Source of the DNA: Eledone cirrhosa
Lineage: Eukaryota
DNA length: 64,000 nt
Assembly: GCA_964016885.1 (NCBI GenBank)
Contig: OZ024747.1
Location: forward strand, 70,494,001-70,558,000
Direction: 5' to 3'
Below are positions 1 through 64,000 of the stretch, piece by piece. The notes under the pieces were generated by a model. The model did not search any database. It saw only the letters and a program-made list of their open reading frames with translations, and was not told where the DNA came from. The position numbers were made by a program, and so were the translations under genes. How positions within the stretch are numbered: the stretch's first letter is position 1; the number at the start of each line of letters is the position of its first letter.

Positions 1-440
1 CTCAAGTGTTCAGCGAAACGGTCTGACAGACGACGGTCTATTTGTCCGTTGTATGAGGACCCGCAAAAGGAACATCGGAGGGCATAGACTAAGCGGGTAG
101 ATGTGCAGGTGAAATAGTGGTGGATACGGAAGGAACCGTTAGTGCCTGTGAGAGTATTGAGATTAGAAATGAAGGTATAGGTGTCAGAGCGTGGACAACA
201 ACAGGGAGGATGCTGGGTGCAGTTTGAGGAGAGGAAGGAAAGGATCTGTGTACAAAGAGGTGGCAGATATTACAGGCAGGCTTAAAGCGGTGACGGGTGA
301 GCCTGGAAAGAAGAGAGATGTGACGACGTCAGAAAAGTGAGTGCGGAAGTTGAGGAGGATTTGTCGCCGGAGATATAGTGTGGTGGGGTGGTAAGTGAGG
401 GGGAAAGGAAGGTGTGTCCTGGTGGAGGAACAGGGTAAGG
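1..440 (-). mobile_element. Penelope-like element remnant (linker plus C-terminal GIY-YIG endonuclease), runs off the window start
   Basis: Manual minus-strand translation gives HLPFPLTYHPTTLYLRRQILLNFR and, in another frame, PPCCCPRSDTYTFISNLNTLTGTNGSFRIHHYFTCTSTRLVYALRCSFCGSSYNGQIDRRLSDRFAEHL. This fits the PLE pattern FTCxS..(V/I)Y.I.C..C...YIG.T.R.L..RF.EH. Frameshifted, so dead. Confidence 0.85.
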
Positions 441-695
441 GCATATATATATATATATATGGAACAGGATAAGGATATATCTACGCTAGATAAAGCGGGG
501 GTGGGGTCATGTTTTGACACTGGGTCTCGAAATCATGATACTGTAACAGATACGATGAAGGCGGTGGAATTGGGAGTAGGGTACAGAGAGTTTGGTGTCG
601 GTATGATATATATATATATATATATATAGGAAAAGAGTCCGGACCCCGACGGCTGACCTCCGGCCATTTCGACAGCTAGATCCGAATGGATCTAG

Positions 696-1590
696 TCATA
701 ACTCATTCAAGATAGAAGTTAAAGCTAGGGCTCGCCATCTTAAACGTCTGACGACATCTTCCGCTTTTTGTAGAAGCTTTAGGTAAACATGATTGGAGGG
801 AGTGGGAATATTCTTCAGAGAGTAATCTACCTTTAATGAGTTAGGACTTAGGATAACAGTAGCTACTAACCTCTCTAGCGGAGATTTCTTAGACATTAAT
901 TTAGACCTTCGCACACATACCTTCAAACCCTTCCATAAGCGAAACGAAAAACTTAATTACATACACAAGGACTCATGCCACCCTCCTACTGTTTTTAGAA
1001 ACTTCGTAAATAATATCAGTTCTAGAATCTCTAACCTCTCCTCTAATAAGGCTATCTTTTTCAGAGCGGCACCCTACTATAAGACTGCGTTAGCTAACAG
1101 CGGCTTCTCGCAAACTATCACTTACTCTCCCACTAACAACAACAACAATAAGAAAAGAAATCGTAACAACAGACAAACTATCTGGTTATCTCCTCCCTTC
1201 TCACACAACGTTAAAACTAATGTAGGAACATTTTTTTTTAGACCTTTTAGATAGACACTTTCCCATAGGTCACAAATACTGCTCCATCTTTAACAGACAC
1301 ATAGTAAAACTAGGGTACTCCTGCGCTAAGAATATGAAGGCCCACATAACCAACAGTCCTAAGAGCGGCACCCCACCAGGATGCTTTTGCCGAAAACCTG
1401 AAGCTTGTCCCCTTCAACAGCAATGCAACACATCCGCTGTAGTTTATGAAGCTGTAGTCACTTCCAATCGACCAAATCAACCACAGGAGGTCAAATCCTA
1501 GGTGGGTATGGCGGAGGGCCTATTTAAGGAACGCCTCCTGAACCATCAGTCGATCTTTAGGTACCCGGATAAACGATCATCCACGAAACA
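696..1590 (+). mobile_element. Second PLE family (probably Hydra-type): 3' half of RT plus GIY-YIG on the plus strand, with an inverted N-terminal segment
   Basis: Plus strand from ~883: DFLDINLDLRTHTFKPFHKRNEKLNYIHKDSCHPP...RQTIWLSPPFSHNVKTNVG, then DRHFP..HKYCSIFNRHIVKLGYSC and CFCRKPEACPLQQQCNTSAVVYEAVV...S*VGMAEGLFKERLLNH (CxCx5C motif, degenerate GIY-YIG). Minus strand 696-880: DYSLKNIPTPSNHVYLKLLQKAEDVVRRLRWRA, which resembles the N-terminus of the same protein type. Clade name is from recollection of motifs. Confidence 0.8.
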
Positions 1591-3594
1591 TCCATGGGGT
1601 AGATTTTAAGGGAGATTTTACTACCATACTTAGGTTATCGAAAGATTACGTAAATGATCTTTTGTTGGTCTGTATTACTGGTATTGATAGTGTCGCTAGT
1701 GTTATTCCATAGTTTAATTCCTAATAGTATTGACGTTCTTATTGTGATTACTACCTTTGTTAATGCAGCTATACCTCCTGCTGTTATCATACAGTCAACT
1801 ATGTTACTGTTGATGCTGCTATTCTTAATATTATTGTTAATACTATTTATCACAGTTGTTACTGGAATGATGATGACTGTAGAGGGTGCTGGGGACTTGA
1901 TAGTGTTAATGCTGATGTAGTCGGTTCTATGTTAAGGCTGGTGGTAGAGTTGGATGGCGTGCTGATGGTCGTGAGAGATGTCGTGGTATTGGTCGAGGTG
2001 GTGGTTATTGTAGTCGTGGGGCTGCTATTATTTGTGGTGGTAAAATGCTCATAAATATAACTGGTGAATATTGAGCCGTTCAGAGATATAAGCTTGGAAA
2101 AGTGAATTAGTCTTAAACATAACTAAGGAAGACTGAATTGGTCATAAATTGTCTTGATTTCAATCGACTTTTGAGAATGGTGTTAGAGACTTGGCAGTTG
2201 AAAACACAGCCAAGCAGAATAACAATGCTTACTCTCCTGTCCAAAAGGAAAGAAAATAAAATCTTGAAAAAATAATTAAACCCAAGTCGAAGAGCTAAAG
2301 TAAAATGTCTGACCAGTAGCTGTGATGTCAGCGTTGTTAATATACGAGACAGCTTCTTAGCCACATACACAAAACATAAATAAATGAATAGAAAGCAACG
2401 TGGAAAGTGTTGGTTGTGCAGGAATTGTTGGTGGTAGTGTGTGGATGGTGAGGGTGATAGGAAAGGAAATGGATAAACAAAGCTAAAATTAAGGAAGATA
2501 AAACTTAGGGCAGGCAAGCTATCTCTGTAAAAACAGATAGGCAAAAGGAAAATGACTCGTAAAGCTGTCATCGAGCTAAAGAGCTGTCATGGCAGAGAGA
2601 GAGACTGTCACTGATGATGAATAATTTTCCGTGTTGGCCTTAGTGGCCAGTTCTTAGCCTCTGAACTTAATCTATATGACAATCCCTCCCCATTTAGCTA
2701 TCTTTCCATTCGTTAAGCTGCCAAAGCCTTCATTAAGTTGTCCAACCTAATCAATCTTAATTTGCTCTTAGTCTTATTTTGGTTAATTACTGAATCGTAC
2801 ACTGGATTGAAAACTGGACAGTTGAAATTCTTAGAACTTGTTACTTTTCCCTCTTTTTTCTTGTTTGTGGTAGTTCTTTATATCTCTTAAAATGTACGGC
2901 TATATTTGGCTATCAATACATAAAACACATCTAGTGTTATAAAACCTGAGAATTGCAAAGAAAAGCGAAAGATGTTGTTTGTTTACTTTGTTCAAAAGAA
3001 AGGTTAAGTCTTCTATCCATTTATCTTGTAAATTTATTGTTTGATCGCTATCTTATTTTTCTATAATATGAATCTATACCTATTCCGTACGTTTATAAAT
3101 CACTATACTTTGAAGTAAGTCAAAAACGTAGATAAGATACGTTTAAAGGGTTTATCGTATACAGGCAACAAATGCAAACACATCATCAAAGACGGTACAT
3201 AAATGAATGATGTGTCCAATCATATTCGGTTGTTGTGCTAATTTTTGAGATTGATTTCATTATTAACAGGAACTCTCTACTCAAGATATATCCCCTTCTT
3301 TCACAAAGCCGGGTGTTTGCCACTGGTTGTGAGATGCTGGGTATTACTGAGTCACTTCAGTTAGTCGAGGTCCACAAAATGTTGCAGTTAACTACTCACT
3401 TGCTTAATTAATGTTTCTATTATATTTGCTTTCTTCAGTTGGAACACAAAATAAATAAATAAGGAATAACATAAATATTATTTTTCAAACCCGGTTCTAG
3501 TTTTATCCAATTCATTTTGCCGATTTGCTTGGTAGCCTACGGAACAGGAAAACACAATCGTAAACATAGATTGACATACGCACACACACTCACG

Positions 3595-3639
<45 letters not shown>

Positions 3640-4119
3640 TATATTAACAAATGGAAACTATATTTATAAAACCATATTTATTTCATTATACATATTTCAA
3701 GGACACCAAAGCAAATTATGGTGCGCTTTCATCAGATAAAATATAATATAGATCAGTTTTATAAACAAATATTGACATACCCTGAAAGAATGCGACCATG
3801 TCGGTTGGAGGCTCCCGGATAGTGGGGCTACTAATTTTATTATTGGTCTATTATGCAAATTAGTGTCGGAGAGGTTTAAATCCCAGTACATTTAAATTAA
3901 GCCAGTACATTTAAATTTGTTGAGTGCTTTATATCAGTTATAAAAATATTTGCTTGTTGTATCCCAACAAATTAAATATAACTTCTAAATATATATATAT
4001 ATATAGGAAAAAGTATGACCCCTCGCATTGTGTGGGTGAAGAAACTTGAGCTCGGTGGAAAAATCGGGATATGGCGTGGTAGAGTCGGAAAGTGGTCTAC
4101 TACAGAGATAGGAGCTAAA

Positions 4120-4260
4120 TAACAAAGGAATTGTGGTAAGGAAACAAATGCACCAAAACGCACCAGAGTACTCAACACTTTGGTTAGCAGAGTGGGAAAT
4201 AGGAAAAAGTACTCTGGTGCGTTATGGTCCATTTGGTTACTTACCACAATTCCTTTGTTA
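4120..4260. repeat. 53-bp imperfect inverted repeat (35-nt loop) of a dispersed, (TA)n-associated element end
   Basis: 4120-4172 TAACAAAGGAATTGTGGTAAG...GCACCAGAGTACT is the reverse complement of 4208-4260. The same sequence occurs unrearranged at 39207-39310. Confidence 0.9.
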
Positions 4261-4327
4261 TATATATATATATATATATATACATATATACGTAAGTATA
4301 TATATATATATATACATACATATACAT

Positions 4328-4359
<32 letters not shown>

Positions 4360-4384
4360 GTGCGTGGGTGTTTGGGTGTAAATG

Positions 4385-4502
4385 ACAGTCTTCTGCAGTT
4401 ACTGTCTATTAAATTCTATTCACGAAGCATAGATCAACGAGAGGCTAAGGGACTGAGCTTAGTACATGTAGTTGCAAAACGAACTTCTGAATCACGCAGC
4501 AA
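4385..4502 (-). mobile_element. Degraded tRNA-derived SINE fragment (octopus OR-like)
   Basis: CAGTTACTGTCTATTAAATTCTATTCACGAAGC...GGGACTGAGC...ATGTAGTTGCAAAACGAACTTCTGAATCACGCAGC resembles the reverse strand of octopus tRNA-SINE heads. Recognised from memory; internally deleted. Confidence 0.45.
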
Positions 4503-4508
4503 TATCTG

Positions 4509-4642
<134 letters not shown>

Positions 4643-5683
4643 TATAAGATAGTTTAGAGGTGGTACTCATATCCCAATACAGTACTTAAACACCCAATAA
4701 GAACACGTACAATATCAAATGTCAATGCTGGCGAAGAAAGGTTTTCATATACTTTTATGGCACGGCTACAATAAAGGGGAGAGTAAAAATATATCCAGAC
4801 TCTACATCCGGACGTCGCTATTGTAAACTTCGAGAACGTTTCATTAGTTTACGGGATTAAAGGAGCTGCAAAGGTCTCGTAGGAGAATATGAGAAAAACC
4901 TGATTAAAAGCGGTTAAATTTGGATCATAGATGGCGTCTCTCAGTTTTGTTAATCAAGCTATAAACAAAATTTCATCAGTATATCTTGTGATTTAGTTTT
5001 TAGCTTGATTAACATGTCTGATGAGCAGTTTTATACTGGAGTCGGATCTATAAACACAAATATAGACAGTCAACCAATCAACTGTCGAATGTTCGTAACT
5101 GTTCGGTAACCAATAAAAATATTAATGTGAAACGATTTTTATACTTAATAGTGTGGGAAGCAGGCGAAATTCCAGAGTAACAAGTTTCAAAATTTAGCCT
5201 TAATAAAATGAATATTTAAACTGTACTTCAGTTTTGTGTACCCTTTTCAATCAGCCATCAACTACATACGGATGTATACATACATGATGGTTGCAAATCA
5301 ATTTGGAGTAATGCCATCGCTTGATACTTGTTTTAGTCCTGCTAGGACTTGTCTATGGTCAGCAATATCATGCATCACAAAAAATGTCACATATCAAGCG
5401 ATGCCTGTGCTTGAAGCTTTTTTAAGTGAGGAAAGGCTTTGAACATCGAATACATTTGCTCAAAAGGAAGAACTGGTGTACATCATTGAATGCAAACGAA
5501 GTCGCAGGTTTTATATTACAGTGACCTTCACCTACAAAGATGTCTTAATGAAGACTAGGAGTTTCTCGCCTCATAAACAAATTTATTGGATGGCCGATGA
5601 CTATCCTGAGTTCCTCGCCCTTTGATGGGTTTTGTTTTTCACCCCGCAGGGTGTCCAAAATCACCCTCCTCACCAAGCAAGCA

Positions 5684-5975
5684 TGTATGCATCCATTCAT
5701 ACAACCATGTATGCATACATTCATACATACATGCAACCATGTATGCATACATTCATACATACATACAACCATGTATGCATACATTCATACATACATACAT
5801 ACATACATACATACATACATACATACATACATACATACATACGTACGTACAGCCATGCATACATACATAAATACATACATACACACACATATATATACAT
5901 ATATGCATATAATAAATGTATATGAGTGTATATGTGTGTGTCTGTGTGTGTGTGAATGTGTATGTATGTGTGTAT
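5684..5975. repeat. (CATA)n microsatellite with 32-36-bp higher-order units, followed by a TG-rich tract
   Basis: Repeated CAACCATGTATGCATACATTCATACATA units grade into pure (CATA)n. Confidence 0.93.
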
Positions 5976-7352
5976 TCCTAGGATTACCAGCCGAATCTTC
6001 TTTAAAAATGAGATTGTTTTGAAGGAGGATACACCAGCAGAAGAAATTCCGTGAAATGCGAATGTTCTTTCTCAGAAAATAATGAGAAATAGACTATCTA
6101 TTTGAAGATAAAAAATATTCCTTTCAAAACTGTTCTCTTAACATTAAGTTTAACTGTAACTGACATTGAGCCGTACTAAGAACATGAAAACATTTGTAAG
6201 ACTCATTTGTTCTTGTATGAGAAAATCTATTTTCTGTGGTTTCTTCTTAAAAGTGACGTATATAGCTATATTTTCTGAACTATCGATCCATTTTCTTAAT
6301 TTTAATGTTCAACCTTTTATTTTGACTAATCAAAATATATATTTTAAACTATAACTTAAATGCAACAACATTGTTAGAATTACTCATTGTCAGTTTGTAA
6401 ATATTTACTCCAAGTGAATTGTGCATTCAATCAATGATATAAGTATGCGAGACGCTTGCATGTAAATTATAATAGGCCTCTAGAGGTCAGACGACCTTTA
6501 TATCCTTACAGTCAAATCTCCCTTAGATAAAATTGAACACATTGGATAATATGTGACTAAATGTACTGTGTTTTAGGAAAAGGCGAGAATCACCGTAGAT
6601 GGAACGACTTTGATAATGCGGGTCGACCAGGGATTAATGTTGTTTGAGCATCAGCTCAAGGTACTGAAAATAGAGTTCCTGTTTTGAATGTTTTTCCGGA
6701 CTCATCCTCTTATTTGATAGTCTTCTGTCAAAAACAATATCGTAGCTATATGAAAATAATATAATGATATGATTCTAAAATGTAAAATTGATGATTAACA
6801 TTTATAGTATTTTAAGGCTAGATACTTCAGAAGAAAAATGTAGTTTCAGCAGTTTAAATAGAGTTAACAATCATAGATACAAATCAATTCTCTCTCACTA
6901 TGTAGTCCATCTATCACAACTAACTGTCACATATAACTAAAAACAAGTTCCTAGTAGTTTTTGCCTTGTGCGATTTAATCCCTGTTTTTACCTATTCTAT
7001 CAGTTCTTGCCATTCAATCATTCAATATGTTTATAGTCACTTTTTATTCATTTTATTCGAAATCTATATACACCCCTACACACTTTGTAGACTGTCCCTG
7101 TAATTTCTCCATCTTCGTCGCCTTTGTGGCAATAATAAAGAAAGATTATTATCATTAAATTATTATTGTTAATACCATTGCCGTTTCGTCCAATATTATT
7201 ATTATTGATTTCCATCTTATTGTTTGTTGAGTTTACAGAATAAACTTGAGTTGTTTTCACAACATTTCAACATTTATTATTACAAACGATTTTATGACGC
7301 ATTGTATTTGTATTATAGCTGTCAGTCGTACACCTCCTTTCACTGATAATCA

Positions 7353-10300
7353 CTGTCTCTTTCTACAACAGTCTTTTTCTACAACAGTCTTTTTCTACAA
7401 CAGTCTTTTTCTACAACAGTCTTTTTCTACAACAGTCTTTTTCTACAACAGTCTTTTTCTACAACAGTCTTTTTCTACAATAGTCTTTTTCTATAACAGT
7501 CTTTTTCTATAACAGTCTTTTTCTACAACAGTCTTTTTCTACAACAGTCTTTTTCTACAACAGTCTTTTTCTACAACAGTCTTTTTCTACAATAGTCTTT
7601 TTCTACAATAGTCTTTTTCTACAATAGTCTTTTTCTACAACAGTCTTTTTCTACAATAGTCTTTTTCTACAACAGTCTTTTTCTACAACAGTCTTTTTCT
7701 ACAACAGTCTTTTTCTACAATAGTCTTTTTCTACAATAGTCTTTTTCTACAATAGTCTTTTTCTACAACAGTCTTTTTCTACAATAGTCTTTTTCTACAA
7801 CAGTCTTTTTCTACAACAGTCTTTTTCTACAACAGTCTTTTTCTACAACAGTCTTTTTCTACAATAGTCTTTTTCTACAATAGTCTTTTTCTACAATAGT
7901 CTTTTTCTACAACAGTCTTTTTCTACAATAGTCTTTTTCTACAACAGTCTTTTTCTACAACAGTCTTTTTCTACAACAGTCTTTTTCTACAACAGTCTTT
8001 TTCTACAACAGTCTTTTTCTACAACAGTCTTTTTCTACAACAGTCTTTTTCTACAATAGTCTTTTTCTACAACAGTCTTTTTCTACAATAGTCTTTTTCT
8101 ACAACAGTCTTTTTCTACAACAGTCTTTTTCTACAACAGTCTTTTTCTACAACAGTCTTTTTCTACAATAGTCTTTTTCTACAATAGTCTTTTTCTACAA
8201 CAGTCTTTTTCTACAATAGTCTTTTTCTACAACAGTCTTTTTCTACAACAGTCTTTTTCTACAACAGTCTTTTTCTACAACAGTCTTTTTCTACAACAGT
8301 CTTTTTCTACAACAGTCTTTTTCTACAATAGTCTTTTTCTACAATAGTCTTTTTCTACAATAGTCTTTTTCTACAACAGTCTTTTTCTACAATAGTCTTT
8401 TTCTACAACAGTCTTTTTCTACAACAGTCTTTTTCTACAACAGTCTTTTTCTACAATAGTCTTTTTCTACAATAGTCTTTTTCTACAATAGTCTTTTTCT
8501 ACAACAGTCTTTTTCTACAATAGTCTTTTTCTACAACAGTCTTTTTCTACAACAGTCTTTTTCTACAACAGTCTTTTTCTACAACAGTCTTTTTCTACAA
8601 TAGTCTTTTTCTACAATAGTCTTTTTCTACAATAGTCTTTTTCTACAACAGTCTTTTTCTACAATAGTCTTTTTCTACAACAGTCTTTTTCTACAACAGT
8701 CTTTTTCTACAATAGTCTTTTTCTACAACAGTCTTTTTCTACAACAGTCTTTTTCTACAACAGTCTTTTTCTACAACAGTCTCTTTCTACAATAGTCTTT
8801 TTCTACAATAGTCTTTTTCTACAATAGTCTTTTTCTACAACAGGCTTTTTCTACAATAGTCTTTTTCTACAACAGTCTTTTTCTACAACAGTCTTTTTCT
8901 ACAATAGTCTTTTTCTACAACAGTCTTTTTCTACAACAGTCTTTTTCTACAACAGTCTTTTTCTACAATAGTCTTTTTCTACAACAGTCTTTTTCTACAA
9001 TAGTCTTTTTCTACAACAGTCTTTTTCTACAATAGTCTTTTTCTACAAGAGTCTTTTTCTACAAAGTTTTTTTCTACAACAGTCTTTTTCTACAATAGTC
9101 TTTTTCTACAACAGTCTTTTTCTACAAAGTTTTTTTCTACAACAGTCTTTTTCTACAATAGTCTTTTTCTACAACAGTCTTTTTCTACAACAGTCTTTTT
9201 CTACAATAGTCTTTTTCTACAATAGTCTTTTTCTACAATAGTCTTTTTCTACAACAGTCTTTTTCTACAACAGTCTTTTTCTACAACAGTCTTTTTCTAC
9301 AACAGTCTTTTTCTACAATAGTCTTTTTGAACAACAGTCTTTTTCTACAATAGTCTTTTTCTACAACAGTCTTTTTCTACAATAGTCTTTTTCTACAACA
9401 GTCTTTTTCTACAACAGTCTTTTTCTACAACAGTCTTTTTCTACAATAGTCTTTTTCTACAACAGTCTTTTTCTACAACAGTCTTTTTCTACAACAGTCT
9501 TTTTCTACAATAGTCTTTTTCTACAACAGTCTTTTTCTACAACAGTCTTTTTCTACAACAGTCTTTTTCTACAACAGTCTTTTTCTACAATAGTCTTTTT
9601 CTACAACAGTCTTTTTCTACAACAGTCTTTTTCTACAACAGACTTTTTCTACAACAGTCTTTTTCTACAACAGTCTTTTTCTACAATAGTCTTTTTCTAC
9701 AACAGTCTTTTTCTACAACAGTCTTTTTCTACAACAGTCTTTTTCTACAATAGTCTTTTTCTACAATAGTCTTTTTCTACAATAGTCTTTTTCTACAACA
9801 GTCTTTTTCTACAATAGTCTTTTTCTACAACAGTCTTTTTCTACAACAGTCTTTTTCAACAACAGTCTTTTTCTACAACAGTCTTTTTCTACAATAGTCT
9901 TTTTCTACAATAGTCTTTTTCTACAATAGTCTTTTTCTACAACAGTCTTTTTCTACAATAGTCTTTTTCTACAACAGTCTTTTTCTACAACAGTCTTTTT
10001 CTACAACAGTCTTTTTCTACAACAGTCTTTTTCTACAACAGTCTTTTTCTACAACAGTCTTTTTCTACAACAGTCTTTTTCTACAACAGTCTTTTTCTAC
10101 AATAGTCTTTTTCTACAACAGTCTTTTTCTACAACAGTCTTTTTCTACAACAGTCTTTTTCTACAACAGTCTTTTTCTACAACAGTCTTTTTCTACAACA
10201 GTCTTTTTCTACAATAGTCTTTTTCTACAATAGTCTTTTTCTACAACAGTCTTTTTCTACAATAGTCTTTTTCTACAACAGTCTTTTTCTACAACAGTCT

Positions 10301-13300
10301 TTTTCTACAACAGTCTTTTTCTACAACAGTCTTTTTCTACAACAGTCTTTTTCTACAACAGTCTTTTTCTACAATAGTCTTTTTCTACAATAGTCTTTTT
10401 CTACAATAGTCTTTTTCTACAACAGTCTTTTTCTACAATAGTCTTTTTCTACAACAGTCTTTTTCTACAACAGTCTTTTTCTACAACAGTCTTTTTCTAC
10501 AACAATCTTTTTCTACAATAGTCTTTTTCTACAACAGTCTTTTTCTACAATAGTCTTTTTCTACAATAGTCTTTTTCTACAATAGTCTTTTTCTACAACA
10601 GTCTTTTTCTACAATAGTCTTTTTCTACAACAGTCTTTTTCTACAACAGTCTTTTTCTACAACAGTCTTTTTCTACAACAGTCTTTTTCTACAATAGTCT
10701 TTTTCTACAACAGTCTTTTTCTACAACAGTCTTTTTCTACAATAGTCTTTTTCTACAACAGTCTTTTTCTACAACAGTCTTTTTCTACAACAGTCTTTTT
10801 CTACAACAGTCTTTTTCTACAATAGTCTTTTTCTACAACAGTCTTTTTCTACAACAGTCTTTTTCTACAATAGTCTTTTTCTACAACAGTCTTTTTCTAC
10901 AATAGTCTTTTTCTACAACAGTCTTTTTCTACAACAGTCTTTTTCTACAACAGTCTTTTTCTACAACAGTCTTTTTCTACAACAGTCTTTTTCTACAACA
11001 GTCTTTTTCTACAATAGTCTTTTTCTACAATAGTCTTTTTCTACAATAGTCTTTTTCTACAACAGTCTTTTTCTACAATAGTCTTTTTCTACAACAGTCT
11101 TTTTCTACAACAGTCTTTTTCTACAACAGTCTTTTTCTACAACAGTCTTTTTCTACAATAGTCTTTTTCTACAACAGTCTTTTTCTACAACAGTCTTTTT
11201 CTACAATAGTCTTTTTCTACAACAGTCTTTTTCTACAACAGTCTTTTTCTACAACAGTCTTTTTCTACAACAGTCTCTTTCTACAATAGTCTTTTTCTAC
11301 AATAGTCTTTTTCTACAATAGTCTTTTTCTACAACAGTCTTTTTCTACAATAGTCTTTTTCTACAACAGTCTTTTTCTACAACAGTCTTTTTCTACAATA
11401 GTCTTTTTCTACAACAGTCTTTTTCTACAACAGTCTTTTTCTACAACAGTCTTTTTCTACAATAGTCTTTTTCTACAACAGTCTTTTTCTACAATAGTCT
11501 TTTTCTACAACAGTCTTTTTCTACAATAGTCTTTTTCTACAACAGTCTTTTTCTACAAAGTTTTTTTCTACAACAGTCTTTTTCTACAATAGTCTTTTTC
11601 TACAACAGTCTTTTTCTACAACAGTCTTTTTCTACAATAGTCTTTTTCTACAACAGTCTTTTTCTACAATAGTCTTTTTCTACAACAGTCTTTTTCTACA
11701 ACAGTCTTTTTCTACAACAGTCTTTTTCTACAACAGTCTTTTTCTACAATAGTCTTTTTCTACAACAGTCTTTTTCTACAATAGTCTTTTTCTACAACAG
11801 TCTTTTTCTACAACAGTCTTTTTCTACAACAGTCTTTTTCTACAATAGTCTTTTTCTACAACAGTCTTTTTCTACAACAGTCTTTTTCTACAACAGTCTT
11901 TTTCTACAATAGTCTTTTTCTACAACAGTCTTTTTCTACAACAGTCTTTTTCTACAACAGTCTTTTTCTACAACAGTCTTTTTCTACAATAGTCTTTTTC
12001 TACAACAGTCTTTTTCTACAACAGTCTTTTTCTACAATAGTCTTTTTCTACAACAGTCTTTTTCTACAACAGTCTTTTTCTACAACAGTCTTTTTCTACA
12101 ACAGTCTCTTTCTACAATAGTCTTTTTCTACAATAGTCTTTTTCTACAATAGTCTTTTTCTACAACAGTCTTTTTCTACAATAGTCTTTTTCTACAACAG
12201 TCTTTTTCTACAACAGTCTTTTTCTACAATAGTCTTTTTCTACAACAGTCTTTTTCTACAACAGTCTTTTTCTACAACAGTCTTTTTCTACAATAGTCTT
12301 TTTCTACAACAGTCTTTTTCTACAATAGTCTTTTTCTACAACAGTCTTTTTCTACAATAGTCTTTTTCTACAACAGTCTTTTTCTACAAAGTTTTTTTCT
12401 ACAACAGTCTTTTTCTACAATAGTCTTTTTCTACAACAGTCTTTTTCTACAACAGTCTTTTTCTACAATAGTCTTTTTCTACAACAGTCTTTTTCTACAA
12501 TAGTCTTTTTCTACAACAGTCTTTTTCTACAACAGTCTTTTTCTACAACAGTCTTTTTCTACAACAGTCTTTTTCTACAATAGTCTTTTTCTACAACAGT
12601 CTTTTTCTACAATAGTCTTTTTCTACAACAGTCTTTTTCTACAACAGTCTTTTTCTACAACAGTCTTTTTCTACAATAGTCTTTTTCTACAACAGTCTTT
12701 TTCTACAACAGTCTTTTTCTACAACAGTCTTTTTCTACAATAGTCTTTTTCTACAACAGTCTTTTTCTACAACAGTCTTTTTCTACAACAGTCTTTTTCT
12801 ACAATAGTCTTTTTCTACAACAGTCTTTTTCTACAACAGTCTTTTTCTACAACAGTCTTTTTCTACAACAGTCTTTTTCTACAACAGTCTTTTTCTACAA
12901 TAGTCTTTTTCTACAACAGTCTTTTTCTACAACAGTCTTTTTCTACAACAGTCTTTTTCTACAACAGTCTTTTTCTACAACAGTCTTTTTCTACAATAGT
13001 CTTTTTCTACAACAGTCTTTTTCTACAACAGTCTTTTTCTACAACAGTCTTTTTCTACAACAGTCTCTTTCTACAATAGTCTTTTTCTACAACAGTCTTT
13101 TTCTACAACAGTCTTTTTCTACAACAGTCTTTTTCTACAACAGTCTTTTTCTACAATAGTCTTTTTCTACAACAGTCTTTTTCTACAACAGTCTTTTTCT
13201 ACAACAGTCTTTTTCTACAACAGTCTTTTTCTACAATAGTCTTTTTCTACAACAGTCTTTTTCTACAAAGTTTTTTTCTACAACAGTCTTTTTCTACAAT

Positions 13301-16300
13301 AGTCTTTTTCTACAACAGTCTTTTTCTACAACAGTCTTTTTCTACAATAGTCTTTTTCTACAACAGTCTTTTTCTACAAAGTTTTTTTCTACAACAGTCT
13401 TTTTCTACAATAGTCTTTTTCTACAACAGTCTTTTTCTACAACAGTCTTTTTCTACAATAGTCTTTTTCTACAATAGTCTTTTTCTACAATAGTCTTTTT
13501 CTACAACAGTCTTTTTCTACAACAGTCTTTTTCTACAACAGTCTTTTTCTACAACAGTCTTTTTCTACAATAGTCTTTTTCTACAACAGTCTTTTTCTAC
13601 AATAGTCTTTTTCTACAACAGTCTTTTTCTACAATAGTCTTTTTCTACAACAGTCTTTTTCTACAACAGTCTTTTTCTACAACAGTCTTTTTCTACAATA
13701 GTCTTTTTCCACAACAGTCTTTTTCTACAACAGTCTTTTTCTACAACAGTCTTTTTCTACAATAGTCTTTTTCTACAACAGTCTTTTTCTACAACAGTCT
13801 TTTTCTACAACAGTCTTTTTCTACAATAGTCTTTTTCTACAACAGTCTTTTTCTACAACAGTCTTTTTCTACAACAGTCTTTTTCTACAACAGTCTTTTT
13901 CTACAACAGTCTTTTTCTACAATAGTCTTTTTCTACAACAGTCTTTTTCTACAACAGTCTTTTTCTACAACAGACTTTTTCTACAACAGTCTTTTTCTAC
14001 AACAGTCTTTTTCTACAATAGTCTTTTTCTACAACAGTCTTTTTCTACAACAGTCTTTTTCTACAACAGTCTTTTTCTACAATAGTCTTTTTCTACAATA
14101 GTCTTTTTCTACAATAGTCTTTTTCTACAACAGTCTTTTTCTACAATAGTCTTTTTCTACAACAGTCTTTTTCTACAACAGTCTTTTTCTACAACAGTTT
14201 TTTTCTACAACAGTCTTTTTCTACAATAGTCTTTTTCTACAATAGTCTTTTTCTACAATAGTCTTTTTCTACAACAGTCTTTTTCTACAATAGTCTTTTT
14301 CTACAACAGTCTTTTTCTACAACAGTCTTTTTCTACAACAGTCTTTTTTTACAACAGTCTTTTTCTACAACAGTCTTTTTCTACAACAGTCTTTTTCTAC
14401 AACAGTCTTTTTCTACAACAGTCTTTTTCTACAATAGTCTTTTTCTACAACAGTCTTTTTCTACAACAGTCTTTTTCTACAACAGTCTTTTTCTACAACA
14501 GTCTTTTTCTACAACAGTCTTTTTCTACAACAGTCTTTTTCTACAATAGTCTTTTTCTACAATAGTCTTTTTCTACAACAGTCTTTTTCTACAATAGTCT
14601 TTTTCTACAACAGTCTTTTTCTACATTAGTCTTTTTCTACAACAGTCTTTTTCTACAACAGTCTTTTTCTACAACAGTCTTTTTCTACAACAGTCTCTTT
14701 CTACAATAGTCTTTTTCTACAATAGTCTTTTTCTACAATAGTCTTTTTCTACAACAGTCTTTTTCTACAATAGTCTTTTTCTACAACAGTCTTTTTCTAC
14801 AACAGTCTTTTTCTACAATAGTCTTTTTCTACAACAGTCTTTTTCTACAACAGTCTTTTTCTACAACAGTCTTTTTCTACAATAGTCTTTTTCTACAACA
14901 GTCTTTTTCTACAATAGTCTTTTTCTACAACTGTCTTTTTCTACAATAGTCTTTTTCTACAACAGTCTTTTTCTACAAAGTTTTTTTCTACAACAGTCTT
15001 TTTCTACAATAGTCTTTTTCTACAACAGTCTTTTTCTACAACAGTCTTTTTCTACAACAGTGTTTTTCTACAATAGTCTTTTTCTACAACAGTCTTTTTC
15101 TACAACAGTCATTTTCTACAACAGTCTTTTTCTACAATAGTCTTTTTCTACAACAGTCTTTTTCTACAACAGTCTTTTTCTACAACAGTCTTTTTCTACA
15201 ACAGTCTTTTTCTACAACAGTCTTTTTCTACAATAGTCTTTTTCTACAACAGTCTTTTTCTACAACAGTCTTTTTCTACAACAGTCTTTTTCTACAACAG
15301 TCTTTTTCTACAATAGTCTTTTTCTACAACAGTCTTTTTCTACAACAGTCTTTTTCTACAACAGTCTTTTTCTACAACAGTCTTTTTCTACAATAGTCTT
15401 TTTCTACAACAGTCTTTTTCTACAAGAGTCTTTTTCTACAATAGTCTTTTTCTACAACAGTCTTTTTCTACAACAGTCTTTTTCTACAATAGTCTTTTTT
15501 CTACAACAGTCTTTTTCTACAACAGTCTTTTTCTACAACAGTCTTTTTCTACAACAGTCTTTTTCTACAACAGTCTTTTTCTACAATAGTCTTTTTCTAC
15601 AACAGTCTTTTTCTACAACAGTCTTTTTCTACAAAAGTCTTTTTCTACAACAGTCTTTTTCTACAATAGTCTTTTTCTACAACAGTCTTTTTCTACCACA
15701 GTCTTTTTCTACAATAGTCTTTTTCTACAACAGTCTTTTTCTACAACAGTCTTTTTCTACAACAGTCTTTTTCTACAACAGTCTTTTTCTACAACAGTCT
15801 TTTTCTACAACAGTCTTTTTCTACAATAGTCTTTTTCTACAACAGTCTTTTTCTACAACAGTCTTTTTCTACAATAGTCTTTTTCTACAATAGTCTTTTT
15901 CTACAACAGTCTTTTTCTACAACAGTCTTTTTCTACAACAGTCTTTTTCTACAATAGTCTTTTTCTACAATAGTCTTTTTCTACAACAGTCTTTTTCTAC
16001 AACAGTCTTTTTCTACAACAGTCTTTTTCTACAACAGTCTTTTTCTACAACAGTCTTTTTCTACAACAGTCTTTTTCTACAACAGTCTTTTTCTACAACA
16101 GTCTTTTTCTACAATAGTCTTTTTCTACAACAGTCTTTTTCTACAACAGTCTTTTTCTACAATAGTCTTTTTCTACAATAGTCTTTTTCTACAACAGTCT
16201 TTTTCTACAACAGTCTTTTTCTACAACAGTCTTTTTCTACAACAGTCTTTTTCTACAATAGTCTTTTTCTACAACAGTCTTTTTCTACAACAGTCTTTTT

Positions 16301-19300
16301 CTACAACAGTCTTTTTCTACAACAGTCTTTTTCTACAACAGTCTTTTTCTACAACAGTCTTTTTCTACAACAGTCTTTTTCTACAACAGTCTTTTTCTAC
16401 AACAGTCTTTTTCTACAATAGTCTTTTTCTACAATAGTCTTTTTCTACAATAGTCTTTTTCTACAACAGTCTTTTTCTACAATAGTCTTTTTCTACAACA
16501 GTCTTTTTCTACAACAGTCTTTTTCTACAATAGTCTTTTTCTACAATAGTCTTTTTCTACAATAGTCTTTTTCTACAACAGTCTTTTTCTACAATAGTCT
16601 TTTTCTACAACAGTCTTTTTCTACAACAGTCTTTTTCTACAACAGTCTTTTTCTACAACAGTCTTTTTCTACAATAGTCTTTTTCTACAACAGTCTTTTT
16701 CTACAACAGTCTTTTTCTACAACAGTCTTTTTCTACAACAGTCTTTTTCTACAACAGTCTTTTTCTACAACAGTCTTTTTCTACAATAGTCTTTTTCTAC
16801 AACAGTCTTTTTCTACAACAGTCTTTTTCTACAACAGTCTTTTTCTACAATAGTCTTTTTCTACAACAGTCTTTTTCTACAATAGTCTTTTTCTACAACA
16901 GTCTTTTTCTACAACAGTCTTTTTCTACAACAGTCTTTTTCTACAATAGTCTTTTTCTACAACAGTCTTTTTCTACAACAGTCTTTTTCTACAACAGTCT
17001 TTTTCTACAATAGTCTTTTTCTACAATAGTCTTTTTCTACAATAGTCTTTTTCTACAACAGTCTTTTTCTACAACAGTCTTTTTCTACAACAGTCTTTTT
17101 CTACAATAGTCTTTTTCTACAATAGTCTTTTTCTACAACAGTCTTTTTCTACAACAGTCTTTTTCTACAACAGTCTTTTTCTACAACAGTCTTTTTCTAC
17201 AACAGTCTTTTTCTACAACAGTCTTTTTCTACAATAGTCTTTTTCTACAATAGTCTTTTTCTACAACAGTCTTTTTCTACAATAGTCTTTTTCTACAACA
17301 GTCTTTTTCTACATTAGTCTTTTTCTACAACAGTCTTTTTCTACAACAGTCTTTTTCTACAATAGTCTTTTTCTACAATAGTCTTTTTCTACAACAGTCT
17401 TTTTCTACAACAGTCTTTTTCTACAACAGTCTTTTTCTACAATAGTCTTTTTCTACAATAGTCTTTTTCTACAACAGTCTTTTTCTACAACAGTCTTTTT
17501 CTACAATAGTCTTTTTCTACAACAGTCTTTTTCTACAACAGTCTTTTTCTACAACAGTCTTTTTCTACAACAGTCTTTTTCTACAACAGTCTTTTTCTAC
17601 AATAGTCTTTTTCTACAATAGTCTTTTTCTACAACAGTCTTTTTCTACAACAGTCTTTTTCTACAACAGTCTTTTTCTACAATAGTCTTTTTCTACAACA
17701 GTCTTTTTCTACAACAGTCTTTTTCTACAACAGTCTTTTTCTACAACAGTCTTTTTCTACAACAGTCTTTTTCTACAACAGTCTTTTTCTACAATAGTCT
17801 TTTTCTACAACAGTCTTTTTCTACAACAGTCTTTTTCTACAACAGTCTTTTTCTACAACAGTCTTTTTCTACAACAGTCTTTTTCTACAATAGTCTTTTT
17901 CTACAACAGTCTTTTTCTACAACAGTCTTTTTCTACAATAGTCTTTTTCTACAATAGTCTTTTTCTACAACAGTCTTTTTCTACAACAGTCTTTTTCTAC
18001 AACAGTCTTTTTCTACAATAGTCTTTTTCTACAATAGTCTTTTTCTACAACAGTCTTTTTCTACAACAGTCTTTTTCTACAACAGTCTTTTTCTACAACA
18101 GTCTTTTTCTACAACAGTCTTTTTCTACAACAGTCTTTTTCTACAATAGTCTTTTTCTACAACAGTCTTTTTCTACAACAGTCTTTTTCTACAACAGTCT
18201 TTTTCTACAATAGTCTTTTTCTACAACAGTCTTTTTCTACAACAGTCTTTTTCTACAACAGTCTTTTTCTACAACAGTCTTTTTCTACAACAGTCTTTTT
18301 CTACAACAGTCTTTTCTACAACAGTCTTTTTCTACAATAGTCTTTTTCTACAACAGTCTTTTTCTACCACAGTCTTTTTCTACAATAGTCTTTTTCTACA
18401 ACAGTCCTTTTTCTACAACAGTCTTTTTCTACAACAGTCTTTTTCTACAACAGTCTTTTTCTACAACAGTCTTTTTCTACAACAGTCTTTTTCTACAATA
18501 GTCTTTTTCTACAACAGTCTTTTTCTACAACAGTCTTTTTCTACAATAGTCTTTTTCTACAATAGTCTTTTTCTACAACAGTCTTTTTCTACAACAGTCT
18601 TTTTCTACAACAGTCTTTTCTACAATAGTCTTTTTCTACAATAGTCTTTTTCTACAACAGTCTTTTTCTACAACAGTCTTTTTCTACAACAGTCTTTTTC
18701 TACAACAGTCTTTTTCTACAACAGTCTTTTTCTACAACAGTCTTTTTCTACAACAGTCTTTTTCTACAACAGTCTTTTTCTACAATAGTTCTTTTTCTAC
18801 AACAGTCTTTTTTCTACAACAGTCTTTTTCTACAATAGTCTTTTTCTACAATAGTCTTTTTCTACAACAGTCAGTCTTTTTCTACAACAGTCTTTTTCTA
18901 CAACAGTCCTTTTTCTACAACAGTCTTTTCTACACAGTCTTTTTCTACAATAGTCTTTTTCTACAACAGTCTTTTTCTACAACAGTCTTTTTCTACAACA
19001 GTCTTTTTCTACAATAGTCTTTTTCTACAACAGTCTTTTTCTACAACAGTCTTTTTCTACAACAGTCTTTTTCTACAACAGTCTTTTTCTACAACAGTCT
19101 TTTTCTACAACAGTCTTTTTCTACAATAGTCTTTTTCTACAACAGTCTTTTTCTACAACAGTCTTTTTCTACAACAGTCTTTTTCTACAATAGTCTTTTT
19201 CTACAACAGTCTTTTTCTACAACAGTCTTTTTCTACAACAGTCTTTTTCTACAACAGTCTTTTTCTACAACAGTCTTTTTCTACAACAGTCTTTTTCTAC

Positions 19301-22300
19301 AATAGTCTTTTTCTACAACAGTCTTTTTCTACAACAGTCTTTTTCTACAACAGTCTTTTTCTACAACAGTCTTTTTCTACAACAGTCTCTTTTTCTACAA
19401 CAGTCTTTTTCTACAACAGTCTTTTTCTACAACAGTCTTTTTCTACAACAGTCTTTTTCTACAATAGTCTTTTTCTACAACAGTCTTTTTCTACAACAGT
19501 CTTTTTCTACAACAGTCTTTTTCTACAACAGTCTTTTTTCTACAACAGTCTTTTTCTACAACAGTCTTTTTCTACAACAGTCTTTTTCTACAATAGTCTT
19601 TTTCTACAACAGTCTTTTTCTACAACAGTCTTTTTCTACAATAGTCTTTTTCTACAATAGTCTTTTTCTACAACAGTCTTTTTCTACAACAGTCTTTTTC
19701 TACAACAGTCTTTTTCTACAACAGTCTTTTTCTACAATAGTCTTTTTCTACAACAGTCTTTTTCTACAACAGTCTTTTTCTACAACAGTCTTTTTCTACA
19801 ACAGTCTTTTTCTACAACAGTCTTTTTCTACAACAGTCTTTTTCTACAATAGTCTTTTTCTACAACAGTCTTTTTCTACAACAGTCTTTTTCTACAACTA
19901 GTCTTTTTCTACAATAGTCTTTTTCTACAACAGTCTTTTTCTACAACAGTCTTTTTCTACAACAGTCTTTTTCTACAACAGTCTTTTTCTACAACAGTCT
20001 TTTTCTACAACAGTCTTTTTCTACAATAGTCTTTTTCTACAACAGTCTTTTTCTACAACAGTCTTTTTCTACAATAGTCTTTTTCTACAACAGTCTTTTT
20101 CTACAACAGTCTTTTTCTACAACAGTCTTTTTCTACAATAGTCTTTTTCTACAACAGTCTTTTTCTACAACAGTCTTTTTCTACAATAGTCTTTTTCTAC
20201 AACAGTCTTTTTCTACAACAGTCCTTTTTCTACAACAGTCTTTTTCTACAATAGTCTTTTTCTACAACAGTCTTTTTCTACAACAGTCTTTTTCTACAAC
20301 AGTCTTTTTCTACAACAGTCTTTTTCTACAACAGTCTTTTTCTACAACAGTCTTTTTCTACAACAGTCTTTTTCTACAACAGTCTTTTTCTACAACAGTC
20401 TTTTTCTACAACAGTCTTTTTCTACAACAGTCTTTTTCTACAACAGTCTTTTTCTACAACAGTCTTTTTCTACAACAGTCTTTTTCTACAACAGTCTTTT
20501 TCTACAACAGTCTTTTTCTACAACAGTCTTTTTCTACAACAGTCTTTTCTACAACAGTCTTTTTCTACAACAGTCTTTTTCTACAACAGTCTTTTTCTAC
20601 AACAGTCTTTTTCTACAACAGTCTTTTTCTACAATCAGTCTTTTTCTACAACAGTCTTTTTCTACAACAGTCTTTTTCTACAACAGTCTTTTTCTACAAC
20701 AGTCTTTTTCTACAACAGTCTTTTCTACAATAGTCTTTTTCTACAACAGTCTTTTTCTACAACAGTCTTTTTCTACAACAGTCTTTTTCTACAACAGTCT
20801 TTTTCTACAACAGTCTTTTTCTACAACAGTCTTTTTCTACAACAGTCTTTTTCTACAACAGTCTTTTTCTACAACAGTCTTTTTTCTACAACAGTCTTTT
20901 TCTACAATAGTCTTTTTCTACAACAGTCTTTTTCTACAACAGTCTTTTTCTACAACAGTCTTTTTCTACAACAGTCTTTTTCTACAACAGTCTTTTTCTA
21001 CAACAGTCTTTTTCTACAATAGTCTTTTTCTACAACAGTCTTTTTCTACAACAGTCTTTTTCTACAATAGTCTTTTTCTACAACAGTCTTTTTCTACAAC
21101 AGTCTTTTTCTACAACAGTCTTTTTCTACAACAGTCTTTTTCTACAACAGTCTTTTTCTACAACAGTCTTTTTCTACAACAGTCTTTTTCTACAACAGTC
21201 TTTTTCTACAACAGTCTTTTTCTACAATAGTCTTTTTCTACAACAGTCCTTTTTCTACAACAGTCTTTTTCTACAACAGTCTTTTTCTACAACAGTCTTT
21301 TTCTACAACAGTCTTTTTCTACAACAGTCTTTTTCTACAACAGTCTTTTTCTACAACAGTCTTTTTCTACAACAGTCTTTTTCTACAACAGTCTTTTTCT
21401 ACAACAGTCTTTTTCTACAATAGTCTTTTTCTACAATAGTCTTTTTCTACAACAGTCTTTTTCTACAACAGTCTTTTTCTACAACAGTCTTTTTCTACAA
21501 CAGTCTTTTTCTACAACAGTCTTTTTCTACAACTAGTCTTTTTCTACAACAGTCTTTTTCTACAACAGTCTTTTTCTACAACAGTCTTTTTCTACAACAG
21601 TCTTTTTCTACAACAGTCTTTTTCTACAACAGTCTTTTTCTACAACAGTCTTTTTCTACAACAGTCTTTTCTACAACAGTCTTTTTCTACAACAGTCTTT
21701 TTCTACAACAGTCTTTTTCTACAACAGTCTTTTTCTACAATAGTCTTTTTCTACAACAGTCTTTTTCTACAACAGTCTTTTTCTACAACAGTCTTTTCTA
21801 CAACAGTCTTTTTCTACAACAGTCTTTTTCTACAACAGTCTTTTTCTACAACAGTCTTTTTCTACAACAGTCTTTTTCTACAACAGTCTTTTTCTACAAT
21901 AGTCTTTTTCTACAACAGTCTTTTTCTACAACAGTCTTTTTCTACAATAGTCTTTTTCTACAACAGTCTTTTTCTACAACAGTCTTTTTCTACAACAGTC
22001 TTTTTCTACAAACAGTCTTTTTCTACAACAGTCTTTTTCTACAATAGTCTTTTTCTACAACAGTCTTTTTCTACAACAGTCTTTTTCTACAACAGTCTTT
22101 TTCTACAACTAGTCTTTTTCTACAACAGTCTTTTTCTACAACAGTCTTTTTCTACAACAGTCTTTTTCTACAACAGTCTTTTTCTACAACAGTCTTTTTC
22201 TACAATAGTCTTTTTCTACAACAGTCTTTTTCTACAACAGTCTTTTTCTACAATAGTCTTTTTCTACAAAGTCTTTCTACAAGTCTTTTTCTACAACAGT

Positions 22301-25300
22301 CTTTTTCTACAACAGTCTTTTTCTACAACAGTCTTTTTCTACAACAGTCTTTTTCTACAACAGTCTTTTTCTACAACAGTCTTTTTCTACAACAGTCTTT
22401 TTCTACAACAGTCTTTTTCTACAATAGTCTTTTTCTACAACAGTCTTTTTCTACAACAGTCTTTTTCTACAACAGTCTTTTTCTACAACAGTCTTTTTCT
22501 ACAACAGTCTTTTTTCTACAACAGTCTTTTTCTACAACAGTCTTTTTCTACAACAGTCTTTTTCTACAATAGTCTTTTTCTACAACAGTCTTTTTCTACA
22601 ACAGTCTTTTCTACAATAGTCTTTTTCTACAACAGTCTTTTTCTACAACAGTCTTTTTCTACAACAGTCTTTTTCTACAACAGTCTTTTTCTACAACAGT
22701 CTTTTTCTACAAAGTCTTTTTCTACAACAGTCTTTTTCTACAACAGTCTTTTCTACAACAGTCTTTTTCTACAATAGTCTTTTTCTACAACAGTCTTTTT
22801 CTACAACAGTCTTTTTCTACAACAGTCTTTTTCTACAACAGTCTTTTTCTACAACAGTCTTTTTCTACAATAGTCTTTTTCTACAACAGTCTTTTTCTAC
22901 AACAGTCTTTTTCTACAATAGTCTTTTTCTACAATAGTCTTTTTCTACAACAGTCTTTTTCTACAACAGTCTTTTTCTACAACAGTCTTTTTCTACAACA
23001 GTCTTTTTCTACAACAGTCTTTTTCTACAACAGTCTTTTTCTACAACAGTCTTTTTCTACAACAGTCTTTTTCTACAATAGTCTTTTTCTACAACAGTCT
23101 TTTTCTACAACAGTCTTTTTTCTACAACAGTCTTTTTCTACAACAGTCTTTTTCTACAACAGTCTTTTTCTACAATAGTCTTTTTCTACAACAGTCTTTT
23201 TCTACAACAGTCTTTTTCTACAATAGTCTTTTTCTACAATAGTCTTTTTCTACAACAGTCTTTTTCTACAACAGTCTTTTTCTACAACAGTCTTTTTCTA
23301 CAATAGTCTTTTTCTACAACAGTCTTTTTCTACAACAGTCTTTTTCTACAACAGTCTTTTTCTACAACAGTCTTTTTCTACAACAGTCTTTTTCTACAAC
23401 AGTCTTTTTCTACAACAGTCTTTTTCTACAACAGTCTTTTTCTACAACAGTCTTTTTCTACAACAGTCTTTTTCTACAACAGTCTTTTTCTACAACAGTC
23501 TTTTTCTACAACAGTCTTTTTCTACAACAGTCTTTTTCTACAACAGTCTTTTTCTACAACAGTCTTTTTCTACAACAGTCTTTTTCTACAACAGTCTTTT
23601 TCTACAATAGTCTTTTTCTACAACAGTCTTTTTCTACAACAGTCTTTTTCTACAACAGTCTTTTTCTACAACAGTCTTTTTCTACAACAGTCTTTTTCTA
23701 CAACAGTCTTTTTCTACAACAGTCTTTTTCTACAACAGTCTTTTTCTACAATAGTCTTTTTCTACAACAGTCTTTTTCTACAACAGTCTTTTTCTACAAT
23801 AGTCTTTTTCTACAACAGTCTTTTTCTACAACAGTCTTTTTCTACAACAGTCTTTTTCTACAACAGTCTTTTTCTACAACAGTCTTTTTCTACAACAGTC
23901 TTTTTCTACAACAGTCTTTTTCTACAACAGTCTTTTTCTACAATAGTCTTTTCTACAACAGTCTTTTTCTACAACAGTCTTTTTCTACAATAGTCTTTTT
24001 CTACAATAGTCTTTTTCTACAACACGTCTTTTTCTACAACAGTCTTTTTCTACAACAGTCTTTTTCTACAACAGTCTTTTTCTACAACAGTCTTTTTCTA
24101 CAACAGTCTTTTTCTACAACAGTCTTTTTCTACAATAGTCTTTTTCTACAACAGTCTTTTCTACAACAGTCTTTTTCCTACAACAGTCTTTTTCTACAAC
24201 AGTCTTTTTTCTACAACAGTCTTTTTCTACAACAGTCTTTTTCTACAACAGTCTTTTTCTACAATAGTCTTTTTCTACAACCGTCTTTTTCTACAACAGT
24301 CTTTTCTACAACAGTCTTTTTCTACAACAGTCTTTTTTCTACAACAGTCTTTTTCTACAACAGTCTTTTTCTACAACAGTCTTTTTCTAACAACAGTCTT
24401 TTTCTACAATAGTCTTTTTCTACAACAGTCTTTTTCTACAACAGTCTTTTTCTACAATAGTCCTTTTCTACAACAGTCTTTTTCTACAACAGTCTTTTTC
24501 TACAACAGTCTTTTTCTACAACAGTCTTTTTCTACAACAGTCTTTTTCTACAATAGTCTTTTTCTACAACAGTCTTTTCTACAACAGTCTTTTTCTACAA
24601 TAGTCTTTTTCTACAACAGTCTTTTTCTACAACAGTCTTTTTCTACAACAGTCTTTTTCTACAACAGTCTTTTTCTACAACAGTCTTTTTCTACAACAGT
24701 CTTTTTCTACAATAGTCTTTTTCTACAACAGTCTTTTTCTACAACAGTCTTTTTCTACAATAGTCTTTTTCTACAATAGTCTTTTTCTACAACAGTCTTT
24801 TTCTACAACAGTCTTTTTCTACAACAGTCTTTTTCTACAACAGTCTTTTTCTACAATAGTCTTTTTCTACAACAGACTTTTTCTACAACAGTCTTTTTCT
24901 ACAATAGTCTTTTTCTACAATAGTCTTTTTCTACAACAGTCTTTTTCTACAACAGTCTTTTTCTACAACAGTCTTTTTCTACAACAGTCTTTTTCTACAA
25001 CAGTCTTTTTCTACAATAGTCTTTTTCTACAACAGTCTTTTTCTACAACAGTCTTTTTCTACAATAGTCTTTTTCTACAATAGTCTTTTTCTACAACAGT
25101 CTTTTTCTACAACAGTCTTTTTCTACAATAGTCTTTTTCTACAATAGTCTTTTTCTACAACAGTCTTTTTCTACAACAGTCTTTTTCTACAACAGTCTTT
25201 TTCTACAACAGTCTTTTTCTACAACAGTCTTTTTCTACAACAGTCTTTTTCTACAACAGACTTTTTCTACAACAGTCTTTTTCTACAATAGTCTTTTTCT

Positions 25301-26236
25301 ACAACAGTCTTTTTCTACAACAGTCTTTTTCTACAACAGTCTTTTTCTACAACAGTCTTTTTCTACAACAGTCTTTTTCTACAACAGTCTTTTTCTACAA
25401 TAGTCTTTTTCTACAACAGTCTTTTTCTACAACAGTCTTTTTCTACAATAGTCTTTTTCTACAATAGTCTTTTTCCACAACAGTCTTTTTCTACAACAGT
25501 CTTTTTCTACAACAGTCTTTTTCTACAACAGTCTTTTTCTACAACAGTCTTTTTCTACAACAGTCTTTTTCTACAACAGTCTTTTTCTACAATAGTCTTT
25601 TTCTACAACAGTCTTTTTCTACAACAGTCTTTTTCTACAATAGTCTTTTTCTACAATAGTCTTTTTCTACAACAGTTTTTTTCTACAACAGTCTTTTTCT
25701 ACAACAGTCTTTTTCTACAACAGTCTTTTTCTACAACAGTCTTTTTCTACAACAGTCTTTTTCTACAACAGTCTTTTTCTACAATAGTCTTTTTCTACAA
25801 CAGTCTTTTTCTACAACAGTCTTTTTCTACAATAGTCTTTTTCTACAATAGTCTTTTTCTACAACACTCTTTTTCTACAACAGTCTTTTTCTACAACAGT
25901 CTTTTTCTACAACAGTCTTTTTCTACAACAGTCTTTTTCTACAACAGTCTTTTTCTACAACAGTCTTTTTCTACAATAGTCTTTTTCTACAACAGTCTTT
26001 TTCTACAACAGTCTTTTTCTACAACAGTCTTTTTCTACAACAGTCTTTTTCTACAACAGTCTTTTTCTACAACAGTCTTTTTCTACAACAGTCTTTTTCT
26101 ACAATAGTCTTTTTCTACAACAGTCTTTTTCTACAACAGTCTTTTTCTACAATAGTCTTTTTCTACAACAGTCTTTTTCTACAATAGTCTTTTTCTACAA
26201 CAGTCTTTTTCTACAACAGTCTTTTTCTACAACAGT
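7353..26236. repeat. ~18.9-kb tandem array of a 16-bp unit YAGTCTTTTTCTACAA (~1,180 copies)
   Basis: Five units per 80 bp throughout, with sharp boundaries at both ends. The dominant variation is C/T at one position; other variants are rare. Confidence 0.99.
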
Positions 26237-27589
26237 TTGTAGCTGAGCGGCAAAATGATCTATCATACACTTCAACGCATTTAGTAGAGTTTTCCACATC
26301 CATATCGTTTTATATATTTCTTTTTATTATCTCATTTTGTCCATATTTTCGCCATTACAAATTTCATTTTTTAAGTTCCTTTTCGCAAATTCTATATTTC
26401 TAATATTCACACTTATATGACCACAGAACTTATATCATTCAACAAGTATTTATATTGAGTTCAGTATATTAATGTTACTTCAGTTATAGAACATTGAAGG
26501 AATGAAAACCACAGATATCATCTATGGGATGTGAATTCAAAATATAACAGGACGATACAAGGCATTATATTTAATACGATGCTCTACTTATTTTGCCATA
26601 TATCTCCCCTTTTAACATTACATTTTAACATAAAATATTTATCATCGTTTTTACTGTAAATTTTCTGACAGCGCTTTCATTTATTACCTCTTGTAACGTA
26701 ATTATTCTTTATTTTTCTCACTGATATTTTCTTCGTGTTTTAAGCAATGTGAGAATCTTATTGAAGCATCATTATGCAAATATTGTATTTACTTCACCGT
26801 CGGAGGAATCTCCTAAAACTTCCATCTATTTACAACACCTTTCTGGCAAATAAAGAACATCGATTATCTTATGCTCTTTTTATTAGAGACCTATCAATTT
26901 ATTAAACTGCCATATTGCATTTTATAGAAGATATTGATCATAGGCAGAGAATCCATTGAATAAAGCATCCCACATTTGTTTATGCAACTTAGCCAAATAT
27001 TTTCAACTAATCAGATTTTTACTCACCAATCAACTGTTTTGTCGTTCATAACCACTGTTTCATCATTTATCATTTTCTTATTTAATACTATCCTTTTACA
27101 TTTGTTCTGCATTCTGGGAAAGATTTTTGTCAAATATTTTCAGCAAAGATTAAACCATGGGTATATAAACAAAATATGAAGAGATGAAACAGAGAAAGAT
27201 TAATGTACTTATCGAATAAAGAAATTTTACTTTTGTTGATTCGATAATCAGAGGTATGTATAAAAGGAATGTTTGTAATGTCGCATTTGAAAGAAGAATT
27301 TTATTGTATTTATGTAAAGAAGCTAGATCCTACAGAACTATTGAACTTGTTATTTGTCTAAAATTTTATTCAAGGCTTTGCTATTTTGGGTGGATTTGTT
27401 CGAACATTCTCAATAAAACTATTTCAAGAAATACGTATATATTTTCTAATATAAATATTCTTTTCTTGCTTAAATTGAACAGTTGTATCCCTTAACTAAT
27501 AAGGGAATTGTTAATATTAGATTTCTAATGTAATGTTGTGGGTCGTCGGAAAAACCTTTGCAGTGGATAGTCTGAAAGGTGGATAGTCT

Positions 27590-27775
27590 GCACACATTAA
27601 CCGGGCTCTCTACTATCAAGGCATGGCTCCTTGTGATTTCTTTGAAAGCCGGGATTATATCAACGAGACTGCGATGGCGATGCAGAAAGTCCTCTGGAAG
27701 AAGGATTCCAGGTATGCTTCGGACAGTGGACGGATCGCTGGGGCTAAAGTGTAGCGGGAGGGATTACCAATTGAA
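27590..27775 (+). mobile_element. Mariner (Tc1/mariner) transposase C-terminal remnant
   Basis: TAC TAT CAA GGC ATG GCT CCT TGT GAT TTC TTT = YYQGMAPCDFF, a decayed YSPDLAPxDF motif. It is followed by EGFQVCFGQWTDRW..KC...DY, matching the mariner C-terminus F..W..RW.KC....G.Y. Confidence 0.7.
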
Positions 27776-28020
27776 CCTTACCAAATATGGCCATGTATAA
27801 ATAAATAAAAAAAAACGAATGAAATATATATAAAAACATAATCTGCAAAGAATGTAAGAACACATAATTGCAAAATGAGTGCTATATTGAAATTTAACAA
27901 AAATATTAAACGGCAATACCTCACATTCAATATTTTGACTCTTTCGTTCATATTCCATTAAGGCTTCAGAAATATATTTCATCTTTGAAATGGTGAAGTT
28001 CAATAGACAATTGGATCAAT

Positions 28021-28530
28021 GTCATTTTTCTTTTAAATTTATAATAAGAGCTCGGAATTATTTCTTTGAATCTTTCATTGGGCTTCCTTTACAGGTGGTC
28101 AGACACGATTTCTTTACTTGTTTTAGTAATATATATATGCTCCTGAATAGCATTTCGGTTGCGATCCTTATTGTTGAAAGGTTTGGGCTGCTATTTCTAG
28201 CTAAATACATGTCTATTTGCGTCACAGGGACAATGCTCAGATGGAGTGTTTTCTCTTTTTCGAAACTACATGTGCGTTTTTTGGCAGGCCTTAAATTTGT
28301 GTCAGAAGTGTTGGTTCATATAGTTTCAGTTCTCTATCGCCGATCATCAAATTGAATATTGAACCTCACCATTTCAATGGTTTTATATGTCATTCGTGTT
28401 TTGAATTTATAATAAAAGCTCGGAATTATTTCTTTGGATGTTTCTTTGAGCTTCCTTTGCAGGCGGTATGGCGCGTGTTTGTAATTTTCTCAGACACGAC
28501 ATCTTTTTTTGCATTAGTAATATATATATA
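28021..28530. repeat. Diverged direct repeat (~110-140 bp, period ~370 bp)
   Basis: AATTTATAATAARAGCTCGGAATTATTTCTTTG...GCTTCCTTTRCAGG...CAGACACGA...TTAGTAATATATATAT occurs at ~28035-28138 and ~28404-28530. Confidence 0.85.
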
Positions 28531-31500
28531 ATCACAATCAATAACACTAGTAGGTTGCGCTAGTAGCATTAGTAGTCTGACTCCGCGAATCTTTAGATAA
28601 TATTATGCACAAAATTAAAATCAGTGTCATTTTATCTTGTGCCAATTATATATACTATATATGTTTATTCGATTTTTTTTAGATATAATACCATCATTTG
28701 CCTGAAGTCGTACAACACCATCTAAAAAAAGGAATGAGATATTTAACAAAATATTCCTAGGTACACTTATGTACCTGAACTTAATTCTCCTCTGAAACGC
28801 TTTAATCAGGCCTAGTTAGCTGAAGCTAACCCGGAGCTACAGTTCAGCAACAAATGAGTAGGTGGTTTATTTCTCAATGTCAGTGACTCACAAAAAGTAT
28901 AAGAGAAGGCATATGATAACTTATAAATTTCTCTATACATTTTCGTGTTACTATGTTATTTGAAACTGTTTTTATTCTGAGCGACAATTAATATATTCAT
29001 AATACATATAATTAGAAACTAACTCGCGATGAATTATGAGAAGGATCACGCAAACAGCAATGTACATCTACTACTTTCATCAGGAATGATATCATACACT
29101 GTCACACAATACTCTAGATATTGATAACGTGCTTGTTCCTTGTTGGCGAATTTAAAGCTTGAAATTCCTCCATATGTCGATACAAACTTTTTGGATGTAC
29201 GAATTTTTAAATTCATAGACTCAGTGGTGATTCTATAATTCTCGTCGATGTATCATTGTAAAATAAATTCCCTTATCTACAATTAGATTATATCTATAAT
29301 TGGGCAAATATCCAAATGAAAGCACAGGTAACTTTCGCTTTACAAGTCACAGTGAAAATGTTTCGAAATGTAATATATCTGTTATATCGCTGATTGTGAA
29401 CTTATCCTTTTACTGGATTCTCACAATGACAAACTGAAAACTGTTTGAATATTTAAACTGTTTGTATATATTAATTAATGTAATTTCTTTAGAGATTTTC
29501 TTAAATTTGTTTTGCATAAGAAATTAATATACTGATTTCTAATATAGGTACGAAATTAATTACCCTTTGGTATGGGTCATTTTAATTTAGTCAATCTAAT
29601 CGACCTTAGTATATTATTAGCTTATAATAAATTGACCCAGGATATACAAGAAAGAAAGGACGACACATGTAAGGGTTTAAAAATCCGAATCCGGAATGCT
29701 TAATACAAATACTATAGAATTACCATTTCTAAAACCCCCAAACCTTCTCTGGACTTAACAAAAGAAATTAATAGGATGTTAACTATACATATTTTAGGTA
29801 TAATAAGAAATAATATTTCAGTACATCACGACTGAACAGATGATTTTATTTAATTATTTTTATGTCTAACTAAAATGACATTAAAGATAAAAGTTATTAG
29901 GGTGTCATCAATTGAGAAAAACCTAGTTAATATTCCGCCATATTGATTTCAATGACTTTGATCTCCTAAGCAACCACCAAATTCAGTTTCATATCTTTTG
30001 TTTTCTTTTCCATTTACTCATCGCTTTCTATATAATTCGACGTTTTATTAACGACAAATTTGCAATAACTTATTATAAACTAGACGGCATTATCGCTGCT
30101 ATTTTGAAAGAAGGAAGATTTCGATCGTGGTTGAAACCACATATGTCATGCCTTATTTGAACTGTTGCAAACATTAAGACAAGTCAATTGAAAGGCTTTA
30201 TCTGAACAAAAGTCGGCAAAATAAGAACTAGTAATTAGAGTAAAGTAGTAAAGAAACGAATTAAAGGAAATAGGTAATAAATAGACAGAAATTTCGAGTG
30301 ATTATGACGATGATTGATTTATTTGGATTTGTCTTAAGTAAATGATAACTAGATGAGCCAACACATATTTCTTTGAATAGAAACAAAGTATTATCTCCTG
30401 CTTTTACTCTAGAATAAAGAAAATAAACGAGAAATATACTAAAACGACACATAGAGTCATTACGTAAAGATTTAGCGTATTTTAATGACCCATTATTTTG
30501 AATAGATCCTTATAGAGTGAAAGCTAAAGTTTGGTAAATTAGTTTCAGAGCTAAATTTGGTGCAAACCTTCCATTGTTTAAGCCCTCCATTGCTTGAAAG
30601 CCTGCTGTTTCATTAATTTCAGCTTTAGTCGATAAATGTGTGACTATAATGACTTTTCGAGCCATTTGAAGACAATGCTTATTTATGATTGATATTATTG
30701 CAAAGAATTGCGAGGGAATGTTGAAGAAATTGATACGTCCACAAGAATTAGAGTTGCTATAGAAACAAACGAAGGTAAGAAAGCTAGCTAATATTGCCAA
30801 TTCATCATGCTTGTAGATTTTATAGTTTTAGGAATATTTCTGAAATATTTGAATGTATTGGACAAACAGTATCAAATATCTGAAATCACCTGTTGGTTTG
30901 AGTAAGTACAAACACCTTCAGAAATGTGTTTTGTGTAACTCCAGCACGATTACAACTGAAGTCAGAAAACGTGTCAGAATATATACGGTATCGCCAAAGC
31001 TGGCTGGCTGGTGTGAGCTTTAACTTGCCTAAAGGTTTGCTCGGTATGGTGTGTGCAACATGATTGCAAAATCATGCTAGAGGTGCCCCAAGCAGGTTCT
31101 GTCGGAGATTCAAAGAAGCTGTACTAACTTCTAAAATCAACTATGAAGGGCTAGTCTCTCACAATTAAAACGATCGTTTATCCTCACCCGAAACCTCCAA
31201 ATTAGCGTAACTGATTTTGTGCCAAATTTCGAAATTCTTCGTCACGCTTGCATTGGTTCTCTCCCACAACTATTATTCACCAACAACCTCCGTTGGTTTA
31301 GTGACACACTCTACCGCATGGGAGGTAATTTCGTTCACGATGCTGTCGTGTCAGAGCCCAACTCATGAGGGGGAGAACAGTAAATTCAACAACTGAAGAC
31401 GTGGATTGGCATGATCATATCGGAGATTGAGTTAATATCTGATATTCACATATATGATGCTCACTGTTTTCCAGCTTGCCGAAAATATCCACATCATCAG

Positions 31501-32610
31501 ACGTCTGTAGCCAGCATGCGTGACTGATTCCTGTTCGGGATGCTGTGAAACGCTGATTGGATTCGTCTTAATCTATCCTGACTAAACGCCGCCTGAATTA
31601 CAAGTAGTAATATACGTATATATATTTACAAACAATATTTTAACTATATTTAATACTTTCAACATTAATTTGAAATTGTTAAGAGCATAAACATTCTGAG
31701 TAGTAGTGAATCTCTTCTTAAAAACAGGAAAACTTAATTCGTGACATGAACGTGAAGTAAAGTGATGCGCACAGATTAAATACCCAGCTTAATTGATTAG
31801 TGTTTTTTTCTTCATATCGAATCATCGATTTGTGTGATGCTATATCAAATGGCACGACTAATTGTTGAAAGCAATAGAAGCCGACATAACAACAGCAGGA
31901 CTAACAGCATCATAGTCGACATTTTCAACAACCAACAGTTTAACGATAGCTCACACAGCTGTTTCGTGGAACAACCAGCCTAACAGGTGGTCATTTGCAA
32001 CCACCAGCTTTTACAGGGAATATGTGCAATGTGTTAGAGAACGAAAATAATCAATAACAGAATACCGTTTTAAAAAGACAGACCCGGATACAATGGAGAA
32101 GTCAGTTGTATATAATCCTAAAATGATGGAATGTTCATGGCTGAACCAGTTTATGTTAATCGGTCTGCTCGATGATAGTTGAGCTAGCATTTACAAAAAC
32201 AACTGAAACAAAGATAATGATGACAATACAAACAACAACAATCTTCTATAAACCTGGTTACATGCGCCATATTACTATATCTTAAATCGATATGCAAGTA
32301 TGAGACTCCATCTATTAGTCACTAATTATTCTCCAGCGTTACAGGATGAAGGCCAAATACTAAAAAGATTATTCCTGACATTCTACAATGATGTAGGTGC
32401 TTACATCAAATAATTAAACCCATGAGATGAGCTCTATATGGTCGGTTGGATTACTTCAATTAACCACCAAATTCCCCTCAAATATCAACTTACCTTGTTG
32501 TAAAAAGTGGAACATGTTAAACAATGTTTTCCTCCCTATATTAACATTATGGACTGGTCTCGGTGAAATGCTAAATTACGTCTAACATACAAGTAAACAA
32601 GAAATATAAC

Positions 32611-32770
32611 AATTAATAATTGTTTCTACTTTAGGTACAAGGCCAGCCCTTTTGTGGGGAGGGAAAAATCGATTAAATCAACCCAGTGCATTACCTGTGC
32701 TTTATTTGAACTCAGAACGTAAAGGACGGTAACTTTATGCTGCGAAGCATATTGACCGACGTTCTAGCAA
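32611..32770 (-). mobile_element. Degraded, internally deleted (ATT)-tailed tRNA-SINE
   Basis: AATAATTGTTTCTACTTTAGGTACAAGGCCAGC and TTTGAACTCAGAACGTAAAG match the reverse complement of the SINE at 58333-58540. Confidence 0.75.
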
Positions 32771-33360
32771 ACGGTAGGAATCATGTAAATCTGATAATGA
32801 TCTGCACAGGAAATTAATGAGTATAACCAGTTGAAAATGTAATACGTCTAAGGTTTCCGATAAAACACTAGACTCTCTCACGAAACATTATAATTTCCCA
32901 TTTTTTCGCTACAAACCAATTTATGTCAGATATTTCTTGTGCATAAGACACGAAGCAAGTCACCGAACTTTTCAAAAATTGTATCAATTTGTATAACCAT
33001 GTTTGCACAAATATGTTGAAACCAAAATAATAAAATGATGTTTAAATGATACTGAAATGATTGCTTCAAGCACAGAGCCACGTTTTATTATTATTATTTT
33101 TTTCCTGTTGAGTATAGAATAATAATTAGGACATTAGGGCACACATATCCACACACTATACATTTCTTTTCATTTCCAGTAGCTTTTGTATTTTATACTA
33201 TCTATATTAGTTGAGGTTTTTCTTTGACTACATAATACAAAAATCTCAATCAATAATAACACTACATTCTGTTCGACCTCTGTCTGTACGTCTGCCTACC
33301 AGTATGAATGTGCAACGCCCCCTCTCTCTCTCTGTATATCGCACATCACAAATATACTTT

Positions 33361-33765
<405 letters not shown>

Positions 33766-34764
33766 TGTAGGCATCCCACATCCACACACTTATATGTCTG
33801 TGCGTGTCCGTATGATGGGGAATATACCATGGTGCTTAGTATGAACATGATTTACATGTGTCCATACTTAGTAAGTGTTTATTATACACAGGCATACATA
33901 AAGTAATAAATTAATGCAATAATACATCATTCATCTTTTTATGTTACATACACCCCAATTTCACTGTCTCAAACCATGTGCGTGCATCTGCTTGCCTGTA
34001 TGTGTGCATGTGTGCGCACACTTAAGTCTGTGTGTGTGGATGTGATATGAGTGTCAGAGAAAGTTGATGTGTCTGTGTGTTGTAACACTTACACACGTTT
34101 TTGTTGACACAATGACCTCGTCAGGACCTCAGATCGCAGCCAGCAGAAAATATATGACAAAAGAAAGCAGCCAAAACAGAATAAAAAAGAAATAAACGGA
34201 AAAACCGGATAGGAAATATAGAAAAGGATACTATGTAAGAAGGCAGAAAAAAACAACTATATATAAAACATAAAAAGAAGATACATCATTGGAAGAGTTA
34301 TATAAAAAGACAACAAAAAGAAAACAGTTGGAAACAAACGCAAAACAATATAAAATGTAAAAAAAGGGGCAAAAAATGGCTAGCGATGAGACAGTGTTAA
34401 TGTATTGGGAGGTGGGAGTATATACAAAGAAAAGAAGGGGCAGCAAAGACTTTCATCCTTTGAAATGATCCGCTGTTAATGGTGTTATCCGATAGAATTC
34501 GTTATCACTGAACATCAACTATTAGAGCATGATTTACAAACAAGCTGGCAATTCGGGCATACCTGATAGGTCACGGAGTTGATGTCAGAATATAGTGTGT
34601 TAGGACGGAAGAAGCAAATATTCAGGATAGAAGGATTATATGGTATAGATACAACATAGCTAGATCGATGCAGTGTTGGACAAATAGATGGATACACACA
34701 CATGTCTATATTTAGACGTGTATATATATTATCTTATATTATACTATATTTACACTCATACAGA

Positions 34765-35181
<417 letters not shown>

Positions 35182-35999
35182 AGTGTCAACAATGAAAAAC
35201 AGTAAAACCAACCACAGAAGACAAATACAAGACGTGTTATTATGTTCAGGCGTGTGTGAAAAGGAAAAAGAAGTGTCTCTAACGTATCGGACGATTATTC
35301 TTCATCAATAAATAAAGGAAAGTAAAATTAGGAGAGATATTGGGTTGGGGGAAAGGATTGTTTCTTCAGAGGTGCTGCGGAAGTGGACAGGAATACAAGG
35401 GTGTTTGTATTCCTCCATGAGTCTGTGTATGCAGTACTGGTAACAGAGCATCCATATCTATCACTGGTGCTGGTATATGGGTGTTTGGTTTAGGTGCATC
35501 GTGTTTTCCCGTCTGTTCAAGACATGTGTCTGTCTATACGCGTTATGTCGATCTAACTGTGAGTGCGTGTAAATATGCGTACATTAGAAGTTTGTGTTTA
35601 TTTTAATGGTGTAGGGGGCGTTTGGGGTGTTGGGTCACATTGAAATGTTTGTGAATCAGTTTGTGCATTTTTGTGTATATCAGTGGTAGCATGTAAGTTT
35701 GTGATTAACTCTGTGCCCGTGAATGTGTGATTATCCGGCGTGTGTACATCTACTATGTGTATTTTATATACGTGTGTGGTATTTATGCCGCAGTATGTCA
35801 CAAAGTGTAACGATGCGTGTGTGTGTGTGTGGGGTGGGTGGGGGTGGGGGGTTCAAATGTCTTCCATACGAATCACGTGTCCAATCCTGCGCAACTGCGA
35901 TTCTATCAAGAAACACAACGCGAAACATATTTGCACACTGTAGGACCCCCTGGTTTGATTATATTTTTCGCACCGAGTCGCCTGCTGTGGGAGTGTAAG

Positions 36000-36190
36000 A
36001 ATCATTTCTACTATAAGCACAAGGCCAGCAATTATCCCAGTGCATTACTGGTACTTTATTTTATCGACCCCGTAAGGATAAAAGGCGAAGTTAACCTCGG
36101 CGGGATTTGAACTCAGACCATAAAGGGCTGTAACTCTTTGCTGAAAAGCATGGCGTTAGACCCTCTACCGATACTGTCAATCCACCGCCA
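36000..36190 (-). mobile_element. Full-length tRNA-derived SINE (~190 bp)
   Basis: The reverse strand reads GGCGGTGGATTGACAGTATCGG (A-box-like)...TGAGTTCAAATCCC (B box)...GGGGTCGATAAAATAAAGTACCAG...GCTGGCCTTGTGCTTATAGTAGAAATG. Homologous to 58333-58540 and 59180-59356. Confidence 0.9.
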
Positions 36191-36329
36191 TTTGGGAGTG
36201 TAAGAATGTAGGTGAGCATGCGCACGTGAAGTGACCAACGCAGGGAAGCATACAAATATGTATAAGAAATTCTGCGCATACATACACACACGCAGAGGTC
36301 ACTAGGGGTTGTAGAGGGAGTGATGTGGT

Positions 36330-36704
36330 GACACACATACACACACACGCATACACACACTCACGCACACACACACACACACATACATGCACACACACAC
36401 ATATAGATATATATATATATATATACATATATCTATTCATATATATATATACTTATCTATACACACACACTCACGCACACTCACATACACATACATGCGC
36501 GCGCGCGCACGCACACGCGCACATATATATATATATATGAGTGTGCGTGTGTGAGAGCACGTTTATATAAAACCCTGTTGACCCGTGTCTGTGTGACTAC
36601 GTGTTTGTGTATCTAGGAAATATCCAGGATACCGAATGGATTGATAGATTACTATAATTTCATGCCTACCTTGTTTGTTTTGTTAGGAGTATAGTTGAAT
36701 AAAT

Positions 36705-36740
<36 letters not shown>

Positions 36741-36880
36741 CACATACATGTGTACGCACATCCACACTCACACACACTCACACACACACACACACATAAT
36801 ATTTGTATATATATTTATATATATGTGTGTGTGTGTATAGGAAGAGAGAGAGAGAGATTGATAGGTAGATAGATAGATTT
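36330..36880. repeat. (CA)n/(TA)n-rich microsatellite field
   Basis: Directly visible. Confidence 0.9.
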
Positions 36881-37574
36881 ATTGCTAAACAAAATAACCA
36901 TACGCTCTCCATGATTTCCAAGAGAGCATTAACAGCTCCAGTGAGATTATGTCGTAAGTTGCAAAAAATATTGGATGTTAAATAGTGGAAAAGGAAAATG
37001 TGATATCCATTTGTTTTATGCCATATTCCTGCCTTGAAACTAAGATCAGTGAAAATGTCTGATTTGGCGTTAGGCGACGGGTCTGTTTTTCCTTTTTTTT
37101 TCTTTCTTTTTTCTCCAAATATATAATTCTTTTTCTCCAGGAATAACTATTCGGTTGTTTGCATGTGTGATCTTATACAGGCACGTGTGATTTCTGTGGC
37201 CAAGTAGCAAAGGAGAATATGATATCTGTAGCCATGTAACTTAGTCCACGCTAAAACACCGTAGAGGAAGACATCAAATGAGAATTAGAGAGAATCCACT
37301 ACACTCATAAATATAGCAGTATATCTAGCTATCTGTGACAGGCGATCGAATGGTTTAGTGATCAATAGAAATTGCATTTTGTATTTTTTGTTATTCAAGT
37401 GGAAACTATTCATGGTATAAACTCGGGGTTAAATGAGGCAGATGCAGATTTGACAGTTCCTCCAAAAAAGAAAATAGATATATATGTACAATATAGATAC
37501 ACAAAATGCTATGAGATTGTTTCAGACCAATTAACTTCAGCAGTGCAGGAATAATTGTCCATCGATATATAAGC

Positions 37575-38060
<486 letters not shown>

Positions 38061-38377
38061 AGGTATTCCGAAATTTCAGGCAAAATACTTTTATTTCATC
38101 TTTATTTAACTTCCTGACACATTTATATTTCAACATATACGTATTGCTTGCACAGAAACTCTATTCTGTTTAAATAAAATTTTTCGTTTTGCTCAGCCAA
38201 CCGTCATTGTGCAGTCGTCTGCAAACACTGTTTCCCGAGGAATCTTCTGCTTTTCAAAAAGCACTTTAAAAATGTAAGAGTTAAAAATGATAAGGAGACA
38301 AGCCTGGTTAATAAATTTTAAATGGTATTAATCGTGGGCATTTGACTGTTTGTTTGTGTGTGTATGTGTGAGTGCGC

Positions 38378-38429
<52 letters not shown>

Positions 38430-38431
<2 letters not shown>

Positions 38432-39190
38432 TTCTTTGGTTTGCTTTTATCCTTCTATGTTGTTCACTTGTCCCCCTCGCTTTACGCGATTTACTGGTCC
38501 CAATAACTTTTTTTAGTTATTGCTCGCACCAACCTGAGGTATATTATCTTTAATGCGATGAAATACCAATGATGGTTGGAAAATCACTGATGAAGGACTA
38601 TGTTTATCATATGTAACCTATGTGCAACCACGCAGTATTCTTCTTTCTTCTCATGTTTTTTATATATATTCACCTCGGCTGCGTTTGTCTGTTTCTCTCT
38701 TACTGCTTCCCCGTTCTCTCTGTTTCTCTCACCTTCTTTCACCCCCTCTGTCAGTTACACTTTCTCTCGACTGACCGCTTCCTCGCACTTCCACTCACTC
38801 ACTCTCTGTTTCTCCCCTTCTCACTTCCTCCCGTTTGGCTAACAGTGGGTCTTTTCTTGCTTACATCCCACTCACACTGGACGTGTCTGTACCTTTCGCT
38901 CATGAAATCCACCCAGCTTATGCTGACCAGGACTACCATGTTGCTTGTTTATTTCCTTTCTTTGGTTTGCTTTTATCCTTCTTTGTTGTTCCCTTGTCCC
39001 CCTCGCTTTACGCGATTACTGGTCCCAATAACTTCTTTTAGTTATTGCTCGCACCAACCTGAGGTATCTGATTTTTAATGCGATAAAATACTAATGATGG
39101 TTGGAAAATCACTGACGAAGGACTATTTTTATCATATGTAACCTATGTGCAACCACGCAGTATTCTTCTTTCTTCTCATGTTTTTTATAT
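38430..39190 (+). repeat. Partial tandem duplication of ~235-bp direct repeats, each ending at (TA)n; probable PLE pseudo-LTR
   Basis: 38430-38668 and 38956-39190 are near-identical (CTTTCTTTGGTTTGCTTTTATCC...GCAGTATTCTTCTTTCTTCTCATGTTTTTTATATA). A third homologue lies on the minus strand at 58576-58689. The repeat itself is certain; the PLE assignment is inference. Confidence 0.75.
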
Positions 39191-39206
39191 ATATATATAT
39201 ATATAT

Positions 39207-39320
39207 AACAAAGGAATTGTGGTAAGGAACCAGATGGACAATAACGCACCAGAGTACTCAATACTTAGGGTAGTAGAGTGGGAAATAGGAAAAAGTATGA
39301 CCCCGACGGCAGAGCTCATG
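39207..39320 (-). mobile_element. Dispersed element terminus abutting (TA)n, probably a PLE end
   Basis: Homologous to 4120-4210. Its GGAAAAAGTATGACCCCGACGGC motif recurs at ~4006 and ~629, next to PLE coding remnants. Confidence 0.6.
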
Positions 39321-39730
39321 GGAAGATTGTACTTGTCAAGTGGATTGGTTAAAATTTGTTGTAAACACAAATAAGTCTATCATGGCATTTGGTGGGAGGT
39401 AGGGGTGGCTGAACTTGCCTGTAGAACAATAGGGGAGTGAGTGGAGCGGTCAAGCGTTGAAAGTGATATGTATACAGCAGATTCTAAGGATAGTGTATGA
39501 AGTGGAGGAGGGAGGTTATAGAATAGGTAAATCGAATGTGAGTAGGAGACAATAAAAGATAATCGAAAGAAATAAAAAAATATATAAAATTAGATAGTGA
39601 GAAATTAATAAAAAATATCACAATGCTATCTTACAATTACAGGGTAATAAGTTGAGAATAGAAAAAACTTGTAGAAATTGTAACAAAACTGATAAAAAAT
39701 TAAAGGGGTTTAACACTTCTGCTATAAGTA

Positions 39731-40019
39731 GTAAATTGTTTACTTTGCATAGGTGCCAGTGGATCACCCTGCCCATCACACCATGTCTCCAGCCTTTATA
39801 GTGATGCTGGGCTAGGTGTTTACACTCGGATACAATGTGGGCCACAGTCTCCTCTCTCTCTCCACAGATCCTACACAGTGGGCTAGCCTCCTCCTTGTAA
39901 ATATGGTGTTTCAGCCACTTCGTTTTGAGGGCCTGCTCTTGCGCAGCCATTAGCATTCCTTCTGTAGCCTTTTTAAGGTCTCCTCTTTTCAGCCAGTTCC
40001 ATGTCTGTGGATCTCTGAG
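39731..40019 (-). mobile_element. Dong/R4-clade family B, internal fragment (CCHC region); lacks the 3' end
   Basis: RDPQTWNWLKRGDLKKATEG...CRICGEREETVAHIVSEC...IHWHLCKVNNL is almost identical to 54361-54646. Its 5' junction abuts (ATT)n at 40020-40047. Confidence 0.93.
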
Positions 40020-40047
40020 TATTATTATTATTATTATTATTATTATT

Positions 40048-40423
40048 GTTCTTTGAGTCTCAGTCATTGATATTAGTTAACTGGAAAGTTTGTTGAAATG
40101 AATATCAAGCCACTACCTGCAGCCTCAGATATTCAGGACGTATCGGAGAGTTCTTGCTGTTCCCAGCAAGCATGCCTTTTGAAGTGTTCCAAAAAGCGGG
40201 GCGGGGCCAATTTTCTTTAACTATCCCTGGAAACTTTTTGAGATAGTACCTATTGCGTCTATGACAATCGGGACCACTTTGACTTCATGGCAGTTCCAAA
40301 TCCTTTTTACCTCCCACTTTAAGTCCTGGTATCGGTTAATTTTCTCCCTCTCCTTCTCTTGCACTCTCGTGTCGAATGGGCAGCCCACATCCACAATCAG
40401 GCACGATCTTTTTTCCTTGTCCA
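40048..40423 (-). mobile_element. Dong/R4-clade family B, 5'-truncated 3' fragment (RLE end plus 3' UTR)
   Basis: DKEKRSCLIVDVGCPFDTRVQEKEREKINRYQDL... plus a 3' UTR matching 53858-54231. Flanked by (ATT)n on both sides. Confidence 0.93.
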
Positions 40424-40443
40424 TATTATTATTATTATTATTA

Positions 40444-43400
40444 CAGTTGCATTTATCTTGCTTTATGTTCATACGAGTTATCACCGAGTCACAACCAGTG
40501 ATGTCAAGAGACAACAAGGTCCGCCATGTTCAAGAAAGAACATACATACTCACACATGCATCTTTAGTGTTTAGACTTGTGATGTACTTATATTGACAGA
40601 ATCTTCCTTAGTATATGGGCAGTTCCCATTAGTACTATCTTTTGTATTTCTCCTATACGCGGGTTTACTGTGATTTGCGATAAGTAATCATTAGACCCCT
40701 TAGGTATCATTCCCAGAGCGCCTACAACCACTGGTATTGTTTTAGTTCTCAATTTCCACATTTTTCCAATTTCTATCTCCAGGTCCTTATACTTGCTCAA
40801 TTTTTCAAATGTTTTTATAGATACATTCTTGTCTATTGGAACGGACATATCAATTAGCAGGCATACCCTCTTTTTAAAGTCCTTCAATATTATATCAGGT
40901 CTATTTGCATCTATTTTTCGGTCTGTTTGGATGCTAAAGTTCCACAAGATTGAGATGTGATCTTTTTCAAGTATGGGAGGTGGTTGATGCTCCCACCAAT
41001 TCTTTTGATGGGGCAGGTCAAAATGCTTACACATTATCCAATGTATGTATCGTGCAGCTCTGTCATGCCTGTTTAGGTATTCGGTTGGAGCTATAGGACT
41101 GCACATTGAAATTATATGGTCAATGGTCTCTGGTTGTTTTTTGCATACACGGCATAATGGGCTGCATCAATTTTTTATTATGTTGGCTTGGTAATTTTTT
41201 GTTGGCAGACACTGATCTTGTGCTGATATAATCAGTCCTTCAGTCTCCGATTTCAGTCCAGAGGATGCCAAACACTGATGGGTTAAAGTTTTGTCAACAT
41301 CAGGATTGTTAGCTCGTTTTGGGTATTTTCCATACGGAGGCTTTTCTTGCCATTTCTTAGCCAGTTTCTGTAGTAGTTCTTTCTTTGCAGTTACTTTTAC
41401 CTGCTTTGCTTTTTCTGTGTTTTCCATTTCAGCAGTAAATGGGAGTTCTGAAATTTGTAGTCCATTACTGTATCTTTGTGCATCTTTTGTAATGGAATAT
41501 GATCTTTTGATGCTTTCGTGTTTCAAAACGAGTTTGATCATCCAATCATGTGATTCCCTTAGATATGTGGATAATCCAATTGTTGCAGTTTTCAACGCAA
41601 TGTCTAACTGGATTAACCCACGTCCTCCTTCTTTCCTAGGGAGATATATTCTATCTGTATCTGCCTTAGGGTGATGCATTCTGTGCATGGTTAAGAATTT
41701 TCGAATTTTTGTATCGAGCCTACGGATCTCTGTGCTTGACCAGTTGATGACATTGTAACTGTAGGTTACTACTGGTATGGCAAGCGTGTTTATGTAAGAT
41801 TGCTCTTACTCTGCGGTAACATTCCTTCCTTATCCTTTCCCTCATTGTCGAGTGCTTGATTCCGTCTCCTTCACAAACACCTAGATATTTGTAAGTTTTT
41901 TCTTGATCAAGTTCTCTTATCACGTTCCCCCGATCAAGATTTATGTCTGAAGTCTTCAGCAGCTTTCCTCTGTGTACGTTGCTTTGGCGCATTTATCTAG
42001 TCCAAACTCCATTTTAATGTCATCACTAAACTGCTCCACAGTGGATAATAGCCCTTGCAATTGTTCATCATTTTTTGCAAATAGTTTCAGGTCATCCACG
42101 TAGAACAAGTGATTAATGGTTTTGTCATAGACTCTATATCCATGTTTTGTTTCATTGAGCATTTTACTTAATGGTATAAGTGCGATGCAGAATAAAAGCG
42201 GTGATAAAGAGTCACCCTGAATAATTCCACAATTAATATTAACTTCTCCAGCTTCCAGTGATTTTGTTTCACTATTCAAAAGGAGTGTCGTTTTCCATGT
42301 CTTCTTACTGAATGACAAAAGCCTCCTGACAACGGGGGATATTTTGAAAATCTCTAAACACTTTTCAATTCAACTGTGTGGTAAACTATCGAATGCTTTT
42401 TTATAATCTATCCAAGCAATTGATAGATTTTTGTGTCTATTATGACAATCTTCCAGTATCATTTTGTTAACCAAAAGCTGATCCTTACAGCCATATGAGC
42501 CTCGTTTACACCCTTTCTGCTCAATGGGAAATAGGTCATTTGCTATCAGGTGGTCATATGTATATTCAGTTAGGACTGATGTTAAAATGTTATACATTGT
42601 GGTCAAGCAAGTTATCGGTCTGTAATTTTTGGGATTGTTTGTCTCATCATTCTTCGGAAGCAGGAATGTAATGCCGTTAACTAGCCATGATGGTATCTTT
42701 TCTGGCTCCTTAACTATTTCATTGTAAAGTTGGGCTAACAGCTCATGAGACTCTGTGAAGGCATTTATCCAAAAATTTTGTATTTTGTCTTTTCCTGGGG
42801 ATTTCCATTTGCTGGTTTTTCTTAGAGCCAAGCGCAACTGTTCAACTGTTATATTTTCCCATGTTTGTTCTTCAAGGTGAGCTGTATCTTTCATTTGTCT
42901 GTCTATCCATGGGGCATGTATGTTATGAACTGTTTCTTCGGCCCAGATCTTTTCCCAGAATTCTTGCACTTCCTCCTTGGGTGGTATTGATTTAGCAGTT
43001 ATTGTTGACTTACCAATTTTTCTGTAGAAGTTTCTTTGGTTGTTTTTGAACATATTATTGTCCTTATAGAATCTAGATCGTTTTTCAAAGCGCCTTATAC
43101 GAGCAGCTTTGGCCGACACTTTTTGCTTGATTATTTCTATCAGCATGTCTATGTCACTTGTTGATTTTATACTGTACTTTCTTTTCAATTTTCTAAGTTT
43201 AGTTTGTTTAACATGTTCCCCTACTTTATAGTTTGTTAAAATTTCTATGTCAGATCGGAGAAGGTTTATTTGGCGATTGATGTTCTCTTGCCAAGTAGAT
43301 TTCTTGTGGGAATTCCTTTGTTTTTTCATCTTCACTCCACATAAGTGAGTGGTGACTTTAGCCAATGCATAATAGAGATGATTTAAATCAGTAATGTTTA

Positions 43401-44388
43401 GTTTGTTTGTGATGATAATGTTCTTGAGAATTATGTTAATCTTGTGTATTATCTTTTGGTTCTGTTTGGAGTTCTGGATCTTAGGGAGGGTGTCTCGTTG
43501 CCCCATGTCAGATTCTTTCATTTTCATCCATTCGATCATAATTTCATCCTTCAAGTTGGCAAGTTCATTCTCGTTCATTTCTTTATCATTTACGATCTCA
43601 TTATTTTCATTTCGAGTTTCATCTTGAGCATGCACTCCCTCCACTTTTTCGATCCTTTCTTTAATTTGTTCTGTTGGCAGTGATTCCGCCCCAACCCTGG
43701 GATTCGAAGTGTTACAATTTACCTCGTTTTCACTGACACATGTTTCATTTTCCCTTCGCTGACTTTGTGCCAATAGCTTGATCTGATCAATTTCTATATC
43801 AGTTAGTAACTTTTTTTTTACAATATTTCTTCGTATATTGGCTAGTTTGTTACTGTCAATATAGCCTCTGTTTTCGGGATGTTTCTTTTTCCAGTTGATA
43901 TATGTCTGTTCTGTATTCGATGTATTTGATGGGTAGTACATGGCAGTGTAGAAAGCCTCAAGGACTTCTTTATTATCTTCCCTTGACCATTTTTCTCTCT
44001 TTTTCTTTGGATTTCTTGGTGGTGAGCATGGAGGTCCAACAGTAGGAGTATTCCGGTTATGGGAGGTCTCCAGCTCCGAAGTAATGGGAAGGTTTGAACC
44101 ATTAGCTGATTTTTCGACCCCAGTCTGGTTCCTCTCTGAGGGACGCGGCCCTTTTTTACCCGGGTGACGGCCGATCCGGTATGAGATTTTATCATTAGAC
44201 ATTTACTTTATTTTGTCGCGTTTTATCCTTATCCGCCAAGGGGTAATCATTTCGTGTTACCACTTCTAGAACGAGTGTCAACCAAGACTAGAGGGGTCGT
44301 TCTCCCCTAGAGACACGGCTATTCCCCGCCGGCTGCCATACCGGTATTTCTTGGTCACGGGGTTTTCTTTTTTGTTGTTTTTTTAAAT
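40444..44388 (-). mobile_element. Dong/R4-clade non-LTR retrotransposon family A, apparently full length (~3.95 kb)
   Basis: Single-ORF architecture: N-terminal Myb-like motif (KWSREDNKEVLEAF...W...DSNKLANIRRNI), RT (SPGKD, NYRPITCL, IDYKKAFDS, QGDSLSP, YVDD), CCHC, and restriction-like endonuclease (RPDIIL...LIDMSVP...K..KY.DL). (ATT)n at 40424-40443 and 44391-44400. Confidence 0.95.
40588..44202 (-). pseudogene. Disrupted ~1,200-aa Myb-RT-CCHC-RLE polyprotein of Dong/R4 family A, copy 1
   Basis: Split across ORFs 42370-44202, 41956-42318, 41167-41688 and 40588-41106. It has a premature TGA at 42370 (TGG in copy 2), a frameshift near 41970, a 35-bp deletion at 41794 relative to copy 2, and a stop at 41167. 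Confidence 0.93.
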
Positions 44389-44444
44389 TGTTATTATTAT
44401 GAGTGGTTCCTTAGTGTGAGCATTGCGTGGCTTAAGAATGAAAT

Positions 44445-44500
44445 TATTAATAATTGTCTCCACTCCAGGCACAAGGCCAGCAATTACCCAGTGCATTACA
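44445..44500 (-). mobile_element. 3' fragment of the (ATT)-tailed SINE
   Basis: The reverse strand reads GTAATGCACTGGGTAATTGCTGGCCTTGTGCCTGGAGTGGAGACAATTATT. Confidence 0.8.
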
Positions 44501-44986
44501 ATAATATAATATACTTTTTGCTGAAGTTGCCTGTTATTGTTGTTGGCTATGTCGGTGGTGGTGCTGGGGCTTTTTATATTGTTGGTGAGGAAGTGGGGAG
44601 CAAGCAGTGCCATAGTTGTTGACGTTTGGCCGGTGGCCGGGTCACTAAGTAAATCTATTTATATCTTTTGCTAGCCTCTCACTTGTCTAGTGATACCGCC
44701 ACCTTCCCCTTTCTTAAGTTAACAGGGGAATAGTGGTGGTAGCAATAAAGGAGTGGTGGCAGCGGTGATGGCATAGTGGTAGCAATGATGGATGAAGTGG
44801 TGGCGGAGGTGGCGTTGTCGTTACTGAGTTTTGTTGAATGGACTAGTTTTGTTTGATATGTAGTATCTATGCGTTTGTGTGGCGTATGTTTAATATATAT
44901 GTTGACATATTCCCTTAATATTGGAATTAAACATTTTGTTAAAACTTGAGACAATAATAATAGTAATTATTATTATGATGCTTGGG

Positions 44987-45026
<40 letters not shown>

Positions 45027-45027
<1 letters not shown>

Positions 45028-47836
45028 AGTTGCATTTATCTTGCTTTATGTTCATACGAGTTATCACCAAGTCACAACCAGTGACCTCAAGAGACAACAA
45101 GGTCCGCCATGTTCAAGAAAGAACATACATATTCACACATGCATCCTTAGTGTTTAGACTTGTGATGTACTTATATTGACAGGATCTTCCTTAGTATATG
45201 GGAAGTTCCCATTAGTACTATCTTTTGTATTTCTCCTATACGCGGGTTTGCTGGGATTTGCGATATGTAATCATTAGACCCCTTAGGTATCATTCCCAGA
45301 GCGCCTACAACCACTGGTATTGTTTTAGTTCTCAATTTCCACATTTTTCCAATTTCTATCTCCAGGTCCTTATACTTGCTCAATTTTTCAAATGTTTTTA
45401 TAGATACATTCTTGTCTATTGGAACGGACATATCAATTAGCAGGCATACCCTCCTTTGAAAGTCCTACAATATTATATCAGGTCTATTTGCATCTATTTT
45501 TCGGTCTGTTTGGATGCTAAAGTTCCACAAGATTGAGATGTGATCTTTTTCAAGTATGGGAGGTGGTTGATGCTCCCACCAATTCTTTTGATGGGGTAGG
45601 TCAAAATGCTTACACATTATCCAATGTATGTATTGTGCAGTTCTGTCATGCCTGTTTAGGTATTCGGTTGGAGCTATAGGACTGCACATTGAAATTATAT
45701 GGTCAATGGTCTCTGGTTGTTTTTTGCATACACGGCATAATGGGATGCACCCATTTTTTATTATGTTGGCTTGGTAATTTTTTGTTGGCAGACACTGATC
45801 TTGTGCCGATATAATCAGTCCTTCAGTCTCCGATTTCAGTCCAGAGGATGCCAACCACTGATGGGTTAAAGTTTTGTCAACATCAGGATTGTTTGCTCGC
45901 TCTGGGTATTTTCCATACAGAGGCTTTTCTTGCCATTTCTTAGCCAGTTTCTGTAGCAGTTCTTTCTTTGCAGTTACTTTTACCTGCTTTGCTTTTTCTG
46001 TGTTTTCCATTTCAGCAGTAAATGGGACTTCTGAAATTTGTAGTCCATTACTGTATCTTTGTGCATCTTTTGTAATGGAATATGATCTTTTGGTGCTTTC
46101 GTGTTTCAAAACGAGTTTGATCATCCAATCATGTGATTCCCTTAGATATGTGGATAATCCAATTGTTGCAGTTTTCAACGCAATTTCTAACTGGATTAAC
46201 CCACGTCCTCCTTCTTTCCTAGGGAGATATATTCTATCTATGTCTGCCTTAGGGTGATGCATTCTGCGCATGGTTAAGAATTTTCGGATTTCTGTATCGA
46301 GCCTACGGATCTCTGTGCTTGACCAGTTGATGACATTGTAACTGTAGGTTACGACTGGTATGGCAAGCGTGTTTATGGCATCGATCCTATTCCTTGCATT
46401 CAATTCCGTTCTTAAGATTGCTCTGACTCTGCGGTAACATTCCTTCCTTATCCTTTCCCTCATTGTCGAGTGCTTGATTCCGTCTCCTTCACAAACACCT
46501 AGATATTTGTAAGTTTTTTCTTGATCAAGCTCTCTTATCACGTTCCCCCGATCAAGATTAATGTCTGAACTCTTCAGCAGCTTTCCTCTGGTGAACTCTG
46601 CTTTGGCGCATTTATCCAGTCCAAACTCCATTTTAAGTCATCACTGAACTGCTTCACAGTGGATAATAGCCCTTGCAATTGTTCATCATTTTTTGCAAAT
46701 AGTTTCAGGTCATCCATGTAGAACAGGTGATTAATGGTTTTGTCATAGACTCTATATCCATGTTTTGTTTCATTGAGCATTTTACTTAATGGTATAAGTG
46801 CGATGCAGAATAAAAGCGGTGATAAAGAGTCACCCTGAAAAATTCCACAATTAATATTAACTTCTCCAGCTTCCAGTGATTTTGTTTCACTATTCAAAAG
46901 GAGTGTCGTTCTCCATGTCTTCATACTGAATCACAAAAACCTCCTGACAACGGGGGATATTTTGAAAATCTCTAAACATTTTTCAATCCAACTGTCTGGC
47001 AAACTATCGAATGCTTTTTTATAATCTATCCAAGCAATCGATAGATTTTTGTGTCTATTATGACAATCTTCCAGTATCATTTTGTTAACCAGAAGCTGAT
47101 CCTTACAGCCATATGAGCCTCGTTTACACCCTTTCTGCTCAATGGGAAATAGGTCATTTGTTATCAGGTGGTCATATGTGTATTCAGTTAAGACTGATGT
47201 TAAAATTTTATACATTGTGGTCAAGCAGGTTATTGGTCTGTAATTTTTGGGATTGTTTGTCTCATCATTCTTCGGTAGCAGGAATGTAATGCCGTTAACT
47301 AGCCATGGTGGTATCTTTTCTGGCTCCTTAACTATTTCATTGTAAAGTTGGGCTAACAGCTCATGAGACTCTGTGAAGGCATTTATCCAAAAGTTTTGTA
47401 TTTTGTCTTTTCCTGGGGATTTCCATTTGCTGGTTTTTCTTAGAGCCAAGCGCAACTGTTCAACTGTTATATTTTCCCATGTTTGTTCTTCAAGGTGAGC
47501 TGTTTCTTTCATTTGTCTGTCTATCCATGGGGCATGTATGTTATGAACTGTTTCTTCGGCCCAGATCTTTTCCCAGAATTCTTGCACTTCCTCCTTGGGT
47601 GGTATTGATTTAGCAGTTATTGTTGACTTACCAATTTTTCTGTAGAAGTTTCTTTGGTTGTTTTTGAACATATTATTGTCCTTATAGAATCTAGATCGTT
47701 TTTCAAAGCGCCTTATACGAGCAGCTTTGGCCGACACTTTTTGCTTGATTATTTCTATCAGCATGTCTATGTCACATGTTGATCTTATACTGTACTTTTT
47801 TTTCAATTTTCTAAGTTTAGTTTGTTTAACATGTTC
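45027..47836 (-). mobile_element. Dong/R4-clade family A, copy 2, 5'-truncated and disrupted
   Basis: Colinear with 40444-43217 with scattered substitutions. ORFs 46931-47806, 46574-46924 (YMDD), 45465-46631 and 45171-45431. Same 3' end as copy 1. (ATT)n at 44987-45026 and 47840-47889. Confidence 0.95.
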
Positions 47837-47837
47837 A

Positions 47838-47889
<52 letters not shown>

Positions 47890-48098
47890 GGCGACCTACG
47901 TAGGAAATCGTATTATCGTGAGCTCCGCAAAGGTTTGTTATTTCCATTTGTTTAAAAATTGCCATTTATGGAAAATTTTATTGTAAACTGTTTATAAGCA
48001 CACATACATTGTTTTCCGAAAAGGACACCCAAAAAGATTGGGGCCTTGTGCCCAAAATTTTAACTTTTATTATTATCCAAAAATTTCTTTGAAAAAAA

Positions 48099-50082
48099 AT
48101 GGCTAATTCCCCTCTGCACGAAGCAGCTGAAAGCCTTCCTCACAAAATAACACCTCACACCGACACCACCATTGTAAATGTTACTACGTTTGCCAACACA
48201 AAAAAAAATATAAGCAGTAGCAATATTTTAAATTTGTCTCAGGCAGACATTCATTTCCCGCCATTACCAATGACTGCAGGTGTTAAACCCTCCACCACCA
48301 CCACCACCGCGACAACCACCACCACCACCACCACCACCGCGACAACAGAAACAAAAGAAGAAAAAAATAAATTAACTCGTGACGTCGAAATGAAATCAAG
48401 CAAAATGGACTCTTCCCCACCAAAGACGACTGACGTCACCACCACCACAACTGAAAATAAAATTAATATTAACGATAGCAACAACAACAACAATGACATT
48501 ATAAAACCGACCCTCAGTTTCGCCATCGTAGCAAAACAATTCGAAGCGTTCACGGTAACTCAAGAAGATTTAGAAAATGCCAAACAAATGGTAAAGAAAG
48601 ATGGGTACAGCGTCCCCCCCCCCACCTAATAAAATGGAGCATCGGCGCCTGTGCACCGTGTCGTATAGAACAATAAATGTAAAATCGCGCCGAGTGGAAC
48701 GGGCATTCGAGTCCCAAATCCAAAAAGCTTTGGGACATGTGTGGGCAAGAAAAACCCACATCAGACGTGGGCAAAAGTATGGAACCGTGGATGTGTTCTT
48801 TGAAACACCAGAGGAGGCTAGAGAACACTCCATGGCCCCATTAAAAAGTGACGACCTCACACTCGTCCCTAGCTATTGTGGCCAGAGACTCGTAAAGATC
48901 AGGGTGACCCACGTTCCACCGGCCATCGAAATTCCCTGGCTAATAGCGGCTGTCCTCGCCGGCATCGAAGCCAACACGAAAATAATAGCAGTAGCAAAAG
49001 AAAAGCAGGAAAACTGGTCCGGATCTGGGATGGAGCTCCTGATCCAAGCGGACCAAAAAAGCATTGAGGAGATCCCAGAGGTAATAGACCTCACTGACGG
49101 CAGCCACCTCACGGTAATTGTCGAGGGCAGAAGACCTAGGTGTGTCGTTTGTGGTGAAGGAACCCACCCAAGGGCTTTCTGCCCTCAGGCTAAAAGGTTG
49201 AGGCCACCTCTCCTACCCACCCCAGTGACACAACCATCAACACCACCAGTAGCAGAGATGGCAGCAACAACTGTAGCAGCAACAACAGAAGCAACTATAA
49301 CAGCAACAACCCCAGCAACAGTAGCAAAACCAACACCACTACCACCACCAGCAAAACCAACACCACCACCACCCAACGCTTCAGAACTAGCACCAGCGCC
49401 TACACCATCCACCACACCACAACCAAAACTAACGGCTGTGGAGGATTTTCCACTCCCCGGCCTATCACAACTGGAGACAGATTGTGACGACGAGGAGTGG
49501 GAAACGATATCCGGAAAAAAAAAAAGAAACCAAAAAAGAAAAAATTCTCTTCCTTCCCCCTCCAAAAACAAAATACAGAGGGAAACAAATAAACTAAGAA
49601 ACAAAAAAGTTAGGACAGATATGCCACCATCCACACCAGCATCACCAACCCCATCAACTCAAACACCAACACCATCACCATCATTATCCCCAGCACCACC
49701 ATCACCTACACCACAAAAGTCACCAAAAAGCGAAACAGAAACAAACCCACAACAAACGCAAACAAAACAAAACAACCAAAACGATACACACTACACAGCA
49801 TTAAATTTGAACAACAAGCAATTATTACACTACATCCAACACAACACCAGCATCACAGAAAAAGACTACACAACAACCCCAAAATTCACACCACCTCCAC
49901 ACATACAAATCACTCGCATCACACAGAAAACGTACATGACACTAAAACAAAAATTCCCCAAAGACATCGGAGACTTCCGACAAGCACTCTCCAGGAGGAT
50001 TTATAAGGACATCCTTCCTGAGGAGGCCACAAGCAGTGAAAAGGATGGAAAAGCCGTCCTTCCCCTACGAGAAGTAAGGTAA
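48099..50082 (+). CDS. LINE ORF1 (RRM-like region plus CCHC zinc knuckle, Thr/Pro-rich linkers), ~660 aa, split by a one-base frameshift in a C10 run
   Basis: ORFs 48099-48629 and 48601-50082 overlap at the C run 48614-48623, and removing one C fuses them. Motifs: YGTVDVFFETPEEA, V.I.V..VPP.I, and EGRRPRCVVCGEGTHPRAFCP (CX2CX4HX4C), typical of Tx1-type ORF1. Confidence 0.85.
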
Positions 50083-50116
50083 GTGGTCTTTCCCATCTTT
50101 TCCACTCCTTTTCAAC

Positions 50117-53100
50117 ATGACCTCACTCAGAATAGGCAGCATAAATGCGCGTGGCTTGGGGTCGTCATGGAAGCAGGGCCACCTGCTCAACGACCTCAGG
50201 TCACTAAACATAGATGTAGTGGCCATCAGCGAGACCAGAATCTTCGAAGCACAGGCTTTCGCACCGATCTTCGGCGGCTACGATGTGTACGCATCTCCCA
50301 GCCGTCCGGGATCGGGGGGAGGAGTTGCTGTGCTTTTTCGGAGAGGTTTGGATCTTGCCATACGGGCCATCTTCCTGGTCCCAGAAGGTAAGTTGGTGGT
50401 GCTGGACGTGACCAGCGGAGACGGGCAAGCTTTCAGGTTAGTGGCCGTCTATGCCCCGACAGGAGCAGGGCGGCCTGATTTCTTCCGGCGTCTGGAGACC
50501 TTTCTTGGAACGTCCCGCTCTTTAGTGTTAGTGGGCGACTGGAACGGGATCTTAGATGCACGCTGGGATTGTGTGGGATTAGTGGATAGGGAAGGAGGGT
50601 GCAAGAGTCTCACCAACCTGCTCAGACGTTTTGAACTGTCTGACAGGTACCGAATGGATTTCCCGAATGTACCAATGTGGACTTGGACAAATCGCATAGG
50701 GTCATCCAGATCATATCTAGATAGAGTATTTTGTAGGGAAATAGATAGGTCTAGCATAGGCTGTCCACAATTCAAGATAGTCAGCTACACGGACCACAAA
50801 TTCGTGATCTGTGTGCTTGACTTAGATAGGCTTCATAGACGAGGACCCGGCTACTGGAAGTTAAACGCGTCCTTACCAGCGCGCAAGGCCTACAGAGACC
50901 GGATTAGCGAACTAGTTAAGCGGGCGTTGACGGGGGCCATCGTCAACAACAAGTGGTGGTTTGCTCTGAAAAGAGCGATTAGAATAGAGTCCATTAGGTT
51001 TAGTAAGACTTTATCAATAGAGAAAAATAGAGCAGAGGGAGAATTAGTTAGAAAATTAGATGAGGCGCTTAGCAAAGGCATCGCGACCGACGTACTTGCG
51101 GCGAAATTGGCCCTTGACCAATTCTTCAATGCAAAGCACGAAGGAGGCTGCGTTGTCAGAGCTAGGGTGCGTGCTCTCAGACACGAGGGGACGAAAGCCG
51201 TTCAATGGGCCCGAGTGGCGGAGGCGCGTCGTGGCAACAAAGCCACGATCCGGTCTTTGGTGGACCACGACGGGCGCATGCTACTCGATCCCGGGCAAAT
51301 GTGTGAAGCTTTTCAGCCACACTTCGCTCAACTGTTCGGGGGCAGTGGCGGGCCGGATCGAGGGATGGACTTTAGTGTCTACCTCGACGGACTGCCGCGG
51401 CTTTCGGCCACTGAGGCGGAGTGTTGCGAAAAGCCGATAACAACCGCTGAAGTACGGGATGCAATGACTAGTTGCAGAAGGGGTAAATCGCCTGGTTTGG
51501 ATGGTCTGCCCTATGAACTTTACGTACAAATGCCAAACTTGTTCGGAGGCCTCTTGGCGGACGTCTACTGCAACTGGCAACAGAACGGGAGAATTCCCAG
51601 TTCTGTGAGCCCAGGAGCGGTGGCGCTGCTGAGAAAGGATCCGAACAAGGGAGATAACATAGATAATTTTAGGCCCATAACTCTGCTAAACACAGAGTTC
51701 AAGATTTTGGCCAAGGTGCTAGCAAAGAGGTTGGCGCTTGTCGTTGGTGGTCTGGTGGGAGAGGCACAGACATGCGCCATTCCCGACAGATCCATCCACG
51801 ACAACCTCCACCTCATGCGATACATCGTAGAGAGGGTAGCTAGGGAACCTGGCACGGGTGGGTCTTTGATCAATTTAGATCAGTCGAAAGCCTTCGATAG
51901 GGTCGACCATCGTTACCTAACGGCAGTCCTGAGGGCGGCTGGCTTTGGGCCCGTCTTCAGAGGCTGGATCGCTGCCATGCACAGCGACATCTGCTCTGTA
52001 GTGAGAGTGAACGGTCACCTTTCGGAACCGTTCAACATCATGCGCTCGGTCCGCAAAGCATGTCCCCTCTCGTCCCTACTGTACGTATTGACTCTCGAGC
52101 CATTACTGCACAAACTGGAGACGTTGAGGGGGGTCCCGCGCGAACTAGGATGCGGAAGATCCGTGTCAGCATATGCCGACGATGTCACCGTAGTGGTGTC
52201 GAACGCCAAACACATCGAGGCGATCGGCACTACACTAAGAGAATACGAAGCGGTGACAGGAGCAATGATCAACCAGGAAAAGTCAGTGGGCCTGCAGCTC
52301 GGCACCTGGAGAGGTAGGTCCATGCCGTCCAACAGCGTCGTCGGGCGCTGGATGGACGGACCGGTTAAATTGCTAGGGTCTGGTTCGGTCCGGACCTCCA
52401 GACGGACAAAAAACTGGGACGAGGTGACGAGCAGGGTGGCTTCTCTCACCCAGAAATGGGCCGAGAGGAAGCTATCCCTGAAAGGTCGAGCGGAGGTGGC
52501 GAATGCGTACATCGCATCCGTCATCTACTACCGCCTGACCGTCGTACCTTGTCCTAAGCCCCGCCTGACTGCGCTGGAGCGTTTGCTCTTTCGCTTCTTG
52601 TGGAAGGGACGCGCCCCGATGGTCAGGCGGTCCATCTGCTGTCAACACCCGCTACGTGGAGGGCTGGGCATGCCGTGGCTGATGATGCGCAGACACGCGC
52701 TCAGGCTACGACATCTCCACCTCTTCCTCGACGGTGATCAGGTGTGGTCGCCGTTTGCAAGACACGTTTTTCCCCAGCTCGTCTCCTTGACGGAGCTGCA
52801 GTCCTGGGTCAAGCGAAGACCGAGAGGGAGCGCTTGGAGACTGGAATGTCTTCAGGCGCTCACAGCCCTCGACCAATCGGGCAATGTGATCGGTGGAAAC
52901 TCCACCTTGGCGTTCTATAGGGGATTAGTGGAGGGGAAGAGCGACGACGTACTTGGAGAAACTCTAGGCGTCGACGAAAATCAACTAGCCAATCTCTTCG
53001 GAAGGACTTTCGGGCCGGGGCTTATGGACAACTTCCAGAAATCCCTGGCCTGGCAGTGCTACCGAGGAGCTTTGCCAGTTCGGGATAAACTCTACAGGCA

Positions 53101-53539
53101 TGGAGGTGCCGTCAGCCGGGCATGTCCGAGATGCACGCAGGGCGACGAAACCGTCCTGCACGCACTCGTCCAGTGTCCGAACATTGCTGACTTGTGGGTT
53201 TATGTCGAACACCTGCTGTCACGTGTAGGACGGATCCGGCTATCAGCTGAGTCCATCGTGAGGATTGCCCCGCCCCCTTCCTTTAGCCTGGAAGGGCAGG
53301 CAGTTTGTATCTGTCTGGTGGCCATGGCGAAAGAGATAGTATGGTGGACACGTTTGAAAGGGCTGAAGACGAGCACTTACCTCTTCGGTGATGCCCTGAT
53401 TAACTTTTTCAAATTTCATTTGAAAAGGAAAATCAGGGTAGAGAGGGAAGTGCTCTCTTCCCAGCATTTTGTTGAAAGATGGGTGAGAGAAGCAAGAATG
53501 GCCCGAGTGAATGGGCCGACTCTGAGTATATATCTGTAA
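50117..53539 (+). CDS. LINE ORF2: AP endonuclease, reverse transcriptase and C-terminal Cys-rich domain (1140 aa)
   Basis: APE motifs SINARG, ISETR, VYAP, GDWN, YLDRVF, YTDH; GPGYWKLN linker; RT motifs KSPGLDGLP.E.Y, FRPITLLN, DQSKAFDRV, YADD; L1/Tx1-type LSLKGRA and GGLG.P; CPRC...ETVLHALVQC. Confidence 0.96.
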   Translation: MTSLRIGSINARGLGSSWKQGHLLNDLRSLNIDVVAISETRIFEAQAFAPIFGGYDVYASPSRPGSGGGVAVLFRRGLDLAIRAIFLVPEGKLVVLDVTSGDGQAFRLVAVYAPTGAGRPDFFRRLETFLGTSRSLVLVGDWNGILDARWDCVGLVDREGGCKSLTNLLRRFELSDRYRMDFPNVPMWTWTNRIGSSRSYLDRVFCREIDRSSIGCPQFKIVSYTDHKFVICVLDLDRLHRRGPGYWKLNASLPARKAYRDRISELVKRALTGAIVNNKWWFALKRAIRIESIRFSKTLSIEKNRAEGELVRKLDEALSKGIATDVLAAKLALDQFFNAKHEGGCVVRARVRALRHEGTKAVQWARVAEARRGNKATIRSLVDHDGRMLLDPGQMCEAFQPHFAQLFGGSGGPDRGMDFSVYLDGLPRLSATEAECCEKPITTAEVRDAMTSCRRGKSPGLDGLPYELYVQMPNLFGGLLADVYCNWQQNGRIPSSVSPGAVALLRKDPNKGDNIDNFRPITLLNTEFKILAKVLAKRLALVVGGLVGEAQTCAIPDRSIHDNLHLMRYIVERVAREPGTGGSLINLDQSKAFDRVDHRYLTAVLRAAGFGPVFRGWIAAMHSDICSVVRVNGHLSEPFNIMRSVRKACPLSSLLYVLTLEPLLHKLETLRGVPRELGCGRSVSAYADDVTVVVSNAKHIEAIGTTLREYEAVTGAMINQEKSVGLQLGTWRGRSMPSNSVVGRWMDGPVKLLGSGSVRTSRRTKNWDEVTSRVASLTQKWAERKLSLKGRAEVANAYIASVIYYRLTVVPCPKPRLTALERLLFRFLWKGRAPMVRRSICCQHPLRGGLGMPWLMMRRHALRLRHLHLFLDGDQVWSPFARHVFPQLVSLTELQSWVKRRPRGSAWRLECLQALTALDQSGNVIGGNSTLAFYRGLVEGKSDDVLGETLGVDENQLANLFGRTFGPGLMDNFQKSLAWQCYRGALPVRDKLYRHGGAVSRACPRCTQGDETVLHALVQCPNIADLWVYVEHLLSRVGRIRLSAESIVRIAPPPSFSLEGQAVCICLVAMAKEIVWWTRLKGLKTSTYLFGDALINFFKFHLKRKIRVEREVLSSQHFVERWVREARMARVNGPTLSIYL

Positions 53540-53857
53540 ACTAAAGGTGGAAAACTGGGAGAGGGCACTTGCCTTGGTGGTCAGGGTCATTGTGGCTTTT
53601 TACTGGGCTTTCTCCACAAATGTCCCTCCGAAGTCTCCCTCCTATTGGGGAATTTTTCATTTTTATTTTTTGTTACATCCTCTGTTTTTGTTTTTTACAC
53701 GCAGAAATGCCCATTTGTACCGTCCTGCATTGTCCTGCACTGTCCTTAATGTCTACTTTATGTAAACCCTTGTGGTTAATAAAGAAATCATTATTATTCA
53801 TGTTATTATTCGTGTTATTATTATTATAATTATTATTATTATTATTATTGTTGTTAT

Positions 53858-56627
53858 TCCTTGAATCTCAGTCATTGATGTTGGTTAACTGGAAAATCCG
53901 TTGGAATGAATATCAAGCCACTACCTGCAGCCTCAGATATTCAGGACGTATCGGAGGGTTCTTGCTGTTCCAAGCAAGCATGCCTTTTGAAGCGTTCCAA
54001 AAAGCGTGAAAGGGCCGATTTTCTTTAACCATCCCTGGAAACTTTTGGAGATAGTCCCCAGTGCGTTTATGACAATCGGGATCACTTTGACTTCATGGCA
54101 GTTCCAAATCCTTTTCACCTCCCACTTTAGGTCCTGGTATCGGTTAATTTTCTCCCTCTCCTTCTCTTGCACTCTCGTGTCGAAAGGGCGGGCCACATCC
54201 ACAATCAGACACGATCTTTTTTCTTTGTCCACAACCACCAGGTCAGGTCTATTGTGTTCCAGTTTTTTGTCCGTCTGTATCCTAAAATCCCACAGCACCT
54301 TCACCTGATTGTTCTCCATTACCGCCTCTGGCCTATGCTCATACCATTTCTCAGAATGTGGTAAATTGTTTACTTTGCACAGGTGCCAGTGGATCACCCT
54401 GCCCATCACATCGTGTCTCCAGCCCTTATAGTGGGTCTGGGCTAGGTGTTTACACTCGGACACAATGTGAGCCACAGTCTCCTCTCTCTCTCCACAGATC
54501 CTGCACAGTGGGCTAGCCTCCTCCTTGTAAATATGGTGCTTCAACCACTTCGTTTTGAGGGCCTGCTCCTGCGCAGCCATTAGCATTCCTTCTGTAGCCT
54601 TTTTGAGGTCTCCTCTTCTCAACCAGTTCCATGTCTGTGGATCTCTAAATTCAGTTTTCTCAAAGAAGGTACTATGAAGGGATTTTCCCTTAAGGCTGCT
54701 CTTCCTCCTTGATGTTATTTCCTCCTTGGACATCCCCTGGCCTACTGTCCCCTCCTTCAGTACAGTTCTGAGCATTGGCTCCTTACTATAGGTCACGTAT
54801 TTGTATAGGTTGTTTTTCTCCATCTGAACACAGTCCTCTATGCTGATAAGACCTCTTCCACCCTCAGATCTCCTTAGGTAGAGTCTATCGACGTCACTCC
54901 TCTTGTGGAACATGTTGTAGATAGTCAATAGCTTCCTAGTCTTCCTATCCATTTCTTTTTGTTCAGCAACATTCCATCTCAGAATTCCCGCACTGTACCT
55001 AATAATAGACACAGCTCGGGAATTTACTGCGCTTATGGCATTTCTGCTGTTCAGATGTGACTTCAATACGCTCCTTACTCTCCTTCATTTTTTTGTTCTT
55101 TATGCCATCAGCCTCCAGAACGCCCAAATACTTGTATCCTTCCTCAGAGTCAATTTCCTTTATCATCTCACCTGTTGGTATCTGGATCCCGTTACTTCTG
55201 CTCAACCTACCCCTCCTCATCACAATGACTCCATATTTACTAATACCAAACTGCATACATATATCACTGCTGAAAATACGGACAGTGTCAACAAGCACAT
55301 CCAACTCCTTCTCACTTTTCCCGAAGAGCTTAAGATCGTCCATGAAGAGGAGGTGATTGATGGTAAGCACTCCCTTTCCCAACTTGTATCCTGCTCTCAC
55401 TTTTCGCAGCATAATGGTCAAGGGCATCAGGGCAAGGACAAACAACAGAGGGGACAGGCTATCTCCCTGGAAGAAACCTCTATTGATCTTCACGCTTCCC
55501 AAGGATACTCCAGTTGATGTCAACTCTGTCTCCCAGGACCCCATACTCCTGCCCAGCAACTGTCTGATGTTATCTGCCACCCTGAAGATCTCCAGGCTTT
55601 TGGTGATCCAAGAATGAGGCACCATGTCAAATGCCTTTCTGTAGTCTATCCATCCCATGGCAAGATCAGTGTGTCTCCTCCTGCAATTCCCCATTATCAT
55701 CTTATCAATAAGTAACTGGTCCTTTGTACCACGTGACTTCTTTCGGCATCCTTTCTGTTCGTCCGGCAACAAGTTGTTTGTGTGGAGGTGATGGTAGATT
55801 TCCTCAGACACAATGCTCGTCAACAGTTTCCACATTACGGACAGACATGTGATAGGTCTATAGTTGGTAACATCATTACCCTTGATTCGGTCTTTCATTA
55901 TCAGAACTGTGGTACCTTTTGTCAACCACTCTGGCACCTCACCCGACACCAAGCAGTCATTGAACATGGCCGTCAGCTTCGGGTGGAGGGATGTTAAATT
56001 TTTAATCCAATACCCCTGCACACCATCTGGGCCTGGTGATTTCCAGTTGGTTAGTTTTTTGGCCTGCCCCTTAAGAGTTTCAACTGTGATACTCAAATCA
56101 GTTTGTTGGTGTGCCTGCTCACCGATCTCCCTCTGTACTGTCTCAATCCACCCTGCCTGGAGATTATGTCTAACATCCTGCTCCCATATTCCTCTCCAGA
56201 ATGTTTTAGTTTGCTCCGCCCCAGGGATCAAGTCGTTGCCTCTTTCTTTCCCCTCAAGCTGTCCAAACAGCATCTTCTGGTTGTTGTCGAACATGCGGTT
56301 CTGTTTATACTGACTGACTCTGTTCTCGTATCGCCTGATTGTTGCACTCTTTGCTACAATGCGTTGCTTCAGTTCCTCTATGATAATATTTAGCTTTTTC
56401 CTCCTAGTTTTGTACTTTATTTCCAGTCTATTTTTAGTGCCTATGTTTTTTAGTGTCCCATTCAGTAGTGACTCAAGCTTTCCTATGTCATTTCTCATTT
56501 CCCCGATTTGACCACTCAGTCGTTTCTTCCACCACGGCTCTGCTCTTTCTTGTCTGTCGTTTCCTCTCGCTTTTATACCAAGTAGTTTCCTCACCGTATT
56601 TGCTGTTGCTTTGAGGATATTGTTGCA

Positions 56628-56628
<1 letters not shown>
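53858..56628 (-). mobile_element. Dong/R4-clade family B, 5'-truncated (~2.8 kb), frameshifted
   Basis: ORF 54999-56630 (KSPGPDG, NYRPITCL, IDYRKAFD, QGDSLSP, FMDD) and ORF 53933-55066 (CRIC...H...C, HNRPDLVV...IVDV). Clearly diverged from family A. (ATT)n on both sides. Confidence 0.95.
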
Positions 56629-56660
<32 letters not shown>

Positions 56661-56662
<2 letters not shown>

Positions 56663-57649
56663 TCCTTGACGGAGCTGCAGTCCTGGGTCAAGCGAAGACC
56701 GAGAGGGAGCGCTTGGAGACTGGAATGTCTTCAGGCGCTCACAGCCCTCGACCAATCGGGCAATGTGATCGGTGGAAACTCCACCTTGGCGTTCTATAGG
56801 GGATTAGTGGAGGGGAAGAGCGACGACGTACTTGGAGAAACTCTAGGCGTCGACGAAAATCAACTAGCCAATCTCTTCGGAAGGACTTTCGGGCCGGGGC
56901 CTATGGACAACTTCCAGAAATCCCTGGCCTGGCAGTGCTACCGAGGAGCTTTGCCAGTTCGGGATAAACTCTACAGGCATGGAGGTGCCGTCAGCCGGGC
57001 ATGTCCGAGATGCACGCAGGGCGACGAAACCGTCCTGCACGCACTCGTCCAGTGTCCGAACATTGCTGACTTGTGTGTTTATGTCGAACACCTGCTGTCA
57101 CGTGTAGGACGGATCCGGCTATCAGCTGAGTCCATCGAGAGGATTGCCCCGCCCCCTTCCTTTAGCCTGGAAGGGCAGGCAGTTTTTATCTGTCTGGTGG
57201 CCATGGCGAAAGAGATAGTATGGTGGACACGTTTGAAAGGGCTGAAGACGAGCACTTACCTCTTCGGTGATGCCCTGATTAACTTTTTCAAATTTCATTT
57301 GAAAAGGAAAATCAGGGTAGAGAGGGAAGTGCTCTCTTCCCAGCATTTTGTTGAAAGATGGGTGAGAGAAGCAAGTATGGCCCGAATGAATGGGCCTTCT
57401 CTGAGTATGTGTCTGTAAAATTAAAGGTGGAAAACTGGGAGAGGGCACTTGCCCTGGTGGTCAGGGCCACTGTGGTCTTTTAATGGGCTTTCTCCACAAA
57501 TGTCCCTTGGAAGTCTCCCCCCTATTGGGGAATTTTTCTTTGTTATTTTATTTCAACCTCTGTTTTTTTACACGCAGAAATGCCCATTTGTACCGTCCTG
57601 TATTGTCCTGTACTGTCCTTAATGTCTACTTTATGTGAACCCTTGTGGT
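56661..57649 (+). mobile_element. Tx1-clade LINE copy 2, 5'-truncated, missing its last ~13 nt
   Basis: Matches 52782 onward (TELQSWVKRRPRG...). Its 3' UTR is visibly more diverged from copy 1 than copy 3's is. Preceded by (ATT)n at 56629-56661. Confidence 0.95.
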
Positions 57650-58128
57650 GGCCATGGCGAAAGAGATAGTATGGTGGACACGTTTGAAAGGGCTGAAGAC
57701 GAGCACTTACCTCTTCGGTGATGCTCTGATTGACTTTTTCAAATTTCATTTGAAAAGGAAAATCAGAGTAGAGAAGGAAGTGCTCTCTTCCAGCATTTTG
57801 TTGAAAGATGGGTGAGAGAAGCAAGAATGGCCCGAGTGAATGGGCCGACTCTGAGTATATATCTGTAAACTAAAGGTGGAAAACTGGGAGAGGGCACTTG
57901 CCTTGGTGGTCAGGGTCATTGTGGCTTTTTACTGGGCTTTCTCCACAAATGTCCCTCCGAAGTCTCCCCCCTATTGGGGAATTTTTCATTGTTATTTTCA
58001 TTGTTATTTTTGTTACATCCTCTGTTTTTGTTTTTTTACACGCAGAAATGCCCATTTGTACCGTCCTGCATTGTCCTGCACTGTCCTTAATGTCTACTTT
58101 ATGTAAACCCTTGTGGTTAATAAAGAAA

Positions 58129-58130
<2 letters not shown>
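57646..58130 (+). mobile_element. Tx1-clade LINE copy 3, 5'-truncated, with a complete 3' end
   Basis: Matches 53316-53789 and ends TAATAAAGAAATC followed by (ATT)n, exactly as copy 1 does. Confidence 0.95.
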
Positions 58131-58190
<60 letters not shown>

Positions 58191-58331
58191 TATTATTATA
58201 TATTATTATTATTATAATATATATATATTATTATATATATTATTATATATATTATTATATATATTATTATATATATTATATATATTATATATATTATTAT
58301 TATTGTTATTATATATAATATATATATATAT
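58131..58331. repeat. (ATT)n tract grading into mixed (ATT)/(TA) low-complexity sequence
   Basis: Directly visible. Confidence 0.95.
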
Positions 58332-58332
58332 A

Positions 58333-58539
58333 GGGCGGTGAATTGGCAAGTATCGGTAGAGGGTTGGACGCCATGCTTTCTAGCATAGTTACGTCCCTTT
58401 ACAGTCTGAGTTCAAATCGCCCGCCGAAGGTTAACTTTGCCTTTCATCCTTACGGGGTCGATAAAATAAAGTACCAGTAATGTACTGGATAATTGCTGGC
58501 CTTGTGCCTAAAGTAGAAACAATTATTATTATTATTATA

Positions 58540-58540
<1 letters not shown>
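58333..58540 (+). mobile_element. Full-length tRNA-derived SINE with an (ATT)n tail
   Basis: GGCGGTGAATTGGCAAGTATCGG (A-box-like), TGAGTTCAAATC (B box), body TTTGCCTTTCATCCTTACGGGGTCGATAAAATAAAGTACCAG, and 3' end GGCCTTGTGCCTAAAGTAGAAACA(ATT)n. Several homologues occur in the window. Confidence 0.9.
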
Positions 58541-58575
<35 letters not shown>

Positions 58576-58578
<3 letters not shown>

Positions 58579-58689
58579 AAAAAATGGGGAGAAGAATACT
58601 GCAGGTTGCACATGGATAACATGTTATAAAATGAATCCCTCATCAGTGATTTGCCAACGATCATAGATATTTCATTGCATTAAAAATCA
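58576..58689 (-). repeat. Homologue of the 38430-39190 repeat, cut by the gap
   Basis: The reverse complement TGATTTTTAATGCAATGAAATA...GTTGGCAAATCACTGATGAGGGA...ATGTGCAACCTGCAGTATTCTTCT aligns with 39069-39175. Confidence 0.8.
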
Positions 58690-58889
58690 NNNNNNNNNNN
58701 NNNNNNNNNNNNNNNNNNNNNNNNNNNNNNNNNNNNNNNNNNNNNNNNNNNNNNNNNNNNNNNNNNNNNNNNNNNNNNNNNNNNNNNNNNNNNNNNNNNN
58801 NNNNNNNNNNNNNNNNNNNNNNNNNNNNNNNNNNNNNNNNNNNNNNNNNNNNNNNNNNNNNNNNNNNNNNNNNNNNNNNNNNNNNNNNN
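58690..58889. other. Assembly gap (200 N)
   Basis: A run of exactly 200 N, typical of a fixed-size scaffolding spacer. Confidence 0.99.
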
Positions 58890-59179
58890 TTGCTCATAAA
58901 ATCTGTTCAGTGATTCTTTCCTGAAATATTCTAACCACATCACCATAATATTAGAGATGTGATCTCTCAATTCAGAGAAGTAGTGGTTCTACCTGGAGCG
59001 ACTCTCTGATTTACAAGATACACACTCTATTCAAGTAACATTATTCGGTCACTTGTATTTGCGATTGTATTCTTTCATTCATTACTCAAGATTCATGTAA
59101 AATGTGTCTAATTTAATATTATTTTTGTTCTTTTTTAGGACATGCTTGTTTGCATGGAGCTTTTAAATAATGTGACTAC

Positions 59180-59356
59180 TTTTTTGGCACAGAGCCCAGC
59201 AATTACTCAGTGCATTACTGGTACTTTATTTTATCAACCCCGTAAGGATGAAAGGCAAAGTTAACCTCGCGGGATTTGAACTCAGAATGGAAAGGGCCGT
59301 AACTCTATGCATCAAAGCATGGCATCCGACCCTCTCCTGATACTGCCAATCCACCT
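59180..59356 (-). mobile_element. tRNA-derived SINE copy (CpG-decayed)
   Basis: Colinear with 36000-36190. Confidence 0.9.
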
Positions 59357-61039
59357 TTAAATAATGGTGATTAATTTATGAATTTCTGTTAACTGAAAGA
59401 GCAATGTGTACTGTAGAAATCTTCAGTATTTTTTGTCTTTTGTTCAGATGGTAGGAAGAGCACTTTATATTTTGTCTTCTAAATCTCACTGGTTTTACTG
59501 GCAATTTATTTTGTCACTAACTTCTTGCTGTGCCATCATTAACAAGGTTCCCCACAACACAGGGGAACTTGAGGTGGCCTGTGTGACTTGGAACCAGCTC
59601 AGTCTTTGCCCTGTTGACATCCATTCCCCTCATTCATCTGTAGATATCCATTCCTCTTAAAGAAAATCAGATGCCTTCCAATGCAACATGACCTCAGACA
59701 GGACAGTGCACAGCTTGACCAGCACCATCTGGCCTGGTTTTACTTTGCATACCAACTCCACAGCTGTGCCTGGCTTAACACCAAACCCTTGCTCTCAACT
59801 AGTACTCAGCTTAACAGTAACTGTTTGCACATCAGTCTTTCTCTGAGGCTCGACCTCTAGATCTGTGAACCACACAATTTCCACTGTGGATCTAATGTTG
59901 ACTCTTTTGGACTCTTTCCTTTATCTTACCATAAACAATGCTGGCTGCCTACCATATCATGCTACTCTCAACAAGATTATAAAGCATGGCTTGCATGCCA
60001 AAAGTTTTTCTCCCCCAGCTCGAATCAGCTGGCTGAACCAAGAGGATGGCAAAAATCCTGACAGTATAGCAATCTTTCCATTCCATGATGCTACATACTA
60101 TGACACTTTCTCCAGTGACAACCTGCAGCATTTGGTGACTAACCTAGGTTTCACTGCTCATCAAATCAAAGAAGGCAAACTATCAAAATATTAATTTGCT
60201 CTCCAGTGGTTTGTGTCAAGCCTCTAGAAATGGAGACTTGCACCATGGACCACATTCCCTACTCACTACTATCAGGGTAGAGTTGGCTACACACAGGAGT
60301 GACTCTTCCCCACAAGATGGAATGGCAATTCCAATACGTCTCCCTTGCCATCCTGTAGAACAGTGTTTATTTCCATTTTGTTCACTAGGATCACAAGGTG
60401 GCCCTGCATATGTATGGGTTTATCTTCAATTTTCAAATCATAAGTTTTGTCTTTCATTTTTTTAACAATGAGGATGATGATGATTTTCATTGTCCTTATA
60501 TTGGCAGACATTCTTGCCATGACCAATTCCTTGTTTCCTCTGTCTATGCAATCAAAGGCCACGTATACAATGTGTCCTCTTTTAACATGGGCAGGATGTG
60601 TAATTTGAAAATGATTTAGCTACCATTCTAAAAATGGCTGAATAGCCATACAGAGATGTGTTTGGTGACTTGAAGTACATTATTTCTTCCAGCAGGGTGA
60701 ACTTAAGAATAGAGAATCAGTAATTTGTCTAAAAACACATCTCATCTGAATGAATTTATAAGATTTGGAAATATAACACCCCATCAACTAAACTGTTTCA
60801 CTTCAGCTGCAATTTTTTAATTAAATATTATTTCCAATGAAATATATCAAGTCATGGGACAGTAATCCTATCATATGCAGATATATGTGTGTGTTATACT
60901 GTGCATTTTCATATGCACAAATATCACGTGTGATTTCTCTTAGTTGTTTAGAGGGTCTAATTTATTACTGTTATAGTCATGATAGTATATTATATTGAAG
61001 TCTTAAATCTATGTGTATTTGTGTATTAGTGCATATATA

Positions 61040-61071
<32 letters not shown>

Positions 61072-61298
61072 CAAACGTTTATGTGTGTGCATGCCATCAT
61101 CTATATAGATAATTATATATGTAAATACACCTACATATCCATATAAGTTGTAGTGTCCCGTGTCCGCAATAGCATTAATTTCACTAACCTTTATTGATTC
61201 CTTAAATGTGTTCAAAGATATTTCTTCACTCTCAACTACAGTGGTAAATTTATCAGTTTTGTTGATTTTCACATGCATACGCACAACTGCATACACAC

Positions 61299-61346
<48 letters not shown>

Positions 61347-62345
61347 ATATAATATATATTATATACACACATACATACACACACTCATATGTGTGTATAT
61401 ATATATATATATAGATATATAGATATATATACACACACATGCATACATAAAGTGTTTATGGTAGCCATATTGGACTCACGTTTCAGCTTGGTTAACAATA
61501 TGATATAAGAGAGATAGTTAGACAGTGTTGCTAAGGTTAATCAATTGACTTAGATAGAATAAGAGTTCTGATATATCTTGTTACGTGACAATTGCATTAA
61601 TGAGAACTGCAATAAATATCATCAACATCGCCATAAACAATGAAAGATGGTATCAACCAGTAAGGAATTACCAAATCAACAGAACAGTCCAGTTACTTTT
61701 TCCATGAATAAGACTTGAAATTTATTATTTCTGAACTGTTCGCAGCATAAATCTATATAAATTTTCTTTATATTCCATAGAACTTTGACTGTTCACAGCA
61801 TAAATTTCATGTAAATTTTCTACTATTTTAGAACAAGCTGTCAAGAAATTTTATAAGAGCTCTGTATACATTTATAAATATTTTTCTTACAATTTAAAGT
61901 GTCTCATATGTCTTGCTCTTTCTCTGTATGCAACAAATGAAACAAAGCAAGGAGCAAGTAATTATGCTATTGTTTTGCTAATCTTCTGGTTCTATTTATT
62001 TATTCTAATGAAGGTATTTCCATATTCTTCCTTTCTAGTAAGTTAGTAGTTGATATTTTCATACTTTATATAGCAATTCTGCTACAAAAGTTTCTTAGAA
62101 ATCCTCTACAAATGCAGTACTAGATTAGTCTAAATTATACATTTCTTTGTTTTTTCGAACTTTAAGGCATAGTAACAATTGTTATATGCACTATACAATA
62201 TAGAAATATTCTATTAATTCTGGAAGGAATTTCATATTAATTATGCATAATATGCTATAAATTAAACAGTAAAAATGTTGATATTACATATCTCTAATAT
62301 TAGTATGACTGAGCAGTAAATATTAAATGTAAATTATTTTTATAG

Positions 62346-62550
62346 ATTGGGAGAGAAGAGCAACATACATAACACTTTATTTTTTAAGGGCCTCCCAGAC
62401 AGGTCAGAGGAAGAGAGAAATTATTTTCAAACTGAAGATTTGGTGCAAATTCTTACAATAGTGAGAATTCTGCTAAAAGAAGTCAAAAGCCAGGATGTGT
62501 TGTTAAACTTAGGTGATAGATTAAATCATCCACCCCTGGATTACAAATAT
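62346..62550 (+). other. Possible host exon or decayed LINE ORF1 fragment
   Basis: An open frame LGEKSNIHNTLFFKGLPDRSEEERNYFQTEDLV... is preceded by TTATTTTTATAG and followed by GTAATT. The product is not recognised. Confidence 0.2.
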
Positions 62551-64000
62551 GTAATTTCAGACTCAACTGAAACAGTATTCAGTCGTATAAAATATTACTG
62601 TGTTGTAATTACATATCATGACTAATGTTATAAAGTTAGTATGAATAGTATTGAGAACTACATGATGCAAATATTAAACATATGTTACAAGCAATTTAAT
62701 AAAACAATAAGGTCTTTGGTTGCAACTCCAATCTGAAGCTTATTCACTTTACCCACACTAACAATGGGCTTGAAAAAGCAAGAACATATCAGAATCATAT
62801 TCAGCCTTCTTAAAATATTTGGGTTTCACAACACACATTAAAGAAAAAAAATGATACAAAAAAAATATAAATAAAATTGATAAGTATACAAAGATCTCAT
62901 AGAATTTGTAAGTTTTCTAATACGACATTATTTGCATTTTTACATTTGATTTGAAATACATTTGAATAGATAAATAGGGAGGTTTTTACTCTTAACACTA
63001 AGACATTTTCTATAAAAATCTCATTAACCAATAAAATACTATCAAAATAATGCTACACTATTCTTTAACCAGGATTCCCTATGCCTTTCACAAGGATATT
63101 TTCTATTTACTTACGTCAACAGATATGCTTTTTGTTACCTGTCTACACAGTTCCTTCATCTTTTGTTTTGTTTCCCCAAGAAGGGAAAAGTAGCCCAAAT
63201 TAAAATAAAATAATAATAATAAAGTTGCATGCGATTGTTTATCATTCAGATTTCCTTTGAGTGAATGGTATTCAGAGCTAACATAACATTTTGACAGCTG
63301 CCTTCTAAGTTAAAGCTTTACTTTAGTTCTTTAGTTTTTAGCCATCACAGCCAACGTCATGATTTTTATGTTTAATAAATTATACTTCTAAGATTTCAAA
63401 GCCTTTATTTTCTTATCTGTTGTAAACTTTTGTTCTGGGTGTTAAACACCAAATTCTACATTTTGTGCCAAATAGAATTTCTATCTTCGATCTTTTTATT
63501 TATAATCAATTTTATTTAAATTTTGTTATCCACTTTTCTTTTTCTACTATTTTATTTCATGGTGTTATTTATATTTCAAAATGTTTTATTTAATCCCAGA
63601 TACTGCATTAATATCTACTATATATCTTACAGAGTGTAATGTTACTTCTATTTAGGATAACTGCAGGTTTGTGTGGAGATATACTTCAGTATAAAAATAT
63701 TTTGAATATATTATTTTCCCTTAAGTCCTTGTTTTGTAATGATTTCATAAGAAAAGTCTTTTCCCCATCTAATACCAAATTATTTGTGTCTAATATTAAA
63801 TTTGTAGATAGAAAAATCACTGTAACATTAAATGTAAATGTGGTAAGAGACCAGAGGCTACAGTGTTTGCTGAGTGAACAGAAATAATATTGAGTTTACA
63901 AGGATACTTCTGTTTGGATAAGCATGTGACGATACCTCTAGTCCTGACGCCATGACAAAATGTACTCAGTTCATTCTGTAAAGTAGTAGTGCTAGTGCCA

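What the first reader, a model, noticed from the sequence alone, without database searches (positions are those of the whole stretch)
39731..58190. (ATT)n microsatellite niche shared by three retrotransposon families with two different endonucleases in fixed opposite orientations
Eight copies are punctuated by (ATT)n tracts, all on the same strand (40020, 40424, 44391, 44987, 47840, 53790, 56629, 58131). All five Dong/R4 (RLE) copies are on the minus strand and all three Tx1-clade (APE) copies are on the plus strand (seen). Dong targeting of (TAA)n is established. Each insertion leaves target repeats on both sides, so the site regenerates and grows into a retrotransposon-only array. Convergent use of opposite strands of one microsatellite by unrelated nucleases is inference. 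A ~590-bp non-LINE spacer at 44400-44986 means at least two seed tracts were involved.
Basis: partly seen in the sequence, partly recalled or inferred. Interest (0 to 1): 0.75.

Follow-up and report, generated by a model that had tools for sequence, protein, structure and literature searches.

The report
Two retrotransposon classes share ATT repeats
Two unrelated kinds of jumping gene sit in the same three-letter ATT repeat across this animal genome, nearly always facing opposite ways and stacked into gap-free chains like this 18-kb one, likely because each one's enzyme cuts its own strand of the repeat and each insertion leaves a fresh landing site for the next.

Summary
The array is real and the rule holds genome-wide. 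Eight copies (five Dong/R4-like, minus strand; three Tx1-like, plus strand) fill 39731-58130. In 569 de-duplicated junctions from 310 loci, 5' ends touch the repeat on a fixed strand (Tx1 67 of 75 ATT, 0 AAT; Dong 132 of 152 AAT, 1 ATT; chance under 0.3%). Neighbouring Dong-Tx1 pairs are antiparallel in 107 of 109. Corrections: the '590-bp non-LINE spacer' is the 5' UTR of a Dong copy, so the two-seed claim fails; the 44391 tract is internal to that UTR; the G/H join and the left edge have no ATT. Additions: target duplications of an abundant SINE, likely moved by Tx1, show a short target (pyrimidine|ATTAT, 9-20 bp duplication) that Tx1's own tail recreates. All 45 full-length Tx1 5' joins are in phase (ATT|G). 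Dong on (TAA)n, opposite-strand sharing (TRAS/SART) and APE/RLE convergence (Keno/Utopia) are known; I found no ATT-targeting Tx1 in the papers searched. The scan has already noted this system at eight or more other places in this genome. New variant of a known kind.

The parts
39731..40019 (-). Copy A: internal fragment of Dong family B, broken at its 3' end (no tract on the left), 5'-truncated
   Evidence: 93% to positions 3764-4052 of a 4560-bp full-length DongB
40021..40047 (+). (ATT)9 tract between A's 5' end and B's 3' tail
40048..40424 (-). Copy B: 3' end of Dong family B, 5'-truncated
   Evidence: 92% to DongB 4179-4559
40425..40442 (+). (ATT)6 tract between B's 5' end and C's 3' tail
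40443..44986 (-).
   Evidence: 96% to DongA 370-4943 in one alignment; RT Pfam hits
44203..44986 (-). DongA 5' UTR (covers the supposed spacer 44400-44986 and the short internal 44391 repeat); holds an old SINE 3' relic near 44455-44499
44987..45025 (+). (ATT)13 tract between C's 5' end and D's 3' tail
45026..47837 (-). Copy D: Dong family A, 5'-truncated
   Evidence: 97.5% to DongA 2130-4943
47834..47889 (+). Head-to-head tract (ATT)16, which cannot be either neighbour's tail; begins with the 14-mer TTCATGTTATTATT, likely the left target duplication of copy E
   Evidence: The 14-mer occurs at 47834 and 53797 only and in no other of 310 loci
47890..53789 (+). Copy E: full-length Tx1-like element; ORF1 frameshifted near 48600; ORF2 50078-53539 open (1153 aa, APE-RT-zinc knuckle)
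53790..53849 (+). Tail-to-tail compound ATT tract holding the second copy of the 14-mer (53797-53810)
53850..56628 (-). Copy F: Dong family B, 5'-truncated, frameshifted
   Evidence: 97% to DongB 1756-4560
56629..56661 (+). Head-to-head tract (ATT)11 between two truncated 5' ends
56662..57645 (+). Copy G: 3' part of a young Tx1 subfamily; lacks its last bases and tail; joined to H by microhomology
   Evidence: 99.4% to a copy on another contig, 96.4% to E
57646..58130 (+). Copy H: 3' part of Tx1
   Evidence: 99.6% to copies elsewhere, 96% to E
58131..58312 (+). (ATT)18 tail of H decaying into AT repeats
58334..58536 (+). SINE-like element (188 bp) with an (ATT)5 tail, in Tx1 orientation; likely a Tx1 passenger

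Best explanation
Two Dong/R4-like families and one Tx1-like family sit in ATT/AAT repeats in fixed, opposite orientations, likely because the Tx1 APE nicks the AAT strand and the Dong restriction-like nuclease nicks the ATT strand to prime reverse transcription, and each insertion likely leaves repeat on both sides, so later copies land in earlier copies' junctions and build the array one insertion at a time. Shown: strand rule, both-side repeats, independent origins of the copies, target duplications. Inferred: which strand is cut and where. For Tx1 the preferred site is likely pyrimidine|ATTAT(T) (bottom strand AATAAT|purine) with a second nick 9-20 bp on. Tx1's own 3' end (C followed by ATT) recreates this site, which would favour head-to-tail stacking. 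Full-length Tx1 RNA likely carries a few 5' AUU units that anneal to the target and give the uniform ATT|G join. No partnership between the two classes is needed.
For: Junction table from 310 loci, 569 unique junctions. Tx1: 3' 132 of 139 ATT, full-length 5' 45 of 45, truncated 5' 22 of 30, no 5' AAT. DongA: 3' 86 of 86 AAT, 5' 22 of 22 full and 49 of 56 truncated. DongB: 3' 105 of 106, 5' 9 of 10 full and 52 of 64 truncated (1 ATT). Broken 3' ends as an internal control: 10 of 11 have no repeat. Pairs joined by a tract: Dong-Tx1 antiparallel 107 of 109, Dong-Dong parallel 91 of 91, Tx1-Tx1 parallel 32 of 33. Head-to-head tracts (47842, 56629) cannot be tails. Window copies are closer to copies elsewhere than to each other (D 98.5% vs 96.2% to C; G 99.4% and H 99.6% vs 96% to E). 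Duplications with non-repeat content were found for 41 of 116 SINE and 2 of 65 Tx1 copies. Of these 43, 38 start with ATT; the base before is C 19, T 14, A 5, against a background of C 139 and C+T 337 of 682, p=5e-5 and 2e-6. At least 121 of 132 Tx1 tails have C before ATT. All 45 full-length Tx1 5' joins read ATT|G. Domain content differs as claimed.
Against: No cleavage was measured; nick positions inside a repeat are ambiguous. The Tx1 target motif rests mostly on SINE duplications, and Tx1 as the SINE's mover is inferred (15 of 20 shared 3' bases, shuffle p 0.006-0.01; a third, older Tx1 tail gave p 0.19). Only 1 weak Dong duplication was found in 110 copies, so how Dong regenerates the site is not shown. 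8 of 30 truncated Tx1 and 18 of 120 truncated Dong 5' ends lack the repeat. Loci were top hits of seven searches seeded by window copies plus their neighbours, so they lean to young copies and junctions in one array are not independent. 6 of 9 random (ATT)5+ tracts are empty. Unexplained: full-length Tx1 almost always has an element upstream (44 of 45) but less often downstream. No empty site was found.
Confidence: 0.8

Rival explanations
1. The tracts are only 3' tails; elements insert without sequence preference and accumulate in permissive regions.
For: All three families end in the repeat; 29 of 75 Tx1 and 85 of 152 Dong 5' ends abut a tail of their own class.
Against: 35 of 39 Tx1 and 49 of 61 Dong 5' junctions not beside a same-strand tail still carry the repeat, background under 0.3%; head-to-head tracts in the window; left copies of duplications begin with ATT in 38 of 43.
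Confidence: 0.03
2. Targeting comes mainly from RNA-DNA pairing, not nuclease specificity: a loose AT-preferring nuclease nicks widely and only nicks that can pair with the AUU/UAA RNA tail prime reverse transcription.
For: The tail matches the target in each class; annealing helps priming in SART1 (PMC7265360, passages). This alone would fix orientation.
Against: The pyrimidine before ATT (33 of 38) lies outside the pairing region, and the SINE's own last base is A, so pairing cannot explain it. Swapping the endonuclease swaps specificity in SART1/TRAS1 (same paper).
Confidence: 0.12
3. The array grew by local duplication, recombination or co-transposition of neighbours rather than by serial insertion.
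For: The G/H join lacks a tract; a tandem of full-length DongA with period about 4955 bp exists on C28; copy E looks mosaic (5' part 98.9%, 3' part 97.3% to best relatives).
Against: Window copies are closer to distant copies than to each other; Tx1 tails upstream of full-length copies are not shared-donor copies (median 94.4%, 1 of 120 pairs at 99.5% or more); truncation points differ.
Confidence: 0.05

Closest known systems
Dong (R4 clade; Bombyx mori, Anopheles, Biomphalaria, ostracod Dong1/2)
   Same: Single ORF with RT and restriction-like nuclease; (TAA)n target, reported for most insects, molluscs and cnidarians (PMC7998251, passages; PMC3812793, passages).
   Different: Two families about 40% alike in protein share their first ~370 nt of 5' UTR (75%). 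No HDV-like ribozyme was found by Rfam or a crude descriptor, whereas B. mori Dong has one (PMC3774820, passages).
Kibi, Koshi and crocodilian Tx1 families (Tx1 clade, microsatellite-specific)
   Same: APE-type Tx1 elements specific for a microsatellite (PMC4494074, passages and section 15). Tx1 families and SINEU share a target in that paper, as Tx1 and the SINE appear to here.
   Different: Known targets are (TC)n, (TTC)n, (TTCC)n, (TTTC)n. An ATT target was not in the text read; figure 3 labels, supplements and Repbase were not seen.
TRAS1 and SART1 in Bombyx (TTAGG)n telomeric repeats
   Same: Two families use opposite strands of one simple repeat and form mixed arrays (PMC7265360 and PMC10088271, passages).
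   Different: Both are R1-clade APE elements at telomeres; here an APE and a restriction-like element share a dispersed microsatellite at many interstitial loci.
Keno (Tx1 clade, APE) and Utopia (restriction-like nuclease) in U2 snRNA genes
   Same: Parallel evolution of one target by the same two nuclease types (PMC4640811, passages).
   Different: There the 3' flanks are identical (same site) in a low-copy RNA gene; here the strands are opposite and the target multiplies with each insertion.
R2 elements whose RNA carries upstream target sequence
   Same: Uniform 5' junctions where the RNA keeps target bases that anneal to the site (PMC3774820, abstract and passages); proposed here for the ATT|G joins.
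   Different: Shown for R2 through ribozyme cleavage; untested for this Tx1, with no RNA data.

Membership tests
Dong / R4 clade | Single long ORF with RT and no APE domain | tested here: met
   1213-aa (L205) and 1141-aa (L179) ORFs: RVT_1, no Exo_endo_phos
Dong / R4 clade | C-terminal CCHC knuckle, RHD and PD..D..K restriction-like nuclease | tested here: met
   Motifs in both families; best solved relatives are R2 proteins, aligned through this region, E 3e-27
Dong / R4 clade | No N-terminal C2H2 zinc fingers (unlike R2) | tested here: met
   No C2H2-like pattern in the first 350 aa of either ORF
Dong / R4 clade | Divergent N-terminal Myb/SANT-like domain (PMC7998251) | tested here: inconclusive
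   No Pfam hit to E 0.1; the paper needed HHpred, whose database is not available here
Dong / R4 clade | (TAA)n target in element sense | tested here: met
   3' 191 of 192 and 5' 132 of 152 junctions AAT
Dong / R4 clade | RT phylogeny groups with R4/Dong references | not testable with these tools
   No named R4 or Dong sequence was returned; the label rests on architecture and target
Dong / R4 clade | 5' HDV-like ribozyme (seen in B. mori Dong and R4; not clade-defining) | tested here: inconclusive
   Nothing relevant in Rfam; 0 hits with a crude descriptor built from recall and run without a positive control
Tx1 clade | Two ORFs; ORF2 = APE + RT + C-terminal CCHC | tested here: met
Tx1 clade | Closer to Tx1 than to L1 | tested here: inconclusive
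   The only hit with an element name is 'Transposon TX1 149 kDa protein', 295 bits, against 168 bits for human L1 ORF2; different searches and query copies, no tree built
Target-specific Tx1 families | More than 20% of flanks are one sequence type (criterion of PMC4494074) | tested here: met
   67 of 75 5' and 132 of 139 3' junctions ATT
Target-specific Tx1 families | Endonuclease cleaves the target in vitro | not testable with these tools
   Bench assay needed

The most novel reading that the evidence does not exclude
A self-building niche: this Tx1 lineage has tuned its nuclease to the junction its own 3' end makes (C|ATTATT) and carries an AUU leader for in-phase 5' joining, while its SINE scatters new ATT seeds genome-wide. 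Dong exploits these Tx1-made tracts from the other strand, and the shared arrays let distant families trade 5' modules (shared Dong UTR, two Tx1 heads). The target would then be made by the elements, not supplied by the host.
Probability: 0.3. Interest if true: 0.7.

Novelty: new variant of a known kind. Interest (0 to 1): 0.5.

Why it matters
It joins two known patterns (opposite-strand sharing as in TRAS/SART, APE/RLE convergence as in Keno/Utopia) on a dispersed target that grows with use, in young high-copy families (40 copies identical over 141 bp on one contig). It gives a short, testable target for a Tx1 APE and many natural junctions for studying 5' joining. It would also help explain retrotransposon hotspots in large invertebrate genomes. 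Each ingredient has precedent and fixed orientation is expected of any site-specific element, so the surprise is moderate.

Tried and rejected
Two seed tracts: rejected. 5' transduction of upstream Tx1 tails with full-length copies: rejected. Local duplication as the main source of the array: rejected. One search counts were discarded because overlapping loci were not de-duplicated. The orientation exceptions (7 parallel Dong-Tx1 pairs) were mostly an artefact of a SINE piece inside one reference copy. After the fix 2 remain: an inverted 76% Dong-like piece (L110) and a SINE piece assigned to the Dong UTR (L172). The duplication counts were made before that fix, so a few SINE fragments were labelled Tx1 in its denominators. 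HDV-like ribozyme: none found, inconclusive. Dong target duplication: 1 weak case of 110 (L050). Expression: no RNA holder listed. Empty site: contigs of runs X1-X4 (one study, possibly the source) were short and swamped by repeat copies, uninformative. Pfam on eight other window ORFs gave nothing above cut-off. Paper searches for an ATT-targeting Tx1 or a Dong/Tx1 shared target found none; Kojima and Fujiwara 2004, the Tx1L endonuclease paper (not held), Repbase and all supplements were not seen and may bear on novelty.
Full report
Setting. The window is G000:C7:70494001-70558000 of a 3.0-Gb animal assembly. A cephalopod is my guess from the look of its repeats (recalled, not tested). In Octopus vulgaris, Dong-R4 and L1-Tx1 are among the recently active LINEs (1129 and 421 insertions; PMC13282606, passages); the passages returned for my terms say nothing on targets.

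Anatomy. Self-comparison, translation and Pfam and alignment to single natural full-length copies give, left to right: A (DongB fragment, minus), B (DongB 3' end), C (DongA, 40443-44986), D (DongA), E (full-length Tx1, plus), F (DongB), G and H (Tx1 3' parts). Seven ATT tracts separate or end them. DongA and DongB are about 39-47% identical in protein. Both have RT, CCHC, RHD and PD..D..K motifs and no APE. Tx1 ORF2 has APE, RT and CCHC.

Corrections. The 'spacer' matches the region upstream of the DongA ORF at many other loci, and C aligns in one piece to DongA 370-4943. It is 5' UTR, the short 44391 repeat is inside it, and nothing calls for a second seed. The G/H join has no tract (TGGT microhomology: a template switch or a later deletion), and A's left end is broken.

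Genome-wide test. Seven searches of the own genome (30 of about 40 scored matches kept each) and 100 fetched 10-kb stretches (60 around hits, 40 at round-number positions) gave 310 loci. I scored ends of copies at least 85% alike to a reference, 80 bp long and 200 bp from a locus edge, removed duplicates, ignored (AAG)n runs, and asked for 3 or more units within 25 nt: 569 junctions. Tx1: 3' 132 of 139 ATT (1 AAT, 6 none); full-length 5' 45 of 45; truncated 5' 22 of 30 (0 AAT). DongA: 86 of 86, 22 of 22, 49 of 56 AAT. DongB: 105 of 106, 9 of 10, 52 of 64 AAT (1 ATT). Broken 3' ends: 10 of 11 have no repeat. Background is 0.14-0.25% per side. Tails alone cannot explain this: 35 of 39 Tx1 and 49 of 61 Dong 5' ends that are not beside a same-strand tail carry the repeat. 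Tract-joined pairs: Dong-Tx1 antiparallel 107 of 109, Dong-Dong parallel 91 of 91, Tx1-Tx1 parallel 32 of 33, SINE-Tx1 parallel 15 of 15, SINE-Dong antiparallel 22 of 25. Pair orientation largely follows from the strand rule and is not separate evidence. The sample leans to young copies, and junctions in one array are not independent. In the 400 kb of arbitrary positions, 3 of 9 (ATT)5+ tracts touched these families (all in one locus) and 6 were empty, so the niche is not saturated.

Order and origin. Each window copy has its best relative elsewhere (A 96.5, B 97.1, C 96.9, D 98.5, E 98.4, F 97.2, G 99.4, H 99.6%), while C/D are 96.2% and G/E 96.4% alike. That fits serial insertion over time, with G and H youngest. 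A 14-mer with non-repeat content flanks E (47834 and 53797) and occurs in no other locus, likely E's target duplication. Its right copy has 2 ATT units and its left 16, so E likely gained ATT at its 5' end on insertion or by later slippage. Whether D came before or after E cannot be told.

The Tx1 target. Pure tracts hide duplications, but an abundant 188-bp SINE with an ATT tail (window 58334) often lands outside tracts. Duplications with non-repeat content were found for 41 of 116 SINE, 2 of 65 Tx1 and 1 of 110 Dong copies. Of the 43 SINE and Tx1 cases, 38 begin with ATT (ATTATT 27, ATTATA 7) and are 9-20 bp long. They follow C (19), T (14) or A (5, all in an older SINE tail), against a background of 20% C and 49% C+T (p 5e-5 and 2e-6). 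The two Tx1 cases (L020, L045) both read C|ATTATT. The SINE and Tx1 3' ends share 15 of 20 bases in register (p 0.006 and 0.01 for two Tx1 tails, 0.19 for a third; Dong tails 0.33 and 0.97). I infer that Tx1 moves the SINE and that its APE nicks AATAAT|purine, a pyrimidine-purine step as for L1 (recalled). At least 121 of 132 Tx1 tails read C then ATT, so each Tx1 would rebuild its preferred site.

5' ends. All 45 full-length Tx1 joins, of two different heads, read ATT|G, against 22 of 30 truncated joins with ATT (p 0.0003). Variable duplication lengths should give mixed phases, so a 5' AUU leader that anneals to the target is the likeliest reading, as shown for many R2 elements (PMC3774820, abstract and passages). 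Unexplained: for the same 27 full-length copies the upstream neighbour is a known element in 27 by script (26 by eye; one is a T-rich low-complexity match) and the downstream neighbour in 18 (p 0.002 by script). Upstream tails are not shared-donor copies.

Mechanism. Shown: strand rule, both-side repeats, independent copies, duplications for SINE and Tx1. Inferred from target-primed reverse transcription (established knowledge): the strand complementary to the RNA is nicked, so Tx1 cuts the AAT strand and Dong the ATT strand; tail plus split target leaves two tracts; later copies of either class enter them. Confidence 0.8.

Comparison. Dong on (TAA)n is known (PMC7998251 and PMC3812793, passages). 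Microsatellite-specific Tx1 families are known for other repeats (PMC4494074, passages and section 15). TRAS and SART share (TTAGG)n in opposite directions (PMC7265360 and PMC10088271, passages). Keno and Utopia are a Tx1-APE and restriction-like pair on one U2 site (PMC4640811, passages). PMC8967140 (passages) lists both families in coleoids without targets. No ATT-targeting Tx1 or Dong/Tx1 shared target appeared; Repbase, Kojima and Fujiwara 2004, figures and supplements were not seen. The clade labels rest on architecture, target and one named hit, not on a tree. Unreviewed notes of this scan describe the same system at eight other places in this genome; they are not independent support.

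Verdict. Real and genome-wide; new variant of a known kind; interest 0.5.

Noticed in passing
L194:1523-1890 vs L179 (DongB 5' end); L185, L186, L189, L192: DongA and DongB, about 40% alike in protein, share the first ~370 nt of 5' UTR (75%, higher in the first 110 nt). 4 of 30 DongA loci carry a UTR closer to the DongB type (83-87%), 3 with the same switch point near DongA 390: likely UTR exchange.
   Followed up: partly
L170:7404-9667: A second Tx1 head (different 5' UTR and diverged ORF1) on an ORF2 start 94% alike to copy E; 10 of the 45 full-length 5' joins are of this head.
   Followed up: partly
L197, L198, L189, L183 (Dong 5' ends): Several full-length Dong 5' junctions carry (AAG)n runs of 12-39 units between the AAT tract and the element start, likely slippage on the element's first bases.
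   Followed up: no
G000:C28:114441524-114464645 (L032, L034-L037): Tandem of near-identical full-length DongA copies with period about 4955 bp.
   Followed up: no
window 7355-26236: 18.9-kb satellite, 16-bp unit, about 1180 copies, 96% matches.
   Followed up: no
window 44455-44499 (DongA UTR 851-905): An old 3' piece of the SINE is fixed inside the DongA 5' UTR.
   Followed up: partly
window 58690-58889: A 200-N assembly gap lies 560 bp right of the array, so the right flank is not fully resolved.
   Followed up: no
window 38430-38669, 38956-39194 and 39210-39700: A 240-bp direct duplication (95%) and further high-copy repeat sequence left of the array.
   Followed up: no
L014:~2043, L021:~1501, L033: Rare tracts that switch from AAT to ATT mid-run; they account for the two wrong-strand calls.
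   Followed up: no

Follow-up and report, generated by a model that had tools for sequence, protein, structure and literature searches.

Organization of the locus

The window, a 64,000-nucleotide stretch of Eledone cirrhosa DNA, carries a 5900 bp LINE with a 5' half of type A (47890..53789; features are on the forward strand unless stated otherwise). The first-pass annotation had called this element full-length, and its boundaries bear this out: the 5' end is fixed by 30 of 30 loci with an identical G after ATT, and the 3' end by 30 loci. At the 5' junction, GGCGACC at 47890 directly adjoins an (ATT)16 tract (47842..47889), which is also the 5' flank of a truncated minus-strand Dong-like copy. 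The 5' UTR (47890..48098), which does not align to the type-B 5' half, contains a predicted hairpin, GGGC-CTTGT-GCCC (48041..48053), that resembles the one at the 3' end, and type B has GGGT-TTTGT-ACCC at a similar place; look-alikes appeared in 6 and 8 of 2000 shuffles for a motif defined post hoc, and the loop is variable. ORF1 (48099..50082, with its ATG at 48099) is split by a frameshift at a poly-C run near 48615-48629. It encodes a CCHC knuckle seen directly in the sequence, CVVCGEGTHPRAFC, and its middle part is similar to ZCCHC3/RRM-CCHC proteins. ORF1 had no Pfam match above the cut-off, and its atlas look-alikes (zf-CCHC, 0.93; ZCCHC3 RBD, 0.90) serve as a lead only. In intact copies, the ORF1 frames span 661-715 residues.

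ORF2 (50117..53539) is open for 1140 aa. Pfam (PF03372, PF00078, and PF13966) and alignment to relatives place an endonuclease domain at 50180-50746 and an RT domain at 51650-52294, followed by a C-terminal CCHC (53039-53197), and the endonuclease catalytic residues and the YADD motif are found. Yet the frame is damaged at residues 647-648 and 755-764: the RT motif RQGCPLS has KA replacing QG (RQG>RKA), and the latter ten residues are out of frame. Together with the split ORF1, this contradicts the near-intact ORFs first ascribed to the copy. The 3' UTR (53540..53789) ends in a predicted hairpin, AACC-CTTGT-GGTT (53765-53777), and an AATAAA (53778-53783), beyond which an imperfect (ATT)n (53790..53858) forms the 3' junction and touches a minus-strand Dong-like copy (53859..56628) at the 3' end of the latter.

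Downstream of that copy, an (ATT)11 tract lies between two 5' ends (56629..56661) and meets a second LINE copy (56662..58130, 96% identical) at element position 4893/4894, with one T common to both. As a correction to the first-pass annotation, this copy is a 5'-truncated composite of element positions 4893-5887 and then 5427-5900, in which 56662-57649 is fused to 57646-58130 via a short GTGG match. That both 5' junctions in the window follow (ATT)n, and that both 3' ends pass into ATT without poly(A), was read correctly at first pass; at 53789 and 58130 the element ends in AATAAAGAAATC directly before ATT, and the tract after 58130 has 18 pure units before degenerating into an AT-rich repeat (58131..58332). 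A SINE-like element follows in the orientation of the LINE (58334..58521), with the end TGGC-CTTGT-GCCT-AAAGTAGAAACA abutting ATTATT, and is a candidate non-autonomous partner. Rfam matches, including tRNAs and ribozymes, are absent between 47700 and 59500.

The two minus-strand neighbors are 5'-truncated RLE-type LINEs of different families, which we take to be Dong/R4-like; RLE is the endonuclease class of Dong. The first (45026..47839) is 96% identical to 40424-43218. In the second (53859..56628), the RT scores 91 bits against R2 versus 52 bits against L1, and RHD and PD..D..K motifs are visible, with no endonuclease Pfam match. Both 5' tracts in the window are bounded on the opposite side by truncated minus-strand 5' ends (frames 46931-47839 and 54999-56687). 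This confirms that the tracts lie between two 5' ends, although that position alone is insufficient to make the whole 5' tract of a full-length copy target-derived, as had been concluded. Dong-like neighbors flanking full-length 5' ends or any 3' end are antisense in 28 of 29 cases, and Dong-like elements use the same ATT tracts from the opposite strand.

Junctions with ATT repeats across the genome

The family has ∼4,700 full-length copies genome-wide, almost all inside ATT repeats, in which two 5' halves with different 5' UTR and ORF1 (types A and B) are joined to one ORF2. ATTATT precedes 2209 of 2308 exact type-A 5' ends (95.7%) and 2395 of 2447 type-B ends (97.9%), each in a single phase, and PMC4494074 sets the mark for target specificity at >20% of flanks of one kind. 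Across 110 kb of comparison DNA, the ATTATT background amounts to 0.16% of positions, and reversed-pattern controls for type-A ends gave 0. An A is missing at both -3 and -6 in only 10 of the 2308 type-A ends, 7 of which nonetheless have an ATT tract. On the 3' side, at least 8078 of 9489 ends are followed by ATTATT and then A, C, or G. A position-ordered set of copies agrees, with ATT right after the 3' end in 59/60, a long 5' tract in 35/36 full-length copies, and (CTT)n as the 5' flank in 2/60. The (ATT)n specificity proposed from the window, for which mostly non-(ATT) 5' flanks were the test, is therefore supported genome-wide.

The family is young and has intact copies, while the window copy itself is damaged, so the recent activity first claimed holds for the family and not for this copy. 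Nearest-copy identity is 99.0-99.9% in 17 of 17 selected copies, and both ORFs are open in 10/33 type-B copies and 1/56 type-A copies.

Imperfect sites, a candidate SINE partner, and a probable insertion mechanism

Truncated copies at imperfect sites have duplications, mostly of 12-19 bp, that open with ATTAT and lack an added tail, and the ATT repeat is therefore the target. Such duplications were found in 2/14 truncated copies within the 40 best 3' matches and in 17/42 non-full-length copies selected for a two-unit 3' tract, with 25/42 of these short-tract copies having no distinctive duplication. T or C precedes ATTAT in 18/19 duplication-bearing copies. Judged from sequence, this signature points to a short cut motif (pyrimidine/ATTAT) rather than the reading of a long tract. 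A tail combined with a duplication occurs in none of 21 long-tract truncated copies; the sole apparent match, L195, is a full-length copy with an internal deletion. A 5' tract or duplication is kept by 9/14 truncated copies and neither by 5/14. In the 24 position-ordered truncated copies, the 5' side has ≥4 ATT units in 4, ≥2 in 6, and a duplication in 2 more, so that about 8/24 keep a tract or duplication and the rest neither, and 17/24 have a long 3' tract. We tentatively read the copies with neither as later deletions or target deletions. A long tract lies upstream of 11 truncated copies (7/14 and 4/24). Of the full-length copies in which the 3' tract has two units, all 16 lack the 12-19 bp duplication, and the full-length 5' junction may therefore form differently; the 5' tract of these copies may be partly RNA-borne. 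Since later point changes or neighbors explain most of the 16 sites, they do not decide where the 5' tract comes from, and contigs of four runs yielded no transcript ends.

The SINE tail has 111,418 exact matches genome-wide. ATTAT follows the SINE in 26/30 cases, with duplications in 19/30 and long tracts in 3/30, and the combination of a 3' hairpin with this duplication signature is common to SINE and LINE. The predicted shared 3' structure consists of a CUUGU loop, a co-varying 4-bp stem, and an A-rich spacer. The paired stems differ, being AACC/GGTT in the LINE, GGCC/GGCT and GGCC/GGCC in its sisters, and TGGC/GCCA in the SINE, the commonest variant of which (GCCT) disrupts the outer stem pair. 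With a predicted stability of about -2 to -4 kcal/mol, the hairpin is weak, and because it is short, the pairing of LINE and SINE is weaker than classic stringent pairs. On these grounds the LINE likely also copies the SINE. The SINE has no tRNA or Rfam match, and a MetaSINE label, which implies a 66-bp Meta domain, was dropped, as by eye it is unlike BivaMeta-SINE1 in the supplement of PMC4824008.

The account that we consider probable is that of a young, high-copy LINE of the L1/Tx1 group, confined almost entirely to (ATT)n, that inserts via target-primed reverse transcription once the AAT strand is nicked and whose preference for tracts is sharpened by RNA-DNA pairing. From the duplications, the endonuclease would likely nick the AAT strand at 5'-AATAAT/R-3'. 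The transcript would end a few AUU units beyond the element, since AATAAA sits 12 nt before the element end and cleavage would fall in the tract. The AUU repeats would then pair with the cut DNA, likely sharpening the preference for long tracts, and reverse transcription would begin within them, bypassing any poly(A). Primer-tail pairing is known to assist L1 site choice (PMC4014453). ORF2p would recognize the 3' hairpin and thus copy the SINE too, whose putatively shorter AUU overhang would account for its presence at lone ATTAT sites. Because ATT flanks each insertion on either side, the target is not lost, and copies accumulate.

It is unlikely, in our estimate, that recognition of long (AAT)n lies with the endonuclease alone, with no RNA pairing and with the fixed ATT/G phase arising from another nick at that T/A step plus a transcription start at G. 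All five 5' types seen do open with G directly after ATT or ATTAT, and the endonuclease is regarded as the main determinant in the L1/Tx1 group (PMC4494074, PMC3812793). However, lone ATTAT sites also host the SINE and LINE copies that are short and truncated, and the duplications there are the same; the endonuclease hairpin loop, at 9 residues, equals that of human L1 in length, versus 11 in Xenopus Tx1L, although loop length is no predictor of specificity.

Less probable still is that the element writes the tracts, its RNA carrying AUU repeats at both ends and entering at any short ATTAT site. Long 5' tracts in 35/36 full-length versus 4/24 truncated copies, 17/24 of the latter keeping long 3' tracts, would fit this, as would the lack of a short duplication in 16/16 full-length copies whose 3' tract is broken. 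Against it, no copy combines tail and duplication, none of the full-length copies among the matches listed interrupts a tract-less host repeat (108 copies examined, small database), and a long tract precedes 11 truncated copies. The flanks, moreover, consist largely of the ends of other elements that seek such tracts, matching the ATT-specific LINE, Dong-like elements, or the SINE in 21/36 cases upstream and 34/60 downstream. Loose insertion with survival only in ATT tracts by selection, or tandem/segmental duplication, is hardly credible: copies are stacked head-to-tail in 15/30 top type-A loci, the spacers of some arrays are identical (L250, L276, L279, and L178), and some loci are duplicates (L054/L055 and L075/L076/L088), but the phase is fixed in 96-98% of 4755 ends, the 15/30 unstacked loci also have the tract and have unrelated flanks, truncation points differ at one host site (L200, L264, and L277), and the duplications always begin with ATT.

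Returning to target-primed insertion aided by RNA pairing, a more elaborate version is tentative, and we lean against it. Here, the LINE would represent an L1/Tx1 lineage apart from Kibi and Koshi that couples a short T/purine nick to RNA-DNA pairing at its two ends, bears the hairpin 3'-terminally as well as in the 5' UTR, drives one of the dominant SINEs of the genome, and lives on self-renewing ATT pads shared with Dong. If true, the 5' UTR hairpin handle would help explain why half of all copies are full-length with an exact 5' junction.

Relationship to known elements

The element is a two-ORF endonuclease/RT LINE of the L1/Tx1 group: ORF2 has an N-terminal APE endonuclease, RT, and a C-terminal CCHC, a separate ORF1 (split in the window copy) precedes it, and copies have target-site duplications and 5' truncation. 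The APE rules out membership in the Dong/R4 clade, which has a C-terminal restriction-like endonuclease and no APE. With scores of 313 bits against Xenopus Tx1 versus 167 bits against human L1, a place within the Tx1 clade is likely. A quick tree of 40 proteins, hand-picked from 82 + 120 matches, puts the LINE outside the clade of Xenopus Tx1 and fish rows, with an unresolved base and with L1 proper and named Kibi/Koshi absent; microsatellite targeting may therefore have arisen separately. P0078 and P0079 were discarded as stand-ins for L1 proper, as their scores against human L1 do not exceed that of Xenopus Tx1; the rows listed by a second homologue search were all Tx1-like.

Microsatellite targeting by APE-type LINEs has been called "not well understood" (review, PMC3812793). 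The family provides near-identical insertions in the thousands, as well as intact copies, imperfect sites at which the cut motif is exposed, and a SINE as a natural in-trans control, so that the relative contributions of endonuclease and RNA pairing to site choice become testable. If the SINE link is true, it names the engine of a SINE with >100,000 copies; in the octopus lineage, roughly a tenth of the genome consists of SINEs (11.6% in O. vulgaris, PMC13282606). ATT/AAT markers in this genome sit on active insertion sites and call for caution.

Our literature search, with Repbase/Dfam outside its scope, found no ATT-specific Tx1 and no Tx1 partner of an octopus SINE. The Octopus vulgaris annotation has L1-Tx1 and Dong-R4, including 13 recently active L1-Tx1 families with 421 insertions, and the word "target" is missing from its main text (PMC13282606); one of these 13 families may correspond to the ATT-specific one. 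A microsatellite-specific lifestyle is already known in Tx1 families, namely Kibi at (TC)n, Koshi at (TTC)n, and crocodilian elements at (TTCC)n/(TTTC)n (PMC4494074, PMC3812793). The present element is likewise an endonuclease/RT LINE of the L1/Tx1 group with microsatellite-specific insertion, but its target is ATT rather than a TC, TTC, or other pyrimidine tract, its host is an invertebrate, and it has thousands of full-length copies. Dong of B. mori, DongAg, and DongBg are TAA-specific (PMC3812793) and thus share the microsatellite, with another endonuclease class and the opposite orientation. The best named relative, Xenopus Tx1L (P0065; 29% identity at 313 bits), targets a unique site in Tx1D and has a longer endonuclease hairpin loop (PMC1950540). 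Human L1, whose ORF2p is the best solved relative, and Alu have in common with the LINE and its SINE a putative T/purine nick in A+T DNA, duplications of ∼15 bp, likely primer-tail pairing, and an abundant SINE passenger (PMC1950540, PMC4014453, PMC3747384); in contrast, L1 scores only 167-185 bits, the LINE copies have no poly(A), and the SINE shares a structured 3' end. SINEU is inferred to ride on Tx1-Mar (PMC4494074), and plant and algal L1/SINE pairs share a 3' hairpin (PMC3747384), whereas the link here comes from the target signature together with a co-varying 3' hairpin.

Flanks of the LINE copies

The full-length type A LINE at 47890-53789 begins with GGCGACC directly after an (ATT)16 tract (47842-47889), and its last bases at 53789, AATAAAGAAATC, are followed by an imperfect ATT tract. 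A second, 96% identical copy (56662-58130) starts after (ATT)11 (junction 56661/56662) and has the same 3' ending; sequence comparison showed it to be composite, its two pieces meeting at 57646-57649. Reading frames in the window show that both 5' ATT tracts abut, on their far side, the 5' end of a truncated minus-strand element. The first-pass annotation, which placed the 5' junctions after (ATT)n between two element 5' ends and had the 3' ends running into ATT, was thus confirmed at both copies.

To extend the flank check to the genome, exact 5'-end matches were counted without flank and with ATTATT in front. ATTATT preceded 2209 of 2308 type A ends and 2395 of 2447 type B ends, against a background of 0.16% per position; the suggested (ATT)n specificity therefore held, and there was no non-ATT majority among these ends. 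Only ten type A ends lacked A at both -3 and -6, of which seven nonetheless lie within ATT tracts, one follows (CTT)n, and two are joined directly to Dong-like sequence. ATT|G was found at all of the best 30 type A loci, 15 stacked behind another copy and 15 unstacked. Three more 5' ends (GGTCT, GGTTGG, GAGACGG) also begin with G after ATT or ATTAT. Among exact 3' ends genome-wide, 8078/9489 continue into ATTATT plus A, C or G. A position-ordered set was taken as the first 60 3' ends along one contig, from 100 listed, with full-length calls checked by hand; ATT followed in 59/60, and 35 of the 36 full-length copies have four or more ATT units in front. Full-length copies make up about half of the total (4755 exact 5' ends against 9489 exact 3' ends; 36/60 sampled), an unusually high share for a LINE. 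(CTT)n tracts adjoin copies at L070, L162, L185, L188, L243 and L299, twice followed by a further sequence beginning with G; perhaps a CTT-seeking family lies behind them.

Origin of the flanking ATT

Imperfect sites allow a distinction that pure ATT tracts do not, between tail and target DNA. Of the 40 best 3' matches, 14 are truncated copies: seven follow an ATT tract, five have neither tract nor duplication, and two, both tailless, carry duplications, one of 17 bp beginning ATTATT and one of 15 bp beginning ATTAAT. A short-tract set comprised 58 sites, out of 357, with exactly two ATT units on the 3' side. Duplications of 9 to ~19 bp, with ends blurred by microhomology and two read by eye, were present in 17 of its 42 copies that are not full length. 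In 18 of these 19 duplications a pyrimidine (T or C) precedes ATTAT. None of the 21 truncated copies with a long 3' tract had a true tail plus duplication. Because duplications occur at imperfect sites and tail and duplication do not truly coincide, the ATT downstream of the element is target DNA. The sequence pattern suggests that the opposite strand is nicked at 5'-AATAAT/R-3', a T/purine step comparable to the TTTT/AA of L1 in the available text of PMC1950540.

Several observations complicate a simple reading. The 24 non-full-length copies of the position-ordered set include four after at least four ATT units and six after at least two; two more have a duplication, three have unresolved starts, and 17 have long 3' tracts. 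Since internal deletions are common among copies, later deletion of the 5' tracts is plausible. In the short-tract set, none of the 16 full-length copies shows a 12-19 bp duplication, and their 5' side is an ATT tract; later changes account for most of these. Alternatively, the 5' tract of full-length copies may be RNA-borne and anneal to the target. The earlier view that the 5' ATT tracts must be target-derived is qualified to this extent for full-length copies. An empty-site comparison over a small locus set gave no counter-example to targeting among the copies listed.

Coding capacity, 5' types and neighbouring elements

A domain search of ORF2 (50117-53539) identified endonuclease, RT and zinc-binding domains, and sequence comparison located the catalytic residues N, E, Y, D-N, D, D-H and YADD. 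Its top characterised relative is Xenopus Tx1 ORF2 (313 bits), and its top solved-structure relative is human L1 ORF2p (167 bits). A protein from Argonauta shares 67% identity with it, which points to a probable octopod host. The nearest relatives outside cephalopods (P0003-P0046 of the homologue search) are unnamed assembly proteins of ~40% identity, in clusters with hundreds of members. ORF1 carries a CCHC knuckle and, as a lead from language-model features, may resemble ZCCHC3/RRM-CCHC proteins. The window copy is damaged, with a frameshift at poly-C in ORF1 and, in ORF2, KA replacing QG in the RQGCPLS motif and a ten-residue stretch in the wrong frame. Among the 89 full-length copies read, 1/56 of type A and 10/33 of type B have two ORFs that satisfy the length cut-offs. 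Nearest-copy identity over the last 3.5 kb is 99.0-99.9% in 17/17 selected copies and ~98% for the window copy. Near-intact ORFs and recent activity, as first proposed, thus apply to the family and not to the window copy.

Types A and B have a common ORF2 and 3'UTR, 95.5% identical from element position 2146. Their 5' halves, made up of 5'UTR and ORF1 (L074, L083 and others of type B versus window 47890-50034), gave no DNA alignment and are 41% identical in amino acids over 402 columns. At the ORF1 stop, window 50070-50082 reads GAAGTAAGGTAAGT, a splice-donor look-alike. Type B tandem arrays (L250, L276, L279, L178) have identical 24-54 bp spacers and a ~6.07 kb period, and would have arisen either by long duplications reaching the neighbour's 5' end or by unequal crossing-over. 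Sister families (L084, L062, L065, L156; 74-80% DNA identity) are stacked within the same ATT tracts and end in GGCC-AATAAAGAAATC or GGCT-AATAAATGAAATC.

The minus-strand neighbours, which we take to be Dong/R4-like, have an R2-like RT (91 bits versus 52 bits to L1), and a domain search of them returned no APE match. Dong is TAA-specific according to the accessible text of PMC3812793. In the position-ordered set, Dong-like ends flank 9/36 full-length 5' ends and 20/60 3' ends, antisense in 28/29. On the minus strand at 40020-47839, Dong-like copies belonging to two families form an array with ATT tracts between them; one is near full length (40443-44986) and contains a SINE piece (44448-44499). 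Elsewhere in the window (7355-26236) lies a 16-bp satellite, GTCTTTTTCTACAACA, of ~1180 copies with 96% matches.

Common predicted hairpin, proposed mechanism and known LINEs

The SINE-like element at 58334-58521 (~190 bp) has a tail with 111,418 exact matches genome-wide. At its first 30 places, 26 continue into ATTAT, only three lie within long tracts, and duplications, measured by script at 7-30 bp, occur at 19, with 15 of these falling at 11-19 bp. The LINE, its sisters and the SINE all end with a predicted hairpin, a CTTGT loop on different yet pairing 4-bp stems, followed by 12-13 A-rich bases and ATT. A similar predicted hairpin lies in the 5'UTR of both types (window 48041-48053; element position 176 of the type B copy L074). 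Each element thereby has exactly two hairpins of this kind, one at its 3' end and the other 40-55 nt upstream of ORF1. The 5'UTR hairpin differs between A and B by a compensatory change, and its loop is variable (CTTGA in 16/58 type A heads). The SINE is likely a passenger of the ATT-specific LINE.

The most likely mechanism, conjectural in every step beyond the duplication pattern, would begin with a nick at AATAAT/R. The LINE RNA, cleaved shortly beyond AAUAAA, would keep a few AUU units able to anneal to the nicked strand. Reverse transcription would begin in these units, so that any poly(A) would go uncopied. The duplication would come from a second nick 12-19 nt further on, and the ATT left on both sides would invite the next copy. 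A look for RNA evidence, over contigs of four runs, gave no transcript ends. The SINE would borrow this enzyme, its own overhang being shorter. For L1, the available part of PMC4014453 already describes pairing that contributes to the choice of site.

In a quick RT tree of 44 rows, built without L1 proper, types A and B, a sister and Argonauta form one clade (99), which falls outside that of Xenopus Tx1 and fish rows (100). Because the base of this tree is unresolved and L1 proper is absent from it, Tx1 membership is only likely. In the accessible portions of PMC13282606, PMC8967140 and PMC9115989, octopus annotations name L1-Tx1 and Dong-R4 elements and give no targets for them. Within the literature searched, no ATT-specific Tx1 element appeared; Repbase and Dfam, like the 2004 source paper and the supplementary files of PMC4494074, may bear on how new the family is. 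Taken together, the ATT-specific LINE family is real and active, with a lifestyle already known from other microsatellites: judging from the available text of PMC4494074, it works in the same mode as Kibi, Koshi and crocodilian Tx1 and differs in the repeat, here ATT.
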